Shown here: positions 1 to 64,000 of the stretch, one piece after another
Layout of the letters: each line of letters starts with the position of its first letter
Numbering within the stretch: the first letter of the stretch is position 1
Assembly: GCA_036269075.1 (NCBI GenBank)
Contig: DATASX010000078.1
Coordinates: 15,130-79,129 of the forward strand
Length of the DNA: 64,000 nt
DNA from: Sporichthyaceae bacterium
GTDB lineage: Bacteria > Actinomycetota > Actinomycetes > Sporichthyales > Sporichthyaceae
Direction: 5' to 3'
The notes under the pieces: generated by a model
What the model was told of the DNA's origin: nothing
The model's input: the letters and a program-made list of their open reading frames with translations, nothing else
The model's database searches: none
Position numbers and translations under genes: made by a program

Positions 1-111
1 GGCCGCGGCAGCGATGTCGCCGGTGGCCACGCGGTGGTAGCCGAGTCGATGAAACTGGTCGGCGGCTGCGGCGATGATCAACGCACGCCGGTTCCGGGGC
101 CTGGTGGTCAT
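1..111 (-). CDS. TetR-family regulator, N-terminal fragment (gene continues past left window edge)
   Basis: The reverse complement from ATG (111..109) reads MTTRPRNRRALIIAAAADQFHRLGYHRVATGDIAAAA, a typical TetR HTH N-terminus. It is divergent from the crotonase gene. It is absent from the ORF track because the window truncates it. Confidence 0.5.
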   Translation of the reverse strand, partial: MTTRPRNRRALIIAAAADQFHRLGYHRVATGDIAAAA

Positions 112-241
112 TCGCGCCCCTTCCCTTGACTGACGTCCAAACTAATGCCAATTTACATCCTGACTCAAGCCCCCGTTGGAATCTGCCTGTTCGCGGGGAG
201 TTGGGCGGAGCACTCGTTCACTTCCGGAGAGATAGGTCCCC

Positions 242-1024
242 GTGACCGGCTTGAGCGTGGAGTCACCGCAACCTGGCGTCGCGTTGGTCGTGCTGGACCG
301 GCCCGGCTGGCTCAATGCGTTCGACGAGGCGACGGTCCGGGCCTTGCCAACACTGCTCGAAGCGCTGGCCGAGGATCCGCAGGTCCGGGTTGTGGTGCTC
401 ACCGGCGCCCCCGGAGCCTTCTGCGCAGGCGGCGATCTGGCCCTGGTCGGCACGTTGCCACTGCTGGGCGCGGAGGAGTTGGAAGCCCTGCTGCTACGCG
501 GTTTCCAGGCCTCGGCCCTGCTCCACTCGATGGACAAGCCGACGATCGCGGCTGTCAACGGACCCGCGGCCGGGGGAGGGCTGGGTCTGGCACTGGCATG
601 CGATCTGCGCATCGCCGGCCGGGACGCCACGTTCGTGTCGCCGTTCATCAACATGGGTCTCGCGCCCGACTACGGGGTCACCTGGCTGCTCCCGAGGATC
701 GTCGGTCACGCGGTCGCCCTGGAGATGGCGGTGACCGGACGGCGGGTCGGCGCGGCGGAAGCGCTGACCACCGGCTTGGTCAGTCGGCTGTGCGACGACC
801 CGCTGGCGGAGGTGCTGTCGCTGGCGGGCCGGATCGCTGCGCAACCCGCCCAGGCTGTCGCGCTCACCAAGCGCCTCATGCGCGACTCCGCACCGCTGGA
901 CCTGCCCACGGCACTTGCCGCCGAGGCCAAGGTGGCGCGGGCTGCCTTGCAGAGCGAGGAATTCGCCGAGCGCTGGGCCACCTGGCGAACCGAGATAAGC
1001 GGCGTGACCGACGGGAGAAACTGA
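242..1024 (+). CDS. enoyl-CoA hydratase/isomerase (crotonase family)
   Basis: 260-aa ORF. Crotonase signature region VVVLTGAPGAFCAGGDL ... AAVNGPAAGGGLGLALACDLRIA. Its stop overlaps the next start (ATGA at 1021-1024). Confidence 0.9.
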   Translation: MTGLSVESPQPGVALVVLDRPGWLNAFDEATVRALPTLLEALAEDPQVRVVVLTGAPGAFCAGGDLALVGTLPLLGAEELEALLLRGFQASALLHSMDKPTIAAVNGPAAGGGLGLALACDLRIAGRDATFVSPFINMGLAPDYGVTWLLPRIVGHAVALEMAVTGRRVGAAEALTTGLVSRLCDDPLAEVLSLAGRIAAQPAQAVALTKRLMRDSAPLDLPTALAAEAKVARAALQSEEFAERWATWRTEISGVTDGRN

Positions 1025-2550
1025 TGCCTTCGATCTGCGACACCCTGCGCTCCACCGCTGCCCGCTGCCCAGACCGGGAGGCACTGGTCTTCGGCGTTCG
1101 GCGCCGGTCCTACCGCCAGTTGTCCGACGACGTCGAGCGCGCCGCCTCAGCGCTTGCCGCCGCAGGGACGCGGCCCGGCGATCGAGTGCTGTTGATGGCC
1201 CCGAACAGCGACGCGTTCGTCGTCGCCGCGTACGCGGCCTTGCGTGCCGGAGCAATCCTGGTGCCGGCCAATCCCCGGAACGCCCCCCCGGAGATCGCCC
1301 ACCTGATTGCGGATTCCGGCGCGACGACAGTGCTCGGGGCCCCGGAGTTCGCCGAACTGATCACGGCGGGGATCGAGCGGGCAGGTGCCCGCTCGACTGT
1401 GTTCGCCCTCGGGCCCGGGTCGCCGTTCGGTGACCTGTTCGACGAACCGGAACGCGCTGAGGTCGCTCATCGGCCCGTCGAGTCCGACGACGCCTTGCTT
1501 CTGTACACCTCGGGAACCACCGGTAAACCGAAGGGCGCCTTGTTCGACCACCACCGGACCATGTGGGTCGGAGTGAACATGGCGGGTACCTGCGGCGTGC
1601 GGGATGCGGAACGGTTACTGCACGTCGCGCCGCTTTACCACGCGGCCCAACTCTGCGCGATGCTCTGGCCCGGCACGATCTTCGGTGCCACTCACGTCGT
1701 GCTGCCCGCATTCGAACCGGTCGCGGTGGCGGATGCGCTCGCGGCCGAACGGATCTCGGTGTTCTTCGGCGTACCGACCATGTACCAATTCCTGCTTCGG
1801 CTGCCGGATCTCGCGGTGCGCGACCTCACCGCCTTGCGGGTCGGGTTGTTCGGCGCGGCCCCGATGCCCGCGGCCACCGTCAAGTCCTTGCTGGAGGCGC
1901 TGCCGGGCGTGAGCCTCTATCAGTTGTGCGGCCAGACCGAGGCAGGACCGGGCGGGATCTACGCCGGGCCGGCCGACGTCGCGGCTCGTCCGGACGCCAG
2001 TGGCCGATACGCGTTGCCGAACACCGAGGCACGGGTGATCACGCCCGAGGGTGCCGAGGTGGAGCCAGGTCAAGTCGGCGAACTCATTCTGCGGGGGGAG
2101 ACGATCATGAAGGGCTACTGGAATCAGCCCGCAGCCACCGCCGAGACCATCCGGGACGGTTGGCTGCACACCGGCGACCTCGCTCGCCTCGACGTCGATG
2201 GCTACCTCACCCTCGTCGACCGACTGAAGGATCTGGTGATCACCGGCGGTCGCAACGTCTACTCGGTCGAGGTCGAGAACGTACTGGCCGGCCACCCCGA
2301 CATCGCCGACGTAGCGGTGATCGGGGTACCGCACGAGGACTACGGCGAGAGCATCCTTGCCGTCATCGCACCCGTCGAGGACCGCGAGCCGACCCTGGAC
2401 GACATCCGTTCCTGGTGCCAGGACCAGATCGCCGGCTACAAGATCCCCCACGCCGTGGTGTTGCATCCCATCCCACGCAACCCCTCCGGGAAGATCCAGA
2501 AGCACCTGCTCCGGGCCGAGCTCGCGAATTCCGTGGCGGTGCTGTCATGA
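1024..2550 (+). CDS. acyl-CoA synthetase / AMP-dependent ligase (FadD-like)
   Basis: Internal ATG at 1024 of the 145..2550 ORF (MPSICDTLRST...). AMP-binding motif LLYTSGTTGKPKGA, and later GWLHTGDLA and a PRNPSGKIQK C-terminus. The portion upstream of 1024 overlaps the crotonase gene in another frame. Confidence 0.9.
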   Translation: MPSICDTLRSTAARCPDREALVFGVRRRSYRQLSDDVERAASALAAAGTRPGDRVLLMAPNSDAFVVAAYAALRAGAILVPANPRNAPPEIAHLIADSGATTVLGAPEFAELITAGIERAGARSTVFALGPGSPFGDLFDEPERAEVAHRPVESDDALLLYTSGTTGKPKGALFDHHRTMWVGVNMAGTCGVRDAERLLHVAPLYHAAQLCAMLWPGTIFGATHVVLPAFEPVAVADALAAERISVFFGVPTMYQFLLRLPDLAVRDLTALRVGLFGAAPMPAATVKSLLEALPGVSLYQLCGQTEAGPGGIYAGPADVAARPDASGRYALPNTEARVITPEGAEVEPGQVGELILRGETIMKGYWNQPAATAETIRDGWLHTGDLARLDVDGYLTLVDRLKDLVITGGRNVYSVEVENVLAGHPDIADVAVIGVPHEDYGESILAVIAPVEDREPTLDDIRSWCQDQIAGYKIPHAVVLHPIPRNPSGKIQKHLLRAELANSVAVLS

Positions 2551-4112
2551 CCCGCCGGTCGCTCACGGCCGCGATTGCGAGCTGCACCGCGGTGGCACTG
2601 CTCGCCGGCTGTGGTGGCTCCGCCGCCGGGACGAGCACCGTGCAAGCCGGTGCAGCCTTGGGCGCCGTGAACACCGCCGCGCCCGCGGTGGCCGCGGGTC
2701 CGACGGTGGCCGGTACCGCCGGCCACCGCACGGGCAATGCAGCGGGAGGCGCGGGCACGTCGACCGCTACCACCGCCGCCGCCCCGAGCAAGCGCGGCAC
2801 GAAGACCGGAGCCGGCAACGGCGCGAGCAGCGGCAAGACCATCGGTGGCAAGAGCAGCGACGTGCCCAGCATCGGCCAGGCGGCGGCGGGTCCCGCCGCG
2901 GCCGTCGAGCGCCTCGTCTCCAGCCACCCGATCTTCGGGGGCAGTGCAGCATGCGGGCCCGCGAGCCTGTCCGAGATCCCGATCGGAAACGTCAGCACGC
3001 TGTCCGGCGTCCTGGGCGAGGCGTTGTCGCCCGCACGGGAGGCTCTGCAGATCTTCGTCGCGGCGCAGAACGCCTGCGGTGGCCTCAACGGACACCGGAT
3101 CAAGCTTTACATCGATGACGATCAGGGCGACCCGGCGACGGCAACTGCCAAGGTCCAGAGCATGATCGAGACCAAGAAGGTGCTGGCGTTCGTCGGCAAC
3201 ACCGAGGTCCTCACGATCGACGCCGTCGTTCCGGTCATCAAGAAGTACGGGATCCCGATCATCGGCGGCGACATAGCCAGCAACACCTGGTTCACCAACC
3301 CGCTGCTCTTCCCCCAGGGCCCGCCGCCGGCTTCGGTCGCCTACGGGTACCTCAAGGGCGCCACCGAATACTTCAAGAAGACCAACGTCGGCGACCTGTG
3401 GTGCATCGAGATCCCGCGCGCCTGTGAAGAGAACGACCGTGCGTTCAGGGAACTCGCGCCCGGGTTCGGTATCACCGTGAAGCGGTCGATCGCATCGTCG
3501 ATCACGGCACCGTCGTACGTCCAGCAGTGTCTGGACCTCCAGAGCTCCGGTGTCGAAGCGTTGGCGCTGCTCGTCGACGCGGCGTCCATGGTGCGGGTGG
3601 CGCGTTCGTGCGAGCAGGTCGGGTACCACCCGAAGATCCTGCCCACCCCGCTCGGCATCGGCAACCAGAAGCAGTTCCTCACCGGGAACGCGTGGCTCGG
3701 CAACTCCTACGTGGCGCTGAACTACTTCCCCTGGTTCGCCAACGAGACCCCGGTGGAGAAGTACTGGCAGTCCGCGATGAAGAAGTACGACCCCGGCGCC
3801 GACATCGGCGCCGCGTCCAGCGCCGGTTGGACCGCCGGCGCACTGCTCGTCGCAGCCTCGGCCCTACTGAGCCCGACCAACCCGACCACCGCGGAACTGC
3901 TGGCCGGACTCTACGCATTCGGGGGCCAGAAGTGGACCGGGCTCGGCGGCCTCAGCGGGCCACGGACATTCCTTGCAGGCAAGGCCCCCCGGGTGCCCTA
4001 CTGCCTTTTCGCCGCGATCTCCAACGCAACGAACACCGGGTGGGCGAGCGCGGTCTCCACGCCGCAGTGCACCGAAAAGCTTGCGCCGTCGGATCCGCAG
4101 AACGGCCAATGA
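2547..4112 (+). CDS. lipoprotein, Leu/Ile/Val-type (type I periplasmic binding fold) ABC substrate-binding protein; orphan copy
   Basis: ATG at 2547 overlaps the previous stop (ATGA). MTRRSLTAAIASCTAVALLAGCGG gives the lipobox LLAGC, followed by a long Ala/Gly/Thr linker and then an SBP-like domain. It is paralogous by eye to the SBPs at 28540 and 60270 (GG..CH/GH..L...DD..DPA ... IGGD blocks). Confidence 0.8.
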   Translation: MTRRSLTAAIASCTAVALLAGCGGSAAGTSTVQAGAALGAVNTAAPAVAAGPTVAGTAGHRTGNAAGGAGTSTATTAAAPSKRGTKTGAGNGASSGKTIGGKSSDVPSIGQAAAGPAAAVERLVSSHPIFGGSAACGPASLSEIPIGNVSTLSGVLGEALSPAREALQIFVAAQNACGGLNGHRIKLYIDDDQGDPATATAKVQSMIETKKVLAFVGNTEVLTIDAVVPVIKKYGIPIIGGDIASNTWFTNPLLFPQGPPPASVAYGYLKGATEYFKKTNVGDLWCIEIPRACEENDRAFRELAPGFGITVKRSIASSITAPSYVQQCLDLQSSGVEALALLVDAASMVRVARSCEQVGYHPKILPTPLGIGNQKQFLTGNAWLGNSYVALNYFPWFANETPVEKYWQSAMKKYDPGADIGAASSAGWTAGALLVAASALLSPTNPTTAELLAGLYAFGGQKWTGLGGLSGPRTFLAGKAPRVPYCLFAAISNATNTGWASAVSTPQCTEKLAPSDPQNGQ

Positions 4113-4150
4113 CGCCCCGGCGCTTTGTGAGATGAGGAACTGAGGGGACG

Positions 4151-5191
4151 TCAGGACGGCACCGTGATTTTCGGCGCGACCTCCTGAGCCAGCCGGTGCA
4201 TGGACTCGTCCCACGGCTTCGAGTCGTCAAGGTAATCGTGGCCGTAGATCAGCAGGGTGCCGAAGCCGCCGGTGGAGCCCTGCCAGTCGTTGATCTTCTG
4301 GGTGACGGTCTCCGGGGACCCGGTGATCCAGACGTGCTCGGCGAGGTAGGCCGCATCGACGTCCTGGACGTTGTGCGAAGGGTCGGCCAGCAGACCCTCC
4401 ATCACGCCGAAGCGCTTGTAGGTCGGGGCCAGGTACTGCTCCCACGCCTCGCCCAGGCCGCCCTCGATCGCGAACTTCTTGGCCTCGGCGTCGGTGTCCG
4501 CGACCACGACGTCCCGCACGACGCGGTGTATGGCACGGTCGACCGGGTGGCCGTGCGCAGTCGCCGCTGCCGAGTAGACCGCCCAGTGGTTCCGCACGAA
4601 GGCGTCACCCGAGTAGATGCTGACCGGGATGTAGCCGTTGGCGCCCGCGAAGCTGATCGACGGGGAATCAGGGCTCAGCCCGGTCATCGCCATCTGGATC
4701 CGGCCGCCGGGTGGGCGGATGTCGCGGACCGGGTGGATCGGGTCCTCGTGGGGGAAGCCGTGCTTCCAGAACTGACCCTGCTCCTGGTATTCCTTGCCGG
4801 CCCAGACCTTCTCGATGATCTCGATCGCCTCGAAGAGCATCTTGTGGTTCACCGACATGTCGGTGATGCCCCGCAGCGCCGCGTCCGTGTGGTAGGCCCC
4901 GGCCGCGATGCCCAGCTGGTAGCGCCCTTCGCAGATCTGCGCCAGCCACGCCGTCTGCACTGCCAGCGTGGCCGGGTTGTGGTACGGGAGCAGGTGCGCC
5001 AGCGGCCCAAGCTTGATTCGTGAGGTCTGCACTGCCGCTGCGGCGATGACGAGTTCGGGACTGGGGATGCTCTCCCACTGCAAGGTCGCGTGCTCGCCGA
5101 CCCAGTACTCGCTGAAGCCGGCCTGGTCGGCTGTCACCGCCTGGGCGACTCCCCATTCGAAGACCTGACGCGGAGTCCGGGTCGGCTGCAT
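4151..5191 (-). CDS. LLM-class (luciferase-like) flavin-dependent oxidoreductase
   Basis: 346-aa ORF. FSEYWVGEHATLQWESIPSPELVIAAAA..TSRIKLGP is typical of the luciferase-like monooxygenase family. Divergent from the P450 gene. Confidence 0.85.
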   Translation of the reverse strand: MQPTRTPRQVFEWGVAQAVTADQAGFSEYWVGEHATLQWESIPSPELVIAAAAVQTSRIKLGPLAHLLPYHNPATLAVQTAWLAQICEGRYQLGIAAGAYHTDAALRGITDMSVNHKMLFEAIEIIEKVWAGKEYQEQGQFWKHGFPHEDPIHPVRDIRPPGGRIQMAMTGLSPDSPSISFAGANGYIPVSIYSGDAFVRNHWAVYSAAATAHGHPVDRAIHRVVRDVVVADTDAEAKKFAIEGGLGEAWEQYLAPTYKRFGVMEGLLADPSHNVQDVDAAYLAEHVWITGSPETVTQKINDWQGSTGGFGTLLIYGHDYLDDSKPWDESMHRLAQEVAPKITVPS

Positions 5192-5298
5192 GAAGGGGTC
5201 TGGAACATGCCTACGTCCACGTACCGCCTCTTTCTCCGGGTGAGACGGCTAGCCTGCCCGCGTCGATACCGATCTGTCACCCCTACCGGGAGCCGACG

Positions 5299-6558
5299 AT
5301 GCCCGCATATCGAACCGTCGATGACATCAACCTCGGCGACGTGGAGTTCTGGAAGCGGCCGATCCCCGAGATTGACCGCGCGTTCGCCGCGTTGCGGGCG
5401 GAGACCCGCCGGGGAGGCGGCATGTGCTTCCACGAGGAGATCACGCTCATGGGCGGGAACTCCCCGGGCCCGGGCTACTGGTCGGCGGTGACTCACGACG
5501 ACGTGCGGGCCGTCAACCGCGAGCAGCAGATCTTCTCCTCCGCCGGCGGAGTCATCTCCAACGACCCGGCGCCGGAGTACCTCGCGGTCGGATCGATCAT
5601 CGTCACGGACAACCCGAGGCACCACGAACTGCGCAGCCTGGTGTCGAAGGCGTTCACGCCTCGGGCGCTCGCCCGGACGGAGAACTCGATCCGAGAGCGG
5701 GCGCGGCGTCTGATCGGCGCGGCCCGCCAGACCGGCGGCTCGTGCGACTTCGTGGAGTCCTTCGCCGCGCCCCTGCCGCTGCAGGTCATCTGCGACATGC
5801 TCGGCATCCCGGAGGAGGACGAGCCCAAGGCCTTCCACTGGACCAACGTGCTGCTCGGCATCGGGGACCCGGAGATGGGCGCCGACGTCAATGCCGTCAC
5901 GACCGCCGCCACGCAGTTCATGGAGTACGCCATCGGGCTCGGCATCGCGCGGGCGGAGCATCCGGAGGACGACCTCAGCTCCGCGTTGATGCAGGCAGAG
6001 GTCGAGGGTGAGCGCCTGACCCCGTTCGACTTCGGCGCCTTCGTCGTCCTGTTGGCGATCGCCGGCAACGAGACCACCCGGCACGCCATGTCCTGGGGCA
6101 TGCACCAGTTGACCGAGCACCCCGATCAACGCGCTCTGCTCGCGGCGAACTACGAGGCGATGGCACCGCGGGCCGTCGAGGAGATCGTCCGGTGGGCCAC
6201 GCCGGTCGTGTACATGCGTCGCACCGCGCTGGCCGACACCGTCGTGGGCGACACCAAGATCTCGGCGGGGGAGAAGGTCGTCATGTGGTACTGGTCGGCC
6301 AACCGCGACGAAGCGGTCTTCGAGGATGCGGCCCGGTTCGACATCGAGCGCAAGAACGTCGCGGAGATGGTCGGCTTCGGCGGCGGCGGCACGCACTTCT
6401 GCCTGGGCGCGAGCCTGGCGCGGCGCGAACTGACCGTCATGTTCGACGAGATCCTCAAGGGTCTGCCGGACCTCCAGATCAGCGGTCCACCCACCCGCTT
6501 GCAGGGAAACTTCGTCAACGGCATCAAGTCGATGCCGTGCGAGTTCTCGGTTCGCTGA
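5299..6558 (+). CDS. cytochrome P450
   Basis: 419-aa ORF. Heme-thiolate loop FGGGGTHFCLGASLARRE, I-helix AGNETT, ExxR region. Confidence 0.95.
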   Translation: MPAYRTVDDINLGDVEFWKRPIPEIDRAFAALRAETRRGGGMCFHEEITLMGGNSPGPGYWSAVTHDDVRAVNREQQIFSSAGGVISNDPAPEYLAVGSIIVTDNPRHHELRSLVSKAFTPRALARTENSIRERARRLIGAARQTGGSCDFVESFAAPLPLQVICDMLGIPEEDEPKAFHWTNVLLGIGDPEMGADVNAVTTAATQFMEYAIGLGIARAEHPEDDLSSALMQAEVEGERLTPFDFGAFVVLLAIAGNETTRHAMSWGMHQLTEHPDQRALLAANYEAMAPRAVEEIVRWATPVVYMRRTALADTVVGDTKISAGEKVVMWYWSANRDEAVFEDAARFDIERKNVAEMVGFGGGGTHFCLGASLARRELTVMFDEILKGLPDLQISGPPTRLQGNFVNGIKSMPCEFSVR

Positions 6559-6587
6559 CCGCGAGCAGCCCCATCTCGCCGGGAGTC

Positions 6588-7001
6588 CTACGGCTTGCCC
6601 ACCACGAAGGTCCCGTTCATGTCGGGGTGCGGGTCGCAGCGGAAGAACCACCGTCCCGCCGGCAGGGCAGGAACGGAGTATGTGGTGACGCCTGGTCCAT
6701 CAACGAGATCGCCCTGGAACAACACTTTCTGGGCCGTCGGGTCGCGGTAGATCGCCACGTTGTGGGGCAGGCCGCGGTCGAGGTTCTTGAAGTCGATGGT
6801 GAAGGCCTGGCCGGCCGGGGCGGCCAGGCACTTCTTGTCGAACTTGCCGTCGAGGGCGATGACCGACAAGGCGGTGCCGTTCGGGCTGCAGGTTGCCCCG
6901 GATTGCGAGTCGGCGAACGCTGGAAAGGCGCTCAGCCCAAGCAGGCATCCGGCGGCGAGCGCCGATGCCCGCAGGGTGACGACAGTGCTGCGGCTACCCA
7001 T
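6588..7001 (-). CDS. secreted cupredoxin (amicyanin/plastocyanin-like type-1 copper protein)
   Basis: 137 aa with an N-terminal signal (..AAGCLLGLSAFPAFA). Upstream His ligand in LPHNVAIY. C-terminal loop FRCDPHPDMNGTFVV resembles the amicyanin C-x2-H-x2-M loop. Confidence 0.75.
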   Translation of the reverse strand: MGSRSTVVTLRASALAAGCLLGLSAFPAFADSQSGATCSPNGTALSVIALDGKFDKKCLAAPAGQAFTIDFKNLDRGLPHNVAIYRDPTAQKVLFQGDLVDGPGVTTYSVPALPAGRWFFRCDPHPDMNGTFVVGKP

Positions 7002-7014
7002 GTCGTTGAGCTCC

Positions 7015-7932
7015 TCAGCGCAACCGCGGGCAGTCCACCGGCGGTGCTTGAGTGAAGTCGACGGCAGTGGTCGTGTTGCCGATCACCGGCGCCGCGGGCT
7101 CGTGGGGGAGGTTGAAGTACATGCTGGTCAGCAGCATGTGATCCTGGCCGTCGTTGTACGCCAAGTGGCGATGCGCGGGGTGATAGAAGCCCTGGCCGGT
7201 GTGATAGCTCTCGCTGGTGTCGCACTTGCCGTCCCGGGCCATGACGTAGCTGATCCGCCCGCCGGTCACGATGTTCACAGCCGGAAGGTGGGAGATCCAG
7301 CCGGTGCTGAACCCGGGATAGAAGTCGACGAAGTCGGCGAACACGTCCATGCCGGGCTTGATGGTCAGGACGGCGCCACCGCCGAACATGCCGGGAACCA
7401 TCTCCGCCGATGCGGGGCTGGTCAGCGAGACCCCCGACGGGGCCGAGGCGGCAGAGAAGTCGCGGCAACCTGCAGGCGCGGCGGCGGTCGGTCCCTCGGC
7501 CAGCGGCTTCTGGGCGCCGAAGGCTTGGTTGATGAAGACGCCGAAGACCTCGAGCGCTTCCTTACCGGAGTTCTGGACCAGATACGTGCCGGCCGGTAGG
7601 ACCGATGCCTGCCCCGCGGCGTAGTCCTTGGTGCTGCACCCATCAGCTCGGCGGACCGTCAACGTGCCCTTGTTCACCGCGAGGATCGTGGCGCCGGACA
7701 GTTGCCGCCACCCGGTCGCACCGCCGGGTGCGACGGAGTACGACCCCATCGCCAGGGTGGCGCCGGGCTTGATCGGCACGGAGACGCCCTCCATGGCCTG
7801 GGCCCGGGTGAGGTCCTTGAACGCGATGGCGCCCGTCGGCGGGGTTGCCATGGCGACGTCCGTACTGAGGACGCTCATCGCCGCGACGACTGTGATGACG
7901 GCCGTCCTGACGAGGGCCGAATGTCTGCGCAT
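7015..7932 (-). CDS. secreted protein with two cupin-like beta-barrel repeats
   Basis: 305 aa with a signal peptide (MRRHSALVRTAVITVVAAMSVLSTDVAMA). Two repeats have cupin-like patterns (GGATGW.....LAVNKGTL.. and GFSTGWISH......GGRISYV). It lies 13 nt upstream of the cupredoxin gene on the same strand. Confidence 0.55.
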   Translation of the reverse strand: MRRHSALVRTAVITVVAAMSVLSTDVAMATPPTGAIAFKDLTRAQAMEGVSVPIKPGATLAMGSYSVAPGGATGWRQLSGATILAVNKGTLTVRRADGCSTKDYAAGQASVLPAGTYLVQNSGKEALEVFGVFINQAFGAQKPLAEGPTAAAPAGCRDFSAASAPSGVSLTSPASAEMVPGMFGGGAVLTIKPGMDVFADFVDFYPGFSTGWISHLPAVNIVTGGRISYVMARDGKCDTSESYHTGQGFYHPAHRHLAYNDGQDHMLLTSMYFNLPHEPAAPVIGNTTTAVDFTQAPPVDCPRLR

Positions 7933-8145
7933 GCTGTGCCTCCACGAGGAGATTCAGATTCGTCGTGCGGGCGGGGGCAGCGTTCACCGGGGCTCCAAAC
8001 CTACTCAGGAAAAACTCAGAAAACTAGTGGAGTCAGGGGCACGAAAGCCGCTTCGGCGCGAGGTCCGCACGCGAGTTGAGCATCTGATCACCATTGATCA
8101 ATCGATCGGGTTTGCCTTACAGTCCTTCCCGACCGAGGAGGACCG

Positions 8146-9357
8146 ATGGCGGTAGCCGCGCCCGAGATCACGCTGGATGCCAGCGACCCGCGCTTCTACA
8201 GCGAGCAGAACCGACCCGCCTATCTGCGCATCCATGCCACCGACCCGGTCTACTGGGTCGAGGCCGAACACACCCAGCCGTTCTGGAACATCTGCCGGCA
8301 CGACCTGATCCGCGAGGTCGGGCAGGACGGTGAACTGTTCACCACCGAGTTCGGCGTGCACCTCAACGCCGCGGCGTTCGAGGTGCGCCACGCAGCGGGG
8401 ATGATCGCGCAGCTACCGGTGGCGCTGCGCCCGGCGAACTGCCTGGACTCGGCGAGCCACCGCCGGGTGCGCGGTCCGGTCAACCAGCACTTCCGGCCGG
8501 CCGCCGCGGAGCTGTTGGAACCCGCGGTGCGGACCGAGGTCGGACGGATCCTGGACGCCGTCGCGTCCGATGCCGAGGTCGACTTCGTGCGGGTGTTCGC
8601 CACCCGGGTGCCGCTGTTGGTGACGACCCGTCTCCTCGGGGTCGGCACCGACCGGGAACATGACTTCGAGCACTGGGCGAACACCGTGCTGGAGTCCTTC
8701 GAGCCCGGCGCCACCCCGGACTTCGCCGCGCTGGGCGAGATGGTGGCGTTCTTCGCCGCCGAGGTGGGCGCTCGGCACACCGCCCCGCGCGAGGATCTGA
8801 TGACCCGTCTGATCCACACCGACCTGTCGGACGACGAGGTCGTGATGTGGTGCTGGCTGCTGCTGGTGGCCGGGTTGGAGACCACCGGCAACCTGATCGC
8901 CGCCGGCCTGGATCTGTTACTGCGTCACCCCGAGGCCATGGATGCCCTGCTCGAGCAGCCGATGTTGATCCGCCCGGCAGTCGCGGAGATGCTGCGGGTC
9001 ATCACTCCCGGCCGCTACATCCGCCGCACCGCCACCGCGGACACCGAGATCGGCGGACACCCAATCAGGGCGGGCGACGCGTTGGTCATGAACTTCACCG
9101 TGGCGAACTTCGACCCGGCGATGTTCGACGACCCGTTGTGCTTCGACATCACCCGCCGGCCCAGCGAGGCACTGGCCTTCTCCTGGGGTCCCCACAAGTG
9201 CATCGGCGCCGCGGTGGCCCTGGTCGAGACCCGGATTGCCTTCGAGGAAATGCTTTTCCGCTTTCCCGGGATCACCGCCCGTGGTCCCGCCGTGATCCGG
9301 CCCAGCCTGGCCACTGTGGTCGTCGAGTCGATGCCGGTGTCCTTCGGTGAGGTCTGA
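8146..9357 (+). CDS. cytochrome P450
   Basis: 403 aa. RBS GAGGAGGA lies 5 nt upstream of the ATG. Heme loop FSWGPHKCIGAAVA, I-helix AGLETTG. Confidence 0.9.
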   Translation: MAVAAPEITLDASDPRFYSEQNRPAYLRIHATDPVYWVEAEHTQPFWNICRHDLIREVGQDGELFTTEFGVHLNAAAFEVRHAAGMIAQLPVALRPANCLDSASHRRVRGPVNQHFRPAAAELLEPAVRTEVGRILDAVASDAEVDFVRVFATRVPLLVTTRLLGVGTDREHDFEHWANTVLESFEPGATPDFAALGEMVAFFAAEVGARHTAPREDLMTRLIHTDLSDDEVVMWCWLLLVAGLETTGNLIAAGLDLLLRHPEAMDALLEQPMLIRPAVAEMLRVITPGRYIRRTATADTEIGGHPIRAGDALVMNFTVANFDPAMFDDPLCFDITRRPSEALAFSWGPHKCIGAAVALVETRIAFEEMLFRFPGITARGPAVIRPSLATVVVESMPVSFGEV

Positions 9358-9363
9358 CCCGCC

Positions 9364-10029
9364 GTGCCGATCCTGCCCGAGGCCTCTCGCAGCCCGTCCG
9401 TGCGCGTCCAGCGCCGTCAGCAACGCACCCGCGCGCAGCTGACCCGCGCCGCCGCGACGATCATCGCGGAGAAGGGCGTCGAGGGACTGCGGCTGCGCGA
9501 GGTCACCGACGCCGCGGATGTCGGCTTCGGCTCGTTCTACAACTACTTCGAGTCCAAGGAGGGCCTGGTCGAGGCGGTGGTGCTCGACCTGATGTCCGCC
9601 TTGGCCGGCACGCTGATCGCGCACGTCTCGCAGTTCGACGATCCGGCCGAGGCGGCCGGCGCGGCGCACCGCTGGTTCGTGCGCAACGCCACCGAGGACC
9701 CGGAGACGGCGCGGCTGATGGTCAACCTGGACCAGGCCGATGTGCAGTTCCAGGAACGGATCCTGCCGTTCGGGCAGCGGCTGCTGGAATCCGGCGTGGC
9801 GGCGGGCCGGTTCGGCCCGATGCCCTCGGCGGTCACGACGCTGAGCTACGTGGTCGGCGCCACGATCGCGGTCACCCGCGCGGTGCTCGACGGGCGGCTG
9901 GGCCCGCAGGCGGAGTCGGAGACTGCGGAGGTGTTGCTGCGCGCGCTGGGCGTGGACGCCACGCAGGCACGCGAGATCGCGTACCGCGATCTGCCCAGCG
10001 TGACCCTGTCGGGCGGCAGCGACAAGTGA
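9364..10029 (+). CDS. TetR-family transcriptional regulator
   Basis: 221 aa. HTH region RAQLTRAAATIIAEKGVEGLRLREVTDAADVGFGSFYNYFESKEGL. Confidence 0.85.
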   Translation: MPILPEASRSPSVRVQRRQQRTRAQLTRAAATIIAEKGVEGLRLREVTDAADVGFGSFYNYFESKEGLVEAVVLDLMSALAGTLIAHVSQFDDPAEAAGAAHRWFVRNATEDPETARLMVNLDQADVQFQERILPFGQRLLESGVAAGRFGPMPSAVTTLSYVVGATIAVTRAVLDGRLGPQAESETAEVLLRALGVDATQAREIAYRDLPSVTLSGGSDK

Positions 10030-10054
10030 GCCACGGCGTCAGGGAGGGATACCG

Positions 10055-11290
10055 TTGATCATGACTGAGACGGGAACGTTCGTGATCGTCGGTGCCTCAC
10101 TTGCCGGGGCGAAGGCCGCGGAGGCGCTGCGCGCGGAGGGTTTCAGCGGCGAGGTTGTGCTGATCGGCGCGGAGAGCCGTCGCCCGTACGAGCGTCCGCC
10201 GCTGTCGAAGGGTTACCTGCAGGGCACGGAGGACGAGGAGAAGCTCTACGTCCACGAGGCCGGCTGGTACGCCAAGCACGACGTGGACCTGCGGCTGGGC
10301 ACGGCGGTGAGTGCGATCCACCGGGAGGCCCGTCAGGTCGAGCTCGCCGACGGCTCCCGACAGCGCTACGACAAGCTGCTGCTGGCGACGGGTTCGGTGG
10401 TGCGCCGCATCCCGAACACCGACCACGACGGGGTTTTCTACCTGCGGCTGCTCGAGGACGCGGACCGGTTGCGCGAGGCATTCACCCGGCACGGCCGCGT
10501 TGTCGTGGTCGGCGGCGGTTGGATCGGCCTGGAGGGCGCAGCAGCGGCTCGCCACCACGGGTGCGAGGTCACCTTGCTCGAACCGGAGCCGGCCCCGCTC
10601 AACCGGGTCCTCGGGCCGCAGCTCGGTGGGATGTTCGCAGACCTGCACCGCGAGCACGGCGTCGACCTGCGGCTCGGGGTCGGTCTGGCCGAGATCCGGC
10701 CCGGGCCGGTCGTGGTCACCAGCACCGGGGATGTGATCGAGGCCGACGCGGTGCTCGTCGGGGTCGGCATCAGACCGGCGACCGAACTGGCCGAGGCCGC
10801 CGGGCTGGAGGTCGACAACGGCATTCGGGTCACCGCGCAGCTGCAGACCACCCGCGATGCGGACATCTACGCCGCAGGTGACTGCATGAACGCTGATCAT
10901 CCGCTCTACGGCCGGCCGATCCGGGTGGAGCACTGGGCCAACGCCTTGAACGGCGGCCCGGCGGCGGCCCGGTCGATGCTCGGCAACCCCGCACCGTACG
11001 ACCGGGTGCCGTACTTCTACTCCGATCAGTACGACTTGGGGCTGGAGTTCTCCGGCTGGTTCGAACCCGGTGGGTACGCCGAGGTCGTCTATCGGGGCGA
11101 CCGCGCCGCGCGGGAGTTCATCGCGTTCTGGCTGGATGCAGCCGGCCGAGTGCTGGCCGGCATGAACGTCAACGTCTGGGACGTCACCGACCCGATCCAG
11201 CAACTGGTTCGCTCCCGGGCACCGGTCGACCGGCAACGGCTGATCGACCCGGAGATACCGCTCACTGATCTGACGGCGCCTCAGAATTGA
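10055..11290 (+). CDS. FAD-dependent NAD(P)H:ferredoxin reductase (putidaredoxin-reductase-like)
   Basis: 411 aa. Two Rossmann motifs (VIVGASLAGAKAA and VVVGGGWIGLEGAA) and a C-terminal reductase domain. The start may be ATG 10061 rather than TTG 10055. Confidence 0.85.
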   Translation: MIMTETGTFVIVGASLAGAKAAEALRAEGFSGEVVLIGAESRRPYERPPLSKGYLQGTEDEEKLYVHEAGWYAKHDVDLRLGTAVSAIHREARQVELADGSRQRYDKLLLATGSVVRRIPNTDHDGVFYLRLLEDADRLREAFTRHGRVVVVGGGWIGLEGAAAARHHGCEVTLLEPEPAPLNRVLGPQLGGMFADLHREHGVDLRLGVGLAEIRPGPVVVTSTGDVIEADAVLVGVGIRPATELAEAAGLEVDNGIRVTAQLQTTRDADIYAAGDCMNADHPLYGRPIRVEHWANALNGGPAAARSMLGNPAPYDRVPYFYSDQYDLGLEFSGWFEPGGYAEVVYRGDRAAREFIAFWLDAAGRVLAGMNVNVWDVTDPIQQLVRSRAPVDRQRLIDPEIPLTDLTAPQN

Positions 11291-11354
11291 TCATCGGGAG
11301 ACGTGGCGCCGGTGCCTGTCGGGCACAGGTGTGCAAGACCTAAGGAGGTCGACG

Positions 11355-11810
11355 ATGGCAACCACGTCCGAACCGGCGAGCCTCACCGCACTTGAGGCCG
11401 AGCAGACGATCACGGTGAACCTGCCACCAGTCGATCACCACGGCGAGGTGGTTGAGCGCGTCGGCGGGGATTCGATCCGAGTACGGCTGCCGTACCACCC
11501 GGATTTCATGGGCGCGGAGCCGTGGCAGAACGGTGGCGGGCGTGTGTTCTCCGGGCCGACGGTGATGGGCTTCGCGGACACCGCCATGTACTGCTGCGTC
11601 ATGGCTGCGCTGGGGCACGGCGTGATCCCGGTGATGGCCAACCTCAACATCACCTTCCTGCAACCGGCCGCTGCGGCGGACCTGATCGCGGAGGCCAGGA
11701 TCGTGCGGCACGGTCGACGGCTCTACTACCTCGAGTGCTGGCTGACCTCCGCCGGCCAGGATGAGCCCTGCGCACACGTCACCTCGACCTACCGGATCGC
11801 CGCCCGCTGA
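11355..11810 (+). CDS. PaaI/hotdog-fold thioesterase
   Basis: ATG 11355 is preceded by AAGGAGG (11342-11348). The 151-aa protein carries a hotdog pattern (GGRVFSGPTVMGFADTAMY...). Confidence 0.7.
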   Translation: MATTSEPASLTALEAEQTITVNLPPVDHHGEVVERVGGDSIRVRLPYHPDFMGAEPWQNGGGRVFSGPTVMGFADTAMYCCVMAALGHGVIPVMANLNITFLQPAAAADLIAEARIVRHGRRLYYLECWLTSAGQDEPCAHVTSTYRIAAR

Positions 11811-11839
11811 CCCGCGACGGTCCACCCGACCCGCGCCGG

Positions 11840-13012
11840 CTATTGCTGCAGGGCCCAGGCCGCGTTGCGGACTGTGGAACGGAAACCGGGGATCCGTCTC
11901 AGGCGTGGCGTGCGCGACACGTCGTTGGCGAGCATCTGCGCGGCCTGGACCTTGATGCGGGTGACCGTCGGGTCCTCGCTCGGGCGGTGGGCCGCCGCCA
12001 GCGCGACCCAGTCCGCAATGTACGCGCGCTGTACCTCGCGGACGGTACGGCTGCCGAGTTCGTCGTGCAGGTGCACGGTCTCGGTGATCAGGACGGTGAT
12101 CAGGTCGGGGTGGTCGAGCGCGAGATCGACGTAGGCGTCGGTGAGCCGCCGCAGGGCGTCCGTGGAGTCCGTGCCGTGCTCCTGCGCCAGGCGCATCGCT
12201 TCCTGGAGCTGTGCGGTGCAGCGCCGCATGGCCGCGACGAGGACGGCCTGCTTGCTCGGGAAGTAGTGGTAGATGGTGGGCCCGGCGATTCCGGCGGCGC
12301 CGCCGATGTCGTCGGTGGAGACCTCGGCGTACCCACGTTCGGCGAACAGCCGGACGGCGCAGTCCAGGATCTCGTCGGCCCGGGCGACGTCCGATGCCCG
12401 GCGCGGGCGGGCATCGCGCGGATCACCGGCGCCCGGGGGCAGCGCCAGGACGCGGGTGCCCAACTCGGCGAGCAGGTCAAGGTAGGCCGGGCGGGGCAGT
12501 TCGAGTCGGTGGAAGGAGACGCTGGAGACGGCGTCGATCGCGCACAGGCCGAGCAGTTCGACTTGTGCGGTGGACAATTCCGGACGCGCTGCCGACAGTT
12601 CGGCGGTGAGCCAGCCGGTGAGCCGCCTGCGCTTGGCCCGGATCTGGGCCGTTGCGTCGAGACCGAGGTGTCGGGACTCGCGCTGCAACAGGACGCCGAT
12701 GCTCCGGTGGTCCAGAGCTCGGGTCGCCAGTTGACGCGCGATGTCAGGCAGGTCCGCGGCCCCGGCGGCAGGCAGGTCGGCGACCAACGAGTCCAACGCG
12801 GTGCTCAGGATGTCGAACAGCAGGTCGTCCTTGCCCGACCAGTGTCGGTAGAGCGCGGACGGACCGACGTTGACTGCCGCTGCCACCTCGGCCATCGCGA
12901 CGTTGGCGAACCCGTCCCGGGCGAACAGGTCGGCGGCGGCAGCGCGCACCAGTTCGCGGCGGTTGGGTGGACGGGTGCCCGGCGCCGGGGCCGTGGCACG
13001 GGCTGGACTCAC
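11840..13012 (-). CDS. tandem (double) TetR-family regulator, Mce3R-like architecture
   Basis: 390 aa with two TetR HTH units in one chain: LFARDGFANVAMAEVAAAVNVGPSALYRHWSGKDDLL and LFAERGYAEVSTDDIGGAAGIAGPTIYHYFPSKQAVL. Confidence 0.85.
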   Translation of the reverse strand: MSPARATAPAPGTRPPNRRELVRAAAADLFARDGFANVAMAEVAAAVNVGPSALYRHWSGKDDLLFDILSTALDSLVADLPAAGAADLPDIARQLATRALDHRSIGVLLQRESRHLGLDATAQIRAKRRRLTGWLTAELSAARPELSTAQVELLGLCAIDAVSSVSFHRLELPRPAYLDLLAELGTRVLALPPGAGDPRDARPRRASDVARADEILDCAVRLFAERGYAEVSTDDIGGAAGIAGPTIYHYFPSKQAVLVAAMRRCTAQLQEAMRLAQEHGTDSTDALRRLTDAYVDLALDHPDLITVLITETVHLHDELGSRTVREVQRAYIADWVALAAAHRPSEDPTVTRIKVQAAQMLANDVSRTPRLRRIPGFRSTVRNAAWALQQ

Positions 13013-13022
13013 CGGTTCTCCT

Positions 13023-13075
13023 GCTCTAGCGAAGATTCACTTACTCTGCCATGCTAAGTGAATCACGGCTAGAGC
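13023..13075. promoter_or_regulatory. nested inverted repeat, candidate operator of the double-TetR
   Basis: GCTCTAGC (13023-13030) pairs with GCTAGAGC (13068-13075). Inside these, GATTCACTTA (13034-13043) pairs with TAAGTGAATC (13055-13064). The repeat lies in the 76-nt divergent intergenic region. Confidence 0.5.
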
Positions 13076-13088
13076 TGGAGGAGTTCGG

Positions 13089-14270
13089 ATGACGCACCAC
13101 GCACGCATTGCCGGAGTGGGGATGGTTCCGTTCGCGACCCCGAGCCGGGCGCAGAGCTACGACGTCATGGCCGCTGGTGCCCTACGGGCGGCCTTGGCTG
13201 ACGCCGGGGTGTCCTACGACGTGATCCAGCAGGCCTACGTCGGCTACGTGTACGGCGACTCGACTTGCGGGCAGAACGCGCTCTACGGGGTGGGCCTGAC
13301 CGGCATCCCGGTGGTCAACGTCAACAACAACTGCTCCACCGGCTCCTCGGCGTTGTGGCTGGCGCGGCAGGCGGTCGAGTCCGGAGCCGCGGAATGTGTG
13401 CTGGCGTTGGGTTTCGAGCAGATGCAGCGTGGGGCGTTGGGTTCGAACTGGAACGACCGGCCCTCGCCGTTCGAGCGGTTCGACGAGGTGCTCAGCAAGC
13501 TCCAGGGCGAGAGCGACGCCCCGATGGCGCCGCGGTACTTCGGCGGCGCGGGAGCGGAGTACGCGGAGCGGTACGGCATGAACACCGATGTGTTCGCCCG
13601 GATCGCGGTCAAGGCGCGTACGCATGCGGCGAACAACCCGTACTCCGTCTTCCGCGACCCGATCAGCCTCGAGGACGTGCTGGGTTCACCGAAGATCTAC
13701 GACTTCCTGACCCGGCTGCAGTGCTGCCCGCCGACCTGCGGCGCGGCCGCGGCGGTGCTGTGCACCCCGGAGTTCGCGGCCCGGCACGGGCTGCGGGCGG
13801 ACGTGGCTATCGCGGCGCAGGCGATGACCACCGACCGACCGTCCTCCTTCGAGACCGACCTGATGAAGCTGGTCGGATTCGACATGGCACAGGCGGCCGC
13901 GGACAAGGTCTACGAGGCGGCCGGCGTCGACCCGTCGGACATCAAGGTCGTCGAGCTGCACGACTGCTTCACCACCAACGAACTGCTCACCTACGAGGCG
14001 TTGCGGCTGACGCCGGAGGGCACGGCGGAGAAGTTCGTGATGGACGGCGACAACACCTACGGCGGACGCGTCGTCACCAACCCGTCGGGCGGCCTGTTGT
14101 CCAAGGGTCACCCGCTGGGCGCCACCGGACTGGCCCAGTGCGCCGAACTGGTCTGGCAGCTGCGGGGCGAGGCCGGCCCGCGCCAGGTCGACGATGTCAA
14201 CGTCGCACTGCAGCACAACCTGGGCCTTGGCGGGGCCGCGGTCGTCACGCTGTACGAAAAGGTGGCCTGA
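13089..14270 (+). CDS. SCPx-type thiolase / lipid-transfer-protein (Ltp) family
   Basis: 393 aa. Nucleophile region VNVNNNCSTGSSAL. C-terminal NPSGGLLSKGHPLGATG and LQHNLGLGGA are typical of thiolases. Confidence 0.9.
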   Translation: MTHHARIAGVGMVPFATPSRAQSYDVMAAGALRAALADAGVSYDVIQQAYVGYVYGDSTCGQNALYGVGLTGIPVVNVNNNCSTGSSALWLARQAVESGAAECVLALGFEQMQRGALGSNWNDRPSPFERFDEVLSKLQGESDAPMAPRYFGGAGAEYAERYGMNTDVFARIAVKARTHAANNPYSVFRDPISLEDVLGSPKIYDFLTRLQCCPPTCGAAAAVLCTPEFAARHGLRADVAIAAQAMTTDRPSSFETDLMKLVGFDMAQAAADKVYEAAGVDPSDIKVVELHDCFTTNELLTYEALRLTPEGTAEKFVMDGDNTYGGRVVTNPSGGLLSKGHPLGATGLAQCAELVWQLRGEAGPRQVDDVNVALQHNLGLGGAAVVTLYEKVA

Positions 14271-14271
14271 G

Positions 14272-14730
14272 ATGGCGATCAGCCCGGACGCGATCGGCAT
14301 GAGCCTGCCGCCGGTCGGCATGGACATCGAGCGAGGCCGGCTGGCCGCCTTCGCCCGCGCCACCGGTCAACGGGACCCGGTGTATTCCGACGTGGACGCG
14401 GCGAAGAACGCCGGGCACCCGGATGTGCCCGTGCCGCCGACCTTCCTGTTCGCGATCGAGCTCGAGCAGCGCGACCCGTTCGCCTGGGCCGGCCGGATCG
14501 GTATCGACCTCAAGTACGTGTTGCACGGCGAGCAGCGGTTCGACTACCACCGCGTCGCCCACGCCGGTGAGCGGCTGACCGCGACCGCCACGATCACCGA
14601 CGTCTACAGCAAACGCGGCGGCGCCTTGGATTTCGTGGTCAAGAAGACGGCGGTCACCGACGAGGCGGGCGCGGCGGTCGCCGACCTGACCTCGGTCATC
14701 GTGGTCCGCAACCCGGAGGTGGGTTCGTGA
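14272..14730 (+). CDS. MaoC-like/FAS1-type hotdog hydratase subunit (N-type)
   Basis: ATG 14272 lies 1 nt after the thiolase stop. 152 aa. Hotdog pattern LHGEQRFDYHRVAHAGERL. Confidence 0.75.
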   Translation: MAISPDAIGMSLPPVGMDIERGRLAAFARATGQRDPVYSDVDAAKNAGHPDVPVPPTFLFAIELEQRDPFAWAGRIGIDLKYVLHGEQRFDYHRVAHAGERLTATATITDVYSKRGGALDFVVKKTAVTDEAGAAVADLTSVIVVRNPEVGS

Positions 14731-15167
14731 GTGGGTTCGTGAGCGCCCCGGTCGAACTGAAGGTCGGCACCGAACTGCCCGCCCTGAAGATCTCGGCGAT
14801 CTCGCGGACCACCCTGGCGTTGTTCGCCGGAGCGTCCGGGGACACCAACCCGATCCATCTCGATCACGAACTCGCCCGCGCCGCGGGCATGGAAGACGTG
14901 TTCGCCCAGGGGATGCTCTCGATGGCCTACCTGGGCCGGTTCCTCACCGACCTGTTTCCCCCGGACCGGATCCGGTCCTACGCCGTGCGGTTCGCCGCGA
15001 TCACCCCGGTGCACGCCGAGCCGATCTGTACCGCCACCGTCACCTCGATCGCGGAGGTCGACGGCGAACAGCGCGCCACCCTGGCGCTGAACGTCAGCCT
15101 CGCCGACGGCACCACCACCCTGACCGGCGACGCGGTCGTCGCCCTGGCAAACGTAGGAGATTCGTGA
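14727..15167 (+). CDS. MaoC-family (R)-specific enoyl-CoA hydratase subunit
   Basis: GTG 14727 overlaps the previous stop (GTGA). 146 aa. Hydratase-2 motif region FAGASGDTNPIHLDHELARAAG. Confidence 0.85.
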   Translation: MSGFVSAPVELKVGTELPALKISAISRTTLALFAGASGDTNPIHLDHELARAAGMEDVFAQGMLSMAYLGRFLTDLFPPDRIRSYAVRFAAITPVHAEPICTATVTSIAEVDGEQRATLALNVSLADGTTTLTGDAVVALANVGDS

Positions 15168-15997
15168 TGGGCAAGTTGGACGGGCGCGTGGCGCTGGTGA
15201 CCGGATCCGGGCGCGGCATCGGCCGGGAGATCGCACTGAAACTGGCCGGCGACGGGGCGGCGGTCGTGGTCAACGACCTCGACGACGCGCCGGCCAAGGA
15301 GACCGTGGCCGCGATCGAGGCCACGGGCGGCCGGGCGGTCGCCTGCCCCGGGTCGGTGACTGCGGACGGTTTCGCCGAGCGCTTCATCCAAACGGCTGTC
15401 GAGGAGTTCGGCGGGGTCGACATCATCGTCAACAACGCCGGCTACACGTGGGACTCGGTCGTGCAGAAGATGACCGACGAGCAGTGGGACGCGATCCTCG
15501 ACGTGCACCTGAAGGCGCCGTTCAAGATCCTGCGCGCAGCGCAGCCGGTCATCGCGGCTGCGGCGAAGGCCGAGATCGCCGCCGCCGGGGTCGCCCGGTG
15601 CCGCAAGGTCGTGAACATCTCCTCGATCGCCGGGCTCGGCGGCAACCCGGGCCAGGCCAACTACGCCGCGGCGAAGGCCGGGGTGACCGGGCTGACCCGC
15701 ACGCTGTCCAAGGAGTGGGGCCGCTACAACGTCACCATCAACACGGTCGCCTTCGGCTGGATCAAGACCCGCCTGACCGAGGCCTCGGCCGGCGGCAACG
15801 CGACGATCGACGTCGAGGGAAAGACCATCGCCGTCGGCGTGAACCCGCAACTGCAGGCCGCGATGGAGCAGATGATCCCGCTGGGCCGCGGCGGCGAACC
15901 CCACGAGGCCGCCGGCGCGGTCTACCTGTTCTGCATCCCGGAGTCGGACTACATCTCCGGCGAGACCGTGACCTGCGGCGGTGGGATCCGGATCTAG
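15164..15997 (+). CDS. SDR-family oxidoreductase (3-hydroxyacyl-CoA / 3-oxoacyl reductase-like)
   Basis: 277 aa. TGSGRGIGREIA cofactor motif, NNAG, YAAAK catalytic motif. RBS AGGAGA upstream. The start overlaps the previous stop. Confidence 0.9.
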   Translation: MMGKLDGRVALVTGSGRGIGREIALKLAGDGAAVVVNDLDDAPAKETVAAIEATGGRAVACPGSVTADGFAERFIQTAVEEFGGVDIIVNNAGYTWDSVVQKMTDEQWDAILDVHLKAPFKILRAAQPVIAAAAKAEIAAAGVARCRKVVNISSIAGLGGNPGQANYAAAKAGVTGLTRTLSKEWGRYNVTINTVAFGWIKTRLTEASAGGNATIDVEGKTIAVGVNPQLQAAMEQMIPLGRGGEPHEAAGAVYLFCIPESDYISGETVTCGGGIRI

Positions 15998-16163
15998 CGC
16001 ACGTCCCCCAATCCCGATACGCGGTGCGGCTGCGACGGCTGGTGAGCACACTCGATACGGGTGCGACGGGAAAGCCGGCGCGACCCGCAACGCCGGTTGC
16101 GGTGGTGTTCAGGAGCCGACGGGATCGGGGTCCGGAATGCGTTGAAGCGCTGCTGGGTGATTC

Positions 16164-17171
16164 TCAGCGCCCGGCGCGGTAATCCCCGTACGGGGTGTCC
16201 CGCTCCGCGACCGCGGTCCGGAACCCTTCCGCGGCGGCGCGTTGTTGGAATCCGTAGCCCTCGCGGGTGTGCCGGGAGATGCCGTCCAGGACGGTGCTGA
16301 TCATCGTGGAGTTGGCCACGCCTGCGGCGTGCAGAGCGGAGTTCAGCGCCAGTTTCACCATCATCAACTGGTTGATCGGCGTCGCGGCGACGCGCTCGAG
16401 CAGCGCCTCGGTGCATTCGTCGAGTTTCTCGGCCGGCGGTGCCTCGACGGCCAGACCCCACTCGGCGGCGTCCTTGCCGGTGAACGCGTCGCCGGTGAAC
16501 AGCAGTCGCTTGGCCCGCTGATCACCGACCCGGTGCGCCCACATGCCGCCGGCCGGGATGCCCCAGACGCGGGTTGGCGGGTAACCCATCGTGGTGTCCG
16601 CGGCGGCGATGATCAGGTCGGCGAACAGCGCGATGTCGGTGCCGCCGGCGACGGCGAAGCCGTGCAGCTTGGCCACGGTGGGTTTGTTCGCGTGCAGCAG
16701 ACTGGCGAACCCGCGGTTGAAGCGGCTCATCATGGCGTAGTCCAGCATCGGGTCCCAGGTGCGCCCCGAGTCGTGATTACGGCCTTGCACGACCGGATCG
16801 AGGACGCTGCCCGGGTGCGGGCTCGACGCCTCGGCGCTCGCCCCGAAGCCGTCCTCGCCGAACAGCGCCAGGTCGTAGCCGCCGCAGAAACCCTTGCCGC
16901 GTCCGGCGAGGACGATCACGTGCACCCGCGGGTCCAGGTCGGCCCGTTCGACGGCGTCGGCGAGATCCAGCGGGGTGTCCCAGGTGATCGCGTTGCCGCG
17001 CTCGGGGCGGTTGAACGTGATCCGGGCGATCCGGCCGGTGACCTCGTAGGTGAGGGTGGGGTAGCTGCGTCCGGCGGCCGGTGGGGTGGTGCCGGCGAAC
17101 ACGGAGTCGGCGGCCTCGGTCCAGTTCTGCCGCCAGGCCGCCGCCGGAACCTCGGTCTCGTCGGTGCTCAT
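16164..17171 (-). CDS. enoyl-CoA hydratase (crotonase family, long form)
   Basis: 335 aa. ARITFNRPERGNAI ... VIVLAGRGKGFCGGYDL ... AKLHGFAVAGGTDIAL. Confidence 0.85.
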   Translation of the reverse strand: MSTDETEVPAAAWRQNWTEAADSVFAGTTPPAAGRSYPTLTYEVTGRIARITFNRPERGNAITWDTPLDLADAVERADLDPRVHVIVLAGRGKGFCGGYDLALFGEDGFGASAEASSPHPGSVLDPVVQGRNHDSGRTWDPMLDYAMMSRFNRGFASLLHANKPTVAKLHGFAVAGGTDIALFADLIIAAADTTMGYPPTRVWGIPAGGMWAHRVGDQRAKRLLFTGDAFTGKDAAEWGLAVEAPPAEKLDECTEALLERVAATPINQLMMVKLALNSALHAAGVANSTMISTVLDGISRHTREGYGFQQRAAAEGFRTAVAERDTPYGDYRAGR

Positions 17172-17222
17172 GCCTGGCCGCCGTTCTGCCGCGGTGCCGG
17201 ATTCCGTTCTGCGGCAGCGTAC

Positions 17223-18833
17223 TCAGGACCGTTTGGCCTTACGCAGCTTGGCCAGGTCGCCCAGCAATGTCTGCGCCGCGAGCTTGCCCGGCAGCGCGCA
17301 CACGCCACCGGTCGGGTGCGTGCCGGCTCCGGACAAATACAGGCCGGGCACCGGGGTGCGGTACTTACCGAACCCGGGCGCCGGGCGCATCGGGCCGAAG
17401 CGGGTGATCAGCGGGTCGACGTGGTAGACGTTCCCGGCCGGGGCGTTGAACCGCTTCTCCAGGTCCGGGCCGCAGAGCACGGCACGGCCGATCTCATGGG
17501 TGTCGAGACCGACGTAGTACTGCGCGGCGTCCTTGAGCACCGTCCGGCCGACCTCGTCGCGCACCTCCTCCCACGGGGTGACCGGGTTCACCGGCGGGAT
17601 GCCCGACCACAGCCAGAAGGTGTCGCCGTCGGCGGGAGCCTGGGTCGGGTCGACGCGGCTCGGCACGATCGAGCAGTGCACCGGCATCGGGTGGTACCAC
17701 TCGCCGCGGACCGTCATGTCCCACGCCGCGCTCTGCTCCTCGAGGGTTGCCCAGGCGACGAGGATGCCGGTCGGGTCGAGCTTGTCCTTACGCCACTGCC
17801 GGTGCTTCTCCATCGTGATCTTGCCGCTGGTCGCGACGTTGATCTTCAGCGACGTCGCGTGGGTCTTGCGGATCGGGATGTCCTTGGCCCGCGCCTCGAG
17901 CTTGTGGTCCAGTGTGCCCGCGGGCAGCAGGCGGGTGAGCGTGATGATCGGGTTGCAGGTGGTCATGACGCCGTCGCGGGCGCGGATCTTCTCGCCGGAC
18001 TCCAGCGTCACACCGACGAGCCGGTCGCCCTCGAGGTTCAGTTCGGCGACGGGGGAATTCACCCGCACCTCGCCACCGTGGGCGAGGAAACACTGGTGCA
18101 GCGCCTTGGGCAGCGCTCCGGTGCCGCCGACCGGCATCGCGTTGGCGACGCGCTGCACGATGCCTAGGTAGATCATCGCCCAGGCCGTCATGTCCAGCTT
18201 CAACTGGGAGAACGCCGCCATCGCTGACAGCGCGCCCTTGGGCAGCTCCGTCTCGAAGGTCGAGTCCAGGAATTCGAAGTGGGACGCGCCGACGATGTGC
18301 TTGAGCCCCCACATCTTGCGCAGGTGCGGGACCGCCTTCGCGGTCTCCTTCAGGAATTCCTTGCTGAACGGTCGCGTCGGATGCACCTTCATGTACTCGA
18401 TGACCGGGCCGATCGCGTGGTACATCGCGTTGGACATGTCCAGCCACGCTCGCGCGTCCTTCGGCGAGAAGTAGCGCAGTTCGTCGGCGGTCCTGCTCGC
18501 GTCCTTCCAGATCGCCAGCGAGCTGCCGTCGGGCGCGAGCTGGATGTGCGCCGGGTCGACGGGGATCTCGCGCAGGCCGTACTTGTGCAGCTCCAGATCC
18601 TCGGCGACGCCGGAGAGCCGGAAGATGCCGGTCAGCTGGATCGCACCTTCGTTGAACAGGTGCGCCGGGGCCTCGGGGATGATCGGGTTGGTCGCGGTCA
18701 TGCCGCCGACCTGCGAACCCGCCTCCAGGATCAGCACCTGCTTGTTCGCCTTGGCGAGGTAGCAACCGGCGGTCAGGCCGTTGTGGCCTGCGCCGACGAC
18801 GATGACGTCGGGGTTCGGGGTGAGGGTGACCAT
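17223..18833 (-). CDS. phytoene-desaturase-family NAD(P)/FAD-dependent oxidoreductase
   Basis: Internal ATG at 18833 (MVTLTPNPDVIVVGAGHNGLTAGCYLA) is preceded by AAGGAGGA. C-terminal GLYLSGAGTHPTGGV. The 5' extension of the ORF track (to 19157) is Arg-rich shadow sequence that overlaps the TetR gene. Confidence 0.85.
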   Translation of the reverse strand: MVTLTPNPDVIVVGAGHNGLTAGCYLAKANKQVLILEAGSQVGGMTATNPIIPEAPAHLFNEGAIQLTGIFRLSGVAEDLELHKYGLREIPVDPAHIQLAPDGSSLAIWKDASRTADELRYFSPKDARAWLDMSNAMYHAIGPVIEYMKVHPTRPFSKEFLKETAKAVPHLRKMWGLKHIVGASHFEFLDSTFETELPKGALSAMAAFSQLKLDMTAWAMIYLGIVQRVANAMPVGGTGALPKALHQCFLAHGGEVRVNSPVAELNLEGDRLVGVTLESGEKIRARDGVMTTCNPIITLTRLLPAGTLDHKLEARAKDIPIRKTHATSLKINVATSGKITMEKHRQWRKDKLDPTGILVAWATLEEQSAAWDMTVRGEWYHPMPVHCSIVPSRVDPTQAPADGDTFWLWSGIPPVNPVTPWEEVRDEVGRTVLKDAAQYYVGLDTHEIGRAVLCGPDLEKRFNAPAGNVYHVDPLITRFGPMRPAPGFGKYRTPVPGLYLSGAGTHPTGGVCALPGKLAAQTLLGDLAKLRKAKRS

Positions 18834-18904
18834 GGCCACACGATCCTCCTTTCTGATTGCAGAATCAAGTTTGATATCGAAATCATCTGTGCGAAACTGA
18901 TCGG

Positions 18905-19549
18905 GTGACGGAGGACTCCGACGGCCTCGGCCGACGTGAGCGGCGAAAGCTCGAGGCCCGCGCCCGGCTGCTCGCCGCCACGCGGCAGATGCTCGCCGAG
19001 CAGGGCGCTGTCGACCTGAAAATCGCGGACATCGCCAAGGCCGCCGACGTCGGCTTCGGCACCTTCTACAACCACTTCGAGTCCAAGGACGCGATTGTCG
19101 AAGCGGTCCTCGCCGACGTGCTCGCCACTGCGGCGACGGCGATCGGCTCGTTCGCACTCGAATTTGCCGACCCCGCCGAGACCGCGTCCTTCTCCTACCG
19201 CCGGTTCGTGCTGTTCGCCCGCGAGGAGCCCGAGCTCGCGGCGGTCCTCACCAAGCTCGCCGGCGCCGAGGAGCTGTTCGAGGAGTCGTTACTCCCTTAC
19301 GCGCGCAAGACGCTCGAGCGTGGCCGCGAGACCGGACGCTTCGACATCGAGGACCTGGATCTCTGCCTGACATCGGTGGCCGCGGCCGCGTTCGCCGCGA
19401 TCAAGGGCGTGCTCGCCGGCCGTTTCGGCCCCGACGCCGACGCCGTCGGGGCGGAGATGATGCTGCGCGCGTTCGGGCTGACCAAACGGGAGGCACGAAA
19501 GATCGCCCGGGGACCGCTGCCCGCTCTGGACCTGCACGTCTCCGACTGA
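18905..19549 (+). CDS. TetR-family transcriptional regulator
   Basis: 214 aa. LLAATRQMLAEQGAVDLKIADIAKAADVGFGTFYNHFESKDAI. Divergent from the flavoprotein gene. Confidence 0.85.
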   Translation: MTEDSDGLGRRERRKLEARARLLAATRQMLAEQGAVDLKIADIAKAADVGFGTFYNHFESKDAIVEAVLADVLATAATAIGSFALEFADPAETASFSYRRFVLFAREEPELAAVLTKLAGAEELFEESLLPYARKTLERGRETGRFDIEDLDLCLTSVAAAAFAAIKGVLAGRFGPDADAVGAEMMLRAFGLTKREARKIARGPLPALDLHVSD

Positions 19550-19594
19550 GGGGCACCGCCCTGGTGCGCCACTCGCACGCGACGGTGCGCCGGC

Positions 19595-20164
19595 CTAACT
19601 GATCCCGCTGATCCCGGCCAGCTGGCGGCGAACGTCGCGCACCGGTGACCCCGGATGCAGCACCCGCCGCAGAGTGGTGCCGATCATGAACGCCAGCACT
19701 GCCTCGGACCGCACCTTCCAGTCCTTGACGCGGCAGTCCTTGAGCAGCCCGGCCAGGACCTCGCGCAAGGCGACCTCGATCGCGACCGCGGGCTCCCGGC
19801 GCCCGGCCCGCACGCAGGCGATCGAGTAGTCGAACCAGAGCATCGTGCGCTCGGGCTGCTCGCCCAGTGCCAGGTGGTACCGCTCGGTCACCGCCCAGAA
19901 CCGGGCGACCGGGTCGTCGACGCCGGCCGCGGTCGCCCGCAGGTCGGCGACGAAGTCGTGCAGATGCGAGGCCATCGCCGCATCGACGATCTCCTCCATC
20001 GAGGCGAAGTAGTAGTGGATCGCGCTGCGGCTGAACGCGCTCTCCTCCGCCAGCACACGGGCGGTGCACCCGGCGAGGCCCGCGCGCAGCAGGACGTCCT
20101 TCGCGGCGGCCACGATCTGGCGCTGCTTCTCGCGCTGATTGGGGGAGACCTCGGCGATGGTCAT
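19595..20164 (-). CDS. TetR-family transcriptional regulator
   Basis: Internal ATG at 20164 (MTIAEVSPNQREKQRQIVAAAKDVLLRAGLAGCTARVLAEESAFSRSAIHYYFASMEEI). 189 aa. The rest of the 593-aa ORF is shadow sequence. Confidence 0.8.
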   Translation of the reverse strand: MTIAEVSPNQREKQRQIVAAAKDVLLRAGLAGCTARVLAEESAFSRSAIHYYFASMEEIVDAAMASHLHDFVADLRATAAGVDDPVARFWAVTERYHLALGEQPERTMLWFDYSIACVRAGRREPAVAIEVALREVLAGLLKDCRVKDWKVRSEAVLAFMIGTTLRRVLHPGSPVRDVRRQLAGISGIS

Positions 20165-20182
20165 GGGCTCAGGGTAGACGTA

Positions 20183-20220
20183 TTGGGCCAGCTGGCCCAA
20201 GATATGGGCCAAGTGGCCCA
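20183..20220. promoter_or_regulatory. two tandem palindromic operators (TGGGCCA-N2-TGGCCCA)
   Basis: TTGGGCCAGCTGGCCCAA (20183-20200) is a perfect 18-bp palindrome. TGGGCCAAGTGGCCCA (20205-20220) has 7+7 matching arms. Both lie in the 60-nt gap between the divergent TetR and LLM genes. Confidence 0.6.
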
Positions 20221-20224
20221 ACCG

Positions 20225-21430
20225 ATGGAGGCGAGCCCGGTGCGCGACGTCAAGTACGGACCCTGCGGGCACATGTTCGACCCCGATCTGAACCGCGCGA
20301 TCGGAGCGCTGTACGAGCGGCAGGGCTACGACTTCATGATCTGGTCCGACCAGATGATGCTGACGATCCCGCGCTCGCTGTGGACGCCGGACCTGGTGCC
20401 GGCCAGCGCGGTATGGGACATCGACACGTTCATGGACACCTGGCCGCTGATGACCGACGTGGCCATCCACACCACCGAGATCCAGCTCGGTACGACGGTC
20501 TTCGACGCGATCCGCCGGCCGCCGGCGAACCTGGCACAGTTGGCCCTGACGCTGGATCACTATTCGAAGGGGCGTTTCTTTCTCGCGATGGGTGCGGGCG
20601 AGGTCAAGCAGTTCACGCCCTACGGCGTCGCGCACGACAAGCCGTTCGCGCACCTCGAGGAGTCCGTGAAAATCATCAAGCTGCTGATGGACGCCGAGGG
20701 TGTCGTGAACTACGACGGTCCGATCTGGAGCCTGCGGAACGCGGTGCTGCCGCTTATGCCCTACGGCGCGAAGCGTCCGCCGATCCTCATCGCGGGTGGT
20801 CCCGGCCGCGCGGTACGGATAGCGGCGACGATCGCCGACGGCTGGATCACCTACGTGCCGACCTGCGGCAGCCCGGACTGGTACGGCGAGCAGGTCGCCG
20901 AAGCGCGCCGCCTGGCCGAGGAGTCCGGCCGCGACCCCGACGAACTGATCTTCTACCTGCTCGCGATGAACATCATCGAGACCACGCAGGAACGGGTGGA
21001 CGCGCTGGTCGCGAGCCCGATCGCCCGTTGGGACTCGGCCGCGGTCATCCCCGGCCCGCAGTGCTACCGGGACTGGGGGATGGGCGAGCACCCGATCCGC
21101 CCGGACTACGCCTATCCGGCGCACCTGATCCCGACCGACTGGTCGCGTGCCGACGCTCTCAAGATCATCGACGCGACGCCGGTGGAGGTGGTCCGGCGGG
21201 CGCGGGCCTGTGGGACCTCGCAGCAGGTGGCCGCCCAGTTGCAGCCCTACATCGACGCGATCCCCGCAGCCAACCAGTGCTGGATCAACGTCATCAACTA
21301 CGCCAGCTTCCTCGGCGGCGGCGCGTTCGGGGATCCGGACTCGCAGGTGGACCTGGTGCTGGAGACCTGCAACCATCTGCGCGAGATGAACGGGCAGCCG
21401 GTCAAGCGTTCCGCACTCGCGGCGCCCTGA
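20225..21430 (+). CDS. LLM-class (luciferase-like, possibly F420-dependent) oxidoreductase
   Basis: Internal ATG 20225 (MEASPVRDVKYGPCGH...). About 401 aa with luciferase-like features (LALTLDHYSKGRFFLAMGAGE ... ADGWI). The start is uncertain; GTG 20240 is also possible. Confidence 0.75.
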   Translation: MEASPVRDVKYGPCGHMFDPDLNRAIGALYERQGYDFMIWSDQMMLTIPRSLWTPDLVPASAVWDIDTFMDTWPLMTDVAIHTTEIQLGTTVFDAIRRPPANLAQLALTLDHYSKGRFFLAMGAGEVKQFTPYGVAHDKPFAHLEESVKIIKLLMDAEGVVNYDGPIWSLRNAVLPLMPYGAKRPPILIAGGPGRAVRIAATIADGWITYVPTCGSPDWYGEQVAEARRLAEESGRDPDELIFYLLAMNIIETTQERVDALVASPIARWDSAAVIPGPQCYRDWGMGEHPIRPDYAYPAHLIPTDWSRADALKIIDATPVEVVRRARACGTSQQVAAQLQPYIDAIPAANQCWINVINYASFLGGGAFGDPDSQVDLVLETCNHLREMNGQPVKRSALAAP

Positions 21431-21432
21431 CC

Positions 21433-22305
21433 ATGCCCAGTGCCGGGTCGTTCGACCTGCCTCAGCACCCGGACGGGCTGAGGTTTCCGCACACGTCGCA
21501 GATCGTTGTCACCTCGGTGATGGGCGCGCTGGTTCTGGTCTTCGCCTGCTACGCCGTGCGCGAGATCGTCCGGCATCGCAGCTACCTGCTCGCGCTTCTA
21601 CTGGTCGGCGGCGGAATCTCCTACCTCAACGAGCCGATCGATGACGTCCTCGGCTGCCTCTACCACCCCGTCGACGGTCAGTGGACGGTGCTGGACACCT
21701 TCGCCAAGGTGCCGCTGTGGGGCCTGGGCATCTACATCGTGTTCTTCGGCGGCATGCCCTATCTGATCCTGAAGGCCCTTGACCGCGGCGTGACGCGACG
21801 TCAGTTATGGCAGTGGGTGGGCATTCTGTTCGTGGTCGACGTAGCTGTCGAGATCCCGATCCTGGCCCGCGACATGTACGTCTACTACGCCGACCCGCCC
21901 TTCGACCTCGCCGGCTTCCCGCTCTACTGGCTGTTCATCAACGTCGGCGGACCGTTCGAGGTCGCGGTGCTCCTCTACGCGGCCCGTCACCTGTTCACCG
22001 GATGGCGCGCGGCCTACCTGCTCGCGTTGCCGATGGTGTGCAACGCCGCGGGCAGCATCGCCGTGGGCTGGCCGATCTACAGCGCGCTGAACGCGCAGGC
22101 CTCCGAACCGGTGAAGTGGGTCGCCGGCGCCGCCACGATCGCGCTCGGCTACCTGTTGCTCGACCTCACCATCACCTGGGCCGCGCGCAAGTCAGGTCAG
22201 GCAGAACCCGACCGCGACGTCGCGTACAGCGTGTTCCAGACGACGTCGGTGGCCGCGTCCAGCAGCAGTTCCGCCTCGTCGCTGTCGGCCTTGTCCACCA
22301 ACTGA
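21433..22305 (+). CDS. polytopic integral membrane protein, unknown function
   Basis: ATG 21433 lies 3 nt after the LLM stop. About 290 aa with roughly 7 hydrophobic segments. The Ser-rich tail overlaps the convergent TetR gene by about 109 nt. Confidence 0.55.
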   Translation: MPSAGSFDLPQHPDGLRFPHTSQIVVTSVMGALVLVFACYAVREIVRHRSYLLALLLVGGGISYLNEPIDDVLGCLYHPVDGQWTVLDTFAKVPLWGLGIYIVFFGGMPYLILKALDRGVTRRQLWQWVGILFVVDVAVEIPILARDMYVYYADPPFDLAGFPLYWLFINVGGPFEVAVLLYAARHLFTGWRAAYLLALPMVCNAAGSIAVGWPIYSALNAQASEPVKWVAGAATIALGYLLLDLTITWAARKSGQAEPDRDVAYSVFQTTSVAASSSSSASSLSALSTN

Positions 22306-22865
22306 TAGAGACCGCGCTCGAGCATCCAGACGATCCACTTCGCGGTGCGCACCGGGTCCAGCGTCGCGTCCGCACTGCCCTGGCTCTGCGCTTCCGCGAG
22401 GTGCACCGCCAGGCCCTCGGAGACCTGGCCCATGAGCAAGCCCTGCTGGGTGCGAACGCGCTCGTCGTAGGTGGCCACCTCGACCATCGCGCCGAAAATG
22501 ATGTGCGCGCGGCGATAGGTGTCGAAGGGCACCTGGATCCGGGCGCGCAGGTCGGCCTTGTTCCCGTCGTGCGGGAACTCCCACCAGTTGTCCCCGCTGG
22601 CGACCACGTCCGCGACCGCGTCGCCGGCCATCGCGGCCAGCAGGTCGATCTTGTCGTCGAAGTAGTTGTAGAACGCCGACCGGGACATGCCGCCGGCCTT
22701 GATGATCCGCTCGACGCTGAGGTCCCCGTAGGGCTCGCCATCGGCGGCGAGCTTCTCGATCACCGGAATCAAGTGCCGGCTCAGCTGGCGCCGCCGGTCC
22801 TCGCGGGACACGGCAAAGGGCCGGGCGGCGGGGGCATCGACGGACTTCTCAGCGGACTGGGGCAC
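22197..22865 (-). CDS. TetR-family transcriptional regulator
   Basis: 222 aa. VIEKLAADGEPYGDLSVERIIKAGGMSRSAFYNYFDDKIDLL. Confidence 0.85.
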   Translation of the reverse strand: MPQSAEKSVDAPAARPFAVSREDRRRQLSRHLIPVIEKLAADGEPYGDLSVERIIKAGGMSRSAFYNYFDDKIDLLAAMAGDAVADVVASGDNWWEFPHDGNKADLRARIQVPFDTYRRAHIIFGAMVEVATYDERVRTQQGLLMGQVSEGLAVHLAEAQSQGSADATLDPVRTAKWIVWMLERGLYQLVDKADSDEAELLLDAATDVVWNTLYATSRSGSA

Positions 22866-22900
22866 GAATCCAGGGTACCGATTTGTCCGCCGGCGTACAG

Positions 22901-22928
22901 CGTGTCTTGACAGACAGACACCGTGTCT
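22901..22928. promoter_or_regulatory. inverted/direct repeat cluster, candidate TetR operator
   Basis: CGTGTCT (22901-22907), N8, AGACAC (22916-22921), then CGTGTCT (22922-22928). The inner TGTCT-TGAC-AGACA spans 22903-22916. It lies between the divergent TetR (22865) and the flavoprotein (22934). Confidence 0.4.
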
Positions 22929-22933
22929 CCACC

Positions 22934-24295
22934 ATGGACACCATGTCCGAACAGACCGTCCCAGCGGCGGCCGACCCGGTCTTCGTCATCGGCGCGGGAC
23001 CGTCCGGGCTCGCTGCTGCCTACCGACTGCACCAGGCCGGCCGGCGCGTCGTCGTGCTGGAATCCCGCGACCGGGTGGGCGGTCAGCTGCTCACCGTCCG
23101 ACGGGACGGATTCCTCATGGAGGCCGGCACGACGATCCTCCCGGAGGCCTACGGCAGCGTCATGAAGCTGGTTCGCGACCTTGGGATGGCCGACGAGCTG
23201 ATCCCGGCCAACTCGTTGATGGGCTTCATCCGCGGGAGCCAGATGCACTACCTGCGCGCGGACAAGTTGGCGCTGGACGCGGCCCGGACCAAGCTGCTTT
23301 CGACGCGGTCCAAGCTGAAGGTGGCCAAGCTGGTCCGGGACGCGTTCCGGGTGCGCAAGCTGCTGTCCTACGAGGACCTCTCGGTCGCGGGCAAGTACGA
23401 CGTGGAGACTCCGGCGCAGTACTGCGAACGTCGCGGTCTGGACGGCGAGCTCTACGACTACCTGATCGAACCGACTGTGCGTGGTGGCGCCGGGGTTCCC
23501 GCCGAGATGATCTCGGTGGTCGAGTTCTTGTTCCTCTGGCAGAAGGTGCTCGGGACCAAGCTGTTCGCGTTCCGCGACGGCTACTCCTCGTTCCCCCAGC
23601 GGTTGGCCGCGGCACTGCCGGACGTGCGGTTGAACTGCAACGCGGTCGAGGTGGTCGAGACCGGCGACGGCGTGGAGGTCACCTATCTCGGCCCGGACGG
23701 GTTGATCACCGAACGCGCCGCGGGGGCGGTGGTGAGCTCGATGGGCAACCTGGTTCCGGACCTGGTGCCGCAGCTGGAGCCGGACCGAGCCAAGTTCCTG
23801 CGCGAGCTCAACTACACCTCGACGATGTCGATAAACCTTGCGCTGTCGCGAATCCCGCAGTGTCCCGCCTCGTTCGTCGTGGTGCCGAAGCCGGTGTCGG
23901 AGGGTCTGTTCGCGGTCATTCTCGAGCACAACAAGGCACCCGGGCGGGCGCCTGCCGGCAAGGGCCTGATCTCGCTGTTCGTCATGAACCAGTGGGCGAT
24001 CGACCGGATGGACGCGACCGACGACGAGGTTCTCGACGCCGCGCTGGCCGAGCTGGACAAGGTCCTGCCGGGCGTTCGCGCCGACGTCGAGTTCAGCCGG
24101 ATCAATCGCTGGTACCCGGTGCTGGTCTACAGCCACCCGGGTCTGTACCGGGACCTCGGCCGCTTCCATGCGGCCCGGGATCTGACCAGTCGGATCCACC
24201 TGGCGGGCTCGTACAACTCCTCCGGCAACGTCAACACCGCCACCACGGCCGGCGAGCGGGCCGCTCGTGAACTGCTGGCCGCCCTGCCGCGCTGA
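22934..24295 (+). CDS. FAD-dependent oxidoreductase (amine-oxidase/protoporphyrinogen-oxidase-like fold)
   Basis: ATG 22934 (MDTMSEQTVPAAADPVFVIGAGPSGLAAAYRLHQAGRRVVVLESRDRVGG). C-terminal HLAGSYNSSGNVNTATTAGERAA. Confidence 0.8.
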   Translation: MDTMSEQTVPAAADPVFVIGAGPSGLAAAYRLHQAGRRVVVLESRDRVGGQLLTVRRDGFLMEAGTTILPEAYGSVMKLVRDLGMADELIPANSLMGFIRGSQMHYLRADKLALDAARTKLLSTRSKLKVAKLVRDAFRVRKLLSYEDLSVAGKYDVETPAQYCERRGLDGELYDYLIEPTVRGGAGVPAEMISVVEFLFLWQKVLGTKLFAFRDGYSSFPQRLAAALPDVRLNCNAVEVVETGDGVEVTYLGPDGLITERAAGAVVSSMGNLVPDLVPQLEPDRAKFLRELNYTSTMSINLALSRIPQCPASFVVVPKPVSEGLFAVILEHNKAPGRAPAGKGLISLFVMNQWAIDRMDATDDEVLDAALAELDKVLPGVRADVEFSRINRWYPVLVYSHPGLYRDLGRFHAARDLTSRIHLAGSYNSSGNVNTATTAGERAARELLAALPR

Positions 24296-24322
24296 AGCAA
24301 CACCGTCCGGTCTGTCCGTCAG

Positions 24323-25762
24323 TTGTCCCCCGATCGAGGAGCGTGTCCGTTGGCCGGCCGCCACACCGCACGACGGCGCCGAACCTGGCGTCGCGCCGCC
24401 GTCCTGGCCGGCGCATCCGTCCTGGTCGTCAGCGCCGGTGCCGCGCTTGCCGTCGCCCCGCCGGCCCAAGCCGCGGACAACAGTTTCGACGCTGTCGCCA
24501 GCGCCTACGGCATCAACAACGGGATCTCCAACCCGTCGTTCCCGCTGAACCTGGTGCTGACCGGGTCCGGCCCGGTGTCCTCGGCTCACCTGACCAGCGT
24601 CGGTGGCTCGGACGCGTTCGCGTCGTTCCCTTATCCGGGCGACACGATCGTCGGTGCGCCCGGACTGATGTCGGGGTTGTTCGGGGTCTCGTTCCCGAAC
24701 TACCCGCTGTACGTGGCGACGAGCGCCGGTGAGGCACCTCGGTCGGCGAACTACCCGGGCATCACGCTGAACTCGCGCAGCGACGCGTTGGTCGCGGAAT
24801 CCCGCGCACTGGTCGGGACCGATGTCAGCGGTTTCGAATCCACCTCGCGGATCGAGGTGGACGGGGACCGCGGCGTCACCTCGCAGGCTCGGACGGTGTT
24901 CAAGACCCTGCAGTTCGGCGACGTGTTCACGCTGTCCGGCGTGCGGTCGCTGGCCACGGTCGTCGCCGACGGCAACACCGGAAAACTCACCCGCTCCTCG
25001 GAGATGAGCATCGGCGCGATCACCGTTCCCGGGATGCGGATCGTGATCCCGAAGCAGACGCCCGGCACGGTGCCGCTGCCGATCCCGGTGCCGGGCTTCG
25101 GCCAGGTGCAGCCGCTGAAGTTTCCGCCGATGCCGGTTCCGTCCGGCGGGCAGACGCTCGACGCGCCGGCCCTCGGCTTCACCGACGGCGTTTTCACGGC
25201 GACCTTGCCCGGGCAGTCGGGCCACGACTACGCGATCCCGTCCGGGCCGGTGCTGAAGGCTTTCGCCGACCGGGGAATGAAAGTGACGTTCCAACAGGCC
25301 GCCGACACCACGAACGGCGTCGTGGCCCCGGCCGTCACGTTCACCACCGATTTCCCGGCCCCGCCGGCGAATCCGTACTACAACGGGGCCACCCACGCGA
25401 CCTACACCCTCGGCGGATCCCTGGCCGAGGTCGCGTTCGACGTGCCCAAGCCCGTTACCGCCCTCGGCCCGGCGCCGGCGGCGGATTCCCCGACCAGCAC
25501 TGGTGCCGTGCCTGCGGCCGTCCCGATCCCGGGTGTCTTCGCACCCGGTCTGCCGTCGGTCACCGATCCTGTCCCCGCGGCCGGCCCGCCGGTTCGGACC
25601 GTGCCGGCCTCCGCGCAGCCGGCCGACCTCGTCGCGCTGCGGTCACCGCTGCTGGTGGCCGACACGCAGAACATCTACCTCGCCGTTGTCGCGGTCGCGA
25701 TTGCTGTCCTCGCGGTCGGTACCGGCCTTCGCCGTCTGGGGGTTCTCCGGCCATGGAAGTGA
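24323..25762 (+). CDS. module A protein 1: secreted, C-terminally membrane-anchored envelope protein (unknown family)
   Basis: Arg-rich n-region (ARRRRTWRR) with a hydrophobic signal ending APPAQA|AD. About 330-aa domain, then a Pro/Ala stalk, then a C-terminal TM (IYLAVVAVAIAVLAVGTGL) and a basic tail. Paralog of 55976..57424. The start is uncertain: TTG 24323, or TTG 24350 behind GAGGAG. Confidence 0.75.
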   Translation: MSPDRGACPLAGRHTARRRRTWRRAAVLAGASVLVVSAGAALAVAPPAQAADNSFDAVASAYGINNGISNPSFPLNLVLTGSGPVSSAHLTSVGGSDAFASFPYPGDTIVGAPGLMSGLFGVSFPNYPLYVATSAGEAPRSANYPGITLNSRSDALVAESRALVGTDVSGFESTSRIEVDGDRGVTSQARTVFKTLQFGDVFTLSGVRSLATVVADGNTGKLTRSSEMSIGAITVPGMRIVIPKQTPGTVPLPIPVPGFGQVQPLKFPPMPVPSGGQTLDAPALGFTDGVFTATLPGQSGHDYAIPSGPVLKAFADRGMKVTFQQAADTTNGVVAPAVTFTTDFPAPPANPYYNGATHATYTLGGSLAEVAFDVPKPVTALGPAPAADSPTSTGAVPAAVPIPGVFAPGLPSVTDPVPAAGPPVRTVPASAQPADLVALRSPLLVADTQNIYLAVVAVAIAVLAVGTGLRRLGVLRPWK

Positions 25763-26058
25763 TGACCGCGCTGCGTACGCAGTGGGACCGCACCGGTGCG
25801 ATCGTGGCTGTGATCATCGGTCTGGTCTCGCTGCTGCTGGGCTATCTGGGCGTCAGCGACACCGAGTACATCGTCAAGCAGATGCCGTACATCATCTCCA
25901 ACGGGTTGTTCGGCCTGTTCATGCTCGGCATCGGCACGGCCTTGTGGCTCTCGGCCGACCTGCGCGACGAATGGCGTGAACTGCGTGCGCTGCGCATCGC
26001 CGTCAACGAGCACGGCATCGCGGCCCGGACCGATGACGAGGGCACCGCGAGCCGATGA
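25753..26058 (+). CDS. module A protein 2: conserved 2-TM miniprotein (unknown family)
   Basis: 101 aa. LRTQWDR...GLVSLLLG (TM1), PY..SNGL.G.F.LG (TM2), SADLRDEWRELR. It overlaps the protein 1 stop within ATGGAAGTGATGA. Paralog at 57415. Confidence 0.75.
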   Translation: MEVMTALRTQWDRTGAIVAVIIGLVSLLLGYLGVSDTEYIVKQMPYIISNGLFGLFMLGIGTALWLSADLRDEWRELRALRIAVNEHGIAARTDDEGTASR

Positions 26059-26591
26059 CGACCGCTGTGCGCGAACCGCGCGTGCGCCGCGCCGCAACCC
26101 GAACCGGGGGCCCACGGGTGCCGGCCTACGTGACGGCGTCGAAACGGCGCTCCCGGGGCGAGGTGGTGCTCGGCGATCGCCCGTGGGGTCGCCGCGACCG
26201 GGACATCGCGATCGGCGGGAGCGTGCTCGGCCTGGCCGGGCTCGCGGTGTGCAGTTGGGGCGGCGCCGGTGAGGTCGACCTGGCAACCCAGATGCGTTGG
26301 CTGCTCGGGGGAATCGGCGCCGTCGTGGTCTCCGCCCTCTGCCTGGTCCACTGGCTGTTGGCGGGCTTGCGGACCGTGCGGATCGAGATGGCCCGGGTGT
26401 TCAGCACGATCACGCCGAACCGATCTGTGGTGGGTGCCGCGGCGACCGGCGGCCGGGTCGTGACCGTGGCCGGCATGGTGCGCTTCCACCGACCCGAGTG
26501 CCCGCTCGTGGCGGGCAAGGCGATCCGCGTGCTCGACCCGGCCGACGCTGCCGCCGAGGGGTTGCGTCCCTGCGGAGCGTGCGAGTCATGA
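26055..26591 (+). CDS. module A protein 3: 2-TM membrane protein with C-terminal Ada-like H/C3 metal-binding motif (unknown family)
   Basis: 178 aa. Arg-rich N-terminus, two TM segments, C-terminus VRFHRPECPLVAGKAIRVLDPADAAAEGLRPCGACES. ATGA overlaps on both sides. Paralog at 57725. Confidence 0.75.
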   Translation: MTTAVREPRVRRAATRTGGPRVPAYVTASKRRSRGEVVLGDRPWGRRDRDIAIGGSVLGLAGLAVCSWGGAGEVDLATQMRWLLGGIGAVVVSALCLVHWLLAGLRTVRIEMARVFSTITPNRSVVGAAATGGRVVTVAGMVRFHRPECPLVAGKAIRVLDPADAAAEGLRPCGACES

Positions 26592-28543
26592 ACGCCTACA
26601 TCCCCTTCATCGTCACGGGATTGATCGTCGGGTCGATCTACGGCCTGTCCGCGATGGGCCTGGTACTGACCTACAAGACCTCCGGGTTGTTCAACCTCGG
26701 CCACGGCGCGATCTGCGCTGCCGCCGCATTCGTCTTCTACGAACTGCGCCAGGTGCACGGCGTCCCGTGGGCAGTGGCAGCCGTTGTCACGGTCGTTGTC
26801 TTCGGCGCCGCGACCGGCCTGGTGCTGGAACGCCTCGCCGGTGCGCTGTCCGGGGTGACCACCACGTACAAGATCGTCGCCACCGTCGGTCTGCTGGTTG
26901 CCGTCCGCTCGATCGTGATCCTGATCTGGGGATCCGAGCAGCTCACCTTCGAGCCGTTCCTGCCACAGGGCAAGGCATTCGGGGTCTCCAACGTCTCGGT
27001 CAGCTGGGACAACGTCATCGACATGGCCCTCGGGGTCGCCGCGGCTCTCGGCCTGTCGGTCTTCTTCCGAACCTCTCGGCTGGGCGTCGCGATGCGTGGC
27101 GTCGTCGACAACCCGGCGCTGCTCGACATGGCAGGCACCGCGCCGGCGAAGGTGCGCCGGACCGCATGGATCATCGGCTCGATGTTCGCGGCCGTCTCCG
27201 GTGTGCTGTTCGCCTCGGTGACTTTCCAACTCGACGTGAACGTGCTCTCGCTGCTGGTCGTCCAGGCGTTCGGGGCCGCGGCGATCGGGCGGTTCACCTC
27301 GATCCCGATGGCCTTCGTCGGCGGCCTGACCGTCGGCCTGGTGCAGAAGTTGGTGTCCAAGGAGTTCGCCGGGGAAGTGGTGCTGCGCGGCATCGATCTG
27401 AACGTGCCGTTCATCATCCTGTTCATCGCGATGCTGGTGACTCCCAAGAGTCGCCTGCAGGAGATCGGGCGCAAGGTGAAGGATCGGGCGCCGACTGCCG
27501 GCTCGTTCAGCGTCAGGACCCGCGGCGCCGGCTACGCCGTCCTGCTGGGCGCCGCGCTACTCGTGCCACACCTGGTCGGCACTCGACTCTCGCTCTACAG
27601 CACCGGGCTGACCCAGGTGATCCTCTTCCTCTCCCTCGGCCTGCTGGTGCGGACCTCCGGACAGATTTCCTTGTGCCACGTGGGTTTCGCCGCGGTCGGT
27701 GCCGCCGCCTTCGGACACATGCTGCACGACGGCCTGCCCTGGGGCGTCGCACTGTTGCTCGGCGGCCTGTTCGCTGTCCCGGTCGGGGCGTTCATCGCGA
27801 TCCCCGCGATCCGCCTGTCCGGGCTGTTCCTCGGCCTGGCCACTCTCGGGTTCGGGATCCTGCTCGCGCAGTACGCCTACGGGCAGAGCTGGATGTTCGG
27901 GTTCGGTCGGCTGGACACCCGGCGCCCACACTTCGGCGGCCTGGACTCCGACACGCGTTACTACTACTTCGTGCTCGCCGTCGCGCTGGCCTGCGTCGTC
28001 GCCGTCGTGCTGGTGGAACGCTCCCGGCTCGGCCGACTGCTGCGCGGCCTGGCCGACTCACCGGCGGCGCTGACCTCGCTCGGGACCAACCTGAACATGA
28101 TCCGGGTGATGGTGTTCTGTCTGTCGGCGTTCCTGGCCGGGATCAGCGGGGCGATGTACGCCTCACTGTTCGGCAGCGTCAATCAGGACAGCTTCAACTA
28201 TCTGCAGTCGCTGGTTCTGCTCGCGGTACTGGCCATCTCCGGTCGCGGCACGGTGACCAGCGCGGTGCTCGGCGCCCTGTTGCTCTACGTGCTGCCCGGC
28301 TACATCGACAACCCGGACCACCTCTCGTTGCTGCAGGTCGGCTTCGGCCTGGCCGCGATCCTCGCCGCCGCGCTGTCGCAGGGCCAGTTCGCCGAGGTAG
28401 TCGGACGGGTCGCCGCGGCCGGACGACAACGAACGCTCAGCCCCTGGCGCGACCGCATGGACCCGGTGCACCAGTTGCCCCCCGAACTGCTCGTCAGCTC
28501 CGCGACCCACGAGCCTTTGCTGACCACTGGAGTACATCGATGA
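26588..28543 (+). CDS. fused LivH/LivM-type branched-chain-amino-acid-family ABC permease
   Basis: ATG 26588 (MNAYIPFIVTGLIVGSIYGLSAMGLVLTYKTSGLFNLGHGA is a LivH-like N-terminus). The second half is LivM-like (GQISLCHVGFAAVGAA..., IRLSGLFLGLATLGFG). 651 aa in a single polypeptide. Confidence 0.9.
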   Translation: MNAYIPFIVTGLIVGSIYGLSAMGLVLTYKTSGLFNLGHGAICAAAAFVFYELRQVHGVPWAVAAVVTVVVFGAATGLVLERLAGALSGVTTTYKIVATVGLLVAVRSIVILIWGSEQLTFEPFLPQGKAFGVSNVSVSWDNVIDMALGVAAALGLSVFFRTSRLGVAMRGVVDNPALLDMAGTAPAKVRRTAWIIGSMFAAVSGVLFASVTFQLDVNVLSLLVVQAFGAAAIGRFTSIPMAFVGGLTVGLVQKLVSKEFAGEVVLRGIDLNVPFIILFIAMLVTPKSRLQEIGRKVKDRAPTAGSFSVRTRGAGYAVLLGAALLVPHLVGTRLSLYSTGLTQVILFLSLGLLVRTSGQISLCHVGFAAVGAAAFGHMLHDGLPWGVALLLGGLFAVPVGAFIAIPAIRLSGLFLGLATLGFGILLAQYAYGQSWMFGFGRLDTRRPHFGGLDSDTRYYYFVLAVALACVVAVVLVERSRLGRLLRGLADSPAALTSLGTNLNMIRVMVFCLSAFLAGISGAMYASLFGSVNQDSFNYLQSLVLLAVLAISGRGTVTSAVLGALLLYVLPGYIDNPDHLSLLQVGFGLAAILAAALSQGQFAEVVGRVAAAGRQRTLSPWRDRMDPVHQLPPELLVSSATHEPLLTTGVHR

Positions 28544-30069
28544 GAACCCGTAACGGCACGGCGGTCGCGCTGGTCGCCACGAGCGCATTGCTCCTGACCG
28601 GATGCGGCAACCGCGTCTCGGAGGCCCGCATCGAGGCCGCCAACTCCGCCGTCATGAAGCTCAGTGACCAGCAGCTCAAGGACGCCGGGATCAACCCCGC
28701 CACGGCGCCGCAAACCACCGACAGTGCCGAGACCACAGCCACTGCGACCAACTCGGCCGCCGTGGCCACTGCCGCGGCGGCGCCGGTTCGCGCCGGCGCC
28801 CCGGTCACGGCAGGCGCGGCAGCCGGCGGGGTCCCCGCGGCGGCCGGGACCGGCAGCACGGCCGCCACCGTCGCCGCGGCGGGCGCGCCCAAGGCCCATA
28901 CCGTCGGCGCGGCGCTCACCACCGCGTCGGGTGCCTGCACGAGTTCGCTGCCGCCGGTGTTGCTCGGCCAGACTGGCGTGTTCAGCGGGTTCATCGGCGC
29001 CGTGGGCGCAGGCGCCCGGCCCGGGCTGCAGGTCTGGGCCAAGGACCTCAACTCCCGTGGTGGGCTGGCCTGCCACCCCGTCGAACTGATGCAGCTCGAC
29101 GACCAGTCCGACCCGGCCAAGGTCACCGCGAACGTGCTGGACCTGGTCCAGAACAAGAAGGTCGCGGCGCTGATCGACGCCTACGTCCCGATCACCGTCG
29201 GCCCGTACCGGGAAGCCGCCGCGAAGTTCAAGATGCCCACCATCGGTGGGGACAACATCGACCTGGACTGGAACAAGGATCCCTACCTGTTCCCGGTCGG
29301 GGCCTCGCCACTGGGCACCTACCTGGGCAGCATCAAGTCCGCCGCGGAGTCCGGACACTTCAAGAAGTTCGGCATCCTCTACTGCGTCGAGGCCACGATC
29401 TGCGGCGTCCTCAAGGAGTCGACGACCTCCAAGGGTGGGTTGGCCGACCAGGCCGGTGTGCAGACCGTCTACAGCGCGCCGTTCTCCTTGACGCAGCCGG
29501 ACTTCACCTCCGAGTGCCAGAACATGAAGAACGCCGGCGTGCAGTTCGCGTTCGTGGGCGGCGACGGCTCGGCGGTGTCCCGGGTGGCCCGCGCGTGCAA
29601 CAGCCTCGGCTTCAACCCGACCCTGAGCACGGTGAGCCTGGCTGCCGGATCGGCTGTCCAGAGTGACAAGTTGGTGGCCGGCGACGGGCTCTACCTCGGT
29701 TCGTTCCTCGCCCCGTTCCCGGCCGACGACACCCCTGGCCTGAAGGAGTACCACGCCGCGTTCGAGCGCTACGCGCCGACGCTCACCCTCGACGGCGCCT
29801 CGATGATCGCCTGGTGCTCCGGCAAGTTGCTGGAGGCGGCGGTGAACACTCTCGGAGCCCAGGCGCGCTCCGGCCCGCTGACCACGGCTCTGATCATGAA
29901 GGGCCTGGGCAACATCAACGGCGAGACACTCAACGGTCTCAGCCCGCCGATGACGTTCAAACCGGGTCAGCAGTTCGCGCCGGCCATCAACTGCTACGCC
30001 GTGATCGCCCTCACCGCCCGCGACGTCAAGTTCCGGGCGCCCGAGGGCACGAAGTTCCACTGCCAGTGA
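28540..30069 (+). CDS. lipoprotein substrate-binding protein (Leu/Ile/Val-type fold) with long low-complexity linker
   Basis: ATG 28540 overlaps the permease stop (ATGA). Lipobox LLLTGC. An Ala/Thr/Gly/Pro linker of about 110 aa precedes the SBP domain. Confidence 0.85.
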   Translation: MRTRNGTAVALVATSALLLTGCGNRVSEARIEAANSAVMKLSDQQLKDAGINPATAPQTTDSAETTATATNSAAVATAAAAPVRAGAPVTAGAAAGGVPAAAGTGSTAATVAAAGAPKAHTVGAALTTASGACTSSLPPVLLGQTGVFSGFIGAVGAGARPGLQVWAKDLNSRGGLACHPVELMQLDDQSDPAKVTANVLDLVQNKKVAALIDAYVPITVGPYREAAAKFKMPTIGGDNIDLDWNKDPYLFPVGASPLGTYLGSIKSAAESGHFKKFGILYCVEATICGVLKESTTSKGGLADQAGVQTVYSAPFSLTQPDFTSECQNMKNAGVQFAFVGGDGSAVSRVARACNSLGFNPTLSTVSLAAGSAVQSDKLVAGDGLYLGSFLAPFPADDTPGLKEYHAAFERYAPTLTLDGASMIAWCSGKLLEAAVNTLGAQARSGPLTTALIMKGLGNINGETLNGLSPPMTFKPGQQFAPAINCYAVIALTARDVKFRAPEGTKFHCQ

Positions 30070-30079
30070 CGGGTCGTCA

Positions 30080-30907
30080 GTGATGAGCGCGCAAACGAGA
30101 TCGAGCGACGTGGACGGCTTGGCCGTCGAGAAGCTGACGGTCCGCTTCGGCGGTCTGACGGCGGTCGACGGGCAGACGCTGACCGCTCCGCGCGGCCGGA
30201 TCACCGGGCTCATCGGGCCCAACGGTGCCGGTAAGACCACGACGTTCAATGCCTGCACGGGCGTGGTCCGGCCCAGTGCCGGTCGGGTTTCCCTGTTCGG
30301 TCAGGACATCACCACCTGGTCGCCGGACGCCCGGGCACGCAACGGCATGGGCCGAACCTTCCAACGGATGGAACTGTTCGACACCCTCACCGTGCGGGAG
30401 AACGTCCGGCTCGGCAAGGAGGCCGGTCTGGCGGGCAGCAATCCTTGGCGGGCGTTGCGATCCAGCCGTGCGCAGGCCGCGGCCGTCCGTCGCCTGGCCG
30501 ACGACGCGATGGACATGGTGGGAATCGGCGATGCGGCCAACCGGCGCCCGGCCGATCTGAGCACCGGCGCGCGCCGGTTGGTCGAACTGGCCCGCTGCAT
30601 CGCGGGCGGTTTCACGGTGATGCTGCTCGACGAACCCTCCTCGGGCCTGGACGGGACCGAGACCGAACAGTTCGGCGGGGTGCTGCGTCGCCTGGTGGCC
30701 GAGCGCAACGTGGCGATCCTGATCGTGGAGCACGACATGGAGTTGGTCATGACCACGTGCAACTACATCCACGTCCTGGACTTCGGCAGGCCGATCTTCG
30801 AGGGCACGGCGCGCGAGGTCGCGTGCTCCCCGTTGGTACGCGCCGCCTATCTGGGTACGGAGGCCGACGGCCTGGACGAACTCGCCGGCACCGGGGCGGT
30901 CGGCTGA
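30080..30907 (+). CDS. ABC transporter ATP-binding protein, LivG-like
   Basis: 275 aa. Walker A GPNGAGKTT, signature LSTGARRLVELAR, Walker B MLLDEPSSGL. Confidence 0.9.
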   Translation: MMSAQTRSSDVDGLAVEKLTVRFGGLTAVDGQTLTAPRGRITGLIGPNGAGKTTTFNACTGVVRPSAGRVSLFGQDITTWSPDARARNGMGRTFQRMELFDTLTVRENVRLGKEAGLAGSNPWRALRSSRAQAAAVRRLADDAMDMVGIGDAANRRPADLSTGARRLVELARCIAGGFTVMLLDEPSSGLDGTETEQFGGVLRRLVAERNVAILIVEHDMELVMTTCNYIHVLDFGRPIFEGTAREVACSPLVRAAYLGTEADGLDELAGTGAVG

Positions 30908-31605
30908 TGCTGAGGCTGGACTCGATCCGTGCCGGTTACGCCGGTTCCACCGTGCTGCGCGGCGTCAGTCTGCTGGTGCCCCCGTCCAGCGTGGTCGCGT
31001 TGTTGGGTCCGAACGGGGCCGGCAAGACCACGTTGCTGCGGGTGGCCTCGGGCCTGCTGCGTCCGACCTCCGGCCAGGTCCTGCTCGACGGCCGGGACGT
31101 CAGCCGGTACGCCCCGCACAAGTTGGTCGAGCGCGGGGTCTGCCACGTGCCGGAGGGCCGCGGCGTGTTCCCGTCGCTCTCGGTGCGGGAGAACCTGATC
31201 CTGCATTCCAGACCCGGCACGGAATCCGAGTCGGTGGAGAAAGCGGTGTCGGCGTTCCCGCGGCTGGGGGAGCGGCTTTCCCAACAAGCGGGCACGATGA
31301 GCGGCGGCGAGCAGCAGATGCTCGCGCTGGCGCGGGCGTATGTGCAGAACCCCCGCTTCGTGCTGCTCGACGAGGTCTCGATGGGCCTGGCCCCGAAGAT
31401 CGTCGACGAGATCTTCGACTTCCTTCGGCTGCTGGCTTCGCAGGGCGCCTCCTTGCTGCTCGTCGAGCAGTACGTGACCCGCGCGCTGGAGGCCGCCGAC
31501 TACGTCTACCTGCTCGGCCGGGGAACCGTGACCTTCTCCGGCGAGCCGGGAGAACTCGACGCCGACGCGTTGGCCGAGCAGTACATCGCGGCCGCCCACA
31601 CCTGA
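30907..31605 (+). CDS. ABC transporter ATP-binding protein, LivF-like
   Basis: ATG 30907 overlaps the LivG-like stop. Walker A GPNGAGKTT, VPEGRGVFPSLSVRENL, signature MSGGEQQMLALAR, Walker B VLLDEVSMGL. Confidence 0.9.
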   Translation: MLRLDSIRAGYAGSTVLRGVSLLVPPSSVVALLGPNGAGKTTLLRVASGLLRPTSGQVLLDGRDVSRYAPHKLVERGVCHVPEGRGVFPSLSVRENLILHSRPGTESESVEKAVSAFPRLGERLSQQAGTMSGGEQQMLALARAYVQNPRFVLLDEVSMGLAPKIVDEIFDFLRLLASQGASLLLVEQYVTRALEAADYVYLLGRGTVTFSGEPGELDADALAEQYIAAAHT

Positions 31606-31617
31606 GGAGAAGAAGGC

Positions 31618-32346
31618 ATGCACCAGATGGTGTTCCAGCGGGTCTGTGCGTGGAGCGGAATGGTCTGTGTGACCCTGTTCTTCGCGGCGTTCGGGTTCAT
31701 GCACTTCATCCCGCCGATCACCCCAGGCAGGTCGGCCGAACAGATCGCACACCACTACCAGGAGCACACCAACAGCATCCGCTTCGGCGCCCTGCTGATG
31801 CTGTTCAGCAGCATGTTCTACGCCGCCTTCACCGCAGTGGTCTCCGCTCAGATGCGCCGCATCGCGGGTATCCACCCGGCAGCGATCTACACGCAGCTCG
31901 CGGCCGGCGCGTTCGCCTGCCTGACCTTCCTGGTCCCCGGCCTGATCTTCGAGGTGGCCGCGTTCCGGCCCGACCGCGACCCGTCCCAGACCCTGCTGCT
32001 CAACGACATGGGCTGGATCTTCATGGTCATGCCGTGGATGCCGTTCCTCACGCAGAACTGGACCTTCGCCTACGCCATCCTCTCCGACAACCAGGATCGG
32101 CCGGTCTTCCCGCGCTGGCTCGCGTACTGCAACGTCTGGGCGATCATCATCTTCTCCCCTTCGGTCGCCCTGCCGTTCTTCAAGCACGGAGTCTTCGCCT
32201 GGAGCGGCCTGTTCGTGGTCTGGATCCCGGCCTTCGCGTTCATCGCCCAATTCGGCGTGAACACCGCGATGTTGCTACGTGCGATCGACCGGGAGGAGGC
32301 CGAGGTCCGGTCGACGGGGCCGGAACGCGAACTGGTCCCTGCTTAG
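31618..32346 (+). CDS. integral membrane protein, unknown function
   Basis: 242 aa with about 6 hydrophobic segments. It starts 12 nt after the LivF-like stop, behind GAGGAGAAGAAGG. Confidence 0.6.
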   Translation: MHQMVFQRVCAWSGMVCVTLFFAAFGFMHFIPPITPGRSAEQIAHHYQEHTNSIRFGALLMLFSSMFYAAFTAVVSAQMRRIAGIHPAAIYTQLAAGAFACLTFLVPGLIFEVAAFRPDRDPSQTLLLNDMGWIFMVMPWMPFLTQNWTFAYAILSDNQDRPVFPRWLAYCNVWAIIIFSPSVALPFFKHGVFAWSGLFVVWIPAFAFIAQFGVNTAMLLRAIDREEAEVRSTGPERELVPA

Positions 32347-32424
32347 GTCGACTCCCGGGGTTCTGGTGCCCCGGTTCCCGCGGGGGCTAGGGTCCGAGCA
32401 CGCCCCGCGTCCCCGGAGGTTCCG

Positions 32425-33327
32425 ATGGCCAGACGACGTGACATCGAGTTCGACAGCGACGGCACCACGCTGCGCGGGTGGTTCTACCCGGCCGCGGGCG
32501 CCTCCGGCACCGCCCCGACCGTCGTGCTGGCGCACGGGTTCTCGGCCGTCAAGGAGATGTACCTCGACAGCTATGCCGAACTGTTCGCCGACAACGGGCT
32601 GAACGCCCTGGTCTTCGACAACCGCAACTTCGGCGACAGCGACGGGACGCCTCGTCAGGAGATCGAACCGTGGGCACAGGTCCACGACTACCGGACCGCG
32701 ATCACCTACGCGACCACGCTGCCGGAGACCGACGTCAACCGGATCGGCCTCTGGGGCAGCAGCTACTCCGGCGGGCACGTGCTCGTCGTTGCCGCTATCG
32801 ACCGTCGGGTCAAGGCCGTTGTCGCCCAGGTTCCGCTGATCAGCGGCTACGAGAACGTTCGGGTCCTGGTCCGTTCCGACTTCATCGACATCTACCGCGA
32901 GCAGTTCGACGCCGAGCGGCTCTCGCGGTTCCAGGGCAACCCGCCCACGATGGTCCCGGTGGTCGCCGAGGACCCGATGGCGCCGTCCGCCCTGCCGACG
33001 TCGGACTCCTGGCAGTGGTTCACCGAGACCGGCGCCGGTCGGGCACCGAACTGGAAGAACGAGGTCACGCTGCGCACCATCGAGGCCCTCGGTGAGTACA
33101 ACCCGGTCGACTACATCGACAAGGTCAGCCCGACCCCGTTGCTCCTGCTGCCTGCCCGCAACGACGTGCTGACCCCGGCCCGGTTCGCCATTGCCGCCTA
33201 CGAGAAGGCGCTGGAGCCGAAGAAGCTGGAGATCCTGCCGGGCGGACACTTCGACGCCTACGTCAAGGGTTTCGAGGCTTCCAGCAGTCCCGCGCTGGCC
33301 TGGTTCCTGGCCCACCTCGCGCCCTGA
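32425..33327 (+). CDS. alpha/beta hydrolase
   Basis: 300 aa. VVLAHGFSAVKE, nucleophile elbow GLWGSSYSGG, C-terminal GGHFD. Confidence 0.85.
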   Translation: MARRRDIEFDSDGTTLRGWFYPAAGASGTAPTVVLAHGFSAVKEMYLDSYAELFADNGLNALVFDNRNFGDSDGTPRQEIEPWAQVHDYRTAITYATTLPETDVNRIGLWGSSYSGGHVLVVAAIDRRVKAVVAQVPLISGYENVRVLVRSDFIDIYREQFDAERLSRFQGNPPTMVPVVAEDPMAPSALPTSDSWQWFTETGAGRAPNWKNEVTLRTIEALGEYNPVDYIDKVSPTPLLLLPARNDVLTPARFAIAAYEKALEPKKLEILPGGHFDAYVKGFEASSSPALAWFLAHLAP

Positions 33328-33387
33328 GCCCCAGCGGCCGCCCGCTGCCGCCTGGACGGCGCACCGGGCAGAGAGTTTCATGGGCCT

Positions 33388-35223
33388 GTGTCGGAACCAC
33401 TTGGGGCGAGCACGGGGGTGGGGCTCTCGCCCGCCGTGTCTGCGGTGGCCGCGTTTCGTTCGGTCACGGCGGCCCTGGTGGAGGAGCAAGACCTCGATAC
33501 CGTCCTGCGCCTGATCGTCACCAAGCTGTCCGAGCTGACCGGCGCCGGCCGATGTTCGATGCATCTGCTCGACCGGGAAACCGGGTTGTTCCATGGAGCT
33601 GTTGCGCACGCGCCGAGCGACATCGACTCCAAGGTGAAAGCGCTCATCAGCGGTGGGCCGGGCGACGAGTTCACCCGCGAGATCGTGCGTACCCAACGCC
33701 CCGTCATGGTCGTGAACACGCTGGTCGATCCGCGGCCGCTGCAGGTCGCCATGCGCCGGTGGCACACGAAGTCCCTGCTCGGTGTGCCGATGATCCTCCG
33801 CGACGAGGTGATCGGCGTCCTGTGCCTGGACAACGAGGACGTCGTGCTCGAGTTCGGTGCCCACGACCAAGAACTGGCGCTGATCTTCGCCGAACTCGCC
33901 GCGACCGCGGTCAATCAGGTACAGCTGACCTCCCGGTTGCGCGCCAGCCTCGCCACCCAGGCAGGCCAGCTCTCGAGGCTCCAACAGGCCGCCCGGATGG
34001 AGAACCAGCTCACCGAGATCCTGCTCCGCGGCTGGGGAGTTCGCGGCCTTGTCGAGGCCGTGTCGCGCCTGCTGGACAAGCCGTGCTGGATCTACGACGC
34101 GAGCTTCCACTGTCTTGCCCAAGCAAACCCCGAAGGAGGAGTTGTCCGCATGCTCGACGAGGACCTGCGCCGGCAGCCGGCCGTGGCGTCGCTGCTCGAG
34201 CAACTTTCCGGGGGCCACCCGCTGACCGTGGGACCGCTTCCGCGAGCCGACCTGTTGCACCGGCTGATGGTGGCCAAGATCGCGGTCGAGGAGGAATGCC
34301 GGGGCTATGTCGTGGTCGCGGAGCATCCTGGCCGCTTCGGGCCTTTCGACGCAGCGATCGTGCGCCGTGCCGCCCACAATTTGGCGCTGGAGCGTTCGCG
34401 CGCCAGGCGCGAGGGTGACATCGAATGGCACGCCGTCGAGGCGTTCACCGGGAGCCTGATCCGAGGCGAACGGGTGGCGCTCGACTACCGCGCCCAGGGC
34501 CTCGGAATCAGTCTGGACTCTCCGCGCGTGGTGGTGCTGGTCGGCCGTCGAGACGGCGGAGAGTTCGACCTCACCCCGAAGCTGATGGCCCGCATGATGA
34601 CGGCAACCGACGCTCCATCCGCGGTCCTGGCCACGCCTTCGGGCAACGACATCGCCCTTGTCATCGAGGTACCCGGCACCCTCGACGAGCGCGCCGGATC
34701 TGCCTGGGTGCGCAAGCAGGCTGAGATTGCGTTGGACGGTATGCAGCACGCCTGCCCGGTCTTCATCGCGATCTCCACGATCGTCCGGTCGCCCGGTGAT
34801 GACGCCGCCGCGCACACTCAGGCCTGCCAGGTGTTGCAGGTCATGCGGGCCCATGTCGACTCCGATGGCGACATGGTGCTCGCGACCGGTGACCTGGGCG
34901 CCGGACGGCTCCTGCTCGCGACCGCCGACCACGACTGGGCGCAACGCTTCGCCCGCGACACCTTGGGTGCGATCCTGTCGCCGGCGCCCAAGCACGAGGA
35001 GCTGCTCGTCACCCTCAACGCGTTCCTCCAGGTCGGTCGGGGCGTGCGCCGCGCTGCGGAGCTTCTTGATGTGCATCCGAATACCGTCAGGTATCGGCTG
35101 GCCAACATCGAACGGATCACCGGTCTGGCCGTGACGACCGACGACCATGCGTATCTGACGGCCCAAATGGCGCTGCTCGTGCTGCGCCTCTCCGGTCGCC
35201 TGCCGTTGGTGCCGCTCGCCTAG
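33388..35223 (+). CDS. GAF-domain / PucR(CdaR)-family transcriptional regulator
   Basis: 611 aa. N-terminal GAF-like region (LIVTKLSELTGAGRCSMHLLD...LGVPMILRDEVIGVLCLDN). C-terminal PucR HTH (RRAAELLDVHPNTVRYRLANIERITG). Confidence 0.8.
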   Translation: MSEPLGASTGVGLSPAVSAVAAFRSVTAALVEEQDLDTVLRLIVTKLSELTGAGRCSMHLLDRETGLFHGAVAHAPSDIDSKVKALISGGPGDEFTREIVRTQRPVMVVNTLVDPRPLQVAMRRWHTKSLLGVPMILRDEVIGVLCLDNEDVVLEFGAHDQELALIFAELAATAVNQVQLTSRLRASLATQAGQLSRLQQAARMENQLTEILLRGWGVRGLVEAVSRLLDKPCWIYDASFHCLAQANPEGGVVRMLDEDLRRQPAVASLLEQLSGGHPLTVGPLPRADLLHRLMVAKIAVEEECRGYVVVAEHPGRFGPFDAAIVRRAAHNLALERSRARREGDIEWHAVEAFTGSLIRGERVALDYRAQGLGISLDSPRVVVLVGRRDGGEFDLTPKLMARMMTATDAPSAVLATPSGNDIALVIEVPGTLDERAGSAWVRKQAEIALDGMQHACPVFIAISTIVRSPGDDAAAHTQACQVLQVMRAHVDSDGDMVLATGDLGAGRLLLATADHDWAQRFARDTLGAILSPAPKHEELLVTLNAFLQVGRGVRRAAELLDVHPNTVRYRLANIERITGLAVTTDDHAYLTAQMALLVLRLSGRLPLVPLA

Positions 35224-35681
35224 GTCGGAGGTATCCGCTGGAGGCCGGCGGCGCGCCGGGCGCGATCGCTCATGCGTTGGTGCAGGTCGAACAGCAGGGC
35301 ATCCACAGCGGGATCGAGGGTGTCCGAGTTCCGCCATGCCTGTTGGATGTCATCGAGGTCGGCCTGCAGTCGTTCGTTCTCGTGGATCGACCCGGCGAGC
35401 GCGCCGTCCTGCACGCCGGGGACCGGCTGTTGCCAATCCACCCGATGGGTCGGAACCAACCCCGTCCGGGTGCCGATCTGCGCCAACGTCGCTCGCAGAT
35501 CCGCGTTGTCCTCAGCCACATAGGCCGGCATCAGGTCCCAGGTCCGCTCCAGCTGATCGAGGATGTGTATTGCCGCCTTCAGTTGGCGAGCGGCAGCCCC
35601 GGCAGGGACGGCTGGGAGAACCTGGGTGGTGAGCGCCTCGCGGGTCAGGGCGAGCAGTTCTCCGGGCGTAGGCCTCAGCAC
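35220..35681 (-). CDS. hypothetical protein (last gene of the P450-FadD operon)
   Basis: GTG at 35681 overlaps the phosphotransferase stop by 7 nt. 153 aa, all-helical-looking. The longer ORF-track N-terminus (to 35942) overlaps the upstream gene. Confidence 0.5.
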   Translation of the reverse strand: MLRPTPGELLALTREALTTQVLPAVPAGAAARQLKAAIHILDQLERTWDLMPAYVAEDNADLRATLAQIGTRTGLVPTHRVDWQQPVPGVQDGALAGSIHENERLQADLDDIQQAWRNSDTLDPAVDALLFDLHQRMSDRARRAAGLQRIPPT

Positions 35682-36685
35682 GGGTCCGCCACCTTCGATT
35701 GATCGATCCAGGACAGGCACAGATCCACGGCAGGAACGACGGTTCGGGTGCGATCCGCCAGGCGGAGGTTCATGGTCAAGCCGTCCACCACCGATCGTGC
35801 GGCCTGCAGGCTGATCACCGCGAACTTCACCTCGGCGAACACCCGGTGCCACAGCAGGGAGTCCGCGTCGACGGCGCCCCCGCCGGCAGCGACGTAGGCC
35901 TCGACGAATTCCGGCAGCGGGAGGAACCGCGCCGGGCTCCACAATGCGCGATAGGCCCAGGCAAGGTCCTCGGTCGGGTTTCCGACGTGGGCCATCTCCC
36001 AGTCCAGAACGCCGGTGATGCGCTCGCCGTCGTAAAGCACGTTTCCCACCCGAAAATCACCGTGCACCACGGCGAAGCGCTCCGGCGGGCGCTCGTGATC
36101 GGCCAGCCAATCGAAGAGCCATCCCAATGCCGGGTGCGGCTCCAGCCGGGCGGCCAGGAACTGGTCTCGCCAGTGCGCGAGGTGACTCTGCGCGCCGGGG
36201 ACCTCGGTGTGCGCCGGAGTCGCCGAATGCAGCTCAGCCGCCGCGCGGGCCAGATCCAGGGTGCGCGCGCGTCCGGTCGCCGGGTCCGCAGCCAAGTAGG
36301 ACACGGGGTCCGCGCTGCCCGTCATCCGTTGCAGCAGAACGGCGGGACCCCCCAGGAGGTGCCCGTCGAGGTCGTGCGCCCAGACGCGGGGAGCACGAAC
36401 GCCCTGCTGCGCCAGAGCGGACAGGTGGCGGACTTCCTCGGCCGGGTCGGTACGCACCTGCGAACCCGGCTGCCGGACCAGCAGGATCACCGGTTCCGCG
36501 CTCGGGACACCGCAGGCATCGACCCACTCCACCGACGCAGCCCACGCCCGCCGGGCGTTGCCGCCGAAGACCTGGACCGCATCGCTGACGCTGACGCTTC
36601 GGGCGTCCGGGTGCCACGCCCCGAACAGCTCGCCGATCCCTTCGGTGACCTGTTCGAGGCTCAACTCAACCGGCGGCGCCGTCAC
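35675..36685 (-). CDS. aminoglycoside-phosphotransferase (APH)-fold kinase family protein
   Basis: GTG 36685 overlaps the SDR stop (TAGTG). 336 aa. Catalytic loop VVHGDFRVGNVLY and GVLDWEMAHVGNP. Confidence 0.8.
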   Translation of the reverse strand: MTAPPVELSLEQVTEGIGELFGAWHPDARSVSVSDAVQVFGGNARRAWAASVEWVDACGVPSAEPVILLVRQPGSQVRTDPAEEVRHLSALAQQGVRAPRVWAHDLDGHLLGGPAVLLQRMTGSADPVSYLAADPATGRARTLDLARAAAELHSATPAHTEVPGAQSHLAHWRDQFLAARLEPHPALGWLFDWLADHERPPERFAVVHGDFRVGNVLYDGERITGVLDWEMAHVGNPTEDLAWAYRALWSPARFLPLPEFVEAYVAAGGGAVDADSLLWHRVFAEVKFAVISLQAARSVVDGLTMNLRLADRTRTVVPAVDLCLSWIDQSKVADPC

Positions 36686-37491
36686 TAGCGGACTCCCGCC
36701 GCCACCCGCATCGTCTCCCCGGTGATCGCGTCGGACTGTGGCTCGAGGAAGAACGCGATGCCCTCGCCGAGGTCGTCCGGGGTCGCCAGATCGCCGAGCG
36801 CGGTGTACTCGAGGTGGCGGTTCAGGTAGCTCTGGTCGATCCACTTGCGGACCCGGTCGGAGAGCACCAGGCCGGGGGCGATGCAGTTGGCCCGAATGCC
36901 GTTGCGACCGCCCTGCATGCTGAGGCTTTGGGTGAAGGCCACAACTGCGGCCTTCGCGGAGTTGTAGGCGGCGTTGCCGAGCTCCATCCGGTTGGCGAAC
37001 GCGGCGAGCGAGGCGACGTTGACGACCTTGCCGTAGAGCTGGGCGGTGAAGTGCTTCTCCAGCGCCCGACACATCAGGAACGCGCTGGTCACGTTCAGGG
37101 CGTACATCGCGTTCCATGACTCCAGCGAGAACGACTCGAGCGGGACGTCGTAGACCTCGCGGTCGATGTTCACCATGCCGCCGGCGACGTTGGCGATCCC
37201 GTGCACGGCGCCGAACTCGCGCAGCGCGGTGTCGGTGGCCTCGGTGGTGCCGGCCTCGGTCGTGACGTCCACCTTGCAGGTCCGCAGGGTTCCGGGCAGG
37301 TCCGCCGCCTTGTCGACCGTCTCGGCCAGCCGGCGTGAGCTCAGGTCGACGGCGAGCACCTTCGAGCCGGCCTTGAGCAGCCGCAGCGCGGCGGCCCCGC
37401 CGATACCGCCGCCGGCGCCGGTGACGATGTAGACCCGCTCGGAAAGGGGCAGCGTGAGGCGCGGTGGCGGGACGAACTCGGTCTCGGACAC
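36685..37491 (-). CDS. SDR-family oxidoreductase
   Basis: 268 aa. TGAGGGIGGAAA, NVAG, YNSAKAA. Confidence 0.9.
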   Translation of the reverse strand: MSETEFVPPPRLTLPLSERVYIVTGAGGGIGGAAALRLLKAGSKVLAVDLSSRRLAETVDKAADLPGTLRTCKVDVTTEAGTTEATDTALREFGAVHGIANVAGGMVNIDREVYDVPLESFSLESWNAMYALNVTSAFLMCRALEKHFTAQLYGKVVNVASLAAFANRMELGNAAYNSAKAAVVAFTQSLSMQGGRNGIRANCIAPGLVLSDRVRKWIDQSYLNRHLEYTALGDLATPDDLGEGIAFFLEPQSDAITGETMRVAAGVR

Positions 37492-37519
37492 GGCTGACTC
37501 CAGGAAAACTGAGGGGTGA

Positions 37520-38332
37520 TCAGATGTACGAGCGCTGCTCGAAAACCGGGGGACGCTTCTCGCGCAGGGCGTTGAGACCTTCCTGCGCCTCGGGTCCGGT
37601 GAACCCGATGATCCCGAATGCGAGAGAGGCTTCGAACGACGACCAGTTCGAGCGGATCCAGTTGTTCAGGGCCGACTTGGTCCAGCGGATCGCACCGGGC
37701 GCGCCCTTGGACAGCTTGATGGCGATCTCCAGGGCGCGGCGGTCCACCTGGTCGTCGTCGACGCAGAAGGTGACCAGGCCGATCCGTTCGGCCTCCTCGC
37801 CGCTGATCGCCTCGGAGGTCATCAGGTAGTACTTGGCCTTCGACATCCCCACCAGCAGGGGCCAGATCGCGACCGCATGGTCGTCCGCCGCGACGCCGAG
37901 CGTGGTGTGCCCGTCGACGAGCTTGGCGGTCCGGCCGGCCACCGACACGTCGGCCAGCAACGCCGCGGCGAGTCCACCGCCGGCGGCGGCGCCGCTGATC
38001 GCGGACACGATCGGCTTGTTGCACTCGAGCATGTTCAACACCAGCGCGCGGCCCTCCTTCCACATCTGCATGCGGAAGTCGTGGTCGTCGATGATGCGCT
38101 GCACCATGTCGAAGTCGCCGCCGGCGGAGAACGCGCGGCCCTTGCCGCCGAGCACCACCGCGGAGACCTCGGGGTCGGCGTCGATCAGCTTCCACACGGC
38201 ACCGAGTTCGCAGTGCATGGCGAAGTCGAACGAATTCATCGGTGGCCGGTTCATCATGACCCGCAGTACGTGCGGCTCCGGCCAGTCCAGTTCGAGGCTC
38301 TGGTAGTCGGGGTAGAGCACCTTCTCCGACAT
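37520..38332 (-). CDS. enoyl-CoA hydratase/isomerase (crotonase family)
   Basis: Internal ATG 38332 (MSEKVLYPDYQSLELDW...). VVLGGKGRAFSAGGDF ... SAISGAAAGGGLAAALLADV. Confidence 0.9.
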   Translation of the reverse strand: MSEKVLYPDYQSLELDWPEPHVLRVMMNRPPMNSFDFAMHCELGAVWKLIDADPEVSAVVLGGKGRAFSAGGDFDMVQRIIDDHDFRMQMWKEGRALVLNMLECNKPIVSAISGAAAGGGLAAALLADVSVAGRTAKLVDGHTTLGVAADDHAVAIWPLLVGMSKAKYYLMTSEAISGEEAERIGLVTFCVDDDQVDRRALEIAIKLSKGAPGAIRWTKSALNNWIRSNWSSFEASLAFGIIGFTGPEAQEGLNALREKRPPVFEQRSYI

Positions 38333-38334
38333 GG

Positions 38335-39924
38335 CTACTGGCCCTTTCCCTGCGCGAACTCCGTGCGGAGTTCGTGCTTGGCGATCTTCCCGTAGACGGC
38401 CCGGGGAAGCTCCTCGCGGATCTCCACCCGGCTGACCCGCTGGTACTTGGCCAGCTGGAGGTTGCCCCACTCCCGCAGCGTCTGCGCGTCCACTGTTCCA
38501 CCGGGGCGCAGCAGCACGACGAGCACCGGCGTCTCGCCCCACTTGTCGTGCGGTTCGCCGATGCCCGCACACTCGCTGACATCGGGATGGCGCATGAAGA
38601 CGTCCTCGATGTCGATCGCGAAGATGTTGTGGCCGCCGGACTTGATCATGTCCTTCAGCCGGCCGGAGACGTGGACGAAGCCGTCGGTGTCCATGTGCCC
38701 GACGTCGCCGGTACGCATGAACGTGCGCCCGTCCGGGGCGACCCAGGTCGTCTCCTGAGTGCGTCGCGGGTTCTTGTAGTAGCCGGTCATCATCATCAGC
38801 GCGCGGGCGACGATCTCGCCGGTCTGCCCGGCGGCCACCTCGGTCAGGTCCTCGCCGATGACGCGGATGTCGTCCAGGAACAGCGAGGTGCCGACGCTGT
38901 TCTGCTTGCCCCGGGCGGCGTCCTCGGGGGTGCGCAGGGTCGCGAAGCCCTCGGTGGCCCCGTAGACCTCGTACAGCCCGCTGCTCGGGAAGGCCGCGAC
39001 GATCTCGTCGTAGGTCCGCCTCGCCATCGGCTGACCGGCCGTCACAAGTGCGCGCAGCGAGCTGACGTCGAACGAACGCAGCTTCTCGTGCGCCAGGATC
39101 GTGATGAACTGCGTCGGTACCAGGAACGCGTGGGTGGCGCGCTCCCGTTCGACCGCGGTCAGCCAGGCCTGCGCGGAGAACGAGCGCAGGATCACCAGCG
39201 TGCCGCCGGTGTACATGACCGGCGCCATGGTGATCCACGTGCCGGACGCGTACGGCGGGGTGCCGAGGACCGCGACCGAGTACCGGTCCACCTTGAGCCC
39301 GATGCCGAATCCGTAGGGGTAAGCCATCCGGCTGGCGTGGGTGTGCTCGATGCCCTTGGGCTCGCCGGTGCTGCCGGAGGTGTAGAGGATCGTGCTGATG
39401 TCGGTGGGCGCGATGGCCACCCCGCAGGGCGTGTCCGGGGCTGCGTCGAGTTCCGCGCGCGCGGACGTCCAGCCTGCTGCGCCCGCCCCGAAGGTCAGCC
39501 ACGCCGTGATCGCCGGCAGCCGGTCCCGGATCGAGTCCAGCAGCTCCTCGGTTCCGGTGTCGGCGACTATCACCACGGCGTCGGAGTTCCCCGCCAGTCG
39601 GGCCAGTGCGTTCATGTCGAGCATGACGTTCAGCGGCACCGCGACGCAGCCCGCCTTCAGGGTGCCCCAGAACGCGATCCACGCGTCGAGCGAGGCCGGC
39701 ATGAGCAGCGCGACCTTGTCCCCGGTGCGCAGGCCGCGGGCCCGCAGGGCGTTGGCGAACCGGTTGGTCCGCGCGTGCGCCTCGCGCCAGGTGATCCGCT
39801 CGTCCTCGCAGACGACCGCGATGCGGTCGCCGTGGATCCGGGCGTTGTGCGCGAAGACGTCCGGCATCAGCAGCGCGAAGTCGAAGCTCAGCGGGGGGGT
39901 CGCGGTGCTCACCACAGCTCCCAT
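38335..39924 (-). CDS. acyl-CoA synthetase / AMP-dependent ligase
   Basis: AMP-binding motif ILYTSGSTGEPKGI, then TGDVGHMDTDGF and the C-terminal GKIAKHELR. The start is ATG 39924 or GTG 39912; the latter gives a GTGA overlap with the upstream stop. Confidence 0.9.
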   Translation of the reverse strand: MGAVVSTATPPLSFDFALLMPDVFAHNARIHGDRIAVVCEDERITWREAHARTNRFANALRARGLRTGDKVALLMPASLDAWIAFWGTLKAGCVAVPLNVMLDMNALARLAGNSDAVVIVADTGTEELLDSIRDRLPAITAWLTFGAGAAGWTSARAELDAAPDTPCGVAIAPTDISTILYTSGSTGEPKGIEHTHASRMAYPYGFGIGLKVDRYSVAVLGTPPYASGTWITMAPVMYTGGTLVILRSFSAQAWLTAVERERATHAFLVPTQFITILAHEKLRSFDVSSLRALVTAGQPMARRTYDEIVAAFPSSGLYEVYGATEGFATLRTPEDAARGKQNSVGTSLFLDDIRVIGEDLTEVAAGQTGEIVARALMMMTGYYKNPRRTQETTWVAPDGRTFMRTGDVGHMDTDGFVHVSGRLKDMIKSGGHNIFAIDIEDVFMRHPDVSECAGIGEPHDKWGETPVLVVLLRPGGTVDAQTLREWGNLQLAKYQRVSRVEIREELPRAVYGKIAKHELRTEFAQGKGQ

Positions 39925-41060
39925 CCAGGCTTGCCGGCCACGCATGCCTCGTAGGCGTCGGGCTCCAGTGGCTGCAGGATGCCGGTGGTGGTGCAGCCGT
40001 CGCGAGGCCCGCCGATCTCCCGTACCCGGCAGTGGTGCTCGTCCAGGCCGCGCAGGGCCAGCCGGGCGACCGGGTCGGTGACGTCGTACCGGTCCCACTC
40101 GACCCGAGGCGGCCCGTAGTACTCGCCGTGCTGCAGGCCGGGGAACTCGGCGCCCGGGCCGTCGGGCGTACCGCCGTAGAACCCGCAGCGCAGGTACGCG
40201 GTCTGCGTGCCGAGCCGCTCCAGGTGCAGGTGCCGCGTGGTGCCGTCGGACAGGGTCAGCCCGATCAGACCCTCGCTCAGGATCTGCGTGTCGGGCTCGA
40301 AGCGAAGCTTGCGATGCACCCGTTCGACCTTGCCGGCGCCCGGGCGGGGGTCGCCGTGCGGGTAGAGCACGGTCTTGCCCCAGATCGCCAGGTCGCCGAG
40401 GTCGATCCAGATCCCGCCCTTCCAGCCGCCGCGCCTGACGACCCCGTCGTTCAGGGCCGGCCCGCCGACGCCGCGGCCCACGCCCCAGTGTCGGTCGCGG
40501 GTGCCGCGCGCGCAGCCGGCCGGCCACTCCATGCGGGTGTCGCCGATCCGGACCCAGCCGTGAACGGCCACGAATGTCTCGAAGCCGACCGTGACCTGCC
40601 GCTCGCCGGTCTCGACCCGCGGTCCCCACACAGCGCCGTGGACGGCGCGGTGGGTGTCGGTGGTGGTGAGGTCGTAGGAGAAGCCCCAGCCGCCGTGCTC
40701 CAGGGTGTGCCGCCACTCGCGTAGGCCGGTGACGATGGTCGGGCGCAGCGGCCCGACGGTCAGGTCGGAGCGGTCGTCGCAGTCGCCGAGCCGCCCGAAG
40801 GCGCGGACGGAACGGTGGTCCCCACGCAGGTTGACCACCGCGTAGGACTCCGCCCGCCCGAGGTTCGGGTACCGACTGCCGCCGATCGCGACGACCAGGT
40901 CGCCGGTCTCGTCGTGCAGGACGTTCCAGTAGCGCTCGAAGAAACGCAGGTCCTGACTGTGCGGGGTGTCGGCCATCCCCAGGGTGCCGGGGCCGCGGTG
41001 CACGAGGTGGTCGTCGGCGGGGGACAGGCTCGCGTCGACGGCGACGCTCGGCCGGCTCAC
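39909..41060 (-). CDS. conserved hypothetical protein (about 383 aa), unknown function
   Basis: GTG 41060 overlaps the P450 stop (GTGA). Codon usage is coherent and the gene is embedded in a translationally coupled operon. I recognise no motif. An alternative start is the internal ATG at MADTPHSQ. Confidence 0.6.
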   Translation of the reverse strand: MSRPSVAVDASLSPADDHLVHRGPGTLGMADTPHSQDLRFFERYWNVLHDETGDLVVAIGGSRYPNLGRAESYAVVNLRGDHRSVRAFGRLGDCDDRSDLTVGPLRPTIVTGLREWRHTLEHGGWGFSYDLTTTDTHRAVHGAVWGPRVETGERQVTVGFETFVAVHGWVRIGDTRMEWPAGCARGTRDRHWGVGRGVGGPALNDGVVRRGGWKGGIWIDLGDLAIWGKTVLYPHGDPRPGAGKVERVHRKLRFEPDTQILSEGLIGLTLSDGTTRHLHLERLGTQTAYLRCGFYGGTPDGPGAEFPGLQHGEYYGPPRVEWDRYDVTDPVARLALRGLDEHHCRVREIGGPRDGCTTTGILQPLEPDAYEACVAGKPGWELW

Positions 41061-42298
41061 GTCAGGGACACCGGCAGCCTCGCGGGGCCACGCGCGACCA
41101 TCGAGTTGACCCACGGGATCTCCGCGAGCGGCTCGTCGATGTGCCAGTGCGGGAAGCGGCGCAGGATCTCGGCGAGCACGACCGCCGCCTCCATCCGCGC
41201 GACCGGCGCCCCGAGGCAGAAGTGCGCGCCCTTGGAGAACGCGAGGTGGGCCGCGGGGTGACCGTCGATGGCGAGTGCGTCGGGGTCGGTGAAGACGGCG
41301 GGGTCGCGGTTGGCGGCGGCGAGCAGAGCGAAGATCCGATCGCCGGCGCGCAGCCGTGCCCCGGCCACCTCGGTGTCGGCCGTGACCAGCCGGGCCGTGG
41401 CCAGCACGGGAGAGTCGTAGCGCAGGAACTCCTCGACCGCGGTCGGCATCAGCGCCGGCGCCGCGGCGAGCCGGGCCCGGGCGTCCGGGTTGGCCGTCAA
41501 CGCGATCAGCGCGTTGCTCAGCAGGTGCGCGGTGGTTTCCTGCGCACCGTTGGCGATCATCATCATCGCCGCGACGATCTCCTCGTCGGTGAGGGTGGTG
41601 CCGCCCGCCTCGCTGGTCAGCAGATGCGTGACGGTGTCGGCGCGCGGATCGGCCCGGCGTGCCGCGATCAGGTCGCGGAACAGGCCGGCCATGCAGTGCG
41701 CGCCGTGCCGGGCCTTCGTGTACTTGTCCGGCACGCCGCGCGAGCTGCCGATGAACAGCATCATCTCGTCCGACCACTGCTTGACCTCGGTGAGACGGTC
41801 GCGCGGGACGCCGAGCAGGTCCATCACCACGTAGCCGGGCAGGCGCAGCCCGACCTCGGCGTAGAAGTCGAAGGTGCCCCTTGCCGCGAGCTCGTCGAGC
41901 AGGCCGGTGGCGATCTCCACCGTTGCGTCGCGCAGCGCGTGCACGATCTTCGGGTTGATCGCCGAGGCGAGGTGGCGGCGCACCCGGGTGTGGTCCGGCG
42001 GGTCCTGGAACACGATCCACCTGGTGAGCCACTCCAACACCTCGCCTGCCGTGGTCCGGTCGGGCTCGGGCAGGTGGGCGTTGATCTGGGCCAGCCGGTT
42101 GGCGGAGAACACCTTTGGGGTCATCACGATCGTGTTGACGCTGGCCCAGTCCAGGGCGAGCCAGCCGGAGAGCGCCGGGCACCACTGGACTCCGCCCGCG
42201 GCCCGGAGCTCGGCGAAGACCGGGTACGGGTCCCGAAGCATCGCGGGGATGCTCGGGTCGTACTCGATCGCGGGCGTGGTCGACAGATGGGTGGACAC
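41057..42298 (-). CDS. cytochrome P450
   Basis: 413 aa. Heme loop FSKGAHFCLGAPVARME, I-helix ANGAQETT. Confidence 0.9.
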   Translation of the reverse strand: MSTHLSTTPAIEYDPSIPAMLRDPYPVFAELRAAGGVQWCPALSGWLALDWASVNTIVMTPKVFSANRLAQINAHLPEPDRTTAGEVLEWLTRWIVFQDPPDHTRVRRHLASAINPKIVHALRDATVEIATGLLDELAARGTFDFYAEVGLRLPGYVVMDLLGVPRDRLTEVKQWSDEMMLFIGSSRGVPDKYTKARHGAHCMAGLFRDLIAARRADPRADTVTHLLTSEAGGTTLTDEEIVAAMMMIANGAQETTAHLLSNALIALTANPDARARLAAAPALMPTAVEEFLRYDSPVLATARLVTADTEVAGARLRAGDRIFALLAAANRDPAVFTDPDALAIDGHPAAHLAFSKGAHFCLGAPVARMEAAVVLAEILRRFPHWHIDEPLAEIPWVNSMVARGPARLPVSLT

Positions 42299-42429
42299 GG
42301 CCCGAGGCTGACATGCAGGTCAGGGCCGGCGAGAACGCCGCTGCCCCAGAATCTGGAGCCGCGTACAAAGCGCGGCGAGCCGGGCGCGGGACGCAGCGCG
42401 GTGAGCTGTGTCACGGTCGTGCGGTGGCC

Positions 42430-42969
42430 ATGGAATTCAAGCGCGTCGTCACCGGTGTCGACGCCAAGGGAACGTCCATCTTCTACTCCGACGCGGCGAT
42501 GACGCCCGTGACGCTGGCGATGATGCCGGGTGCGAACTTCTACCAGGTGTGGGGCACCGAGGGAGTGCTGCGCAGTCCGGTGGTCGACCCGGCCGTGCCG
42601 AGCAAGAACTTCTTCCCCGGCCCCGGCGGGTCCCGGTTCGGCCTGCTCACCTTCCCGCCGGACGCGGATCCTGACCCGGACGCCGCGCTGCCGGACGAGG
42701 CGACGATCAATGCCCTGATCGCCGAGGCGGAGGAGAAGCTCCCGGGCCTGATCGGTGTGTTCGAGCCCGATGCTCCCGGCATGCACCAGACCGTCACGGT
42801 TGACTACCTGATGGTCGTCACGGGTGAGCTCTGGCTCGAGCTCGACGACGGTGCCGAGGTCCACCTGCCGACGGGCAGTTGCATCGTGCAGAACGGTGCC
42901 CGGCACGCCTGGCGGAACAGGAGCGGCGCCCCGGCGACGCTCGCCTACGTGAGCCTGGCGGTCGTCTGA
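42430..42969 (+). CDS. cupin-domain protein
   Basis: ATG 42430 (MEFKRVVTGVDAKG...). C-terminal cupin strands MHQTVTVDYLMVVTGELWLELDDGAEVHLPTGSCIVQNGARHAWRN. Confidence 0.7.
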   Translation: MEFKRVVTGVDAKGTSIFYSDAAMTPVTLAMMPGANFYQVWGTEGVLRSPVVDPAVPSKNFFPGPGGSRFGLLTFPPDADPDPDAALPDEATINALIAEAEEKLPGLIGVFEPDAPGMHQTVTVDYLMVVTGELWLELDDGAEVHLPTGSCIVQNGARHAWRNRSGAPATLAYVSLAVV

Positions 42970-43033
42970 GCTTGCCCATCCCGTTGCGCCGCACCGTTCT
43001 CTGCCTCGCCCGGTACCGAAGGGACAACCCGAC

Positions 43034-44662
43034 ATGTCCGTCCACCCTCAGGTCGACGCCGTCGTCGTCGGCGCCGGTTTCGCCGGCCTGCGCGCGATCC
43101 ACGAACTGCGCCGCCTCGGCCTGTCGATGCGCGTGTTCGAGGCCGGCAGCGACGTCGGCGGAACCTGGTACTGGAACCGGTACCCAGGTGCCCGCACGGA
43201 CACCGAGAGCTGGGGCTACTGCTTCTTCTTCGACAAGGAACTAGGCCTGGAGTGGGAGTGGCCGGAGCGCTTCCCGGCCCAGGCCGACGTGCAGAACTAC
43301 CTCGCGCACGCCGCCGACCGATTCGACATGCGCAAGGAGATCACATTCAACGCATGGGTCAACGGGGCGTTCTTCGACGAGGCCACCAACCTCTGGACCG
43401 TGACCACGGCGTCCGGCGAGTCCGTCACCTGCCGCTGGCTGATCACCGGCCTGGGCTGGCTCGGCGTCGCGTACCGTCCCAACCTGCCGGGCCTGGATTC
43501 CTTTGGCGGCGAGTGGTATCAGACCTCGCTGTGGCCGAAGGAGCCCGTCGAGCTCGAGGGCAAGCGCGTCGCGATCATCGGCACCGGCGCCACCGGCATC
43601 CAGGTCATCCAGACGATCGCGCCGGTGGTGGAGCACCTGACGGTCTTTCAGCGCACGCCGAACTACGTGATGCCGGGCCGCAACCACGCGCTCACCGCGG
43701 AGCAGCGGGCCGGGCTCAAGCGCGACTACGACATCATCACGGAGCAGACATTCAGCCACGTCTTCGCGTTCCCGATGGACCCGGCGAACCGGCTCGGCTC
43801 CGAGGTCACCGACGACGGGGATCTACTCCGGATCTTCGAGAAGGGCTGGGAGGACGGCGGCTTCCGCTACATCTTCACCACCGTCGACGACATGCTGGTC
43901 GACCAGCGGGTCAACGACATCGCCGCGGAGTTCGTGCGCAACAAGATCCGGGCGATCGTGAAGGACCCGGTGACAGCCGAGGTGCTGTGCCCGAAGACGC
44001 ACCCGATCGGCGGCAAGCGCCCACCGCTGGGCAACTTCTACTACGAGACCTTCAACCGACCGAACGTCACGTTGGTGGACGTGCGCCCCGACCCGGTCGC
44101 CGAGATCACCCACCGCGGGGTGAAGCTCAGCTCCGGGGCGGAGCACGAGGTCGACGTGATCATCTTCGCCACCGGGTTCGACGCGATGACCGGGCCGCTG
44201 GAGAAGATGAATGTGCACGGCGTCGGGGACCGGACGCTGGCGGAGGAGTGGGCGCAGGGTCCGAACTTGCACCTGGGGATCTCGCAGGCCGGCTTCCCGA
44301 ACATGTTCACCATCCTCGGCCCCCAGGGCCCGTTCGCCAGCCACCCGCCGGTGATCGAGAAGCAGGTCGAGTTCATCGGCAAGGTTCTCGACAAGGCCGT
44401 GGCCGAGGGCGCTGAGCGCGTCGAGTCGACCGTGGAGGCCGGCGCCGCGTGGACCGCGATGTGCGACATGATCCTGCACATGACGCTGGTGCCGAAGGGA
44501 CTGGACGACAGGCCGTGGTTCCTCGGCGCCAACATCCCGGGCAAGAAGCAGACCACGTTGGCCTATCTCGGTGGCATGGCCGGCTACTGTGCCGAGCTCG
44601 ACAAGGAGATCGGCGGCGACTTCCCCGCCTACGAGATGAGCAAGACGCCCGTACCGGCCTGA
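43034..44662 (+). CDS. type I Baeyer-Villiger (flavin-containing) monooxygenase
   Basis: 542 aa. VVVGAGFAGL, GGTWYWNRYPGARTD, fingerprint region FGGEWYQTSLWP, second Rossmann motif IIGTGATG. Confidence 0.9.
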   Translation: MSVHPQVDAVVVGAGFAGLRAIHELRRLGLSMRVFEAGSDVGGTWYWNRYPGARTDTESWGYCFFFDKELGLEWEWPERFPAQADVQNYLAHAADRFDMRKEITFNAWVNGAFFDEATNLWTVTTASGESVTCRWLITGLGWLGVAYRPNLPGLDSFGGEWYQTSLWPKEPVELEGKRVAIIGTGATGIQVIQTIAPVVEHLTVFQRTPNYVMPGRNHALTAEQRAGLKRDYDIITEQTFSHVFAFPMDPANRLGSEVTDDGDLLRIFEKGWEDGGFRYIFTTVDDMLVDQRVNDIAAEFVRNKIRAIVKDPVTAEVLCPKTHPIGGKRPPLGNFYYETFNRPNVTLVDVRPDPVAEITHRGVKLSSGAEHEVDVIIFATGFDAMTGPLEKMNVHGVGDRTLAEEWAQGPNLHLGISQAGFPNMFTILGPQGPFASHPPVIEKQVEFIGKVLDKAVAEGAERVESTVEAGAAWTAMCDMILHMTLVPKGLDDRPWFLGANIPGKKQTTLAYLGGMAGYCAELDKEIGGDFPAYEMSKTPVPA

Positions 44663-44694
44663 CCGGCGATCACCGACCCCGGACCGGCGGCCGG

Positions 44695-46434
44695 TCAGTT
44701 CTGGACGGGCATGTCGATCGTGGAGCCGTTCTTGCCGGCGTAGACCGCCATGGTGCTGTTCGGCTGCCAGGTGGGCTGGATCATCTGCAGATCGCCGCCG
44801 CTGACCGTGACGCGCAGGAGGTGGCCGGCCCGGATGTTCCAGTCCGTCGGCCAGAGCGGGACGGTGAAGTCGTAGAGCTGATTGGGGGTCAGTTGTGCCG
44901 GGTTCTCGTGGCTCAGCCGGTGGCTCGCGCGCAGCCAACCCGTGGTGATCACGTAGGAGGTACCGTCCGGGGCGACGTCCTCCATCCGCACCACGATGTT
45001 GCCGTCCGGGGCGGAGAGCGTGGCGCGGATGTGCGCGATCGGAGTGCCGACGATGACGGTGTCGGTCTTCATCGGGGTGTCCTCGAACTTGGCGCGCTGG
45101 GCGTCGAGGAGGTGCTGGTTGTTCATTGGCTCATCGGCGGAGTTGTAGGTGCCGTGTTCGGCGCAGAAGCAGCCGTTGTCGTACGGGTTCACGTTGTGCA
45201 GGATCACCACCGTCGTGTCCGCGCCCCAGCCGCCCAGCAGTGGTACCCGCGTGGTGCGGGTCGGCCAGTCGGGAAGCTCCGTCCATCGTCCGGTGAAGTG
45301 CGGCATCAGCCAACTGGTGATCCGGGCGCCCGGCCGCGGGACGTCGGCCCGGTTCATCAGGTACCGGTCGAACCAGCTGAGCATGGCGTGGGCGACGATC
45401 GGCCAGTCCGTGTCGCCGGGCAGGAAGTTCAGGTGCGCGCCGGGCAGCATCAGCAGGTGGCTGTGTGCCTTGGCGGCCAGGTAGTTGCGCACCATGCCGT
45501 CCGGGAACAGGTCGGCCCAGCCACCGATGCCCAGGATCGGGACCGTGCTGCTGCCGACCGCATTGCCGTCGACGTTCCAGGTCTTCCAGTAGGCGTCCTC
45601 GGTGGGATGCGCCCGCCACTGGTCGTTCATGGCCAGGTAGTCGGGGAGGGACGTGGCCATGGCCCCGGGTTGGTCGGCCTGAGCGGTGACGCCGGTGACC
45701 GTCGGCCACCACCGCAGCACCGTGCCTGGGGCACCGCCGGGATAGACCATCTCCCGATAGGGGTTGGCATAGGCGACGATCGGCACCGCGGCGGCCAGGT
45801 GCGGCGGATGCATCGCGACGGCCTTGTAGGTGGAGATGCCGCCGTAGGAGATGCCGACCTGGCCGATCTTCCCGGTGCTCCACGGCTGCGCGGCGGCCCA
45901 TTCGATGAGGTCGTAGTTGTCCTTGGACTCCTGCTCCGCGAACGGCCGCCAGGCGCCGGGCGTGCCGCCGGACCCGCGCGGTGAGCAGGTCAGCGTTATG
46001 TAGCCGCGTTCTGCCAACGGTTCGGGCAGGCCGGTGGTGGCGTACTGGAGCATCCGGTAGGCGAAGAAGTCGGTGACCACCACGGGGTGCTTGCCGGCCA
46101 GTGGCTGCCCGTTCTCGCCGGCCGGGCCGAGCTTGGAGCAGCGCATGGCCACCCCGTCGCGCATCGGCACCCGGATCTCCTCGGAGAGGGTCCGGTAGGG
46201 GGCGGGGCGGTCGTAGGTCAGCCACGTCGGCACCGAGCCCTGCTCGAGCAGGGACGGTGACTTCCCCCCGGCGCCGGCGGTGCCGGGCGTGGCCAGCACG
46301 GTGGCGGTGAGCGCGAGCGCCGCTGCGGCGCTGCCCCATCGTGGAATTACGGCCACCTGAGCCTCCGGACCGGACGACTCGACCGCCCTGTCCTGCGAGG
46401 GTAAACCGGCGGCGATCGGTTCGGCAGACCCCAA
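44695..46434 (-). CDS. secreted CocE/NonD-family (X-Pro dipeptidyl-peptidase S15-like) hydrolase
   Basis: About 579 aa. Signal-like AAAALALTATVLATPGTAGA. Nucleophile GISYGG. C-terminal beta-sandwich-like domain. The exact start is uncertain. Confidence 0.75.
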   Translation of the reverse strand: MGSAEPIAAGLPSQDRAVESSGPEAQVAVIPRWGSAAAALALTATVLATPGTAGAGGKSPSLLEQGSVPTWLTYDRPAPYRTLSEEIRVPMRDGVAMRCSKLGPAGENGQPLAGKHPVVVTDFFAYRMLQYATTGLPEPLAERGYITLTCSPRGSGGTPGAWRPFAEQESKDNYDLIEWAAAQPWSTGKIGQVGISYGGISTYKAVAMHPPHLAAAVPIVAYANPYREMVYPGGAPGTVLRWWPTVTGVTAQADQPGAMATSLPDYLAMNDQWRAHPTEDAYWKTWNVDGNAVGSSTVPILGIGGWADLFPDGMVRNYLAAKAHSHLLMLPGAHLNFLPGDTDWPIVAHAMLSWFDRYLMNRADVPRPGARITSWLMPHFTGRWTELPDWPTRTTRVPLLGGWGADTTVVILHNVNPYDNGCFCAEHGTYNSADEPMNNQHLLDAQRAKFEDTPMKTDTVIVGTPIAHIRATLSAPDGNIVVRMEDVAPDGTSYVITTGWLRASHRLSHENPAQLTPNQLYDFTVPLWPTDWNIRAGHLLRVTVSGGDLQMIQPTWQPNSTMAVYAGKNGSTIDMPVQN

Positions 46435-46614
46435 ACGGCACCCGACCAGCGTGTTTCGCTGCGCCGCCGCACGGACCGGACCGTCCCAGCGCCGTCCCAG
46501 GTAGGCCGGGCGGTGCAGGTCGGGCGGTCATGACCGCCATACCGGCGGAATCCGGGTCAAAGCCGCAAACATTCCGGCAAGACCGCGACCCCTGAGCGGA
46601 CCCCGCCGACCGGA

Positions 46615-46677
46615 GATTTGTCCCGGTCTGTCCGCTTTCGAACGCAGTGATTTGTCCTGGTTCGTCCCTATTTGTCC
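46615..46677. repeat. array of (G/T)ATTTGTCC / GGTyyGTCC direct repeats upstream of hydrolase paralog 1
   Basis: GATTTGTCC 46615-46623, GGTCTGTCC 46625-46633, GATTTGTCC 46649-46657, GGTTCGTCC 46659-46667, TATTTGTCC 46669-46677. Confidence 0.6.
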
Positions 46678-46749
46678 GCAAGGTCTAGTAGGTCAGGAAG
46701 ATCAGCTTTTGCGATCCGGACGCCGTTTACCGACCCCCGGCCCCGCTCT

Positions 46750-46922
46750 ACCTTCCGAATCCGTGAGTTCCTCGCGTCGGCTACGCCGGGAACCACGGAC
46801 GCTGAATTCGACTTGGCGGGCCTACCGGGCGCGTCGTCGGGGTCTGCACTCATATCCGGGCGCAGCGGGGACCCCAAATCACCCTCCGCACAAATCACTT
46901 TTGAACGACGGGAGTACAGCTG
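46750..46922 (+). promoter_or_regulatory. conserved structured 5' leader (riboswitch/attenuator-like; possible ydaO/c-di-AMP class), copy 1
   Basis: Blocks shared with 47901..48077: CCGAATCyGTG, CGTCGTCGGGGTCTGCA, GCAGCGGGGACCCCA, GGGAGTACA. GGGACCCCA (46868-46876) is complementary to TGGGGTCCC at the start codon (46924-46932). Confidence 0.4.
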
Positions 46923-47543
46923 ATGGGGTCCCAGTCCAGACGCGAGAAACGCGTGTTCCGTGACAGGGTGCTGATTGCCGCCCTCGGCCTTGCGCTGTCG
47001 GTCGGCCCGGTCGTCGGGGCGGCCGCGGGGGCCGAAGGTACCGCAGCCCCCGAAACCGTGGTCGGCATGCAGATAGCCGAGATGGCTCAGAGTTCCCAAC
47101 TCGTCGAACAGCAGGTGAGCGAGCGGTCGGCAATGCGGCCGACCCGCGCGCACACTCGACGGGTGCGGCGGGCCGCGGTCCGGCGGGCGAGACGGGCGAT
47201 CGGACGCAGACGGCACTGGCGGCACATGTGTCTGTCGTTCGTGCGAACCCGGTACCACCTGCCTCGGCGCCAGCACTCGGCGTACCGGGCCTGGCGGGCC
47301 GCGCACCACAAACACCGCCACGACCGGCGTCCGCCGGCCGGCGTCCCGGTGTTCTGGTCCGGCGGATCGCACCACCTGGGCCACGTGGCCATCTCCCTCG
47401 GTCACGGGTGGATCATCACCACCGACCTCCCGCGCACCGGCCACGTCACCCGGGTCCGCCTGTCGACCATCCACCGGCGCTGGGGATTGCACTACCTGGG
47501 TTGGACTGAGGACCTGGAGGGCTACCGGATCTACCGCCGGTGA
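46923..47543 (+). CDS. secreted, highly basic NlpC/P60-(papain)-like putative cell-wall hydrolase, paralog 1
   Basis: 206 aa with a signal peptide. Candidate catalytic Cys in WRHMCLSFVR and His in PVFWSGGSHHLGHVAISLGHG. C-terminal WGLHYLGWTEDLEGYRIYRR is identical to paralog 2. Confidence 0.65.
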   Translation: MGSQSRREKRVFRDRVLIAALGLALSVGPVVGAAAGAEGTAAPETVVGMQIAEMAQSSQLVEQQVSERSAMRPTRAHTRRVRRAAVRRARRAIGRRRHWRHMCLSFVRTRYHLPRRQHSAYRAWRAAHHKHRHDRRPPAGVPVFWSGGSHHLGHVAISLGHGWIITTDLPRTGHVTRVRLSTIHRRWGLHYLGWTEDLEGYRIYRR

Positions 47544-47574
47544 CCCGGATACCGCAGCGCCACCGCTCGACGAT

Positions 47575-47617
47575 CAGCCCCCGACCCGCACCGACGAGTC
47601 GGGGGCTGATTTTTTTC
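47575..47617 (+). terminator. rho-independent terminator
   Basis: Stem CAGCCCCCGAC (47575-47585) pairs with GTCGGGGGCTG (47598-47608), followed by ATTTTTTTC. Confidence 0.75.
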
Positions 47618-47747
47618 AGGTGCCCGAGCAGCGCCGGCGTTACACGGCACGCCGGGTCAACCGGGTGAACGGATTGTCGTTTCTGTTCGTTGCTCAGCTC
47701 CGGTGCGAGCCAAGGCCGCAAACATCACGGCAAGGAATCCGGCACGG

Positions 47748-47810
47748 GGTTTGTCCGATTGCCGCCCGATTTGTCCCGATTTGCGGAGTTTCCGGCCGGG
47801 TGGTTCGTCC
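47748..47810. repeat. TTTGTCC-type repeat array upstream of hydrolase paralog 2
   Basis: GGTTTGTCC 47748-47756, GATTTGTCC 47768-47776, GATTTGCGG 47778-47786, GGTTCGTCC 47802-47810. Confidence 0.5.
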
Positions 47811-47900
47811 GGATATGGAACGAAATGTCCGAATTGTAGGGAAGCTCCCAAGATCTGTTATTGCGATCACGCAGCGTTGACCGACCCCAATCCGGTACTT

Positions 47901-48077
47901 ACCGTCCGAATCTGTGTATCTCTCACGTCCGAATCTCGGGCCGGCGGGGAGAGCACGAGCTCTGGATCAGTTCCGACGGGCCCACAGGCCCGTCGTCGGG
48001 GTCTGCAGGCGTCGTACGCGTGCAGCGGGGACCCCATCACCCGCCGGACATCCGGTCTGAACCGAGGGAGTACAACC
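47901..48077 (+). promoter_or_regulatory. conserved structured 5' leader, copy 2
   Basis: Same blocks as copy 1. GGGACCCCAT (48028-48037) is perfectly complementary to ATGGGGTCCC (48078-48087). Upstream GGGGTCTGCA (47998-48007) can instead pair with TGCAG..ACCCC. Confidence 0.4.
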
Positions 48078-48731
48078 ATGGGGTCCCAAGCCCGAGCAGG
48101 GCGGAGCGTGGTCCGCCACAGAGTGCTCACCGCCGCGATAGGCGGGTTGTTGTCGGCCGGCGCGATCGTCGGTGTCGCCGCCCCGGGGGCACAGGCCGCC
48201 ACGGCCGCCGTCCCGGCAACCACGACGCCGCTCGCCCAGGCGCCCACGGCAGAGGTCGCGGCAGCCGCGACGCCGGTTGTGCAGGTGCCCGAACGAGTCG
48301 CGCGTCCGAGTGTGCCGAGCTACCTGCCCACCGTGGCACACACGCGACTGGTCGAGGCGATCGCGTTAGGGAGGGCCAGACGGGCCGTCGGCGCCCGAGG
48401 TGTCTGGCGGCACATGTGCCTGGGCTTCGTCCGGACGCGATTCGGGCTGCCCATTCGTCAGCACTCGGCGATCGGGGCGTGGTCCGTGTCGAGCCACAAG
48501 CACCGCTGGGACGCGCACCCGCCGGCGGGCGTCCCGGTCTTCTGGTCGGGTGGATCGCGCGGGCATGGCCACGTCGCCCTCTCGCTCGGCCACGGGATGA
48601 TCGTCAGCACCGACCTTCCGTACAACGGTCACGTCACCCGGACCACCCTGTCGGCCCCGCGCCGGCACTGGGGGCTGCACTACCTGGGTTGGACCGAGGA
48701 CCTGGAGGGCTACCGGATCTACCGGCGTTGA
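48078..48731 (+). CDS. secreted NlpC/P60-(papain)-like putative cell-wall hydrolase, paralog 2
   Basis: Internal ATG 48078 (MGSQARAGRSVVRHRVLTAAIGGLLSAGAIVGVAAPGAQA). WRHMCLGFVR ... GHGHVALSLGHG. Confidence 0.65.
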   Translation: MGSQARAGRSVVRHRVLTAAIGGLLSAGAIVGVAAPGAQAATAAVPATTTPLAQAPTAEVAAAATPVVQVPERVARPSVPSYLPTVAHTRLVEAIALGRARRAVGARGVWRHMCLGFVRTRFGLPIRQHSAIGAWSVSSHKHRWDAHPPAGVPVFWSGGSRGHGHVALSLGHGMIVSTDLPYNGHVTRTTLSAPRRHWGLHYLGWTEDLEGYRIYRR

Positions 48732-48747
48732 CCTGACGAGCACGGAA

Positions 48748-48786
48748 CAGCCCCTGACCCGGGAACGGGGGGTCAGGGGCTGTTTC
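48748..48786. terminator. hairpin terminator between convergent genes
   Basis: CAGCCCCTGACC (48748-48759) pairs with GGTCAGGGGCTG (48771-48782), followed by TTTCG. It sits between the stops at 48731 (+) and 48790 (-). Confidence 0.6.
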
Positions 48787-48789
48787 GCG

Positions 48790-51700
48790 TCAGTGCTCGG
48801 GCTGCGCCGCGAGGTCCTCGAAGGCCTGCCACATGGCCGCGTAGTTGCCCCCGGCGGCGAGCAACTCGGAATGGGTGCCGAGCTCCACGACCCGGCCGGC
48901 GCGCATCATCGCGATCCGATCGGCGGTCCGCGCGGTCTGGAGTCGGTGGGCGATGATCACGGTGGTCCGCCTGCGGGCGACGCGGTGCATGGCCGCGGTC
49001 ACCAGCGCCTCGGTCGCCAGGTCGAGGTTCGAGGTCGCCTCGTCGAGCAGCAGCACCGCCGGGTCCATCAGTTCGGCCCGGGCCAACGCGATCAGCTGCC
49101 GTTGCCCGGACGACAGGGATCGGCCGTGCCGGCTGACGGCGGAGTGGTAGCCGTCGGGTTGGGCGGCGATGAAGTCGTGGGCACCGGTCGCGCGGGCGGC
49201 GGCTTCGATCTGCGCGTCGGAGGCGTGCGGTCGGCCGTAGGCGATGTTGTCGCGGATCGTGGTGGCGAACAGGAACGCTTCCTGCGGCACGTAACCGAGT
49301 TGGGTGCGAAAGGCGTGCAGGTCCATCGACCGCAGGTCCCCGTCATCGACGGTGATGGTGCCGGTGTCCGGGTCGTAGAACCGCGCCAGCAACTTCATCA
49401 TCGTCGACTTGCCTGCCCCCGTCTCACCGACCAGGGCGAGGGTCTCGCCGGCGACCAGATGCAGGTCGATCCCGCGCAATGCCTCGGGCAGTTTGGTGGC
49501 CTGCTTCGACTCGGGGATCCGGACGTCGGCCGGGCCGCGGCGCTGTTCGTCCCGGGCGGCGGGCGGGGCGGGGTAGGAGAAGCGCACGTCGCTCGCCGCG
49601 ATCTCGCCGGCCAGTCGACCCAGGGCCACCGGGTGCTCCGGGTTCGGGGTGAGGGTCGAAAGGCCCATCAGGCCCGTGATGCGGTTGATCGAGACCCGGC
49701 TCTGCTGCCAGGAGTCGAAGACCTGCGACAGCGCCTGGATCGGGTCGAAGAACATGTCGACGTAGAGGATGAAGGCCATCAGGGCACCGGTCGTCAGCCG
49801 GCCGGAACCGATCAGTTGCACACCGACGCCGAGCACGATCGCGTCCGCGACCGCGGAAAGCAGTTGCACGAACGGGAAGTAGAGCGCGACCAGTCGCTGC
49901 GCGGCCAGCCGCGAGTCCAGGTAGTGCCGGCCGAGGGACTGGAAATGCTCGGTGGTCGCGGCCTCGTGGGCGAAGGCCTGGGCCTCGCGGACCCCGGACA
50001 GGCTCTCCTGGAATTCCGCGTTGATCACGGCGATGCGGTCGCGGGACTGCTCGTAGAGCGCGGTCGCGCGCCGCCGGAACGTCACGGTGGCGACAGCCAA
50101 CGGGACGACGACGGTCAGTGTCCACCCGCCGAGCTCGGGGTTGATGACCAGCAGCGCGACGCCCACGCCGAGGAACGTGACGAACGAGACCAGCGCCGAG
50201 ACCAGACCGTTCTCGATCAGCGACTCGAACTGGTCGACGTCGGTGGTCATCCGGGTCATGATCCGGCCGGTCATTTCGTGCTCGTAGTAGTCCAGCGACA
50301 GCCGTTGCAGTTGCGCCCAGATCCGGATCCGCAGCGCGAGCATGACCCGTTCGGCGGTGCGGCCGGTCACGAACGTCTCCGCGGCCTCGACGACCAGGTC
50401 GGCCAGCGTGATCAGCAGCAGCAGCCCGGAAACCGCGAACAGCACCGTGGTTGACGACCGGGCCACGCCGTGGTCGATGCCGATCTTGACCATGAGGGGA
50501 GTGGCCAACCCGGCCAGCGCGTCGGCCACGATCAGTGCCAGCCCGATCAGCAGCGGTCGGCGGAAGCCCAGCAGCAGCCGGAAGAGGCTGAATCCGTTGC
50601 GGGCCTGCGATTCGGCCGCCACGTCGAGGGCGGGCAGGTCGCGGATCGGCCGCAAGGCCCGCACCCGGGCGAGCAGTTCGGGGCTGGCGGCCAGGGTGCG
50701 TCCGCGCCCGATCGCGGCCCGCGGATCGACGACGCCGTCGGTGTTCTGCCTCCGGGCCCAGGCGGTGGCGGTCACGCCGACCAACCCGTTCCGGTCCGCG
50801 AGCGGCGCGGACTCCTCGTCCTCCAGACCGGACAGCAACGACCGGTAGCGGGCGCTGGTTACGGTCAGTTCCTCGTGGGTTCCGTCCTCGACGACCCGGC
50901 CGTCCTCGACGACGACGATCCGGTCGGCCAGCCCCAGCGTCGACAGACGGTGCGCGATCAGGATCGTGGTGCGGCCGGCCAGTACGGCCCGCAGTTCGTC
51001 GTGGATCACCTGCTCGGTACGGGAATCCACGGCGCTGGTCGCGTCGTCGAGAATGAGCACCGCCGGGTCGGCCAGGATCGCCCGGGCCAGCGCGACGCGT
51101 TGCCGTTGCCCGCCGGACAGTGTCAGGCCGCGCTCGCCGACCCGGGTCGCGTAACCGTCGGGGAGTTCCCGGATGAACTCGTGCGCGGCCGCGGCCCGGG
51201 CGGCGGCCTCAATCTGAGCGGTCGAGGCACCCGGACGGCCGTAGCCGATGTTGGCCTCGACGGTGTCGGAGAACAGGAAGCTGTCCTCGAAGGCGATCGC
51301 CACCCGGCTGCGCAGCCACTGCAACCGCAGCCCGCGCACGTCATGGGAGTCCAGCAGCACCCGACCGGAGTCCGGGTCGTGCAGCCGCGAGACCAACGCC
51401 GCGGCGGTGGATTTCCCACTGCCGCCGCGCCCAACCAGAGCGACCCGTTCCCCGGGCCGGATGTGCAGGTCGAAACCCTGCAGCACCGGCCGATCCGGCC
51501 CGTAGCCGAAATGGACGTCGTCGAAGGTGATCTCACCACGCAGGGTGGGCAACTCCACCGCGTCCGGCGCCTCGCGGACCTTCGGGACCAGGTCGAGCAG
51601 TTGCTGGATCCGCTCCAGGCCGGCGCGGGCGTGCTGCGCGATGGTGAGCACGCTGGCCAACTGCCGGGCCGGGTGGACGAACTGCCCGATGTAGCTGGAG

Positions 51701-52557
51701 AACGCGAGGAATGTGCCCAGGCTGATCCGGTGGTGCAGGGCCAGCCAGCCGCCCAGCGCCAGGACCGCGACCTGCGCCAGGGCCGGGATCGTCTCGAGCA
51801 GCGGTTGGTATCGCGACTGCAGTCGGACCAGGCGCATCCTGGATCCGTAGACGGTCCCGGCCGCAGCGGCGACCCGTTCGATCTCGCGGGCCTCCTGAGC
51901 GAAGGCCTTGACCACCCGGACACCGGTCACGTCGTCGACGACGATGTCGATGAGTTCGCCCTGGCGTTGCTGGGCGTCCCAGGTGGCCGGCGCGATCCGC
52001 CGCCGCATCCGGTAGGTCACAACGAACAGCCCGGGCAGCACGCTCACGCTCACGGCGGCCAGCAGGGGCGAGAGATAGATCATCACGCCCAGCGACACCA
52101 GCATCGCGACCACATTCCCGCTCAGCAGCGGGAGATAGTTCAGCAGCGACTGCACCAGCGAGACGTCGGACCCGGCGCGGGCGACGACCTGGCCGGCCGA
52201 CATGCCGTCCAGCGTCGCCAGGTCCATCGACTGCAGATGCGCCTGGATCCGGTTGCGCAGGTCGTTCTGCACGCCGAAACCGACTCGGCCACCCCGGTAG
52301 CGCCGGATGTAGGCCAACCCGAAGCTCACCACGGCCAGCGCGATCAGCGCGGTCAGCCACGGCCACAGCCGCGAGGTGCGCGCGACGATGACCTCGTCGA
52401 CGATCTGACGGGTGATCAGCGGGACCGCTGCCTGCCCCACGCTGCCGAGCACGGCGGCGCCGAGTGCGAGGCCGACGTCGTGTCGATAGGGCCGCAGGTA
52501 GGCCCAGAGTTGCCGGAGCCAACCGCCGCCCACGGCGGGCGTCGACGGCGGGTTCAC
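48790..52557 (-). CDS. fused ABC exporter (TMD-NBD-TMD-NBD in one 1255-aa chain; multidrug/lipid-exporter type)
   Basis: Two type-I exporter halves. Walker A GRGGSGKST and GETGAGKST, signatures LSGGQRQRVALAR and LSSGQRQLIALAR, Walker B ILDDATS and LLDEATS. Confidence 0.9.
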   Translation of the reverse strand: MNPPSTPAVGGGWLRQLWAYLRPYRHDVGLALGAAVLGSVGQAAVPLITRQIVDEVIVARTSRLWPWLTALIALAVVSFGLAYIRRYRGGRVGFGVQNDLRNRIQAHLQSMDLATLDGMSAGQVVARAGSDVSLVQSLLNYLPLLSGNVVAMLVSLGVMIYLSPLLAAVSVSVLPGLFVVTYRMRRRIAPATWDAQQRQGELIDIVVDDVTGVRVVKAFAQEAREIERVAAAAGTVYGSRMRLVRLQSRYQPLLETIPALAQVAVLALGGWLALHHRISLGTFLAFSSYIGQFVHPARQLASVLTIAQHARAGLERIQQLLDLVPKVREAPDAVELPTLRGEITFDDVHFGYGPDRPVLQGFDLHIRPGERVALVGRGGSGKSTAAALVSRLHDPDSGRVLLDSHDVRGLRLQWLRSRVAIAFEDSFLFSDTVEANIGYGRPGASTAQIEAAARAAAAHEFIRELPDGYATRVGERGLTLSGGQRQRVALARAILADPAVLILDDATSAVDSRTEQVIHDELRAVLAGRTTILIAHRLSTLGLADRIVVVEDGRVVEDGTHEELTVTSARYRSLLSGLEDEESAPLADRNGLVGVTATAWARRQNTDGVVDPRAAIGRGRTLAASPELLARVRALRPIRDLPALDVAAESQARNGFSLFRLLLGFRRPLLIGLALIVADALAGLATPLMVKIGIDHGVARSSTTVLFAVSGLLLLITLADLVVEAAETFVTGRTAERVMLALRIRIWAQLQRLSLDYYEHEMTGRIMTRMTTDVDQFESLIENGLVSALVSFVTFLGVGVALLVINPELGGWTLTVVVPLAVATVTFRRRATALYEQSRDRIAVINAEFQESLSGVREAQAFAHEAATTEHFQSLGRHYLDSRLAAQRLVALYFPFVQLLSAVADAIVLGVGVQLIGSGRLTTGALMAFILYVDMFFDPIQALSQVFDSWQQSRVSINRITGLMGLSTLTPNPEHPVALGRLAGEIAASDVRFSYPAPPAARDEQRRGPADVRIPESKQATKLPEALRGIDLHLVAGETLALVGETGAGKSTMMKLLARFYDPDTGTITVDDGDLRSMDLHAFRTQLGYVPQEAFLFATTIRDNIAYGRPHASDAQIEAAARATGAHDFIAAQPDGYHSAVSRHGRSLSSGQRQLIALARAELMDPAVLLLDEATSNLDLATEALVTAAMHRVARRRTTVIIAHRLQTARTADRIAMMRAGRVVELGTHSELLAAGGNYAAMWQAFEDLAAQPEH

Positions 52558-52632
52558 CTCACCATGTTAGGTAGTGCAGGCCCATGCATGCGTCGGACGC
52601 GAACGGTCGACGGGCCTGCGGGTGACGCCATG

Positions 52633-53019
52633 TCAGGTCAACCATTCCTCGTCGCTGCGGGTCGTCCGGGCCCCGAGCCAGGAGCCCAGTGCTTCGATCA
52701 ACGGGCCCGGGTTGCGCCGTGACCGGGGGAATCGACGGGCGCTGGTGAACAGCACCCGTCGCGGTGGGTCACTCGTCCGCAGGAGAGCGGCGAAGTCCCG
52801 CACGTTCTCGGTGACCACACGTCGGTCGGACTCGCGGGCCCAGCGCGCGATCTGCGGGTCGGACATGGTCGCCAGCACCGGATGACCCGCCACGGCCAAC
52901 ACGTCGAAGCCGTCGCCACGCAGGGTCTCGGCCAGTACCGGGGAGAACATCTCGTCGAGCAGGAGCGCCTCCGCGTTCGCTATGCCTTCGGTGCGCCGTG
53001 CCCGGCCCTTCGCAGTCAT
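52633..53019 (-). CDS. DUF5615/Mut7-C-like PIN-fold protein (putative toxin)
   Basis: Internal ATG 53019 overlaps the upstream stop (ATGA). 128 aa. LLLDEMFSPVLAETLRGDGFDVLAV ... RVVVTENVRDF pattern. Confidence 0.5.
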   Translation of the reverse strand: MTAKGRARRTEGIANAEALLLDEMFSPVLAETLRGDGFDVLAVAGHPVLATMSDPQIARWARESDRRVVTENVRDFAALLRTSDPPRRVLFTSARRFPRSRRNPGPLIEALGSWLGARTTRSDEEWLT

Positions 53020-53456
53020 GCCAGCAGTGCCCGGCGGCGTTCCCATTCCCGTTCGGCCTCGATCGATGCCGTCTCGGCCCGGGTGATCCAGTCCTCGATC
53101 TCGTCGGGGTGCGCGCTCCAGTAGCCGATCCCGGCCTCGACCACGGACTGCGGCACCGCGAACGTCTCGGCCGCGGCGCTCACGGCGGTCGGACCGCGTT
53201 CGTCGATCTCCCGCAGGAACCGCACCAGTTCCCACACATCGGGCCCGACCACCAGCGACGCGCGCCGGCCTGCCGGGCCGTCACGGAACACGACCCCGGG
53301 ATGCTCCGCCATTCGCAGACCCTCGTCGACGAGTCGCTGGACCAGTCCCGAAGGAGTGGCGCCTGGCGTCGCGGCGGCGTGCCGGCGCAGACCGGCCAGG
53401 ACCTCGGCCTCGAACCTGATCGACAGTGGAGCAGTCATGTAGTAAATGTAGCGCAA
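53016..53456 (-). CDS. RHH + DUF433-like protein (putative antitoxin)
   Basis: About 140 aa. N-terminal LSIRFEAEVLAGLRRHAA...LVQRLVDEGL is ribbon-helix-helix-like. It is followed by VVFRDGPAGRRASLVVGPDVWELV...AGIGYWSAHPDEI, which is DUF433-like. Confidence 0.5.
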   Translation of the reverse strand: MRYIYYMTAPLSIRFEAEVLAGLRRHAAATPGATPSGLVQRLVDEGLRMAEHPGVVFRDGPAGRRASLVVGPDVWELVRFLREIDERGPTAVSAAAETFAVPQSVVEAGIGYWSAHPDEIEDWITRAETASIEAEREWERRRALLA

Positions 53457-53465
53457 AGACTCGGT

Positions 53466-54326
53466 TCAACAAGGCGAAGTGACGCCCGCCGCGGACACCA
53501 GGACGTCAGCCTCGCGCGGGCCGGGCAACTCCGCCCCGGTCTGGACGTCGCTGCGGGTCACGGCCAACCGGCAGACCAGCACGAGGACGAGCAGCGCACA
53601 GCAGGCGGCGGTCCGGCCGTCGCCGAAGTTGAGGCCGCCGCCGTTGTGCGGCTTGCTGATCCAGTCGGAGAAGGAGGCGCCGAGCGGCCGCGTGACCACG
53701 TAGGACATCCAGAACGCCGGCACGCTGTCCAGGCCGAAGCGCCGCCAGGCCAGCGCCGGAAGCACGATCAGTAGGGCGAAGAGCACGCCGGAGGTCAGGA
53801 AGCCCAGTTTCATCGAGGCCGCGGTCAGGTCGCCCAGCGCGGTGCCGAGGGCGAAGGTGGAGAACACCGTGGCCCAGTACCAACACTCGCGCCGGCGGGT
53901 CGTGATGCTGTGCACGGACAACGTGCCCTCGCTGCGGCGCCACGACCGGAACACCACTGCCAGGACCACTGCCCACAGCAACGTGGTTCCCGCGTAGGGG
54001 ATGCCGATGTCGACGTGCAGGAAGTCGGCCATGCCGGTCCCGATCACCGCGATGGCGTAGGCGAGCAACCAGTACGCGGCAGCCCGGTAGCGACGGGTGG
54101 CGAACTGCGCCACCAGACCGAGCGCGAGCAGCAGCACCTCGATGCCGACCCCGATGACGTTGCCGTAGGTGCCCAGCCAGTCCGAGGTGACCTCGCCACC
54201 CGCGGTGGTCAGGATCTTCACCACCCAGAAGACCGCCAGCACCGCGGGCACCTTGGCCGCGATCGGTTGGCCGAACATCCGAGTTGCGCCTGTGCCCCTG
54301 TCCATCGGTTCGCTCCAGCGACTCAC
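53466..54326 (-). CDS. membrane protein, COG4705-like (repeated 'membrane-anchored' family)
   Basis: 286 aa. KVPAVLAVFWVVKILTTAGGEVTSDWL and a second repeat WYWATVFSTFALGTALGDL. About 8 TM segments. Confidence 0.65.
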   Translation of the reverse strand: MSRWSEPMDRGTGATRMFGQPIAAKVPAVLAVFWVVKILTTAGGEVTSDWLGTYGNVIGVGIEVLLLALGLVAQFATRRYRAAAYWLLAYAIAVIGTGMADFLHVDIGIPYAGTTLLWAVVLAVVFRSWRRSEGTLSVHSITTRRRECWYWATVFSTFALGTALGDLTAASMKLGFLTSGVLFALLIVLPALAWRRFGLDSVPAFWMSYVVTRPLGASFSDWISKPHNGGGLNFGDGRTAACCALLVLVLVCRLAVTRSDVQTGAELPGPREADVLVSAAGVTSPC

Positions 54327-54432
54327 GGCGGGCGCCCCCCGATGCCCGCGTCCGGATCAACCTTGGATCTTGTTCCTTTGCGTCGGCTTGGGGCCTGCTG
54401 CGACGATCCTTCGACCCGACCCGGAGGACCCG

Positions 54433-55632
54433 ATGACCGATTGGCCGGAAATCCCAGCAGGCAGCGATTTCGGTCCCACGAACCTGCCGTACGGGATCTT
54501 CACCGCCCCCGGGCACGGTCGGTCCACCCCGCGGGTCGGGGTCGCGATCGGCGAGCACGTGCTGGACCTGAGCACGTTGCGTGGCGAGCCGGAGTTCGCG
54601 TCCGCGACGCTGAACCGGTTCCTGGCCCAGGGCCCTGCCCGCTGGTCCGCGGTGCGCGACGACCTGGTCGAACTGGCGTACGGGCCGCGTCACCGGGACC
54701 AGGTGCGGCCGCACCTGATTCCCCGGGCCCAGGTGGAACTGCGCCTACCCGTCGAGATCGGGGACTACGTCGACTTCTACTCCTCGCGACACCACGCCGA
54801 GAACGTCGGGCGCATGTTCCGGCCCGACGCCGACCCGCTCACGCCGAACTGGTTGCACCTGCCGATCGGCTATCACGGCCGGTCGGGCACGATCGTGGTG
54901 TCCGGCACCGACGTGCGCCGCCCGTGCGGCCAGCGGCGCGGCGCGGCCGGGCCGGAGTTCGGCCCGAGCATCCGGCTGGACGTCGAGGCCGAGGTCGGCT
55001 TCGTGGTTGGCACGCCCTCCGCCCCCGGCGAACCGGTGGACGTGGACAGCTTCCGCGAGCACGTCTTCGGCGTGGTCCTGCTCAACGACTGGTCGGCCCG
55101 GGACATCCAGGCGTGGGAGTACCAGCCGCTGGGCCCGTTCCTGGGCAAGTCGTTCGCGACGTCGATCTCGCCGTGGGTGGTGCCGCTGGCCGCGCTGGAG
55201 GCGGCGACGGTCCCGGCCCAGGCGCAGGACCCGACTCCGTTGCCTTACTTGTGGGAGAAACGCAGCAGCGCATTGGACCTGAATCTCGAGGTGTCCTGGA
55301 ACGAAACCGTCGTGGCTCGTCCGCCGTTCGCTGCGATGTACTGGACGCCCGGCCAACAGTTGGCGCACCTGACGGTCAACGGGGCCTCGCTGCGCACCGG
55401 CGACCTCTACGCCTCCGGGACGGTCTCCGGACCGCGACCGGACCAGCGCGGCTCCTTCCTCGAGCTGACCTGGAACGGCGCCGAACCGGTCACCCTGGCG
55501 GACGGATCGACGCGCACCTTCCTCGCGGACGGCGACACGGTCTGCATCCGGGCGAGCGCGCCGGCCGTCGGCGGCGGCCGCCTCGGCTTCGGCGCGGTCT
55601 GCGGCCGGATCGTGCCGGCGCCGCAGTTATGA
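54433..55632 (+). CDS. fumarylacetoacetase (FAH family)
   Basis: ATG 54433 behind GGAGGA. MTDWPEIPAGSDFGPTNLPYGIF, DYVDFYSSRHHAENVG, LPIGYHGRSGT, and a C-terminal FAH domain. Confidence 0.9.
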   Translation: MTDWPEIPAGSDFGPTNLPYGIFTAPGHGRSTPRVGVAIGEHVLDLSTLRGEPEFASATLNRFLAQGPARWSAVRDDLVELAYGPRHRDQVRPHLIPRAQVELRLPVEIGDYVDFYSSRHHAENVGRMFRPDADPLTPNWLHLPIGYHGRSGTIVVSGTDVRRPCGQRRGAAGPEFGPSIRLDVEAEVGFVVGTPSAPGEPVDVDSFREHVFGVVLLNDWSARDIQAWEYQPLGPFLGKSFATSISPWVVPLAALEAATVPAQAQDPTPLPYLWEKRSSALDLNLEVSWNETVVARPPFAAMYWTPGQQLAHLTVNGASLRTGDLYASGTVSGPRPDQRGSFLELTWNGAEPVTLADGSTRTFLADGDTVCIRASAPAVGGGRLGFGAVCGRIVPAPQL

Positions 55633-55823
55633 GGGTCTCGCGCCGGTCCTAGGCCGCGTACGACCTGGTCTCCGATGTCACCCGCACGGGCGAGTGGAGT
55701 TCGGAGTGCAAGGAATGCTCAAGGTGGCGACGGGACTTCCGCGGTCGGTTGTCACGCTCGGCGACTTGTTGCGTCGTGAGCCTCCTGAGGTAGCTGCGAC
55801 GGTAGAAATGTCCTGAAACCGAT

Positions 55824-55844
55824 GTCTGGACACTATGTCCAGAC
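55824..55844. promoter_or_regulatory. perfect 9-3-9 palindrome (candidate operator) upstream of module B
   Basis: GTCTGGACA-CTA-TGTCCAGAC. An extra half-site TGTCCAGAC lies at 55918-55926. Confidence 0.55.
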
Positions 55845-55872
55845 GCGTCGACCACTTTGTCCTCTTTGTGTG

Positions 55873-55900
55873 TTGACTCCACATTTCCGGCCTGTAGAGT
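55873..55900 (+). promoter_or_regulatory. candidate housekeeping-sigma promoter of module B
   Basis: -35 TTGACT (55873-55878), 16-nt spacer, -10 TAGAGT (55895-55900). It sits in a locally AT-richer intergenic region about 75 nt upstream of ATG 55976. Confidence 0.4.
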
Positions 55901-55975
55901 AACCACTCGCTACAAGGTGTCCAGACAAGCGTTCTAGCCAGTCCATCCAGGTGCGGAACTCAGCTGCGGGGTGCA

Positions 55976-57424
55976 ATGTCGCGCTCAAGACGTCGGCGAT
56001 CGCCGGTCGCGAAATGGCTCGGTTCCGGGTTGGCCGCGGCCGCGGTGGTCGGGACGGGCACGTTGGTGTGGAGCCCGCCGGCAAGTGCCGATGCCGGCTC
56101 CTTCTACGAAGCGAGTGCGCGCTCCGCGGTGGCCGACGGGTACTTCACGAACTCGACCATTCCCGGTGGCGTGAAGCCCGAGGGTGGTGGCCCGGAGACC
56201 GACGTGGCGCAGTCCTCGCTGAGCAAGGGCGACGCGAACGCCTCGTTCCCGTACTTCGGCGACTATGTGCCGACCGCCCCGGGCGTCGTGTCCGGCCTGT
56301 TCGGCTTCCCGGTACCCCCCTATCCGCTGACCGCGTCGTCGACATTCGGCAGCGAACCGGGCAAGGCGAATTACCCGGGCATCGAGCTCAGCGCGGTGAG
56401 CCGGGCAAATTCGACGGTGGCCGACGGTGTGTTCGGCTCGGCGGGATCCGGCGCGGTGTCTCACTCAGAGGTTGATCAGACTGCCGACAACCAGATCACG
56501 GCCTCGGCCGTCGCGTCCTCGCCGTTGACCAACCTCGGCCCGTTGGTCAGCGTCAAGGGCCTGGAATCGACGGTCTCGGTGCTGGCGGACGCGACTGGTG
56601 CGTTGACCCGGACCTCGAATTTCTCCATCGACGAAATCTCCGTACCGGGTCTGGTGCTGCGCATTCCGGAGCGGACACCGGGATCGGTCCCGCTGCCCTT
56701 CCCGGTCCCCGTGCCAGGGGTGCCGGCTCCGCAGCCGATTCCGTTGCAGCCCTTCCCGATACCCAACGGCGGCACGACGCTGGTCGAGCCCAGGATCGGA
56801 TTCATCAACGGCTATTTCGTGGTGACGCAGCCGTTCGGCGCGGACTCGCGCAAGTACGTGGTACCCGCGGACGCGGTCGTGCAAGCGTTCAAGGCGCAAG
56901 GCGTCGCGCTGAACTACACAGCTGCGGCGCTCACCAAGAACGGCATCACCGGTGGCGTTTTCGCGATCAACTACACCTTCGCCGCTCCTCCGGACAACCC
57001 GTTCTACAAGGGCCCGACGCCGACCACATTCATCCTCGGAGCCACCTCGGCCTCGGTGCAGCGGGCGGCGCAAGCCGGCGCGGTAGTGGCAGCGGGGACA
57101 TCCGGCAATTCGGCCGTCCCGGGCGTGCTGCCCGGCGGGCCGTTGGCGCAGGCACCGGACGTGGCCAACGTCGTTGGGCCGGCGACCGCGCCCGCGGTCG
57201 GCCCGGTGCCCACGACTGTCGGTGGGATTCCTACGGTGAACTTCCAGCCGCAGCATCCCGGGGTCGTGTCACACATCAGATCCACGCTGATGGCGGCGGG
57301 CCTGCCCGCCTTCGCGGCCAGTGATTTCTCCGGCCTCTACCTGGCGCTGGTTGGTCTGGCCGGCCTCGGCCTGGTGGCCGTGACGGTTGTCGTCGCTAAG
57401 GGAGTGTCGGCGCGATGGAACTGA
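55976..57424 (+). CDS. module B protein 1: secreted, C-terminally anchored envelope protein (paralog of 24323..25762)
   Basis: 482 aa. MSRSRRRRSPVAKW... signal ending PPASA|DA. Shared blocks ASFPY.GD, APG..SGLFG, ANYPGI.L, VPG...RIP..TPG.VPLP.PVP, A.PP.NP.Y.G. Pro/Ala stalk and C-terminal TM. Confidence 0.8.
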   Translation: MSRSRRRRSPVAKWLGSGLAAAAVVGTGTLVWSPPASADAGSFYEASARSAVADGYFTNSTIPGGVKPEGGGPETDVAQSSLSKGDANASFPYFGDYVPTAPGVVSGLFGFPVPPYPLTASSTFGSEPGKANYPGIELSAVSRANSTVADGVFGSAGSGAVSHSEVDQTADNQITASAVASSPLTNLGPLVSVKGLESTVSVLADATGALTRTSNFSIDEISVPGLVLRIPERTPGSVPLPFPVPVPGVPAPQPIPLQPFPIPNGGTTLVEPRIGFINGYFVVTQPFGADSRKYVVPADAVVQAFKAQGVALNYTAAALTKNGITGGVFAINYTFAAPPDNPFYKGPTPTTFILGATSASVQRAAQAGAVVAAGTSGNSAVPGVLPGGPLAQAPDVANVVGPATAPAVGPVPTTVGGIPTVNFQPQHPGVVSHIRSTLMAAGLPAFAASDFSGLYLALVGLAGLGLVAVTVVVAKGVSARWN

Positions 57425-57738
57425 TGAACTTGCTCCGCACCCAGTGGGACCGGGCGATGGCCATCCTTTGCGCCATCGGCGGGTTGGTGTCCCTGCTCCT
57501 CGGATGGATCGGCACCAGCGGCACGGCGCACGTCGCGGCTCAACTGCCCTACCTCGTCTCCAACGGGCTGACCGGCATCTTCCTGCTCGGTGTCGCGGCG
57601 GTGCTGTGGATCAGCGCAGACCTGCGGGACGAGTGGCGTGAGCTGCGCCGCGTCGGCACCCTGCTCGACCGCGAACTGAGCGAGCGTCACAACGGTCGCC
57701 TCGCCGAGCAGGCGTCGGGCTCTCATGCCCGCGCTTGA
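57415..57738 (+). CDS. module B protein 2: conserved 2-TM miniprotein
   Basis: 107 aa. LRTQWDRAMAILCAIGGLVSLLLG...PYLVSNGLTGIFLLG...SADLRDEWRELR. It has the same ATGGAAsTGATGA overlap junction as copy A. Confidence 0.8.
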   Translation: MELMNLLRTQWDRAMAILCAIGGLVSLLLGWIGTSGTAHVAAQLPYLVSNGLTGIFLLGVAAVLWISADLRDEWRELRRVGTLLDRELSERHNGRLAEQASGSHARA

Positions 57739-58324
57739 GACGAGGACGGCTGATCTGACACGCACCGCGGACAAGCGCCGCCCGCCCGAGCCCAGTGCCA
57801 CCGGCCCGGTGAACCCGCGGCGGCGTCGGCGTTATCTCCGCGAGCCGCGGCCCTGGCGTAGCTCCGACCTGCGGCGTGCCCTCGCGCTGCTGCTGGTCGG
57901 CGCGGCCGTCTCGGTCTGGGGTTGGTTCGAGGTCAGCGGCAAGGTTCGGTTGCGCGACCAGCAGGGCTGGGCGGCGTTGGCCTACCTCGGCGCGGCGATC
58001 GCGGCATGTGGCGGGGTCTACCTGGTGACCGTCTCGATGCGTGAGGTCCGCCTCGGCCAACGCCAACTGATGTTCGACCTCGCCGATGTCATGGGATGGA
58101 ACGTCTCCGTCATCCAACGCGGCCGGCTCCGGTTGCACGCCGGCGACGAGTCGGGCGCGGCGCTCGCCGAGCACACCGACGCCGGCGTCCTGGTCACCGG
58201 CCCCGGGATGACCTTCGTGCACCGTGCCGAATGCCCGATCACCCGTGGCAAGGCCGTTTCCGGAATCAGCGCAGCGGATGCTGCGGCGCGAAGCCTCGCT
58301 CCGTGTGGGGTGTGCCGGCCGTGA
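57725..58324 (+). CDS. module B protein 3: 2-TM membrane protein with Ada-like H/C3 motif
   Basis: 199 aa. Arg-rich N-terminus, 2 TM segments, C-terminus MTFVHRAECPITRGKAVSGISAADAAARSLAPCGVCRP. Its stop overlaps the permease GTG (GTGA). Confidence 0.8.
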   Translation: MPALETRTADLTRTADKRRPPEPSATGPVNPRRRRRYLREPRPWRSSDLRRALALLLVGAAVSVWGWFEVSGKVRLRDQQGWAALAYLGAAIAACGGVYLVTVSMREVRLGQRQLMFDLADVMGWNVSVIQRGRLRLHAGDESGAALAEHTDAGVLVTGPGMTFVHRAECPITRGKAVSGISAADAAARSLAPCGVCRP

Positions 58325-60273
58325 AGGAATACCTCCCTTATCTGATCTTCGGCGTCGTCACCGGTGCCATCTACGGCATCTGCGCCATGGGTCTGGTGCT
58401 GACGTACAAGACCTCCGGTGTCTTCAACTTCGGGCACGGCGCGGTGTGCGCGCTGTCCGCCTACGCATTCTTCGACCTGCGTCAGCAGCAGGGGATCGCC
58501 TGGCCGGTGGCCGCGATCCTCGTGGTGTTCGTGATGGGTCCGATCGTCGGCCTGTTGATGGAGCGACTGGCCGCCGGGCTGGCCCCGGTGTCCACGGCGT
58601 ACAAGATCGTCGGCACGGTCGGTCTGCTCGTGTTCATCCAGGCGCTGATCGTGCTGCGCTACAGCGGGCAGGGCCGCCGCTTCGACTACTTCCTCCCGCA
58701 GAACCGGGCTTTCTCCGTCCAGGGCGTCAGCGTCACCGTCGATTCGTGCATCACCGTCGGCATCGGTGCCGCCGCTGCCGTCGGGCTGTTCCTGTTCTTC
58801 CGTTACACCCGGCTCGGCACCGCGATCCGCGGCGTGGTCGACGACCCGCAACTGCTCGACATGACGGGTGAATCGCCGACCAAGGTCCGCCGCACCGCGT
58901 GGATCATCGGCTCGATCTTCGCGTCGGCCTCGGGCATTCTCTTCGCCTCCACGCAGCAGCAGGTCGACGTCAATGTGTTGTCGATCCTCATCGTGCAGGC
59001 CTTCGGTGCGGCGACCATCGCCCTGTTCCGCAACCTGCCGATGTGCTTCGTCGGTGGGGTCATCGTCGCTCTCGCGCAAAAGTTGGTCTCGAAGGATCTC
59101 TCGTCCGGGCACGAACAACTGGCCGGCCTGGACCTCACGATCCCCTTCATCGTGTTGTTCGGCGGCCTGCTCGTGATCCCGCGGAAGTACCTGGTGGAGG
59201 TCGGCCGCCAGGTGAAGCCACGTGCGGCCAAGGCAAGTCGGCTCGCCCTGCGCGACCGACGGATTCTCATGGCCGTCATGGTCGGGGTTGCGCTCTCCAT
59301 CCCCGCGTTCTCCGGTACCCACCAGATCGCGTGGAACGTCGCGCTGACCCAGGTCGCGTTGTTCATGTCGCTGCACCTGCTGGTGCGCGTCTCGGGTCAG
59401 ATCTCGTTGGGTCAGATCGGGTTTGCCGCGATCGGCGCCTCGACGTTCGCGCACATGCTCAGCCACGGCCTGCCGTTCCTGCTCGCGCTGCTGATCGCCG
59501 GTCTGGTGTGTGTGCCGGTCTCCCTGGTGATTGCGGTTCCCGCGATCCGGCTGTCGGGTCTCTACCTCGGTCTGGCGACATTGGGCTTCGGCATCGTGCT
59601 GAACCAGTTCTTCTACGCGAAGAAGTACATGTTCGGCTTCGGCAGCGTGGAGACTCAGCGGCCCAGCTTCTGGGACATGGACCGAAGCGACACGCACTAC
59701 TACTACCTGCTGATGGCGATCGCGTTGGCCTCGGTCTGTCTCGTGCTCTGGATCGAGAGGTCCCGGCTGGGTCGCCTGCTCCGCGGGATGGCCGACGCCC
59801 CCGTGGCACTGTCGACGCTCGGGCTCGCGGTCAACGTCTCGCGGACCCTCGTGTTCTGCGTCGCAGGGTTCCTCGCCGGCATCAGCGGCGCACTGTATGC
59901 GTCGATGTTCGGCTCGGTCAGTGCGGAGAGCTACTTCTTCGTGCAATCGCTGATCGTGCTCGCCGTCCTCGCGATCTCCGGGCGCCGCACCTTCGTGTGC
60001 GCCATGGTCGCGCCGGTCCTGCTCTACGTCGTGCCGAACTACATCACCAACCCGAACTTCTTCGAGTGTCTGCAGATGTTCTTCGGCCTTGCCGCGATCG
60101 CTGCCGCGGTCGGCTCGCAGGGCGCCTTCGAGCGCTGGTTTGCAGCGACTGCAGCCCGCTATACATCCCGTCGCGTCGGTCCGGCCTCCGTCCGGGTCGA
60201 GGACTATCTCGAGCAGAAGGCCGGGGGCGCCGTGGCTGCCCTCGACCGCGAGCCGGTTGGAGCTTCCCGATGA
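58321..60273 (+). CDS. fused LivH/LivM-type ABC permease (paralog of 26588..28543)
   Basis: GTG 58321 (VKEYLPYLIFGVVTGAIYGICAMGLVLTYKTSGVFNFGHGA). The second half carries GQISLGQIGFAAIGAS and IRLSGLYLGLATLGFG. Confidence 0.9.
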   Translation: MKEYLPYLIFGVVTGAIYGICAMGLVLTYKTSGVFNFGHGAVCALSAYAFFDLRQQQGIAWPVAAILVVFVMGPIVGLLMERLAAGLAPVSTAYKIVGTVGLLVFIQALIVLRYSGQGRRFDYFLPQNRAFSVQGVSVTVDSCITVGIGAAAAVGLFLFFRYTRLGTAIRGVVDDPQLLDMTGESPTKVRRTAWIIGSIFASASGILFASTQQQVDVNVLSILIVQAFGAATIALFRNLPMCFVGGVIVALAQKLVSKDLSSGHEQLAGLDLTIPFIVLFGGLLVIPRKYLVEVGRQVKPRAAKASRLALRDRRILMAVMVGVALSIPAFSGTHQIAWNVALTQVALFMSLHLLVRVSGQISLGQIGFAAIGASTFAHMLSHGLPFLLALLIAGLVCVPVSLVIAVPAIRLSGLYLGLATLGFGIVLNQFFYAKKYMFGFGSVETQRPSFWDMDRSDTHYYYLLMAIALASVCLVLWIERSRLGRLLRGMADAPVALSTLGLAVNVSRTLVFCVAGFLAGISGALYASMFGSVSAESYFFVQSLIVLAVLAISGRRTFVCAMVAPVLLYVVPNYITNPNFFECLQMFFGLAAIAAAVGSQGAFERWFAATAARYTSRRVGPASVRVEDYLEQKAGGAVAALDREPVGASR

Positions 60274-61850
60274 CCAGCAACCCCCGCACGGGCGCAATGC
60301 CGCGCCGCATCGCTGCGGTCGCAGGCCTGATGGCCCTCGTGATTCCGCTGTCGGCCTGCGGCACCCGGGAGTCGAGCGACCAGATCGCGGCGGCCGATGG
60401 CTCCGCCATTCATCAGGTCGCGGCGGCGGACAGCGGGGCGACGGCGGGTACGAACACCGGCGCTCCGACCGGCGCCACCACGGACACCGGCGCGGTGGCC
60501 GCAGCGCCCGTTGCGGCCACCGGTGGCACGGCCGCCGCGCCCGCTGCCGGCGCGGCCACAACGACCACGCAGGCCGTGAGCGCCAAGGGCCCGACCGCCG
60601 GCGGAACGACTACGGCCGGCGGTACGACCGCCGGTACCAAGGCAAGCAGCGCGAAGAGCAGTGCCGCCGTCTCGACCGGCGGCGCAACCGTCCCGACCGG
60701 GGCGGATGCCCCCTGCACGAAAGCGCTCGGCCCGGTGGTGATCGGGCAGACCTCGCCGTCCTCGGGCATCATCGGCGCCTCGACATTCAACATGCGGGCG
60801 GGCCTCGCGCTGTGGGCTCGGGCCATCAACGCTGCGGGCGGCGTGCAGTGCCACCCGGTGCAGCTGTACCAGATGGACGACGCCGCCGACCCCGCCCGCG
60901 TCACGTCCAACCTCGATGACCTGGTGAACAACAAGCATGCGATCGCGATTGTCGGCGCCGGGGTGCCCACCACCTTCGCCGCGGCGAAGCGGTTCGCCGA
61001 GCAGAACAAGGTGCCCTTCGTGGGCGGGGACATGATCGAGGCCGGCTGGTTCTCCAGCCCGTGGATCTTCCCCCAGGGCGGCGGTCCGCTGGCGGCCTAC
61101 GCCGGTGCAACGAAGGAAGCGGCGGAGAAGGCCGGCACCAAGAAGGTGGGCCTGATCTACTGCGTCGAGGCCGCGATCTGCGGCACCATCAACGAGAACT
61201 TCGAGGCGATGGCCAAGGCCTCGGGCCTCGAGGTGGTGCTGCGCAAGGTCTCCTCGATCACCTCGCCGGACTACACCGCCGAGTGCCAAGCGCTCAAGGC
61301 CGCCGGTGCCCAGGCAGTTTTCGTGGCGCTGGAGGGATCGGGTGACGCCCGCTTCGCCCGCTCGTGCCTCTCGCTGGGTTACGCACCGCCCGCGGCCACC
61401 TCAGCCCTGTCGGTGAGTGCCGAGGCCGCGCTCGACCCGAACTTCCGCAAGCTGGGAGTCTTCCTCGGCACCGGCAACGCGCCCTATCAGGCCGACGACA
61501 CCCCAGGGGGCCGGTTGTTCACGGCGGCCTACGACACGTTCGCGCCGGGCTCGTCCATCGACCAGAACACCATCAGCCAGTGGACCTCGGGCAAGCTGTT
61601 CGAAAAGGCCGTCGCGAACGTCTTCCAGGAGGCGCGCAGCGGCCCGATCACCCGGGAAATGGTGTTGGAGGGTCTCTGGAAGATGAAGAACGAGAAGCTC
61701 AACGGACTCACGCCGGGCGTCACGTTCAACGAGAACGCGCCGCCCAAACAGAACGACTGCTACGCGCTGCTCAACCTGACGCCCACGGGCTACACCGCGC
61801 CCAAGGGCTCGAAGTTCGACTGCTTCGCCGGCCTGCCCAAAGGCTTCTAG
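60270..61850 (+). CDS. lipoprotein substrate-binding protein with long low-complexity linker (paralog of 28540..30069)
   Basis: ATG 60270 overlaps the permease stop (ATGA). Lipobox PLSAC. An Ala/Thr/Gly linker of about 120 aa precedes the SBP domain. Confidence 0.85.
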   Translation: MTSNPRTGAMPRRIAAVAGLMALVIPLSACGTRESSDQIAAADGSAIHQVAAADSGATAGTNTGAPTGATTDTGAVAAAPVAATGGTAAAPAAGAATTTTQAVSAKGPTAGGTTTAGGTTAGTKASSAKSSAAVSTGGATVPTGADAPCTKALGPVVIGQTSPSSGIIGASTFNMRAGLALWARAINAAGGVQCHPVQLYQMDDAADPARVTSNLDDLVNNKHAIAIVGAGVPTTFAAAKRFAEQNKVPFVGGDMIEAGWFSSPWIFPQGGGPLAAYAGATKEAAEKAGTKKVGLIYCVEAAICGTINENFEAMAKASGLEVVLRKVSSITSPDYTAECQALKAAGAQAVFVALEGSGDARFARSCLSLGYAPPAATSALSVSAEAALDPNFRKLGVFLGTGNAPYQADDTPGGRLFTAAYDTFAPGSSIDQNTISQWTSGKLFEKAVANVFQEARSGPITREMVLEGLWKMKNEKLNGLTPGVTFNENAPPKQNDCYALLNLTPTGYTAPKGSKFDCFAGLPKGF

Positions 61851-62531
61851 GTGTCAGCGGCACCGGTGGAAACCCCCACGCCCCGTCAGATAAGACGGCC
61901 GTCGGCGGTCATCCGGGATCTGTTGCTCAACAGCGCGCGACAGTTGTTCGCGGCCAAGGGCTACGCCGGTGCCAGCACACGGCAGATCGCGGAAGAGGCC
62001 GGGGTGCGGGAAGCACTGATCTTCCGGCACTTCGGCAACAAAGCAGGCCTGTTCCGGGCTGCTGTGATCGACCCGTTCCGCGCCATCATCGAAGGTTTCG
62101 TGGACGACTGGGAGGCCGGCCACGAGTCCAACACCATGAGCACCCATGAGATCACCGGCGCCTGGATCACCTCGCTGCACGCGCTGATGCGGCAGCACCG
62201 TGAGTTGGTCATCGCACTGATCACGGCGAACGACTTCGACGAGGAGACCGAGCCCGGCACCCTGCCGATCACCGACGCCTTCGCCGGGCCGATCCGGCGG
62301 CTGGAGAAATTCACCCGTCGGGAGATGGCCGGCCGCGGGTTGGCCACCGATCCCGTCATCGGGGTGCGTGCCACCTTCGGGATGGTGCTGGCCATGGCTG
62401 TGCTCGACGACTGGTTCTTCGCCGGGGTGGCGCGACGCCCCGGCACCGAGGCGGTGACCCGGGAGATGACCGACATGATCGTCTTCGGCATCGCGGGGAA
62501 GACAGTCGCTCACTCCGGAGGGCGGGGTTGA
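61851..62531 (+). CDS. TetR-family transcriptional regulator embedded in the module B operon
   Basis: GTG 61851 lies immediately after the SBP stop. LLNSARQLFAAKGYAGASTRQIAEEAGVREALIFRHFGNKAGLF. Confidence 0.85.
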   Translation: MSAAPVETPTPRQIRRPSAVIRDLLLNSARQLFAAKGYAGASTRQIAEEAGVREALIFRHFGNKAGLFRAAVIDPFRAIIEGFVDDWEAGHESNTMSTHEITGAWITSLHALMRQHRELVIALITANDFDEETEPGTLPITDAFAGPIRRLEKFTRREMAGRGLATDPVIGVRATFGMVLAMAVLDDWFFAGVARRPGTEAVTREMTDMIVFGIAGKTVAHSGGRG

Positions 62532-63232
62532 TGTTCGAACTCAAGGGCGTCCACGCGGGCTACGCGGGCACGACCGTACTGCGCGGCGTCGACCTGGTGG
62601 TGCCCGACGGTGCGGTCGTCGCCCTGCTCGGCGCCAACGGTGCGGGCAAGACCACCCTGCTGCGCTGTGCCTCCGGGCTCATTCACGCCACCGAGGGCTC
62701 CATGAGCCTCGACGGCGAGGACGTCACCCGCAAGGCCCCGCACCAGTTGGTGAAGCGTGGCATCTGCCACGTGCCCGAGGGCCGCGGTATTTTCCCCAGC
62801 CTGACGGTGCGGGACAACTTGGTGCTGCAATCCCCGCGGGGCAAGGAAAACGAATCGATCGAGAAGGCCTGCTCGGCGTTCAAACGCCTGGGCGAGCGAC
62901 TGAATCAGCCCTGCGGCACCATGTCCGGCGGCGAGCAGCAGATGGTCGCCCTGGCCCGTACCTATGTGCAGAACCCCAAGGTCGCCCTGCTCGACGAGGT
63001 CTCCATGGGCCTGGCTCCGAAGATCGTTGACGAGATCTTCGAGTTCCTCGGCCTTCTGCGCGACCAGGGATCCAGCCTGTTGCTGGTCGAGCAGTACGTG
63101 ACGCGCGCGCTGGACGTCGCCGACTACGTGTACCTGCTCAACAAGGGTGAGGTCGTTTTCGTGGGCCAGCCCAGTGAGTTGGACGAGGCTGACGTCTTCA
63201 ACCAGTACGTGGGCGCCGACATCGGCCACTGA
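62531..63232 (+). CDS. ABC transporter ATP-binding protein, LivF-like (paralog of 30907..31605)
   Basis: The ATG overlaps the TetR stop by 1 nt (TGATG). Walker A GANGAGKTT, VPEGRGIFPSLTVRDNL, MSGGEQQMVALAR, ALLDEVSMGL. Confidence 0.9.
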   Translation: MFELKGVHAGYAGTTVLRGVDLVVPDGAVVALLGANGAGKTTLLRCASGLIHATEGSMSLDGEDVTRKAPHQLVKRGICHVPEGRGIFPSLTVRDNLVLQSPRGKENESIEKACSAFKRLGERLNQPCGTMSGGEQQMVALARTYVQNPKVALLDEVSMGLAPKIVDEIFEFLGLLRDQGSSLLLVEQYVTRALDVADYVYLLNKGEVVFVGQPSELDEADVFNQYVGADIGH

Positions 63233-63243
63233 CGAGCGACACG

Positions 63244-64000
63244 TCAGCTCTTCGCCGTGCTCGAGTCCCCTCGCGTGGTCTTGTAGGCGTCCGCGGTCTC
63301 GACGCTCTCCCAGAGCCGGTGCTCCTCGAGGGCGTGGTTGCCCTTGCCCTTGCGATCCTCACGGGCGAAGACCTTCAGCATCGTCTTCGCGGCGTTCTGG
63401 CCGGGCATGCCGCTGATCCCGGCGACCGGGTGAGTGCCGGACCCGGTGAGGAACAGCCCTGGGATTGGCGTCGAGTAACCGGCGAAGCCGACGGCAGGCT
63501 TGTTCGGTCCGAACCGGGTGATCAGCGGGTCGGTGTGGTAGACCGACCCGTCCATGGCGAAGAAGCGCTCCTCGATGTCCGGCAGCATCCGGACGCGACT
63601 GTAGATGTTCAGTTCTTCGAGGCCCTCGTAGTAGTGGTCGCTCTGGCTGATGATCGTCTCGGCGGCCTGCTTCTTCGCAGCTTCCCACCCCATGTGCGGG
63701 TCGTTGGGGGTCAGCCCGGACCAGAACCAGAAGACATCGCCGCCGGGCGGGGCGAAGTGCGAGTTCGACGCCAGTGCGGTCGAGATCTGCGCGAGGCCGG
63801 GAATGTGCTGCGGCATCTCGCCGCGCTTGCAGGCGATCTGCGCTGCCTTCACCTGCTCGTAATTGTGGTAGCCATTCGCCGGCAGGCGCGGGTCGAGATT
63901 GTCCTTGCGCTTGGCCTTGATCTTGTCCATCCGGATCTGACCCTTGGTCAGCACGTCGAGTTTCATGTCGGCGAAGCCGCGCGATCGGGTCGGGATGTTC
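63244..64000 (-). CDS. phytoene-desaturase-family flavoprotein, C-terminal part (gene continues past right edge)
   Basis: Paralog of 17223..18833 (VYHTDPLITRFGPNKPAVGFAGYSTPIPGLFLTGSGTHPVAGI versus VYHVDPLITRFGPMRPAPGFGKYRTPVPGLYLSGAGTHPTGGV). The reading frame stays open upstream of Met 63966 to the window end. Confidence 0.8.
   Translation of the reverse strand, partial: NIPTRSRGFADMKLDVLTKGQIRMDKIKAKRKDNLDPRLPANGYHNYEQVKAAQIACKRGEMPQHIPGLAQISTALASNSHFAPPGGDVFWFWSGLTPNDPHMGWEAAKKQAAETIISQSDHYYEGLEELNIYSRVRMLPDIEERFFAMDGSVYHTDPLITRFGPNKPAVGFAGYSTPIPGLFLTGSGTHPVAGISGMPGQNAAKTMLKVFAREDRKGKGNHALEEHRLWESVETADAYKTTRGDSSTAKS

Follow-up and report, generated by a model that had tools for sequence, protein, structure and literature searches.

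Binding-protein-dependent ABC importers are usually described as a binding protein (SBP) combined with two TMDs and two NBDs. In the classical HAAT systems (LivHMGF with LivJ/LivK; TC 3.A.1.4), and likewise in UrtABCDE and BraDEFG, the permease, the SBP and the two ATPases are homologous to those encoded at the locus described here, which lies in a window (the whole stretch of DNA analysed) of 64,000 nucleotides from a Sporichthyaceae bacterium. The HAAT features found here are BPD_transp_2 permeases, a Peripla_BP_6 binding protein and, in the first of two cassettes (copy A), a LivG-like and a LivF-like ATPase (Table 1). Three traits set the locus apart from the classical systems: a single protein combines LivH and LivM, the lipoprotein SBP has a tether of about 100 residues, and three extra membrane-protein genes, designated P1, P2 and P3, precede and overlap the permease gene. 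No accessory genes like P1-P3 were found in the curated Liv/Urt models searched or in the literature, where no description of P1-P3 proteins was found either.

The closest annotated relatives found for the permease are the fused LivH-LivM-LivG proteins of Rhodococcus plasmids (for example R. jostii RHA1 pRHL2, RHA1_RS42240, and Rhodococcus sp. ZPP pRZP2), with 41-47% identity over 80-98%. Their genes adjoin those for an SBP, a LivF-like ATPase, a TetR regulator and beta-oxidation or oxidoreductase enzymes. They differ from the present locus in that P1, P2 and P3 are missing, the ATPase is fused to the permease, and the SBPs have linkers of only 12-20 residues after the lipobox in place of the long tethers seen here. 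A search of 72,556 plasmids with P2 returned no match. Because fused permeases exist in Rhodococcus without the trio, the trio is not mechanistically essential to the permease fold; because it is not general to fused LivHM permeases, it is best regarded as a lineage-specific add-on.

Two further systems invite comparison in concept only. Mce systems are multi-copy actinobacterial ABC importers with envelope-spanning accessory proteins, encoded beside TetR-regulated genes of lipid or xenobiotic catabolism; they (with Mam/Mas and LucA/OmamA) resemble the present locus in having extra membrane-anchored accessory proteins, paralogous copies and catabolic neighbours. The system described here, in contrast, is SBP-dependent with a HAAT-type permease and has no sequence or fold similarity to Mce, and Pfam searches of P1-P3 and of ten diverse P1 homologs detected no MCE or Mce-associated domain. 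LptC is a single-pass protein with a beta-rich extracytoplasmic domain; through its TM helix it contacts and modulates an ABC transporter, an arrangement that recalls P1. LptB2FGC, however, is an exporter, and LptC is anchored at its N-terminus and folds as a beta-jellyroll, for which Foldseek gave no match with P1.

Table 1. Coordinates of the genes of both cassettes and of segments within P1-P3, counted from the first letter of the window.
Feature	Position	Strand	Description
TetR/EthR-like regulator	22197..22865	-	Pfam TetR_N E 8e-7, EthR_C; divergent from copy A string
Flavin amine oxidase / PPOX-like oxidoreductase	22883..24295	+	Pfam Amino_oxidase E 5e-47
P1	24350..25762	+	470 aa; signal peptide, ectodomain, stalk, TM helix
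P1 signal peptide	24350-24475		residues 1-42, terminal AQA/AD
P1 all-beta ectodomain	24476-25447		residues 43-366, ~324 aa
P1 Pro/Ala stalk			residues ~367-439
P1 C-terminal TM helix (conserved)	25667-25735		residues 440-462, then basic tail LRRLGVLRPWK
P2	25753..26058	+	101 aa; two-TM hairpin, residues ~15-34 and 47-66
P2 cytoplasmic motif	25951-25986		LW-x-SADLRD-x-WREL, invariant
P3	26055..26591	+	178 aa; basic N-terminus, hairpin, linker, His/Cys3 domain
P3 P2-like two-TM hairpin	26184-26393		residues ~44-113
P3 H-x3-C-x23-C-x2-C domain	26451-26588		residues 133-178, predicted cytoplasmic
Fused LivH+LivM permease	26588..28543	+	651 aa; two BPD_transp_2 stretches, E 2e-53
Lipoprotein SBP	28540..30069	+	lipobox LLTGC; Peripla_BP_6 E 3e-37
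LivG-like ATPase	30083..30907	+	Pfam ABC_tran + BCA_ABC_TP_C (E 5e-7)
LivF-like ATPase	30907..31605	+	Pfam ABC_tran
Copy B P1'	55976..57424	+	482 aa; tblastn 38% identity to P1; P1 HMM E 4e-160
Copy B P2'	57415..57738	+	107 aa; 10-nt overlap with P1'
Copy B P3'	57725..58324	+	199 aa; C-terminal domain at Pfam DUF6233 cut-off
Copy B fused LivHM permease	58321..60273	+	650 aa; BPD_transp_2 E 1.5e-52
Copy B SBP	60270..61850	+	526 aa; Peripla_BP_6 E 6e-43, domain from residue 155
Copy B TetR regulator, in-string	61851-62531	+	
Copy B LivF-like ATPase	62528-63232	+	

The gene string and its second copy

A preliminary description of this DNA had noted three ORFs with coding bias directly upstream of the fused permease gene. 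Every gene of the copy A string has a GC3 between 0.83 and 0.92, and comparison with the orthologous locus L001 gives dN/dS values of 0.31 for P1, 0.16 for P2, 0.43 for P3, 0.14 for the permease and 0.21 for the SBP; P1-P3 are therefore selected coding sequences, not chance ORFs. Judged from sequence, all three are real genes under purifying selection. The length of P1 had been left at about 470-479 residues. The shorter form, from the TTG at 24350, is the most likely, with a GAGGAG ribosome-binding site 8 nt upstream and a length equal to that of the database homolog P0001, and the start at 24323 that would give 479 residues is less likely.

The translational coupling described earlier was seen again at each junction, as a 10-nt overlap of P1 and P2 and as an ATGA common to P2/P3, P3/permease and permease/SBP. 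Beyond it, about 13 nt separate the SBP gene from LivG, and LivG and LivF meet at TGATG. The Liv identities of the flanking genes were borne out by Pfam, and the permease has partial NCBIfam matches to LivH, LivM and UrtB/C. A tether of about 113 residues, rich in Ala, Thr, Gly and Pro, stands ahead of the Peripla_BP_6 domain of the SBP. The amine oxidase gene ends 54 nt upstream of P1, is kept in that place in the orthologous loci L001/L007 and L006, and is probably the first gene of the operon; the divergent TetR/EthR-like gene is likewise present at L001. A scan for promoters and terminators gave nothing informative.

The second copy implied by the preliminary description was located at 55976-63232 of the window as a diverged cassette. 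Its SBP likewise has a lipobox and a long N-terminal tether, and the LivF-like gene is the only ATPase gene in it, no LivG-like gene adjoining copy B.

Architecture of P1, P2 and P3

Comparison of P1, P2 and P3 with Pfam, NCBIfam, PADLOC and PDB sequences gave nothing above threshold, in agreement with the earlier statement that they were not recognised as members of a characterised family. Relaxed searches changed little: Pfam at E up to 1 matched neither P1-P3 nor ten diverse P1 homologs, PADLOC at E up to 0.1 matched none of the six trio proteins of the two copies, so that no link to anti-phage defence was found, and PDB profile searches with P1, P3 and the P3 C-terminus returned noise only. 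The best PDB sequence match, 7qhm_J (E 0.022), falls on the TM hairpin and was judged compositional. The permease, too, has no relative among PDB sequences at E up to 1e-3, which leaves no template for reasoning about docking sites of extra helices.

The signal peptide, ectodomain, Pro/Ala stalk, C-terminal TM helix and basic tail attributed to P1 are all present, in a family of 1118 clusters at 50% identity; P1 stalks run to 64-90 residues. Y443, G464 and V465 are near-invariant in the TM region and the tail is likewise conserved, which suggests that the TM helix is more than a passive anchor. Invariant residues in the ectodomain are of the Gly, Pro, Ala, Tyr, Asn, Ser and Thr types, and its most conserved surface element is a FPYPGD...PxYPL loop. 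Across 22 or 82 aligned sequences no catalytic-type residue (Asp, Glu, His, Cys, Lys or Arg) is conserved, and on that ground P1 was not taken for an enzyme.

An AF2 model of the ectodomain from 82 sequences is all-beta with a pLDDT of 91.1. Its best Foldseek match in the PDB has E 1.6e-3, with TM-scores of at most 0.23 and an rmsd of at least 17 A; a search of BFVD found no relative, and no superposition at a TM-score of about 0.5 or higher, the level taken to indicate membership in a known fold, was obtained by Foldseek in the PDB with the beta-jellyroll of LptC/LptA, LolA-like proteins, lipocalins or porin/FadL barrels. The ectodomain thus models confidently, and the model points to a fold without a PDB relative. 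Porin/FadL matches to full-length P1 were dismissed as meaningless products of a mediocre AF2 model (22 sequences, pLDDT 64).

P2, whose family comprises at least 1115 clusters at 90% identity, has the two TM segments and the charged C-terminal helix previously described; SADLRDEWRELR, placed after the two TM helices, is the most conserved motif of the family. The outer loop is invariant at G-x-S-x-T...Q-x-P-Y. Copies A and B share 63% identity in P2 and 54% in the permease, and with dN/dS values of 0.16 and 0.14, respectively, the conservation of P2 equals that of the permease.

The hairpin of P3 resembles P2 itself. With hhalign the two proteins match at a probability of 95.9% (E 6e-9), and HMM matches are reciprocal, from which P2 and the N-terminal half of P3 are, by profile comparison, homologous two-helix membrane hairpins. 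The earlier work had noticed neither the paralogy of the P2 and P3 hairpins nor the size and multi-copy nature of the family. A reading of P2 and P3 as split-off N-terminal helices of LivM (DUF3382) was discarded for lack of a Pfam match.

At the C-terminus of P3, the four positions of the H-x3-C-x23-C-x2-C motif pointed out earlier (H145, C149, C173 and C176) are invariant in 16 of 16 homologs, with spacings of x3, x19-24 and x2. They form a predicted zinc-type site, and the cytoplasmic position predicted for the domain would allow a metal to be bound. Outside these putative ligands P3 diverges fast (dN/dS 0.43): its basic N-terminus is not kept across paralogs, and the P3 proteins of copies A and B can be aligned only at the C-terminus. 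Such fast evolution would be unusual for a tightly packed core subunit.

The last 46 residues of P3 share spacing and the pattern [C/H]-R-P-x-C ... R-P-C-x-x-C with Ada_Zn_binding (PF02805) and DUF6233 (PF19746); for DUF6233 no description was found in the literature. Copy A scores 14.6 bits (E 0.035) against Ada_Zn_binding, for which the cut-off is 23 bits, and one of ten P3 members alone matches that model. Copy B P3' reaches 27.6 bits against DUF6233 (E 3e-6), exactly the family cut-off; two other P3 members come in at E ~0.1, and copy A does not match. Neither model matches seven of the ten aligned P3 domains. Assignment as an Ada domain was rejected on score; the first ligand, moreover, is His in P3 where Ada has Cys (C-x3-C-x26-C-x2-C), and the partner of the P3 domain is a membrane hairpin, not an HTH or a methyltransferase. 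The domain is thus, on sequence similarity, marginally Ada-Zn/DUF6233-like. A ZAS anti-sigma motif (H-x3-C-x2-C) was also considered and set aside, the ligand spacing being different.

Distribution of the cassettes

The neighbourhood survey proposed with the preliminary description bears out the co-occurrence. In 48 cassettes (the window plus about 50 related loci) from about 17 genomes of Sporichthyaceae, including the cultured Sporichthya polymorpha, Acidimicrobiia and other Actinomycetota, the genes follow one another as P1-P2-P3-LivHM wherever the contig extends far enough to show it. Trio and permease are duplicated together, to as many as nine paralogous cassettes per genome, and in about 700 kb of related loci there is, where the contig allowed, no trio without LivHM and no LivHM without the trio. 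The P3 stop and the permease start form ATGA or GTGA in 42 of the 48 cassettes, P2 stop and P3 start form [AGT]TGA in 39, and P1 and P2 overlap or lie no more than 2 nt apart in 27 of 33. At one locus, L051, a single gene string has the SBP gene on one side of the trio and the permease gene on the other.

Unlike the fixed order of trio and permease, the placement of SBP and ATPase genes is variable, and their number runs from 1 to 4. Some cassettes encode two to four different SBPs, yet a single P1, a ratio that argues against one-to-one pairing of P1 with a specific SBP. Among SBPs in which a lipobox was found, 48 of 51 have tethers of 79-143 residues (median 104), tether length being taken relative to the folded domain only. 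The commonest families among 148 flanking ORFs are TetR (20), acyl-CoA dehydrogenase (8) and pirin (8); the others include P450, luciferase-like monooxygenase, SDR, amine oxidase and thioesterases, and PucR- and IclR-type regulators accompany cassettes as well.

Role of the trio in the importer

From the genomic record there is strong support for assigning the trio functionally to the importer, and to no known family. The preliminary description had seen in it an accessory or regulatory part of the importer; the functional belonging is supported by synteny, gene overlaps and the arrangement at L051, with the qualification that the trio is specific to a lineage rather than general to LivHM permeases. 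The reading we prefer, with a probability of roughly 0.6, is that P1-P3, made in fixed proportion with LivHM, serve as accessory subunits in a HAAT (Liv-type) importer subfamily that is distinct and lineage-specific.

In this arrangement P2 and P3 would form a heterodimer whose homologous hairpins pack on the two pseudo-symmetric permease halves, LivH and LivM, placing the SADLRDEWREL helix of P2 and the His/Cys3 zinc-type domain of P3 beside the ATPases or coupling helices, where they might stabilise or gate the complex. P1 would join through its conserved C-terminal TM helix and short tail, while its Pro/Ala stalk of about 65-90 residues would raise the beta ectodomain, apparently of a new fold, to the cell-wall height of lipoprotein SBPs on tethers of about 100 residues. 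The FPYPGD...PxYPL loop may then recognise not the variable substrate but an invariant partner, be it the permease, the docking face of the SBP or the outer loops of P2/P3, so that P1 could link wall-embedded SBPs to the translocator as a scaffold or a hand-off station.

What is new is a conserved, multi-copy set of three extra membrane proteins always encoded beside the permease gene, one of them with an ectodomain lacking a recognisable fold relative. Were the trio shown to belong to the complex, a textbook transporter family would gain a new class of subunit, three sizeable protein families (P1 and P2 with about 1,100 clusters each) would acquire a first functional context, and there would be a way into the question of how monoderm actinobacteria carry substrates across a thick wall, from its outer side to the membrane. 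Because cultured Sporichthya polymorpha carries a cassette, the system is experimentally tractable.

The trio might instead be a signalling or regulatory module (a "trigger transporter"), in which P1 senses the wall or the occupancy of the SBP, the P2/P3 hairpins relay the signal, and P3, through its cytoplasmic zinc-type domain and basic N-terminus, binds DNA, RNA or a regulator and so controls nearby catabolic genes. The Ada Zn-binding domain is a DNA-binding module, and the C-terminal domain of P3 weakly resembles it, but these 46 residues score below the Ada cut-off and have no HTH partner, and the Arg-rich N-terminus that would fit the same role is not conserved among paralogs. A position 5' of the permease gene, and metal ligands that stay invariant while the remainder drifts, would suit a small sensor or switch. 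Coupling to the permease gene in 42 of 48 cassettes, however, implies proportional production, which is unusual for a regulator; soluble regulators are already present (TetR in 20 of 148 neighbours, with PucR- and IclR-type proteins), and nine cassettes in one genome would mean equally many parallel membrane-bound regulators. We consider this role unlikely.

Assembly or stability factors, that is, chaperones for the insertion or stability of the 20-TM fused permease or for positioning the long-tethered SBPs, much as LucA/OmamA serve Mce, would account for strict synteny with the permease rather than with SBP or ATPase genes, for the loose conservation of P3, and for the fact that related permeases function without the trio in another lineage, as expected of a helper. 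They would account poorly for a P2 conserved like the permease, its invariant cytoplasmic motif included, for stop/start overlaps that suggest production in proportion to the permease, and for the large, conserved, stalk-mounted ectodomain of P1, which is ill-suited to a membrane-insertion helper; such a role is quite improbable. It is very doubtful that the trio is an independent envelope module merely sharing the operon, for instance a wall-associated structural or adhesive protein with membrane partners of its own. P1 does resemble a generic surface protein in its signal peptide, beta domain, Pro-rich stalk and TM anchor, and P1-P3 have no detectable homology to transporter components, but in about 700 kb of related loci trio and LivHM are never apart where the contig allowed, they are co-duplicated to as many as nine cassettes per genome, and at L051 the trio is embedded between the SBP and permease genes.

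Returning to the accessory-subunit reading, the preliminary description had offered capture of substrate across the envelope or a membrane-tethered sensor as alternatives. We favour envelope capture because P1 and the SBPs have long tethers and because trio and tether are both absent from the Rhodococcus relatives. A tentative extension, which we hold to be possible rather than probable, is that the trio, LivHM, the ATPases and the long-tethered SBPs constitute a new, wall-spanning importer class of seven or more components in monoderm Actinomycetota, with P1 and the P2/P3 pair obligatory, in which hydrophobic substrates would be collected at the outer face of the wall and passed to the translocator; it would be a functional counterpart of Mce built from unrelated parts.

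Substrates probably differ between paralogous cassettes. By genomic neighbourhood alone, branched-chain amino acids are less likely than hydrophobic or organic compounds, such as fatty, dicarboxylic or aromatic acids, or amines, and the Rhodococcus relatives are located in beta-oxidation clusters. The closest solved SBPs (E 1e-8) are structural-genomics entries labelled "Leu/Ile/Val-binding"; "Liv-type" SBPs of COG0683 often bind aromatic or fatty acids, not Leu/Ile/Val (PMC3223731).

Linkage of three membrane-protein genes to a fused permease gene

The window derives from a metagenome-assembled Sporichthyaceae genome and has a G+C content of about 69% overall. Its first cassette, copy A, lies in a plus-strand gene string running from 22883 to at least 31605, from an amine oxidase gene to a LivF-like gene (see table), with a TetR/EthR-like gene upstream in divergent transcription. 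The preliminary description placed three genes, P1, P2 and P3 (the trio), before a fused LivHM permease gene, with a 10-nt overlap at P1/P2 and a shared ATGA at P2/P3, P3/permease and permease/SBP (substrate-binding protein). Every one of these junctions was found, and the trio itself was confirmed by ORFs, GC3 and dN/dS. Because GC3 is 0.83-0.92 in every copy A gene examined, and dN/dS against the orthologs in related locus L001 is 0.31 for P1, 0.16 for P2, 0.43 for P3, 0.14 for the permease and 0.21 for the SBP, the sequence argues firmly that P1, P2 and P3 are genuine genes under selection. The best start for P1 appears to be the TTG at 24350, which has a GAGGAG ribosome-binding site in front and gives the same length, 470 aa, as database homolog P0001.

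Genes of the copy A string and position of the second cassette (copy B)
Feature	Position	Strand	Remarks
Flavin amine oxidase	22883-24295	+	Pfam Amino_oxidase, E 5e-47
P1	24350-25762	+	TTG start, 470 aa; start chosen by ribosome-binding site and homolog length
P2	25753-26058	+	
P3	26055-26591	+	
Fused LivH+LivM permease	26588-28543	+	Two BPD_transp_2 stretches
SBP	28540-30069	+	Peripla_BP_6 lipoprotein
LivG-like ATPase	30083-30907	+	BCA_ABC_TP_C present
LivF-like ATPase	30907-31605	+	
Copy B cassette	55976-63232		Diverged second cassette, compared with copy A

A 242-aa ORF (31618-32346, plus strand) directly 3' of the copy A LivF-like gene, behind a GGAG-type ribosome-binding site, may therefore belong to the operon; an alpha/beta hydrolase gene (32425-33327) and a GAF-PucR regulator gene (33388-35223) follow. 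This ORF and those at 21807-22910 (plus) and 63244-63966 (minus) have high GC3 and no Pfam match.

We compared the window with nine contigs around P1 or P2 homologs and with 42 loci from GTDB representatives (one genome per species), picked by the P2 motif DLRD[EQ]WRE. HMM scans covering all six-frame ORFs recovered the order P1-P2-P3-LivHM in all loci, as far as the contig reaches, so that the synteny survey proposed in the preliminary description supports its inference that the trio is accessory to the importer. The trio genes overlap one another and the permease gene: of the 48 cassettes scored, 42 have a permease start (ATGA or GTGA) that the P3 stop overlaps and 39 have the P2 stop overlapping [AGT]TGA, while 27 of 33 P1/P2 junctions are overlapping or abutting. 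SBP genes (one to four per cassette) and ATPase genes vary in position, lying before, after or on the opposite strand; in locus L051 a single string holds the trio between the SBP and permease genes. The trio is co-inherited and co-duplicated with the permease.

Between copies A and B the P2 proteins are 63% identical, the permeases 54%, the SBPs 42% and the P1 proteins 38%, and the P3 proteins can be aligned at the C-terminus only. Copy B carries a TetR gene in-string between its SBP and LivF-like genes, with 4-nt overlaps (61851-63232). About one third of cassettes have a LivF-like ATPase gene nearby but no LivG-like one (copy B, L013, L014, L027, L035, L037, L039, L041, L042 and L046); a second ATPase common to several cassettes may act in trans. 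Two to four tandem SBP genes occur in L037, L039, L041, L042, L044, L046 and L047, yet P1, P2, P3 and the permease are always single there, which suggests one translocator fed by several binding proteins.

Family membership and architecture of the trio

The preliminary description assigned P1, P2 and P3 to no characterised family, and in agreement Pfam, NCBIfam and PADLOC gave nothing above threshold for either copy. No relative turned up among PDB sequences with the P1 and P3 profiles, ten diverse P1 homologs contained no Pfam domain, and we found no description of these proteins in the literature. Homologs are named 'hypothetical protein' (P3 of copy A shares 100% identity with 'hypothetical protein VHU88_13385 [Sporichthyaceae bacterium]') or bear plainly spurious automatic labels. 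A word-seeded search with P1 returned only 21 clusters; an exhaustive profile search returned 1118 representatives (50% identity clusters) at E up to 1e-3, 869 of them at E up to 1e-10. For P2, the profile search yielded a minimum of 1115 clusters (90% identity), cultured Sporichthya polymorpha among them. Hosts are Sporichthyaceae, Acidimicrobiia/Acidimicrobiaceae, one 'Mycobacteriales' MAG and unclassified Actinomycetota MAGs. Copy and host counts are lower bounds, as genomes were scanned with the single exact peptide pattern DLRD[EQ]WRE: at least eight or nine cassettes in MFD01275.bin.2.123 and six in Sporichthya sp. MGR_bin378. S. polymorpha has at least two cassettes.

The signal peptide of P1 ends AQA|AD and is followed by some 324 aa of ectodomain, a Pro/Ala stalk that is disordered and spans 64-90 aa in 24 homologs, and a C-terminal TM helix with the tail LRRLGVLRPW. 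Near-invariant Y443, G464 and V465 in the TM region indicate that it does more than anchor the protein passively. In the ectodomain the invariant positions hold Gly, Pro, Ala, Tyr, Asn, Ser and Thr; the aligned ectodomains have no conserved Asp, Glu, His, Cys, Lys or Arg, evidence against enzymatic activity. An AlphaFold2 model of the ectodomain from 82 diverse sequences (pLDDT 91.1, pTM 0.85) has an N-terminal meander of long antiparallel strands (10-15 residues), together with a Pro-rich loop and, at the C-terminus, a small subdomain of alpha/beta type. The block AFASFPYPGD...PG...PxYPL is the most conserved in sequence, yet forms the lowest-confidence loop of the model. Since Foldseek against the PDB returned only outer-membrane barrels (E >= 1.6e-3, TM <= 0.23, rmsd >= 17 A) and BFVD gave no match, the modelled domain has no recognisable structural relative in these two libraries and is apparently a new fold.

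P2 is predicted by the positive-inside rule to be N-in and C-in with two TM helices. Its outer loop, G-x-S-x-T...Q-x-P-Y, and cytoplasmic motif, LW-x-SADLRD-x-WREL, are invariant, and its constraint equals that of the permease. P3 begins with a basic, poorly conserved N-terminus, followed by a hairpin of two TM helices for which hhalign shows homology to P2 (probability 95.9%, E 6e-9, 66 columns); HMMs of the two cross-match reciprocally in most loci, and sequence comparison thus identifies them as paralogous hairpins. After a variable linker, the last 46 aa of P3 form a cytoplasmic domain in which M141, H145, C149, G154, K155, L170, C173 and C176 are invariant. This domain matches Ada_Zn_binding below the cut-off (E 0.035), and its copy B counterpart matches DUF6233 at 27.6 bits, exactly the cut-off. 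The most apt description is of a marginal, His-substituted relative of Ada/DUF6233-type small metal-binding domains, with putative metal binding. At the hairpin (26184-26393), the P3 profile also gives a weak sequence match (E 0.022) to PDB 7qhm_J, a 'hypothetical membrane protein' subunit of the Corynebacterium glutamicum respiratory supercomplex and a small actinobacterial accessory TM subunit; the match is probably compositional.

Tethered binding proteins and possible roles of the trio

The transporter core of permease, SBP and ATPases is an ordinary member of the HAAT family of Liv-type ABC importers, whereas the trio, three unannotated families, is not known from any described Liv/Urt/Bra system. 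The cassette SBPs are lipoproteins, and in 48 of 51 SBPs in which a lipobox was found, a tether of 79-143 aa (median 104), about 72% Ala, Pro, Thr, Ser or Gly, separates the lipid-modified Cys from the folded domain. P1 and SBP tethers are of similar length. Within a plasmid collection, the permease has its closest annotated relatives in LivH-LivM-LivG triple fusions from Rhodococcus and Streptomyces, at 41-48% identity; both of the Rhodococcus loci that were inspected lack the trio, and their SBP linkers span just 12-20 aa. P2 has no match in 72,556 plasmids. The long SBP tether thus accompanies the trio, and both are lineage-specific features rather than intrinsic to fused LivHM permeases.

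We favor, at a probability of roughly 0.6, a reading in which the trio proteins are accessory subunits coupled functionally and physically to the importer. That they hitch-hike in the operon as an unrelated envelope module is contradicted by the strict synteny and seems very improbable. The domain at the end of P3 could make it a membrane-tethered zinc-domain regulator and the trio a signalling module, but the loci have dedicated regulators and the gene overlaps with the permease are conserved, and we regard this as unlikely. A role as a set of assembly or stability factors strikes us as rather improbable.

For accessory subunits, the following mechanism seems the most likely. P2 and P3 would form a heterodimeric four-helix unit docking on the pseudo-two-fold LivH/LivM membrane domain, with the invariant P2 helix and the His/Cys3 domain of P3 facing the ATPase domains or coupling helices from the cytoplasm. 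P1 would join through its TM helix, and the conserved loop of its stalk-mounted beta domain would bind an invariant partner, perhaps the SBP docking face, the outer loops of P2/P3 or the permease. P1 might thereby organise hand-over from wall-embedded, long-tethered SBPs to the translocator; we consider this specific wall-spanning hand-off much less probable than accessory coupling as such. The trio bears on transporter and actinobacterial envelope biology, and the system is testable because a cultured species, S. polymorpha, has multiple cassettes.

Genomic context and candidate substrates

Among 148 ORFs flanking cassettes the most frequent families are TetR (20), acyl-CoA dehydrogenase (8), pirin (8) and histidine phosphatase (5), followed by SDR, luciferase-like monooxygenase, amine oxidase, P450 and acyltransferase with 4 each. 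Oxidative and catabolic genes are dense in the window, which resembles an island for the catabolism of hydrophobic or xenobiotic compounds, with two P450s, luciferase-like monooxygenases, a flavin/Baeyer-Villiger-type monooxygenase, two amine oxidases, enoyl-CoA hydratase, SDR, fumarylacetoacetase and CocE/S15-type hydrolases (4151-6558, 16164-21430, 36685-37665, 41057-46527 and 54169-55632). The Rhodococcus permease relatives lie in beta-oxidation clusters, and in Rhodopseudomonas palustris most COG0683 'branched-chain amino acid' SBPs were found experimentally to bind aromatic, fatty or dicarboxylic acids, not Leu/Ile/Val (PMC3223731). Given this context, cassette substrates are probably diverse organic or hydrophobic compounds; the nearest solved SBP structures match at E 1e-8 only.

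A Peripla_BP_6 binding protein that is 32% identical to the SBP of copy A (2700-4109, plus) is an orphan lacking a nearby permease gene; it adjoins a luciferase-like monooxygenase (4151-5248, minus) and a P450 (5194-6558). Local G+C peaks at 0.73, against about 0.69 for the window, at 40001-42000, overlapping a P450 gene (41057-42319). A full-length fused ABC exporter of 1254 aa (48790-52557, minus), in which the ABC_membrane and ABC_tran domains each occur twice, has no relation to the cassette, and a membrane protein with four DUF347 repeats (53466-54326, minus) lies between it and the fumarylacetoacetase upstream of copy B. In one cassette subtype (L002/L005), P1 is preceded by a SnoaL_2 protein and a conserved protein without a Pfam match, about 283 aa long (e.g. 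L002, 9061-9912). SnoaL_2 adjoins a cassette in S. polymorpha (L048) as well.

Follow-up and report, generated by a model that had tools for sequence, protein, structure and literature searches.

The Ada-type zinc domain, described in Pfam as PF02805, is an N-terminal module followed by an AraC-type HTH, and its metal is bound by a Cys4 ligand set with the spacing C-x3-C-x26-C-x2-C. The cysteine that accepts the methyl group is Cys38 according to a review (PMC10814553), and it is given as Cys69 in the ECOD paper (PMC12353581). In the latter work the ECOD Ada-N group was enlarged to 'ADA_N-like domains' (Pei, Schaeffer, Cong and Grishin, Proteins 2025; PMC12353581), among which there are the C-terminus of ribosomal protein L4 (RplD) of Cutibacterium, two secreted C. 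difficile proteins (Cwp27 and a ComEC protein) and, from M. tuberculosis, an LGFP protein as well as ArfC, a membrane protein with an N-terminal transmembrane (TM) helix. The function of these domains is, according to the authors, undetermined, and neither ABC transporters nor a His ligand are mentioned in PMC12353581.

A further short actinobacterial domain, Pfam DUF6233 (PF19746), has the ligand pattern H-x3-C ... C-x2-C; it has neither a described function nor a known membrane or transporter link, and a literature search found no paper mentioning DUF6233. As for the HAAT (LivHMGF/LivJ) importers, they are composed of a LivH/LivM permease, a LivJ-type (Peripla_BP_6-family) substrate-binding protein (SBP) and LivG/LivF ATPases, and, to our knowledge, the characterised Liv-type (HAAT) importers lack both accessory membrane subunits and cytoplasmic domains with a regulatory role. 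In this study, we describe a locus in which a membrane-tethered relative of the Ada finger is encoded together with such a transporter. The locus lies within a 64,000-nucleotide stretch of high-GC actinobacterial DNA from a Sporichthyaceae bacterium (hereafter, the window).

The P3a protein and the family of its finger

The gene P3a (26055..26591, plus strand) was defined by ORF calling and encodes a protein of 178 aa, composed of an Arg-rich N-terminus, a 2-TM hairpin, a linker and a C-terminal ADA_N-like finger. Its product is 100% identical to a 'hypothetical protein' of a Sporichthyaceae MAG in NCBI and has 20 orthologues (47-67% identity), all of them metagenomic and without names; 'hypothetical protein' is also the database name of all members of the P3 family. 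As the MTTAVREPR start is common to P3a and the 20 orthologues, the start codon can be considered right. The C-terminal sequence of the translated ORF is VRFHRPECPLVAGKAIRVLDPADAAAEGLRPCGACES, in exact agreement with the one quoted in the preliminary description of this region, and the protein ends two residues past the last Cys, so that the finger forms its extreme C-terminus.

The hairpin (26205..26369, plus strand; approximately residues 51-105) was delimited by hydropathy, which indicated hydrophobic segments at about residues 51-69 and 87-105, by the helices of the AF2 model (residues 46-71 and 76-118), by positive-inside counts and by the paralogy with P2 presented below, and it encloses a short acidic outside loop, EVDLATQ. 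Within 44 diverse family members, the 15 residues past TM2 contain on average 3.8 K/R, compared with 0.9 in the inter-TM loop. Because of this charge bias flanking TM2, the C-terminal domain of P3a is predicted to be cytoplasmic, and the 2-TM anchor with a finger on the inner side, as originally proposed, thus appears probable.

The finger domain comprises residues 134-178 (45 aa; 26454..26588, plus strand) and carries the ligand set H145-x3-C149-x23-C173-x2-C176, the codons of which are located, on the same strand, at 26487..26489 (His145, CAC), 26499..26501 (Cys149), 26571..26573 (Cys173) and 26580..26582 (Cys176). All four residues are invariant across the 20 orthologues.

Full-length P3a gave no match in Pfam and NCBIfam, and Foldseek with the full-length model returned helical-hairpin noise only; the finger domain was modelled alone for Foldseek, the full-length model being uninformative. 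When the C-terminus was excised, the sole Pfam match was PF02805 (E 0.017, 15.6 bits, cutoff 23), a family that was also matched by the finger of one of the 20 orthologues, while the NCBIfam search with these 20 fingers yielded only a spurious YbcJ match. A shallow profile built from the 20 orthologues did not find Ada in the PDB. A deeper, 71-sequence family profile, for which an exhaustive HMMER search had been run with the finger profile as query, placed four entries of the E. coli Ada N-domain (1adn, 1u8b, 1zgw and 1wpk) at ranks 1-4, with E-values of 0.003-0.011 and with RPxC and RPCxxC in register. In these alignments, Ada is represented by RPSCR at 39-43 and by NASEALAAGFRPCKRCQP at 57-74, which matches the Ada sequence given in the preliminary description. 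The direct hhalign comparison of the family profile with Ada 1-81 gave 92% over 42 columns, with an E-value of 5.7e-7, aligning H145/C149/C173/C176 of P3a with C38/C42/C69/C72 of Ada. The AF2 model of the isolated finger had a pLDDT of 94.1, and its Foldseek matches in the PDB were the same four Ada entries (probability 0.82-0.97, TM-score 0.59-0.66, rmsd 2.0-3.3 Å, 30-31% identity, E 0.1-0.35); these were the only credible ones, the next match standing at E 8.6. We conclude that the resemblance between the P3a finger and Ada is more than chance and that the homology is real but remote. The preliminary description had made its reading depend on profile similarity to the Ada zinc domain and on conserved His and Cys residues; both were found, and its claims that the domain is Ada-like and that a His occupies the place of the methyl acceptor Cys38 (PMC10814553) are borne out by the Pfam match (albeit sub-threshold), the profile searches, hhalign and the predicted structure.

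At E <= 1e-3, the exhaustive HMMER search recovered 1,321 representative clusters, of which 95 were retained at E <= 1e-10. In the 150 best matches there were 190 domain instances, and in every one the first ligand was a His preceded by Tyr or Phe, with a spacer of 23 residues in 162 of the 190. The His, which had been presented as peculiar to P3a, is therefore universal among these related domains, and, as far as the sequences allow us to judge, the His-Cys3 set is the family norm and the Cys4 site of Ada the exception.

When TM segments were crudely counted by hydropathy, the P3a architecture of two TM segments and one C-terminal finger was seen in 83 of the 146 top-ranking proteins. The full-length alignment of 44 family members showed a P-W motif preceding TM1, an outside loop with the pattern G-x-S-G ... 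Q-x-x-W, the motif W-L-L-x-G-x-R past TM2 and a linker of variable length leading to the finger. Other architectures include membrane hairpins bearing a pair of fingers, with Ala/Pro/Lys-rich, histone-tail-like segments between them, proteins with 5-8 tandem fingers, and proteins in which a signal peptide is followed by two fingers. Multi-finger relatives retrieved with the P3 profile reached 54.5 and 40.9 bits against PF02805, scores that are whole-protein sums over the repeats, with no single stretch passing the cutoff; the same proteins passed the cutoff of DUF6233, with 42.7 and 39.4 bits. One candidate family member, P0027, was discarded, as it turned out to be a Cys-free repeat protein.

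Gene clusters around the fused permease

The operon to which P3a belongs has seven genes in the order P1-P2-P3a-LivHM-SBP-LivG-LivF (cluster a), with ATGA overlaps at the P2/P3a, P3a/LivHM and LivHM/SBP junctions. P1 (24323..25762, plus strand; start codon uncertain) encodes a protein of about 479 aa, in which a signal peptide and a TM anchor at the C-terminus enclose a large extracytoplasmic region. Searches of PDB, Pfam and NCBIfam revealed no P1 relatives, and its homologues occupy the same position in eight of the loci described below (L001-L004, L007, L024, L028 and L029). P2 (25753..26058, plus strand), the stop codon of which overlaps the P3a start, encodes a 2-TM protein of 101 aa without a finger. 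It is paralogous to the P3 hairpin (hhalign 96%, E 2e-9), carries an invariant LSADLRDEWR motif past TM2, and was found in every non-Streptomyces-type cluster examined.

Downstream, with its start overlapping the P3a stop, is LivHM (26588..28543, plus strand), a fused LivH/LivM-type permease of 651 aa, in which Pfam directly recognised two BPD_transp_2 stretches. It is followed by the SBP gene (28540..30069, plus strand), which overlaps the LivHM stop and encodes a lipoprotein substrate-binding protein with a long Ala/Thr-rich linker, and by genes of LivG-type (30080..30907, plus strand) and LivF-type (30907..31605, plus strand) ATPases, joined by a TGATG junction and identified by tblastn homology. 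The SBP was likewise assigned by tblastn homology, to the Peripla_BP_6 proteins (PF13458) found in the same place in related clusters, and it has 42% identity to the paralogue SBP-b, which carries PF13458. P3a is thus accompanied by the complete set of HAAT operon components (a LivH/LivM permease, a Peripla_BP_6-type SBP and two ABC_tran ATPases), where the Pfam evidence for PF13458 and ABC_tran comes from the equivalent genes of related clusters and of cluster b, not from cluster a itself. Neither an Rfam search over the window nor a scan for promoters and terminators in 22000-32500 returned anything informative. What we consider the strongest functional clue, namely the conserved association with the fused LivH/LivM and its translational coupling, had been missed in the preliminary description.

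The window also contains, at 55976..63232, a diverged duplicate of the entire cluster (cluster b). Its finger gene, P3b (57725..58324, plus strand), encodes a protein of 199 aa with a 2-TM hairpin and the ligand set H166-x3-C170-x23-C194-x2-C197, of which the finger alone aligns with P3a in BLASTP (52% identity). The gene order is kept (P1b, P2b, P3b, LivHM-b, SBP-b, LivF-b), with a TetR gene where LivG would be; LivG is absent.

The order P1, P2, P3, LivHM, sometimes SBP, LivG, LivF was also observed in three orthologous contigs, and the same cluster order was present in all five distant family members that were looked up (23-31% identity to P3a). For a broader view, GTDB species representatives were scanned. 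As the full-length family alignment contains no conserved 7-10-mer, the finger alignment served as the scan seed, in one motif variant, R[YF]HR[PRA][EDQ]CPLV. This yielded 20 actinobacterial loci, from Sporichthya, an Actinomycetota MAG, Mycobacteriales, Streptomyces and Kitasatospora. A LivHM-type permease is encoded directly downstream of the finger gene in 18 of them, and L010 has LivG/LivF only; since the motif is narrow, this count (18-19 of 20) describes a subset of the family. The match at L023 is probably false, and a further hit, L013 (Verrucomicrobiia), was discarded for want of the CxxC. Synteny of this kind is in itself no proof of a physical association of P3 with LivHM.

Within the Sporichthya- and Mycobacteriales-type clusters P1, P2 and P3 always occur together. 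Streptomyces and Kitasatospora have neither P1 nor P2, and their single hairpin-finger gene is located 7 nt upstream of LivHM. Judging from gene order, the hairpin-finger gene appears to be a conserved partner gene of a fused-permease HAAT ABC transporter across actinobacteria. It should be stressed that it is the pairing of this gene with a Liv-type transporter that is new; the fold was already known.

Possible roles of the tethered finger

The explanation that we favour, with moderate confidence, is that P3a serves an actinobacterial HAAT ABC transporter as its dedicated accessory subunit in the membrane, equipped with a non-catalytic Zn finger for which a polyanionic ligand is the preferred candidate. 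P3, together with P2, would be physically associated with the transporter, and the P3a hairpin, a paralogue of the P2 hairpin, would expose the 45-residue finger, borne by a flexible linker, to the cytoplasm, where one metal ion, most probably Zn(II), would hold it together through His145, Cys149, Cys173 and Cys176. The invariant His would replace the activated Cys38 thiolate of Ada, and the finger would therefore be no suicide methyl acceptor but rather a static binding module; the methyl-acceptor chemistry has presumably been lost, which makes Ada-like methyl acceptance by P3a unlikely. The Zn(His)(Cys)3 site would carry a net charge of -1, equal to that of methylated, DNA-binding Ada; He et al. 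are said to have reported in 2005 that methylated Ada is the state that binds DNA tightly. The ligand of the finger could then, speculatively, be a polyanionic phosphodiester surface, either a nucleic-acid backbone, as in Ada, or else the anionic inner leaflet of the membrane, and the transporter-associated hairpin would keep this ligand at the membrane.

Such a ligand is favoured because the hairpin-tethered fingers are basic (mean net charge +3.2 over 43 residues), because conserved basic residues flank their ligands (R-Y-H-R, VAGK and GRRPC, comparable to R39, R43 and R67 of Ada), because the linkers of some two-finger hairpin relatives are rich in Ala, Pro and Lys like histone tails, and because ADA_N-like domains occur on hosts that handle nucleic acids, i.e., Ada, ComEC and ribosomal protein L4 (PMC12353581). 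The multi-finger and secreted relatives are acidic, with a mean net charge of -2.3. The finger of P3a itself is nearly neutral (net +1), so the argument from a basic surface is weakest for this very protein, and the basic charge of the hairpin fingers may just reflect a positive-inside bias near the membrane. Moreover, a 45-aa finger without an HTH cannot provide sequence-specific DNA binding. A bolder version, in which P1, P2 and P3 form a hitherto unrecognised three-protein add-on that makes the Liv-type transporter a transport-coupled signalling or tethering device, with the finger imitating methylated Ada in a permanently 'switched-on' state, binding nucleic acid (DNA or the mRNA of the operon) at the membrane and so linking uptake to gene expression or co-translational assembly, seems to us unlikely.

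A serious rival to the polyanion reading, possible although we would not expect it, is that the finger serves for protein-protein docking or regulation, acting on the LivG/LivF ATPases or on the cytoplasmic loops of LivHM, where it would tune assembly or ATPase activity without any nucleic acid. C-terminal regulatory domains play such a role in other ABC importers. The same synteny and translational coupling with LivHM would be expected in this case, the near-neutral P3a finger would pose no difficulty, and the invariant juxtamembrane LSADLRDEWR of P2 resembles a protein contact site. However, what is conserved in the finger besides the ligands (V, G, [YF]H, CPL, G, PC) recurs in secreted and multi-finger proteins without a transporter, so that no transporter-specific surface is evident, and cluster b keeps P3b in spite of its lack of LivG.

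We consider it improbable that P1, P2 and P3 constitute an independent cell-envelope module that merely adjoins the transporter, with P3a not working with the ABC system at all. Such a module would account for the inseparability of the three genes in the Sporichthya- and Mycobacteriales-type clusters and for the lack of any known transporter-related domain in their products, but Streptomyces and Kitasatospora have dropped P1 and P2 and kept the hairpin-finger gene immediately 5' of LivHM. The P3a/LivHM ATGA overlap and the retention of transporter genes in the duplicated cluster also speak against it.

Still less probable is a labile metal or redox sensor, in which zinc loss from the His-Cys3 site or its thiol oxidation would switch the transporter in the manner of the zinc-containing anti-sigma (ZAS) factors. 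These proteins use H-x3-C-x2-C, and the invariance of the His-Cys3 ligands and the superficial H-x3-C ... C-x2-C motif of P3a bring them to mind. However, the modelled fold is beta-rich as in Ada and not helical as in ZAS, this site is also found in secreted proteins, for which sensing the redox state of the cytoplasm would be senseless, and there were no conserved redox or metal genes near the clusters examined. Identity as a ZAS domain was rejected on the fold, and the C-x2-C also lies 23 residues past the H-x3-C. A mitoNEET-like 3Cys-1His Fe-S cluster was likewise set aside, because the homology points more simply to a mononuclear Zn site.

That the likeness to Ada is convergent or due to chance, the domain being a generic small zinc knuckle, would suit the sub-threshold PF02805 match shared by a single orthologue, the failure of the shallow profile and the modest Foldseek E-values, but it is scarcely credible when independent methods all put Ada first with four ligands in register, multi-finger relatives pass the PF02805 and DUF6233 cutoffs as whole-protein scores, and the ECOD curators made the same homology call for sister domains (PMC12353581).

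The accessory-subunit reading of P3a, if true, would add a class of new architecture to the ABC importers and supply the first functional context for the ADA_N-like finger, which is present in at least 1,300 representative clusters and for which we know of no role outside Ada. In any case, several actinobacterial lineages have a hairpin-plus-finger gene firmly linked to a fused LivH/LivM, and since these include the cultivable Streptomyces and Kitasatospora, its function is testable in cultivable actinomycetes. The apparent position of the Ada Cys4 methyl-accepting site as an exception within a much larger His-Cys3 family bears, in turn, on the evolution of the Ada repair and sensor chemistry.

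Comparison with described systems

In comparison with the E. coli Ada N-domain, the P3a finger is predicted to share the fold, with three strands, a helix and a C-terminal turn bearing the CxxC, and it has 30% identity across the domain, with the four metal ligands in register and the local motifs F-x-R-P-x-C and G-[FL]-R-P-C-x-x-C in common. It differs in the His at the place of the nucleophilic Cys38, in a ligand spacer of 23 residues instead of 26 (as the preliminary description had correctly stated), and in the lack of the first ~25 residues of Ada. It is also C-terminal and membrane-tethered, in contrast to the N-terminal domain of Ada, and is accompanied by neither the AraC-type HTH nor the O6-MeG transferase. 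With regard to PF02805, the score of the P3a finger remains below the family cutoff, its ligand set is H-x3-C-x23-C-x2-C with an invariant His, the nucleophile position is taken by His145, and the domain does not stand N-terminal to an HTH. With regard to the ECOD ADA_N-like group, there is sequence homology (the hhalign result, and Ada at the top of the PDB search at E 0.003), and the predicted structure has the Ada-N fold. Judged by sequence and model, the P3a finger appears to fit the ECOD group and not PF02805 in the strict sense.

The ECOD group and P3a are alike in their remote but supported homology to Ada-N, in the C-terminal placement of the domain and in the Gram-positive host. ArfC, according to its published description, resembles P3a in its membrane anchor, and its inclusion in the group makes the earlier statement that no membrane-anchored Ada-type finger had been described outdated (PMC12353581). 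Nevertheless, ArfC has a single N-terminal helix, unlike the 2-TM hairpin of P3, and its metal site is deteriorated according to the published description, whereas that of P3 is intact (PMC12353581). The tie of P3 to a Liv-type ABC transporter is a context absent from the account of ADA_N-like domains in PMC12353581.

DUF6233 is similar to P3 as a short actinobacterial domain with the H-x3-C ... C-x2-C pattern, but P3a gives no match to it, one orthologue matches only at E 0.12, and P3b, at 22.4 bits (E 1.3e-4), stays below the cutoff of 27.6 bits. Its lack of any known membrane or transporter link also contrasts with the context of P3.

With the HAAT importers, the system described here shares the permease, SBP and ATPase components. 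For P1, P2 and P3, we know of no counterpart in characterised Liv systems. Unlike in those systems, the permease halves are fused here into one protein of ~650 aa, and the operon contains up to three extra membrane proteins, P1, P2 and the finger-bearing P3.

The second cluster and the genes upstream of the first

The segment 55976..63232 of the window carries a second copy of the cluster, diverged from that of P3a (the 178-aa protein composed of a membrane hairpin and a C-terminal Ada-like His-Cys3 finger; 26055..26591, plus strand). It comprises genes for P1b (55976..57424), P2b (57415..57738), P3b (57725..58324), the fused permease LivHM-b (58321..60273), the binding protein SBP-b (60270..61850) and LivF-b (62528..63232). 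A TetR_N regulator gene (61851..62531; E 1.3e-16), placed back-to-back between those of SBP-b and LivF-b, occupies the expected position of LivG, and therefore this cluster appears to contain a single ATPase gene. When P3a and P3b were compared by BLASTP, the finger was the only alignable part (52% over 44 aa).

Directly upstream of the first cluster, a divergent gene for a TetR/EthR-like regulator (22197..22865, minus strand) is accompanied by a FAD amine oxidase gene (22883..24295, plus strand), which ends only 28 nt before P1. These two genes also stand before the cluster on two further contigs, namely one of the orthologous contigs and L003 (from the finger-motif scan of GTDB species representatives), and they are absent from this place in L001 and L029.

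P1 and the binding proteins

P1 (24323..25762; about 479 aa), which is always encoded by the first gene of the cluster, consists of an Arg-rich signal peptide, a large middle region and a C-terminal transmembrane anchor. Read by eye, the large region has a beta-rich look, with a Pro-rich stretch, and no relative of P1 was found in Pfam, NCBIfam or PDB. As in L028 and L029 P1 is present and the cluster interior has no binding-protein gene, P1 might act on the substrate side. Both binding proteins of the window (28540..30069 and 60270..61850) are lipoproteins, in which a low-complexity Ala/Thr-rich linker of about 130-150 residues separates the lipobox from the fold of the binding protein. Of the two, only the second has a confirmed PF13458 match (residues 155-490).

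P2 and a possible origin of the hairpin proteins

P2 (25753..26058), for which no family was found in Pfam or NCBIfam, is a paralogue of the P3 membrane hairpin lacking the finger (hhalign, 96%). It is better conserved (44-62% identity, L001, L024 and L026-L029 included) than the other two accessory proteins, P1 and P3, and its LSADLRDEWR motif, located directly past TM2, is invariant. In the Kitasatospora and Streptomyces versions (L011, 7494..8174; L006, 7422..8198; L010, about 7641..8141), which have a long, acidic low-complexity linker and a Pro-rich tail, the finger and a P2-like outside loop (GVSGE.FVEQQ.PY) are united in one protein, which suggests that P2 and P3 originated by duplication of a similar single gene.

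Multi-finger relatives and the Ada methyl acceptor

Among the relatives from the finger-profile HMMER search, the actinobacterial P0106, P0076 and P0144 combine an N-terminal membrane hairpin with two His-Cys3 fingers and a long, histone-tail-like Ala/Pro/Lys-rich linker; they look like membrane-tethered nucleoid-binding proteins. Five others (P0025, P0064, P0083, P0125 and P0161) carry 5-8 acidic His-Cys3 fingers in tandem (VWVVDG.P.YH..GC ... EDGF.PC..C), separated by Ala/Pro-rich linkers. For both Ada_Zn_binding and DUF6233, P0025 and P0064 exceed the Pfam cutoff only when the score is taken for the whole protein and summed over the repeats.

The preliminary description named Cys38 as the methyl acceptor of Ada, which agrees with a review (PMC10814553), whereas Pei et al. 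2025 (PMC12353581) give Cys69. It is Cys38 of Ada that aligns with the His of P3a.

Follow-up and report, generated by a model that had tools for sequence, protein, structure and literature searches.

A lineage-restricted mRNA leader with competing predicted helices at the start codon of Sporichthyaceae NlpC/P60-type hydrolase genes

Introduction

Peptidoglycan hydrolases can kill the cell that produces them, and bacteria regulate these enzymes at several levels. To our knowledge, the known RNA-level controls of peptidoglycan hydrolases in Actinobacteria are the c-di-AMP riboswitch and the rpfB switch. The c-di-AMP riboswitch of the ydaO type folds into a multi-helix aptamer of pseudo-two-fold symmetry that contains two three-way junctions and a pseudoknot. 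Start sites can also be controlled independently of any ligand: in the phage MS2 maturation-protein gene and in hok mRNA, long-distance occlusion of the start site is combined with kinetic co-transcriptional control. In Corynebacterium glutamicum, a ydaO-type switch on nlpC has been proposed to act on translation (PMC9960051), and the RNA switch of rpfB in Mycobacterium tuberculosis has been reported to be a transcriptional attenuator (Schwenk et al. 2018, PMC6009663).

Here we analyse two tandem paralogous genes for secreted NlpC/P60-type cell-wall hydrolases, each of which has a conserved promoter region and a leader to itself, in a 64-kb stretch of DNA (hereafter the window) from an uncultured soil actinobacterium of the family Sporichthyaceae (Table 1). 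Like ydaO/kimA (RF00379), this leader is long and structured and lies 5′ of an actinobacterial NlpC/P60-type peptidase gene, but neither its sequence nor its structure has detectable similarity to the family model, and it contains no pseudo-symmetric aptamer. Compared by description, it resembles the rpfB switch in being a lineage-restricted, putatively regulatory orphan 5′ UTR before an actinobacterial gene for a cell-wall-degrading enzyme; unlike the rpfB attenuator, it contains no terminator-like hairpin with a U-tract, and its alternative pairing takes in the start codon. In common with MS2 and hok, the initiation region is predicted to be open only in a nascent or alternative fold and closed by a long-range helix at equilibrium, with an upstream hairpin that would delay closure and no need for a ligand; the genes and organisms are unrelated, however, and here the behaviour is predicted by thermodynamic prefix folding only. 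To the c-di-AMP riboswitch and the rpfB switch this locus adds a third leader design, unrelated to either, in which a helix masks the start codon and a competitor hairpin is built in; the design is combined with an elaborate conserved promoter-upstream region in an arrangement that has been duplicated as a whole with the gene.

Table 1 Features of the two hydrolase genes and their leaders, in window coordinates
Feature	Position	Strand	Basis or remark
Distal conserved box GCAAACATTCCGGCAAG	46565–46581	+	About 190 nt upstream of predicted transcription start
TTYGTCC direct-repeat array	46617–46677	+	Sites at 46617, 46651, 46661 and 46671; partly 10-nt period
Imperfect palindrome GATCAGC-TTTT-GCGATC	46700–46716	+	Directly upstream of −35; candidate operator
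Predicted sigma-70-type promoter, copy 1	46726–46754	+	TTTACC, 17-nt spacer, TACCTT
Predicted 5′ UTR (leader), copy 1, about 168 nt	46755–46922	+	Nine-leader alignment; covariance model R1, 137 bits
P1, 5′-proximal stem enclosing small hairpin	46762–46797	+	46762–46773 pairs with 46788–46797; RNAalifold consensus
P2 hairpin core	46814–46836	+	46814–46821 pairs with 46829–46836
Element a, GGGGUC, putative anti-sequestor strand	46839–46844	+	Invariant save one-G shortening in L001 and L014
P3 hairpin	46844–46865	+	CUGCA (46844–46848) pairs with (U/C)GCAG (46861–46865)
Element b, GGGGACCCCA	46867–46876	+	Invariant core; partner either a or c
Shine–Dalgarno GGGAG, copy 1	46910–46914	+	8 nt 5′ of ATG
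Element c, AUGGGGUCCC	46923–46932	+	Start codon plus codons 2–3 (Gly GGG, Ser TCC)
CDS, copy 1	46923–47543	+	206 aa; signal-peptide-like N terminus; C-terminal NlpC/P60-fold domain
Intrinsic terminator, copy 1	47574–47616	+	TCAGCCCCCGAC ... GTCGGGGGCTGA then T7; read from sequence
Promoter, copy 2	47877–47905	+	TTGACC-17-TACCGT
Leader, copy 2	47906–48077	+	R1, 203 bits
Element a, copy 2	47998–48003	+	
P3, copy 2	48003–48025	+	
Element b, copy 2	48027–48037	+	
Shine–Dalgarno, copy 2	48066–48070	+	
Element c, copy 2	48078–48087	+	
CDS, copy 2	48078–48731	+	217 aa; 56% identity to copy 1

Nine related leaders precede one hydrolase subfamily

Homologous leaders were found at the downstream paralogue and at seven further genes, giving nine distinct leaders in total, all directly upstream of genes of the "MGSQ" hydrolase subfamily in Sporichthyaceae MAGs or soil metagenomes. 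The R1 covariance model detected no additional copy in the window and none upstream of the more distant homologues in L002–L010, and the paralogous MAESGKHR subfamily is without such a leader (L002). The distribution is very narrow, confined to one gene subfamily in one bacterial family. A pattern scan of metagenomes returned eight loci, with only L014 and L016 homologous (L016 and L026 are one contig, with a shorter copy of the L025 leader); L015 and L017–L021 were rejected as chance or pattern-imposed hairpins. By eye, the gene downstream of L015 resembles one for a secreted solute-binding protein.

Ordered blocks are common to the two leaders in the window, as a preliminary description of this DNA had pointed out, with 78% mean column identity and a UTR identity of 0.67. 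Across all nine leaders, which are otherwise about 75% identical, elements a, b and c, the P3 stems and the Shine–Dalgarno sequence are invariant apart from a one-base shortening in L001 and L014, where one G is gone from a and one C from b, together. GGGAGU at the Shine–Dalgarno position is unchanged in all nine, and codons 2 and 3 stay GGG-TCC throughout, though these represent 20% of Gly and 32% of Ser codons in the window. UTR identity is greater than four-fold synonymous-site identity in nearly all pairs (0.84 versus 0.55 for w2–L025, for example); judged by this excess of conservation, the leader is under selection.

The downstream gene had been taken for a cell-wall hydrolase, and structural comparison agrees. 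In Pfam searches, the copy 1 protein stayed below gathering for both CHAP (19.8 bits, cut-off 26) and NLPC_P60 (16.8 bits, cut-off 23). The predicted structure, with pLDDT above 90 across the C-terminal 100 residues, matched LytE, Acd33800, MepS and RipB in Foldseek at a probability of about 1.0 and TM-scores, normalised to the target, of 0.6–0.69. Homologue alignment revealed a putative catalytic pair, a nearly invariant Cys103 and an invariant His154; as modelled, the product has the NlpC/P60 peptidoglycan-endopeptidase fold with a conserved Cys–His pair. The NCBI annotation starts both genes at GTG codons, 15 and 10 codons farther downstream than the ATG used here, and if those starts are correct, element c would not be the start codon.

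Predicted fold and competing pairings

The RNAalifold consensus fold places P1, P2 and P3 in series together with one long-range helix, b:c. P1 contains many G·U pairs and two adjacent pairs with double compensatory changes in copy 1 (CG/UA to UA/CG), and P2 carries wobble-preserving, one-sided substitutions only and is missing in its entirety from L014. The P3 stems are invariant in all nine leaders, and the apical part is either an 11-nt loop with AAUCCGG or, in w2, L012 and L025, an extended G+C stem; the earlier remark that this part differs between the two copies on identical stems is accurate. Linker lengths vary among homologues, by up to about 20 nt between P1 and P2. Across the nine homologues, 95% of consensus-structure cells form standard pairs, compared with 42–48% when partners are slid. 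Owing to 52 G·U cells, the structure is specific to the plus strand, with 95% of cells paired on that strand versus 82% when read on the other.

This strand specificity bears on the reading that conserved blocks of the transcribed region, including CCGAATC repeats and GGGGTC/GACCCC, work as protein-binding operators in the DNA and not as RNA elements. Strings like GTCCGAAT are found again upstream of the promoter, in the −10/+1 region and at about +20 in copy 2, and the upstream region clearly holds DNA-level sites. However, the G·U cells are A·C mismatches on the other strand and, together with the one-sided wobble changes in P1 and P2, point to a plus-strand RNA; the arms lie 26–48 nt apart, a spacing atypical for operators; one arm falls within codons 1–4, where it constrains synonymous positions; and P2 is lost from L014 as a clean hairpin module. 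We consider an explanation at the DNA level very improbable for the transcribed blocks.

Element b is complementary to two partners. With a, about 25 nt upstream across P3, it would form a helix that extends P3 and leaves the start free; with c, the start codon plus the next 7 nt, it would form a G+C-rich helix of 9–10 bp at −15 to −20 kcal/mol. The strands first proposed for these pairings are found as quoted: GGGGTCTGC (46839–46847) opposite GCAG (46862–46865) and ACCCC (46871–46875) around CGGGG (46866–46870), and GGGACCCCA (46868–46876) opposite TGGGGTCCC (46924–46932) at ATG 46923. In copy 1, the duplex energy of a:b is predicted at −10.4 kcal/mol and that of b:c at −19.4 kcal/mol. The b:c helix of copy 2 has 10 bp and takes in the whole AUG, and that of L001 and L014 has only 7 bp, with the AUG itself outside. 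In dinucleotide shuffles of the UTR (5,000 each), a perfect complement to the −3 to +12 start region was as long as the 9 nt of copy 1 in 22 cases and as long as the 10 nt of copy 2 in 8, so that 0.2–0.4% of shuffles reach such length. With partners invariant in nine of nine leaders and a complement this rare by chance, the proposal that two pairings compete, and that one of them buries the start codon, is upheld.

Covariation in orthologous leaders was seen in part. P1 contributes its two double compensatory pairs, but the key helices a:b and b:c are invariant and show no covariation for or against pairing: the RNAalifold covariation term is about 0, 9 of the 10 b:c pairs never vary, and the sole change that bears on them is the joint loss of one base from a and from b in L001 and L014. 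The sample comprises nine sequences, all from a single bacterial family (effective number 1.6), and its statistical power is low.

Thermodynamic folding of growing prefixes predicts a:b in all nine transcripts once b has been made (P 0.83–0.99). In full-length folds under the same kind of model, b:c is predicted with P of at least 0.64 in seven of nine (1.00 in copy 1), and the b:c state is the minimum free energy structure in eight of nine. The energy of the OFF state minus that of the ON state ranges from −9.2 to +3.8 kcal/mol; L022 favours the open state by 3.8 kcal/mol, and the two states tie in copy 2. Alongside b:c, the models pair a CAC(C/U)C stretch with the G residues of the Shine–Dalgarno sequence, and these residues are predicted to be mostly paired in eight of nine leaders. 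Whole-leader folding z-scores are unremarkable (−1.6 and −1.9 for two leaders).

Three other leader mechanisms were set aside. Open reading frames that begin at the conserved GTG lie in different frames among homologues and run for anything from 18 to more than 60 codons; there is no conserved uORF, and a leader-peptide mechanism was rejected. A terminator scan and reading of the sequence found no terminator-like hairpin with a U-run in the leader, and a transcription attenuator was rejected on this ground. An RNA thermometer was rejected as well, the 9–10-bp G+C helix being, in our judgement, too stable for one at −15 to −20 kcal/mol.

Comparison with described RNA families

The preliminary description had likened the leader to the ydaO c-di-AMP riboswitch. 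A cmscan search with all 4,227 families of Rfam 15 returned nothing at gathering thresholds in the whole window, RF00379 included, and a permissive search (E ≤ 10) found no ydaO match on 1,551 nt, on the leader by itself (206 nt) or on any of three orthologous contigs. The permissive hits were snoRNA, miRNA and lncRNA-fragment noise, and ydaO was rejected along with all the remaining Rfam 15 families. Some short strings, GCGGGGACCCCA among them, are reminiscent of conserved ydaO segments. Switches of the ydaO type are associated with genes for cell-wall hydrolases or osmolyte transport. The gene context also fits, with an NlpC/P60-type hydrolase in an actinobacterium (PMC9960051), but context alone does not define membership. 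The predicted fold, moreover, lines up hairpins in a row and adds a single long-range helix, with P2 dispensable in L014, and has none of the pseudo-symmetry or the two junctions of ydaO. To the extent that models of sequence and structure can judge it, the ydaO reading is refuted, and we give it next to no credence; gene context and a few similar-looking strings are, as a caution, insufficient to call a ydaO riboswitch. The literature yielded no described NlpC-associated RNA motif other than ydaO, and the leader matches no described RNA family.

A leader explained by no Rfam family might be an orphan riboswitch, in which a small molecule such as a cell-wall precursor or second messenger would bind a–P3–b or P1–P2–P3, stabilise one pairing and gate translation. 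Mutually exclusive pairing is the classic design of an expression platform, the leader is long with about 95% of predicted-helix cells in standard pairs across nine homologues, and actinobacterial hydrolase genes are known riboswitch targets (PMC9960051, PMC6009663). Against such an aptamer, there is no conserved multi-helix junction, and no unpaired nucleotides are conserved beyond those in a:b and b:c; P2 with its linker is deleted in L014, the P1–P2 linker is variable, a stem takes the place of the P3 apical loop in three leaders, and the occurrence, in one gene subfamily of one bacterial family, is very narrow. A ligand riboswitch is not favoured because the invariant nucleotides are all explained by the two helices, the Shine–Dalgarno sequence and the start codon, while the candidate binding parts are absent, replaced or variable in length, and we regard it as improbable. 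From the translational switch logic originally proposed, the mutually exclusive pairings at the start stand, but its ligand-binding component is neither demonstrated nor favoured. We are similarly doubtful that the leader is the first member of a new class of signal-responsive RNA switch that would bind a ligand or protein and gate translation of autolysin-like NlpC/P60 hydrolases in Sporichthyaceae, with the invariant GGGGUC–P3–CGGGG–ACCCC hairpin as its sensor and the start-codon helix as its output.

A proposed translational toggle

On balance, we lean slightly towards the leader being a lineage-restricted translational sequestor/anti-sequestor of a monocistronic hydrolase mRNA, operating as a kinetic or trans-acting toggle. 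From the folding models we infer how the RNA would fold in vivo, in what order, and with what effect on translation. The leader would act in cis through elements a, b and c. During transcription, a:b would form first as an extension of P3, with the initiation region open; once the first codons have been transcribed, the longer b:c helix would be favoured, burying the AUG at the same time as CAC(C/U)C masks the Shine–Dalgarno G residues. Because b:c is favoured in the full-length RNA, the default equilibrium state would be OFF, which would throttle output of a potentially autolytic enzyme. Expression could then occur through a short window before refolding, or through a factor that holds a:b or masks b, and we think that the toggle works by kinetic refolding or through a trans-acting factor, and not by a small-molecule aptamer. 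If this mechanism is true, the leader would provide a translational switch of just three elements, compact and open to experiment, from an uncultured soil lineage that has hardly been studied.

A static leader would require no switching: P1 and the hairpins would protect the mRNA 5′ end and so stabilise the message, b:c would set constitutively low translation, and regulation would be entirely transcriptional through the upstream sites. P1 begins within a few nucleotides of the predicted 5′ end, at least 200 nt of promoter-upstream DNA with TTYGTCC repeats, box and palindrome are conserved, and b:c is the equilibrium state in most sequences. However, element a is invariant, with the same sequence as the six bases that open the c pairing strand, it shortens with b in L001 and L014, which is hard to explain if a:b never forms, and a:b is predicted for every nascent transcript. 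We consider a static leader credible but unlikely, and retain the sequestor/anti-sequestor toggle as the preferred reading.

Promoters and upstream DNA

Both promoter hexamers and the 17-nt spacing are kept in all nine homologues, eight of which read TTGACC-17-TACCGT, and from the promoter position the copy 1 transcript is predicted to start at about 46760–46762. The terminator of copy 1 is absent from the terminator-scan list, as the scan rule covers loops of 3–8 nt and the stem as read encloses 12 nt.

Upstream of the promoters, several conserved elements suggest further control at the DNA level. TTYGTCC occurs at 16 sites in the window, of which 7 cluster upstream of the two genes, all on the plus strand; the repeats are kept in orthologues and form a candidate transcription-factor binding array. 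MtrA is a doubtful candidate for the factor that binds this array: its half-sites in the literature resemble GTnACC and recur every 11 nt (PMC5650626, PMC6265350), whereas TTGTCC fits five of six positions, the conserved A being the exception, and repeats here every 10 nt. In the palindrome region, AAGATC and GCGA blocks are invariant in nine of nine homologous regions, and the last two bases of GCGATC differ in three. The distal box, which can also be written GCAAACAT-N2-CGGCAAG, occurs in the window only at 46565–46581 and 47718–47734 (0.07 expected) and is present in every orthologous upstream region long enough to include it; it is probably a DNA-level regulatory site.

A conserved leader precedes MGSQ hydrolase genes

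The window carries two tandem paralogous hydrolase genes, copy 1 and copy 2, and the preliminary description had noted ordered blocks shared by their leaders. The two upstream regions can be aligned over about 250 nt with a mean column identity of 78%, and all the strings quoted for copy 1 were found in place in the window sequence (see table). The proteins belong to a small family (40 clusters among 5.8 billion proteins), in which about ten clusters share the MGSQ N-terminus of both window proteins. With upstream DNA obtained from a genome scan, exact-protein look-ups and one metagenome pattern scan, we collected nine distinct leaders (both window copies and loci L001, L011, L012, L014, L022, L023 and L025), each directly followed by an MGSQ-type gene. 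Six other metagenome pattern-scan matches were unrelated to the leader, the paralogous MAESGKHR... subfamily (L002) has no such leader, and R1, a covariance model derived from these nine sequences, detected no further example, either elsewhere in the window or ahead of distant homologues. A look-alike hairpin with the same CGGGG bulge (GGGGGUCUGCGC...GCGCAGCGGGGACCCCC; L015, 2072-2105, minus strand) lies on an unrelated 237-kb contig, some 125 nt ahead of a gene judged by eye to encode a secreted, solute-binding-protein-like product; it scores only 14.7 bits with R1, and the search pattern itself most likely accounts for it.

Window coordinates of the paired genes and their regulatory features (all on the + strand)
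Feature	Copy	Position	Remarks
Conserved upstream DNA	1	46565-46720	
Conserved upstream DNA	2	47718-47870	
TTTACC-17-TACCTT	1	46726-46754	hexamer pair, predicted promoter
GGGGTCTGC	1	46839-46847	helix (i), 5' strand
GGGGUC	1	46839-46844	element a
GCAG	1	46862-46865	helix (i), partner
CGGGG	1	46866-46870	bulge
ACCCC	1	46871-46875	helix (i), partner
GGGACCCCA	1	46868-46876	helix (ii), 5' strand
TGGGGTCCC	1	46924-46932	helix (ii), 3' strand
ORF	1	46923-47543	206 aa, opened by ATG 46923
ORF	2	48078-48731	217 aa, 56% identical to copy 1
ATG vs GTG start	1	46923 vs 46968	NCBI protein record
ATG vs GTG start	2	48078 vs 48108	NCBI protein record
Intrinsic terminator	1	47574-47616	12-bp G+C stem, then T7; between paralogs

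Products and transcription units

The proposal that these genes encode putative cell-wall hydrolases gains support at the fold level. Pfam matches to CHAP and NlpC/P60 are sub-threshold only; an AlphaFold2 model reaches pLDDT >90 across the C-terminal 100 residues, and Foldseek against the PDB returns the NlpC/P60 DL-endopeptidases LytE, Acd33800, MepS and RipA/B (probability about 1.0, target-normalised TM-score 0.6-0.69). One nearly invariant Cys and one invariant His are kept in the family alignment, and the N-terminus is signal-peptide-like. Protein P0001 is 99% identical, and the window corresponds to a Sporichthyaceae MAG. An S15 peptidase and a fused ABC transporter adjoin the pair, a neighbourhood not kept at the other loci. 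The copy 1 linker at residues about 74-135 is unusually Arg/His-rich. At L029, the P0009 locus, a long CAC/CGG-rich repeat run (1-268) lies upstream of the homologue on the same strand and would read as a His/Arg-rich stretch (HHHRRHHH...) in one of three frames.

A hexamer pair, TTGACC-17-TACCGT (with a variant in copy 1), is kept in all nine leaders and predicts that copy 1 transcripts begin near 46760 and carry a leader of about 165 nt. Because a strong intrinsic terminator closes copy 1, each copy forms a separate transcription unit; our consensus terminator scan, restricted by its rule to loops of 3-8 nt, did not list this stem, which as read encloses 12 nt. In the NCBI records, translation of P0001 (191 aa) and P0006 (207 aa) begins at a GTG that lies 15 codons (P0001) or 10 codons (P0006) past the conserved, Shine-Dalgarno-associated ATG. 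That ATG is likely the true start because an invariant GGGAG lies 7-8 nt ahead of it, it is conserved in 9/9 leaders, no indels occur from it to the hydrophobic core, and it provides a positively charged N-region. The deposited GTG starts, which appear to have none of these four features, are probably too short.

Sequence constraint and predicted fold

The leader is real and, by sequence comparison, is under selection, because in nearly all pairs the UTRs are more alike than the four-fold synonymous sites in the coding sequence next to them (identity 0.67-0.95 vs 0.53-0.90, the latter mostly near saturation; 0.84 vs 0.55 for copy 2 and L025). Five blocks are invariant in all nine: GGGUCUGCA, GCAGCGGGGA-CCC, GGGAGU, AUGGGGUCCCA and the 5'-terminal region. 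GGG and TCC invariably fill codon positions 2 and 3, although they account for just 20% of Gly and 32% of Ser codons in the window, which indicates selection acting at the nucleotide level.

The RNAalifold consensus has four main elements: a 5'-proximal stem with a small hairpin inside (P1); the hairpin P2; P3, in which CUGCA pairs with UGCAG; and a long-range helix between element b (GGGGACCCCAU) and element c, the start codon and codons 2-3 (AUGGGGUCCC). Standard pairs fill 95% of alignment cells vs 42-48% when partners are slid by 1-3 columns, and the 52 G.U cells tie the fold to the + strand. Covariation is modest: copy 1 has double compensatory changes at two adjacent P1 pairs, two more pairs are doubly changed in the small P1 hairpin, P2 changes are one-sided and wobble-preserving only, P3 and the b:c helix do not vary, and the overall RNAalifold covariation term is about 0. 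Whole-leader folding z-scores are only -1.6 and -1.9. A natural deletion variant, L014 (114-272, minus strand), has lost about 42 nt comprising the P1-P2 linker and all of P2 while P1, a-P3-b, the Shine-Dalgarno sequence and c stay intact; P2 is therefore dispensable. The leader is probably functional, with key helices that are predicted and invariant rather than proven by covariation.

Predicted competing pairings at the start codon

Two mutually exclusive pairings had been proposed, and b is indeed complementary to both a and c; a repeats the sequence of the first six paired bases of c. The apical part of helix (i) is, as described, wholly different between the copies and its stems are identical. 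Among shuffled leaders, only 0.2-0.4% contain a perfect 9-10-nt complement to the start region. Predicted duplex energies are -10.4 kcal/mol for a:b (-14 to -24 kcal/mol for the whole a-P3-b hairpin) and -15 to -20 kcal/mol for b:c. In constrained folding, the OFF state (b:c paired, start hidden) equals the minimum free energy in 8/9 leaders. The energy of OFF minus that of ON (a:b paired, start open) spans -9.2 to +3.8 kcal/mol, and in eight leaders the Shine-Dalgarno G residues are predicted to be largely paired. We derived folding order from thermodynamic folding of growing transcript prefixes: in all nine leaders the a:b structure has the lowest free energy once b is made (P 0.83-0.99); it persists in 6/9 just ahead of AUG synthesis, and in the full leader b:c dominates in seven (P>=0.64), copy 2 is a tie and L022 keeps a:b. 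L001 and L014 each miss one G from a together with one C from b, the only comparative hint, and a weak one, of selection on a:b.

With slightly better than even confidence, we read the leader as a translational sequestor that is OFF by default and carries its own anti-sequestor. While nascent, the leader would adopt the a-P3-b fold and leave the start site open; once the first codons are complete, the longer b:c helix would displace a and close the site, and output would be set by this refolding window or by a factor favouring a:b. That the leader is instead static seems unlikely. An orphan riboswitch is decidedly unlikely, and a ligand-binding aptamer is not favoured, because the invariant nucleotides are all used by a:b, b:c, P3, the Shine-Dalgarno sequence and the start, and the rest (P3 loop, P2, linkers) is plastic. 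Biologically, the leader comes closest to two systems, the RNA switch of M. tuberculosis rpfB (PMC6009663) and the ydaO switch on C. glutamicum nlpC (PMC9960051). The suggested resemblance to the ydaO-type c-di-AMP riboswitch was rejected as far as models can test and is extremely improbable: Rfam 15 gave no match in the whole window at gathering thresholds, nor at E<=10 on 1.5 kb, the 206-nt leader alone or three orthologous contigs. Rfam 15 and a literature search yielded no described RNA family or published motif matching the leader, which is itself new and lineage-restricted; the mechanism type is already known. We also rejected a transcription attenuator (no terminator-like site in the leader), a leader peptide (no conserved uORF among leaders) and an RNA thermometer (a helix too stable, judging from predicted energies).

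Conserved DNA upstream of the predicted promoters

The non-coding DNA ahead of the promoter is conserved among orthologues over no less than 200 nt. It contains clustered TTYGTCC direct repeats on the + strand with a partly 10-nt period, a GCAAACAT-N2-CGGCAAG box found at only two sites in the window, one per copy, and a GATC...GCGATC palindrome adjoining the -35 element. The region looks like a candidate multi-site transcription-factor array. These features make transcriptional control by DNA-binding proteins, layered over the RNA element, very likely; DNA-level operators as the alternative to the sequestor are very unlikely. The TTYGTCC repeats resemble the published MtrA half-sites GTnACC (PMC5650626, PMC6265350), yet do not match them.

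The CCGAAUC(C/U) of the predicted 5' end (46755-46762 and 47906-47913) recurs within the leader. In copy 2 (47927-47934) and L012 the repeat sits in the P1 inner hairpin; in the other subgroup the P3 loop, for instance in L001, L011 and L014, holds it in the form (A/G)GAAUCCGG. GTCCGAA, a similar string, is located some 90 nt before the start.
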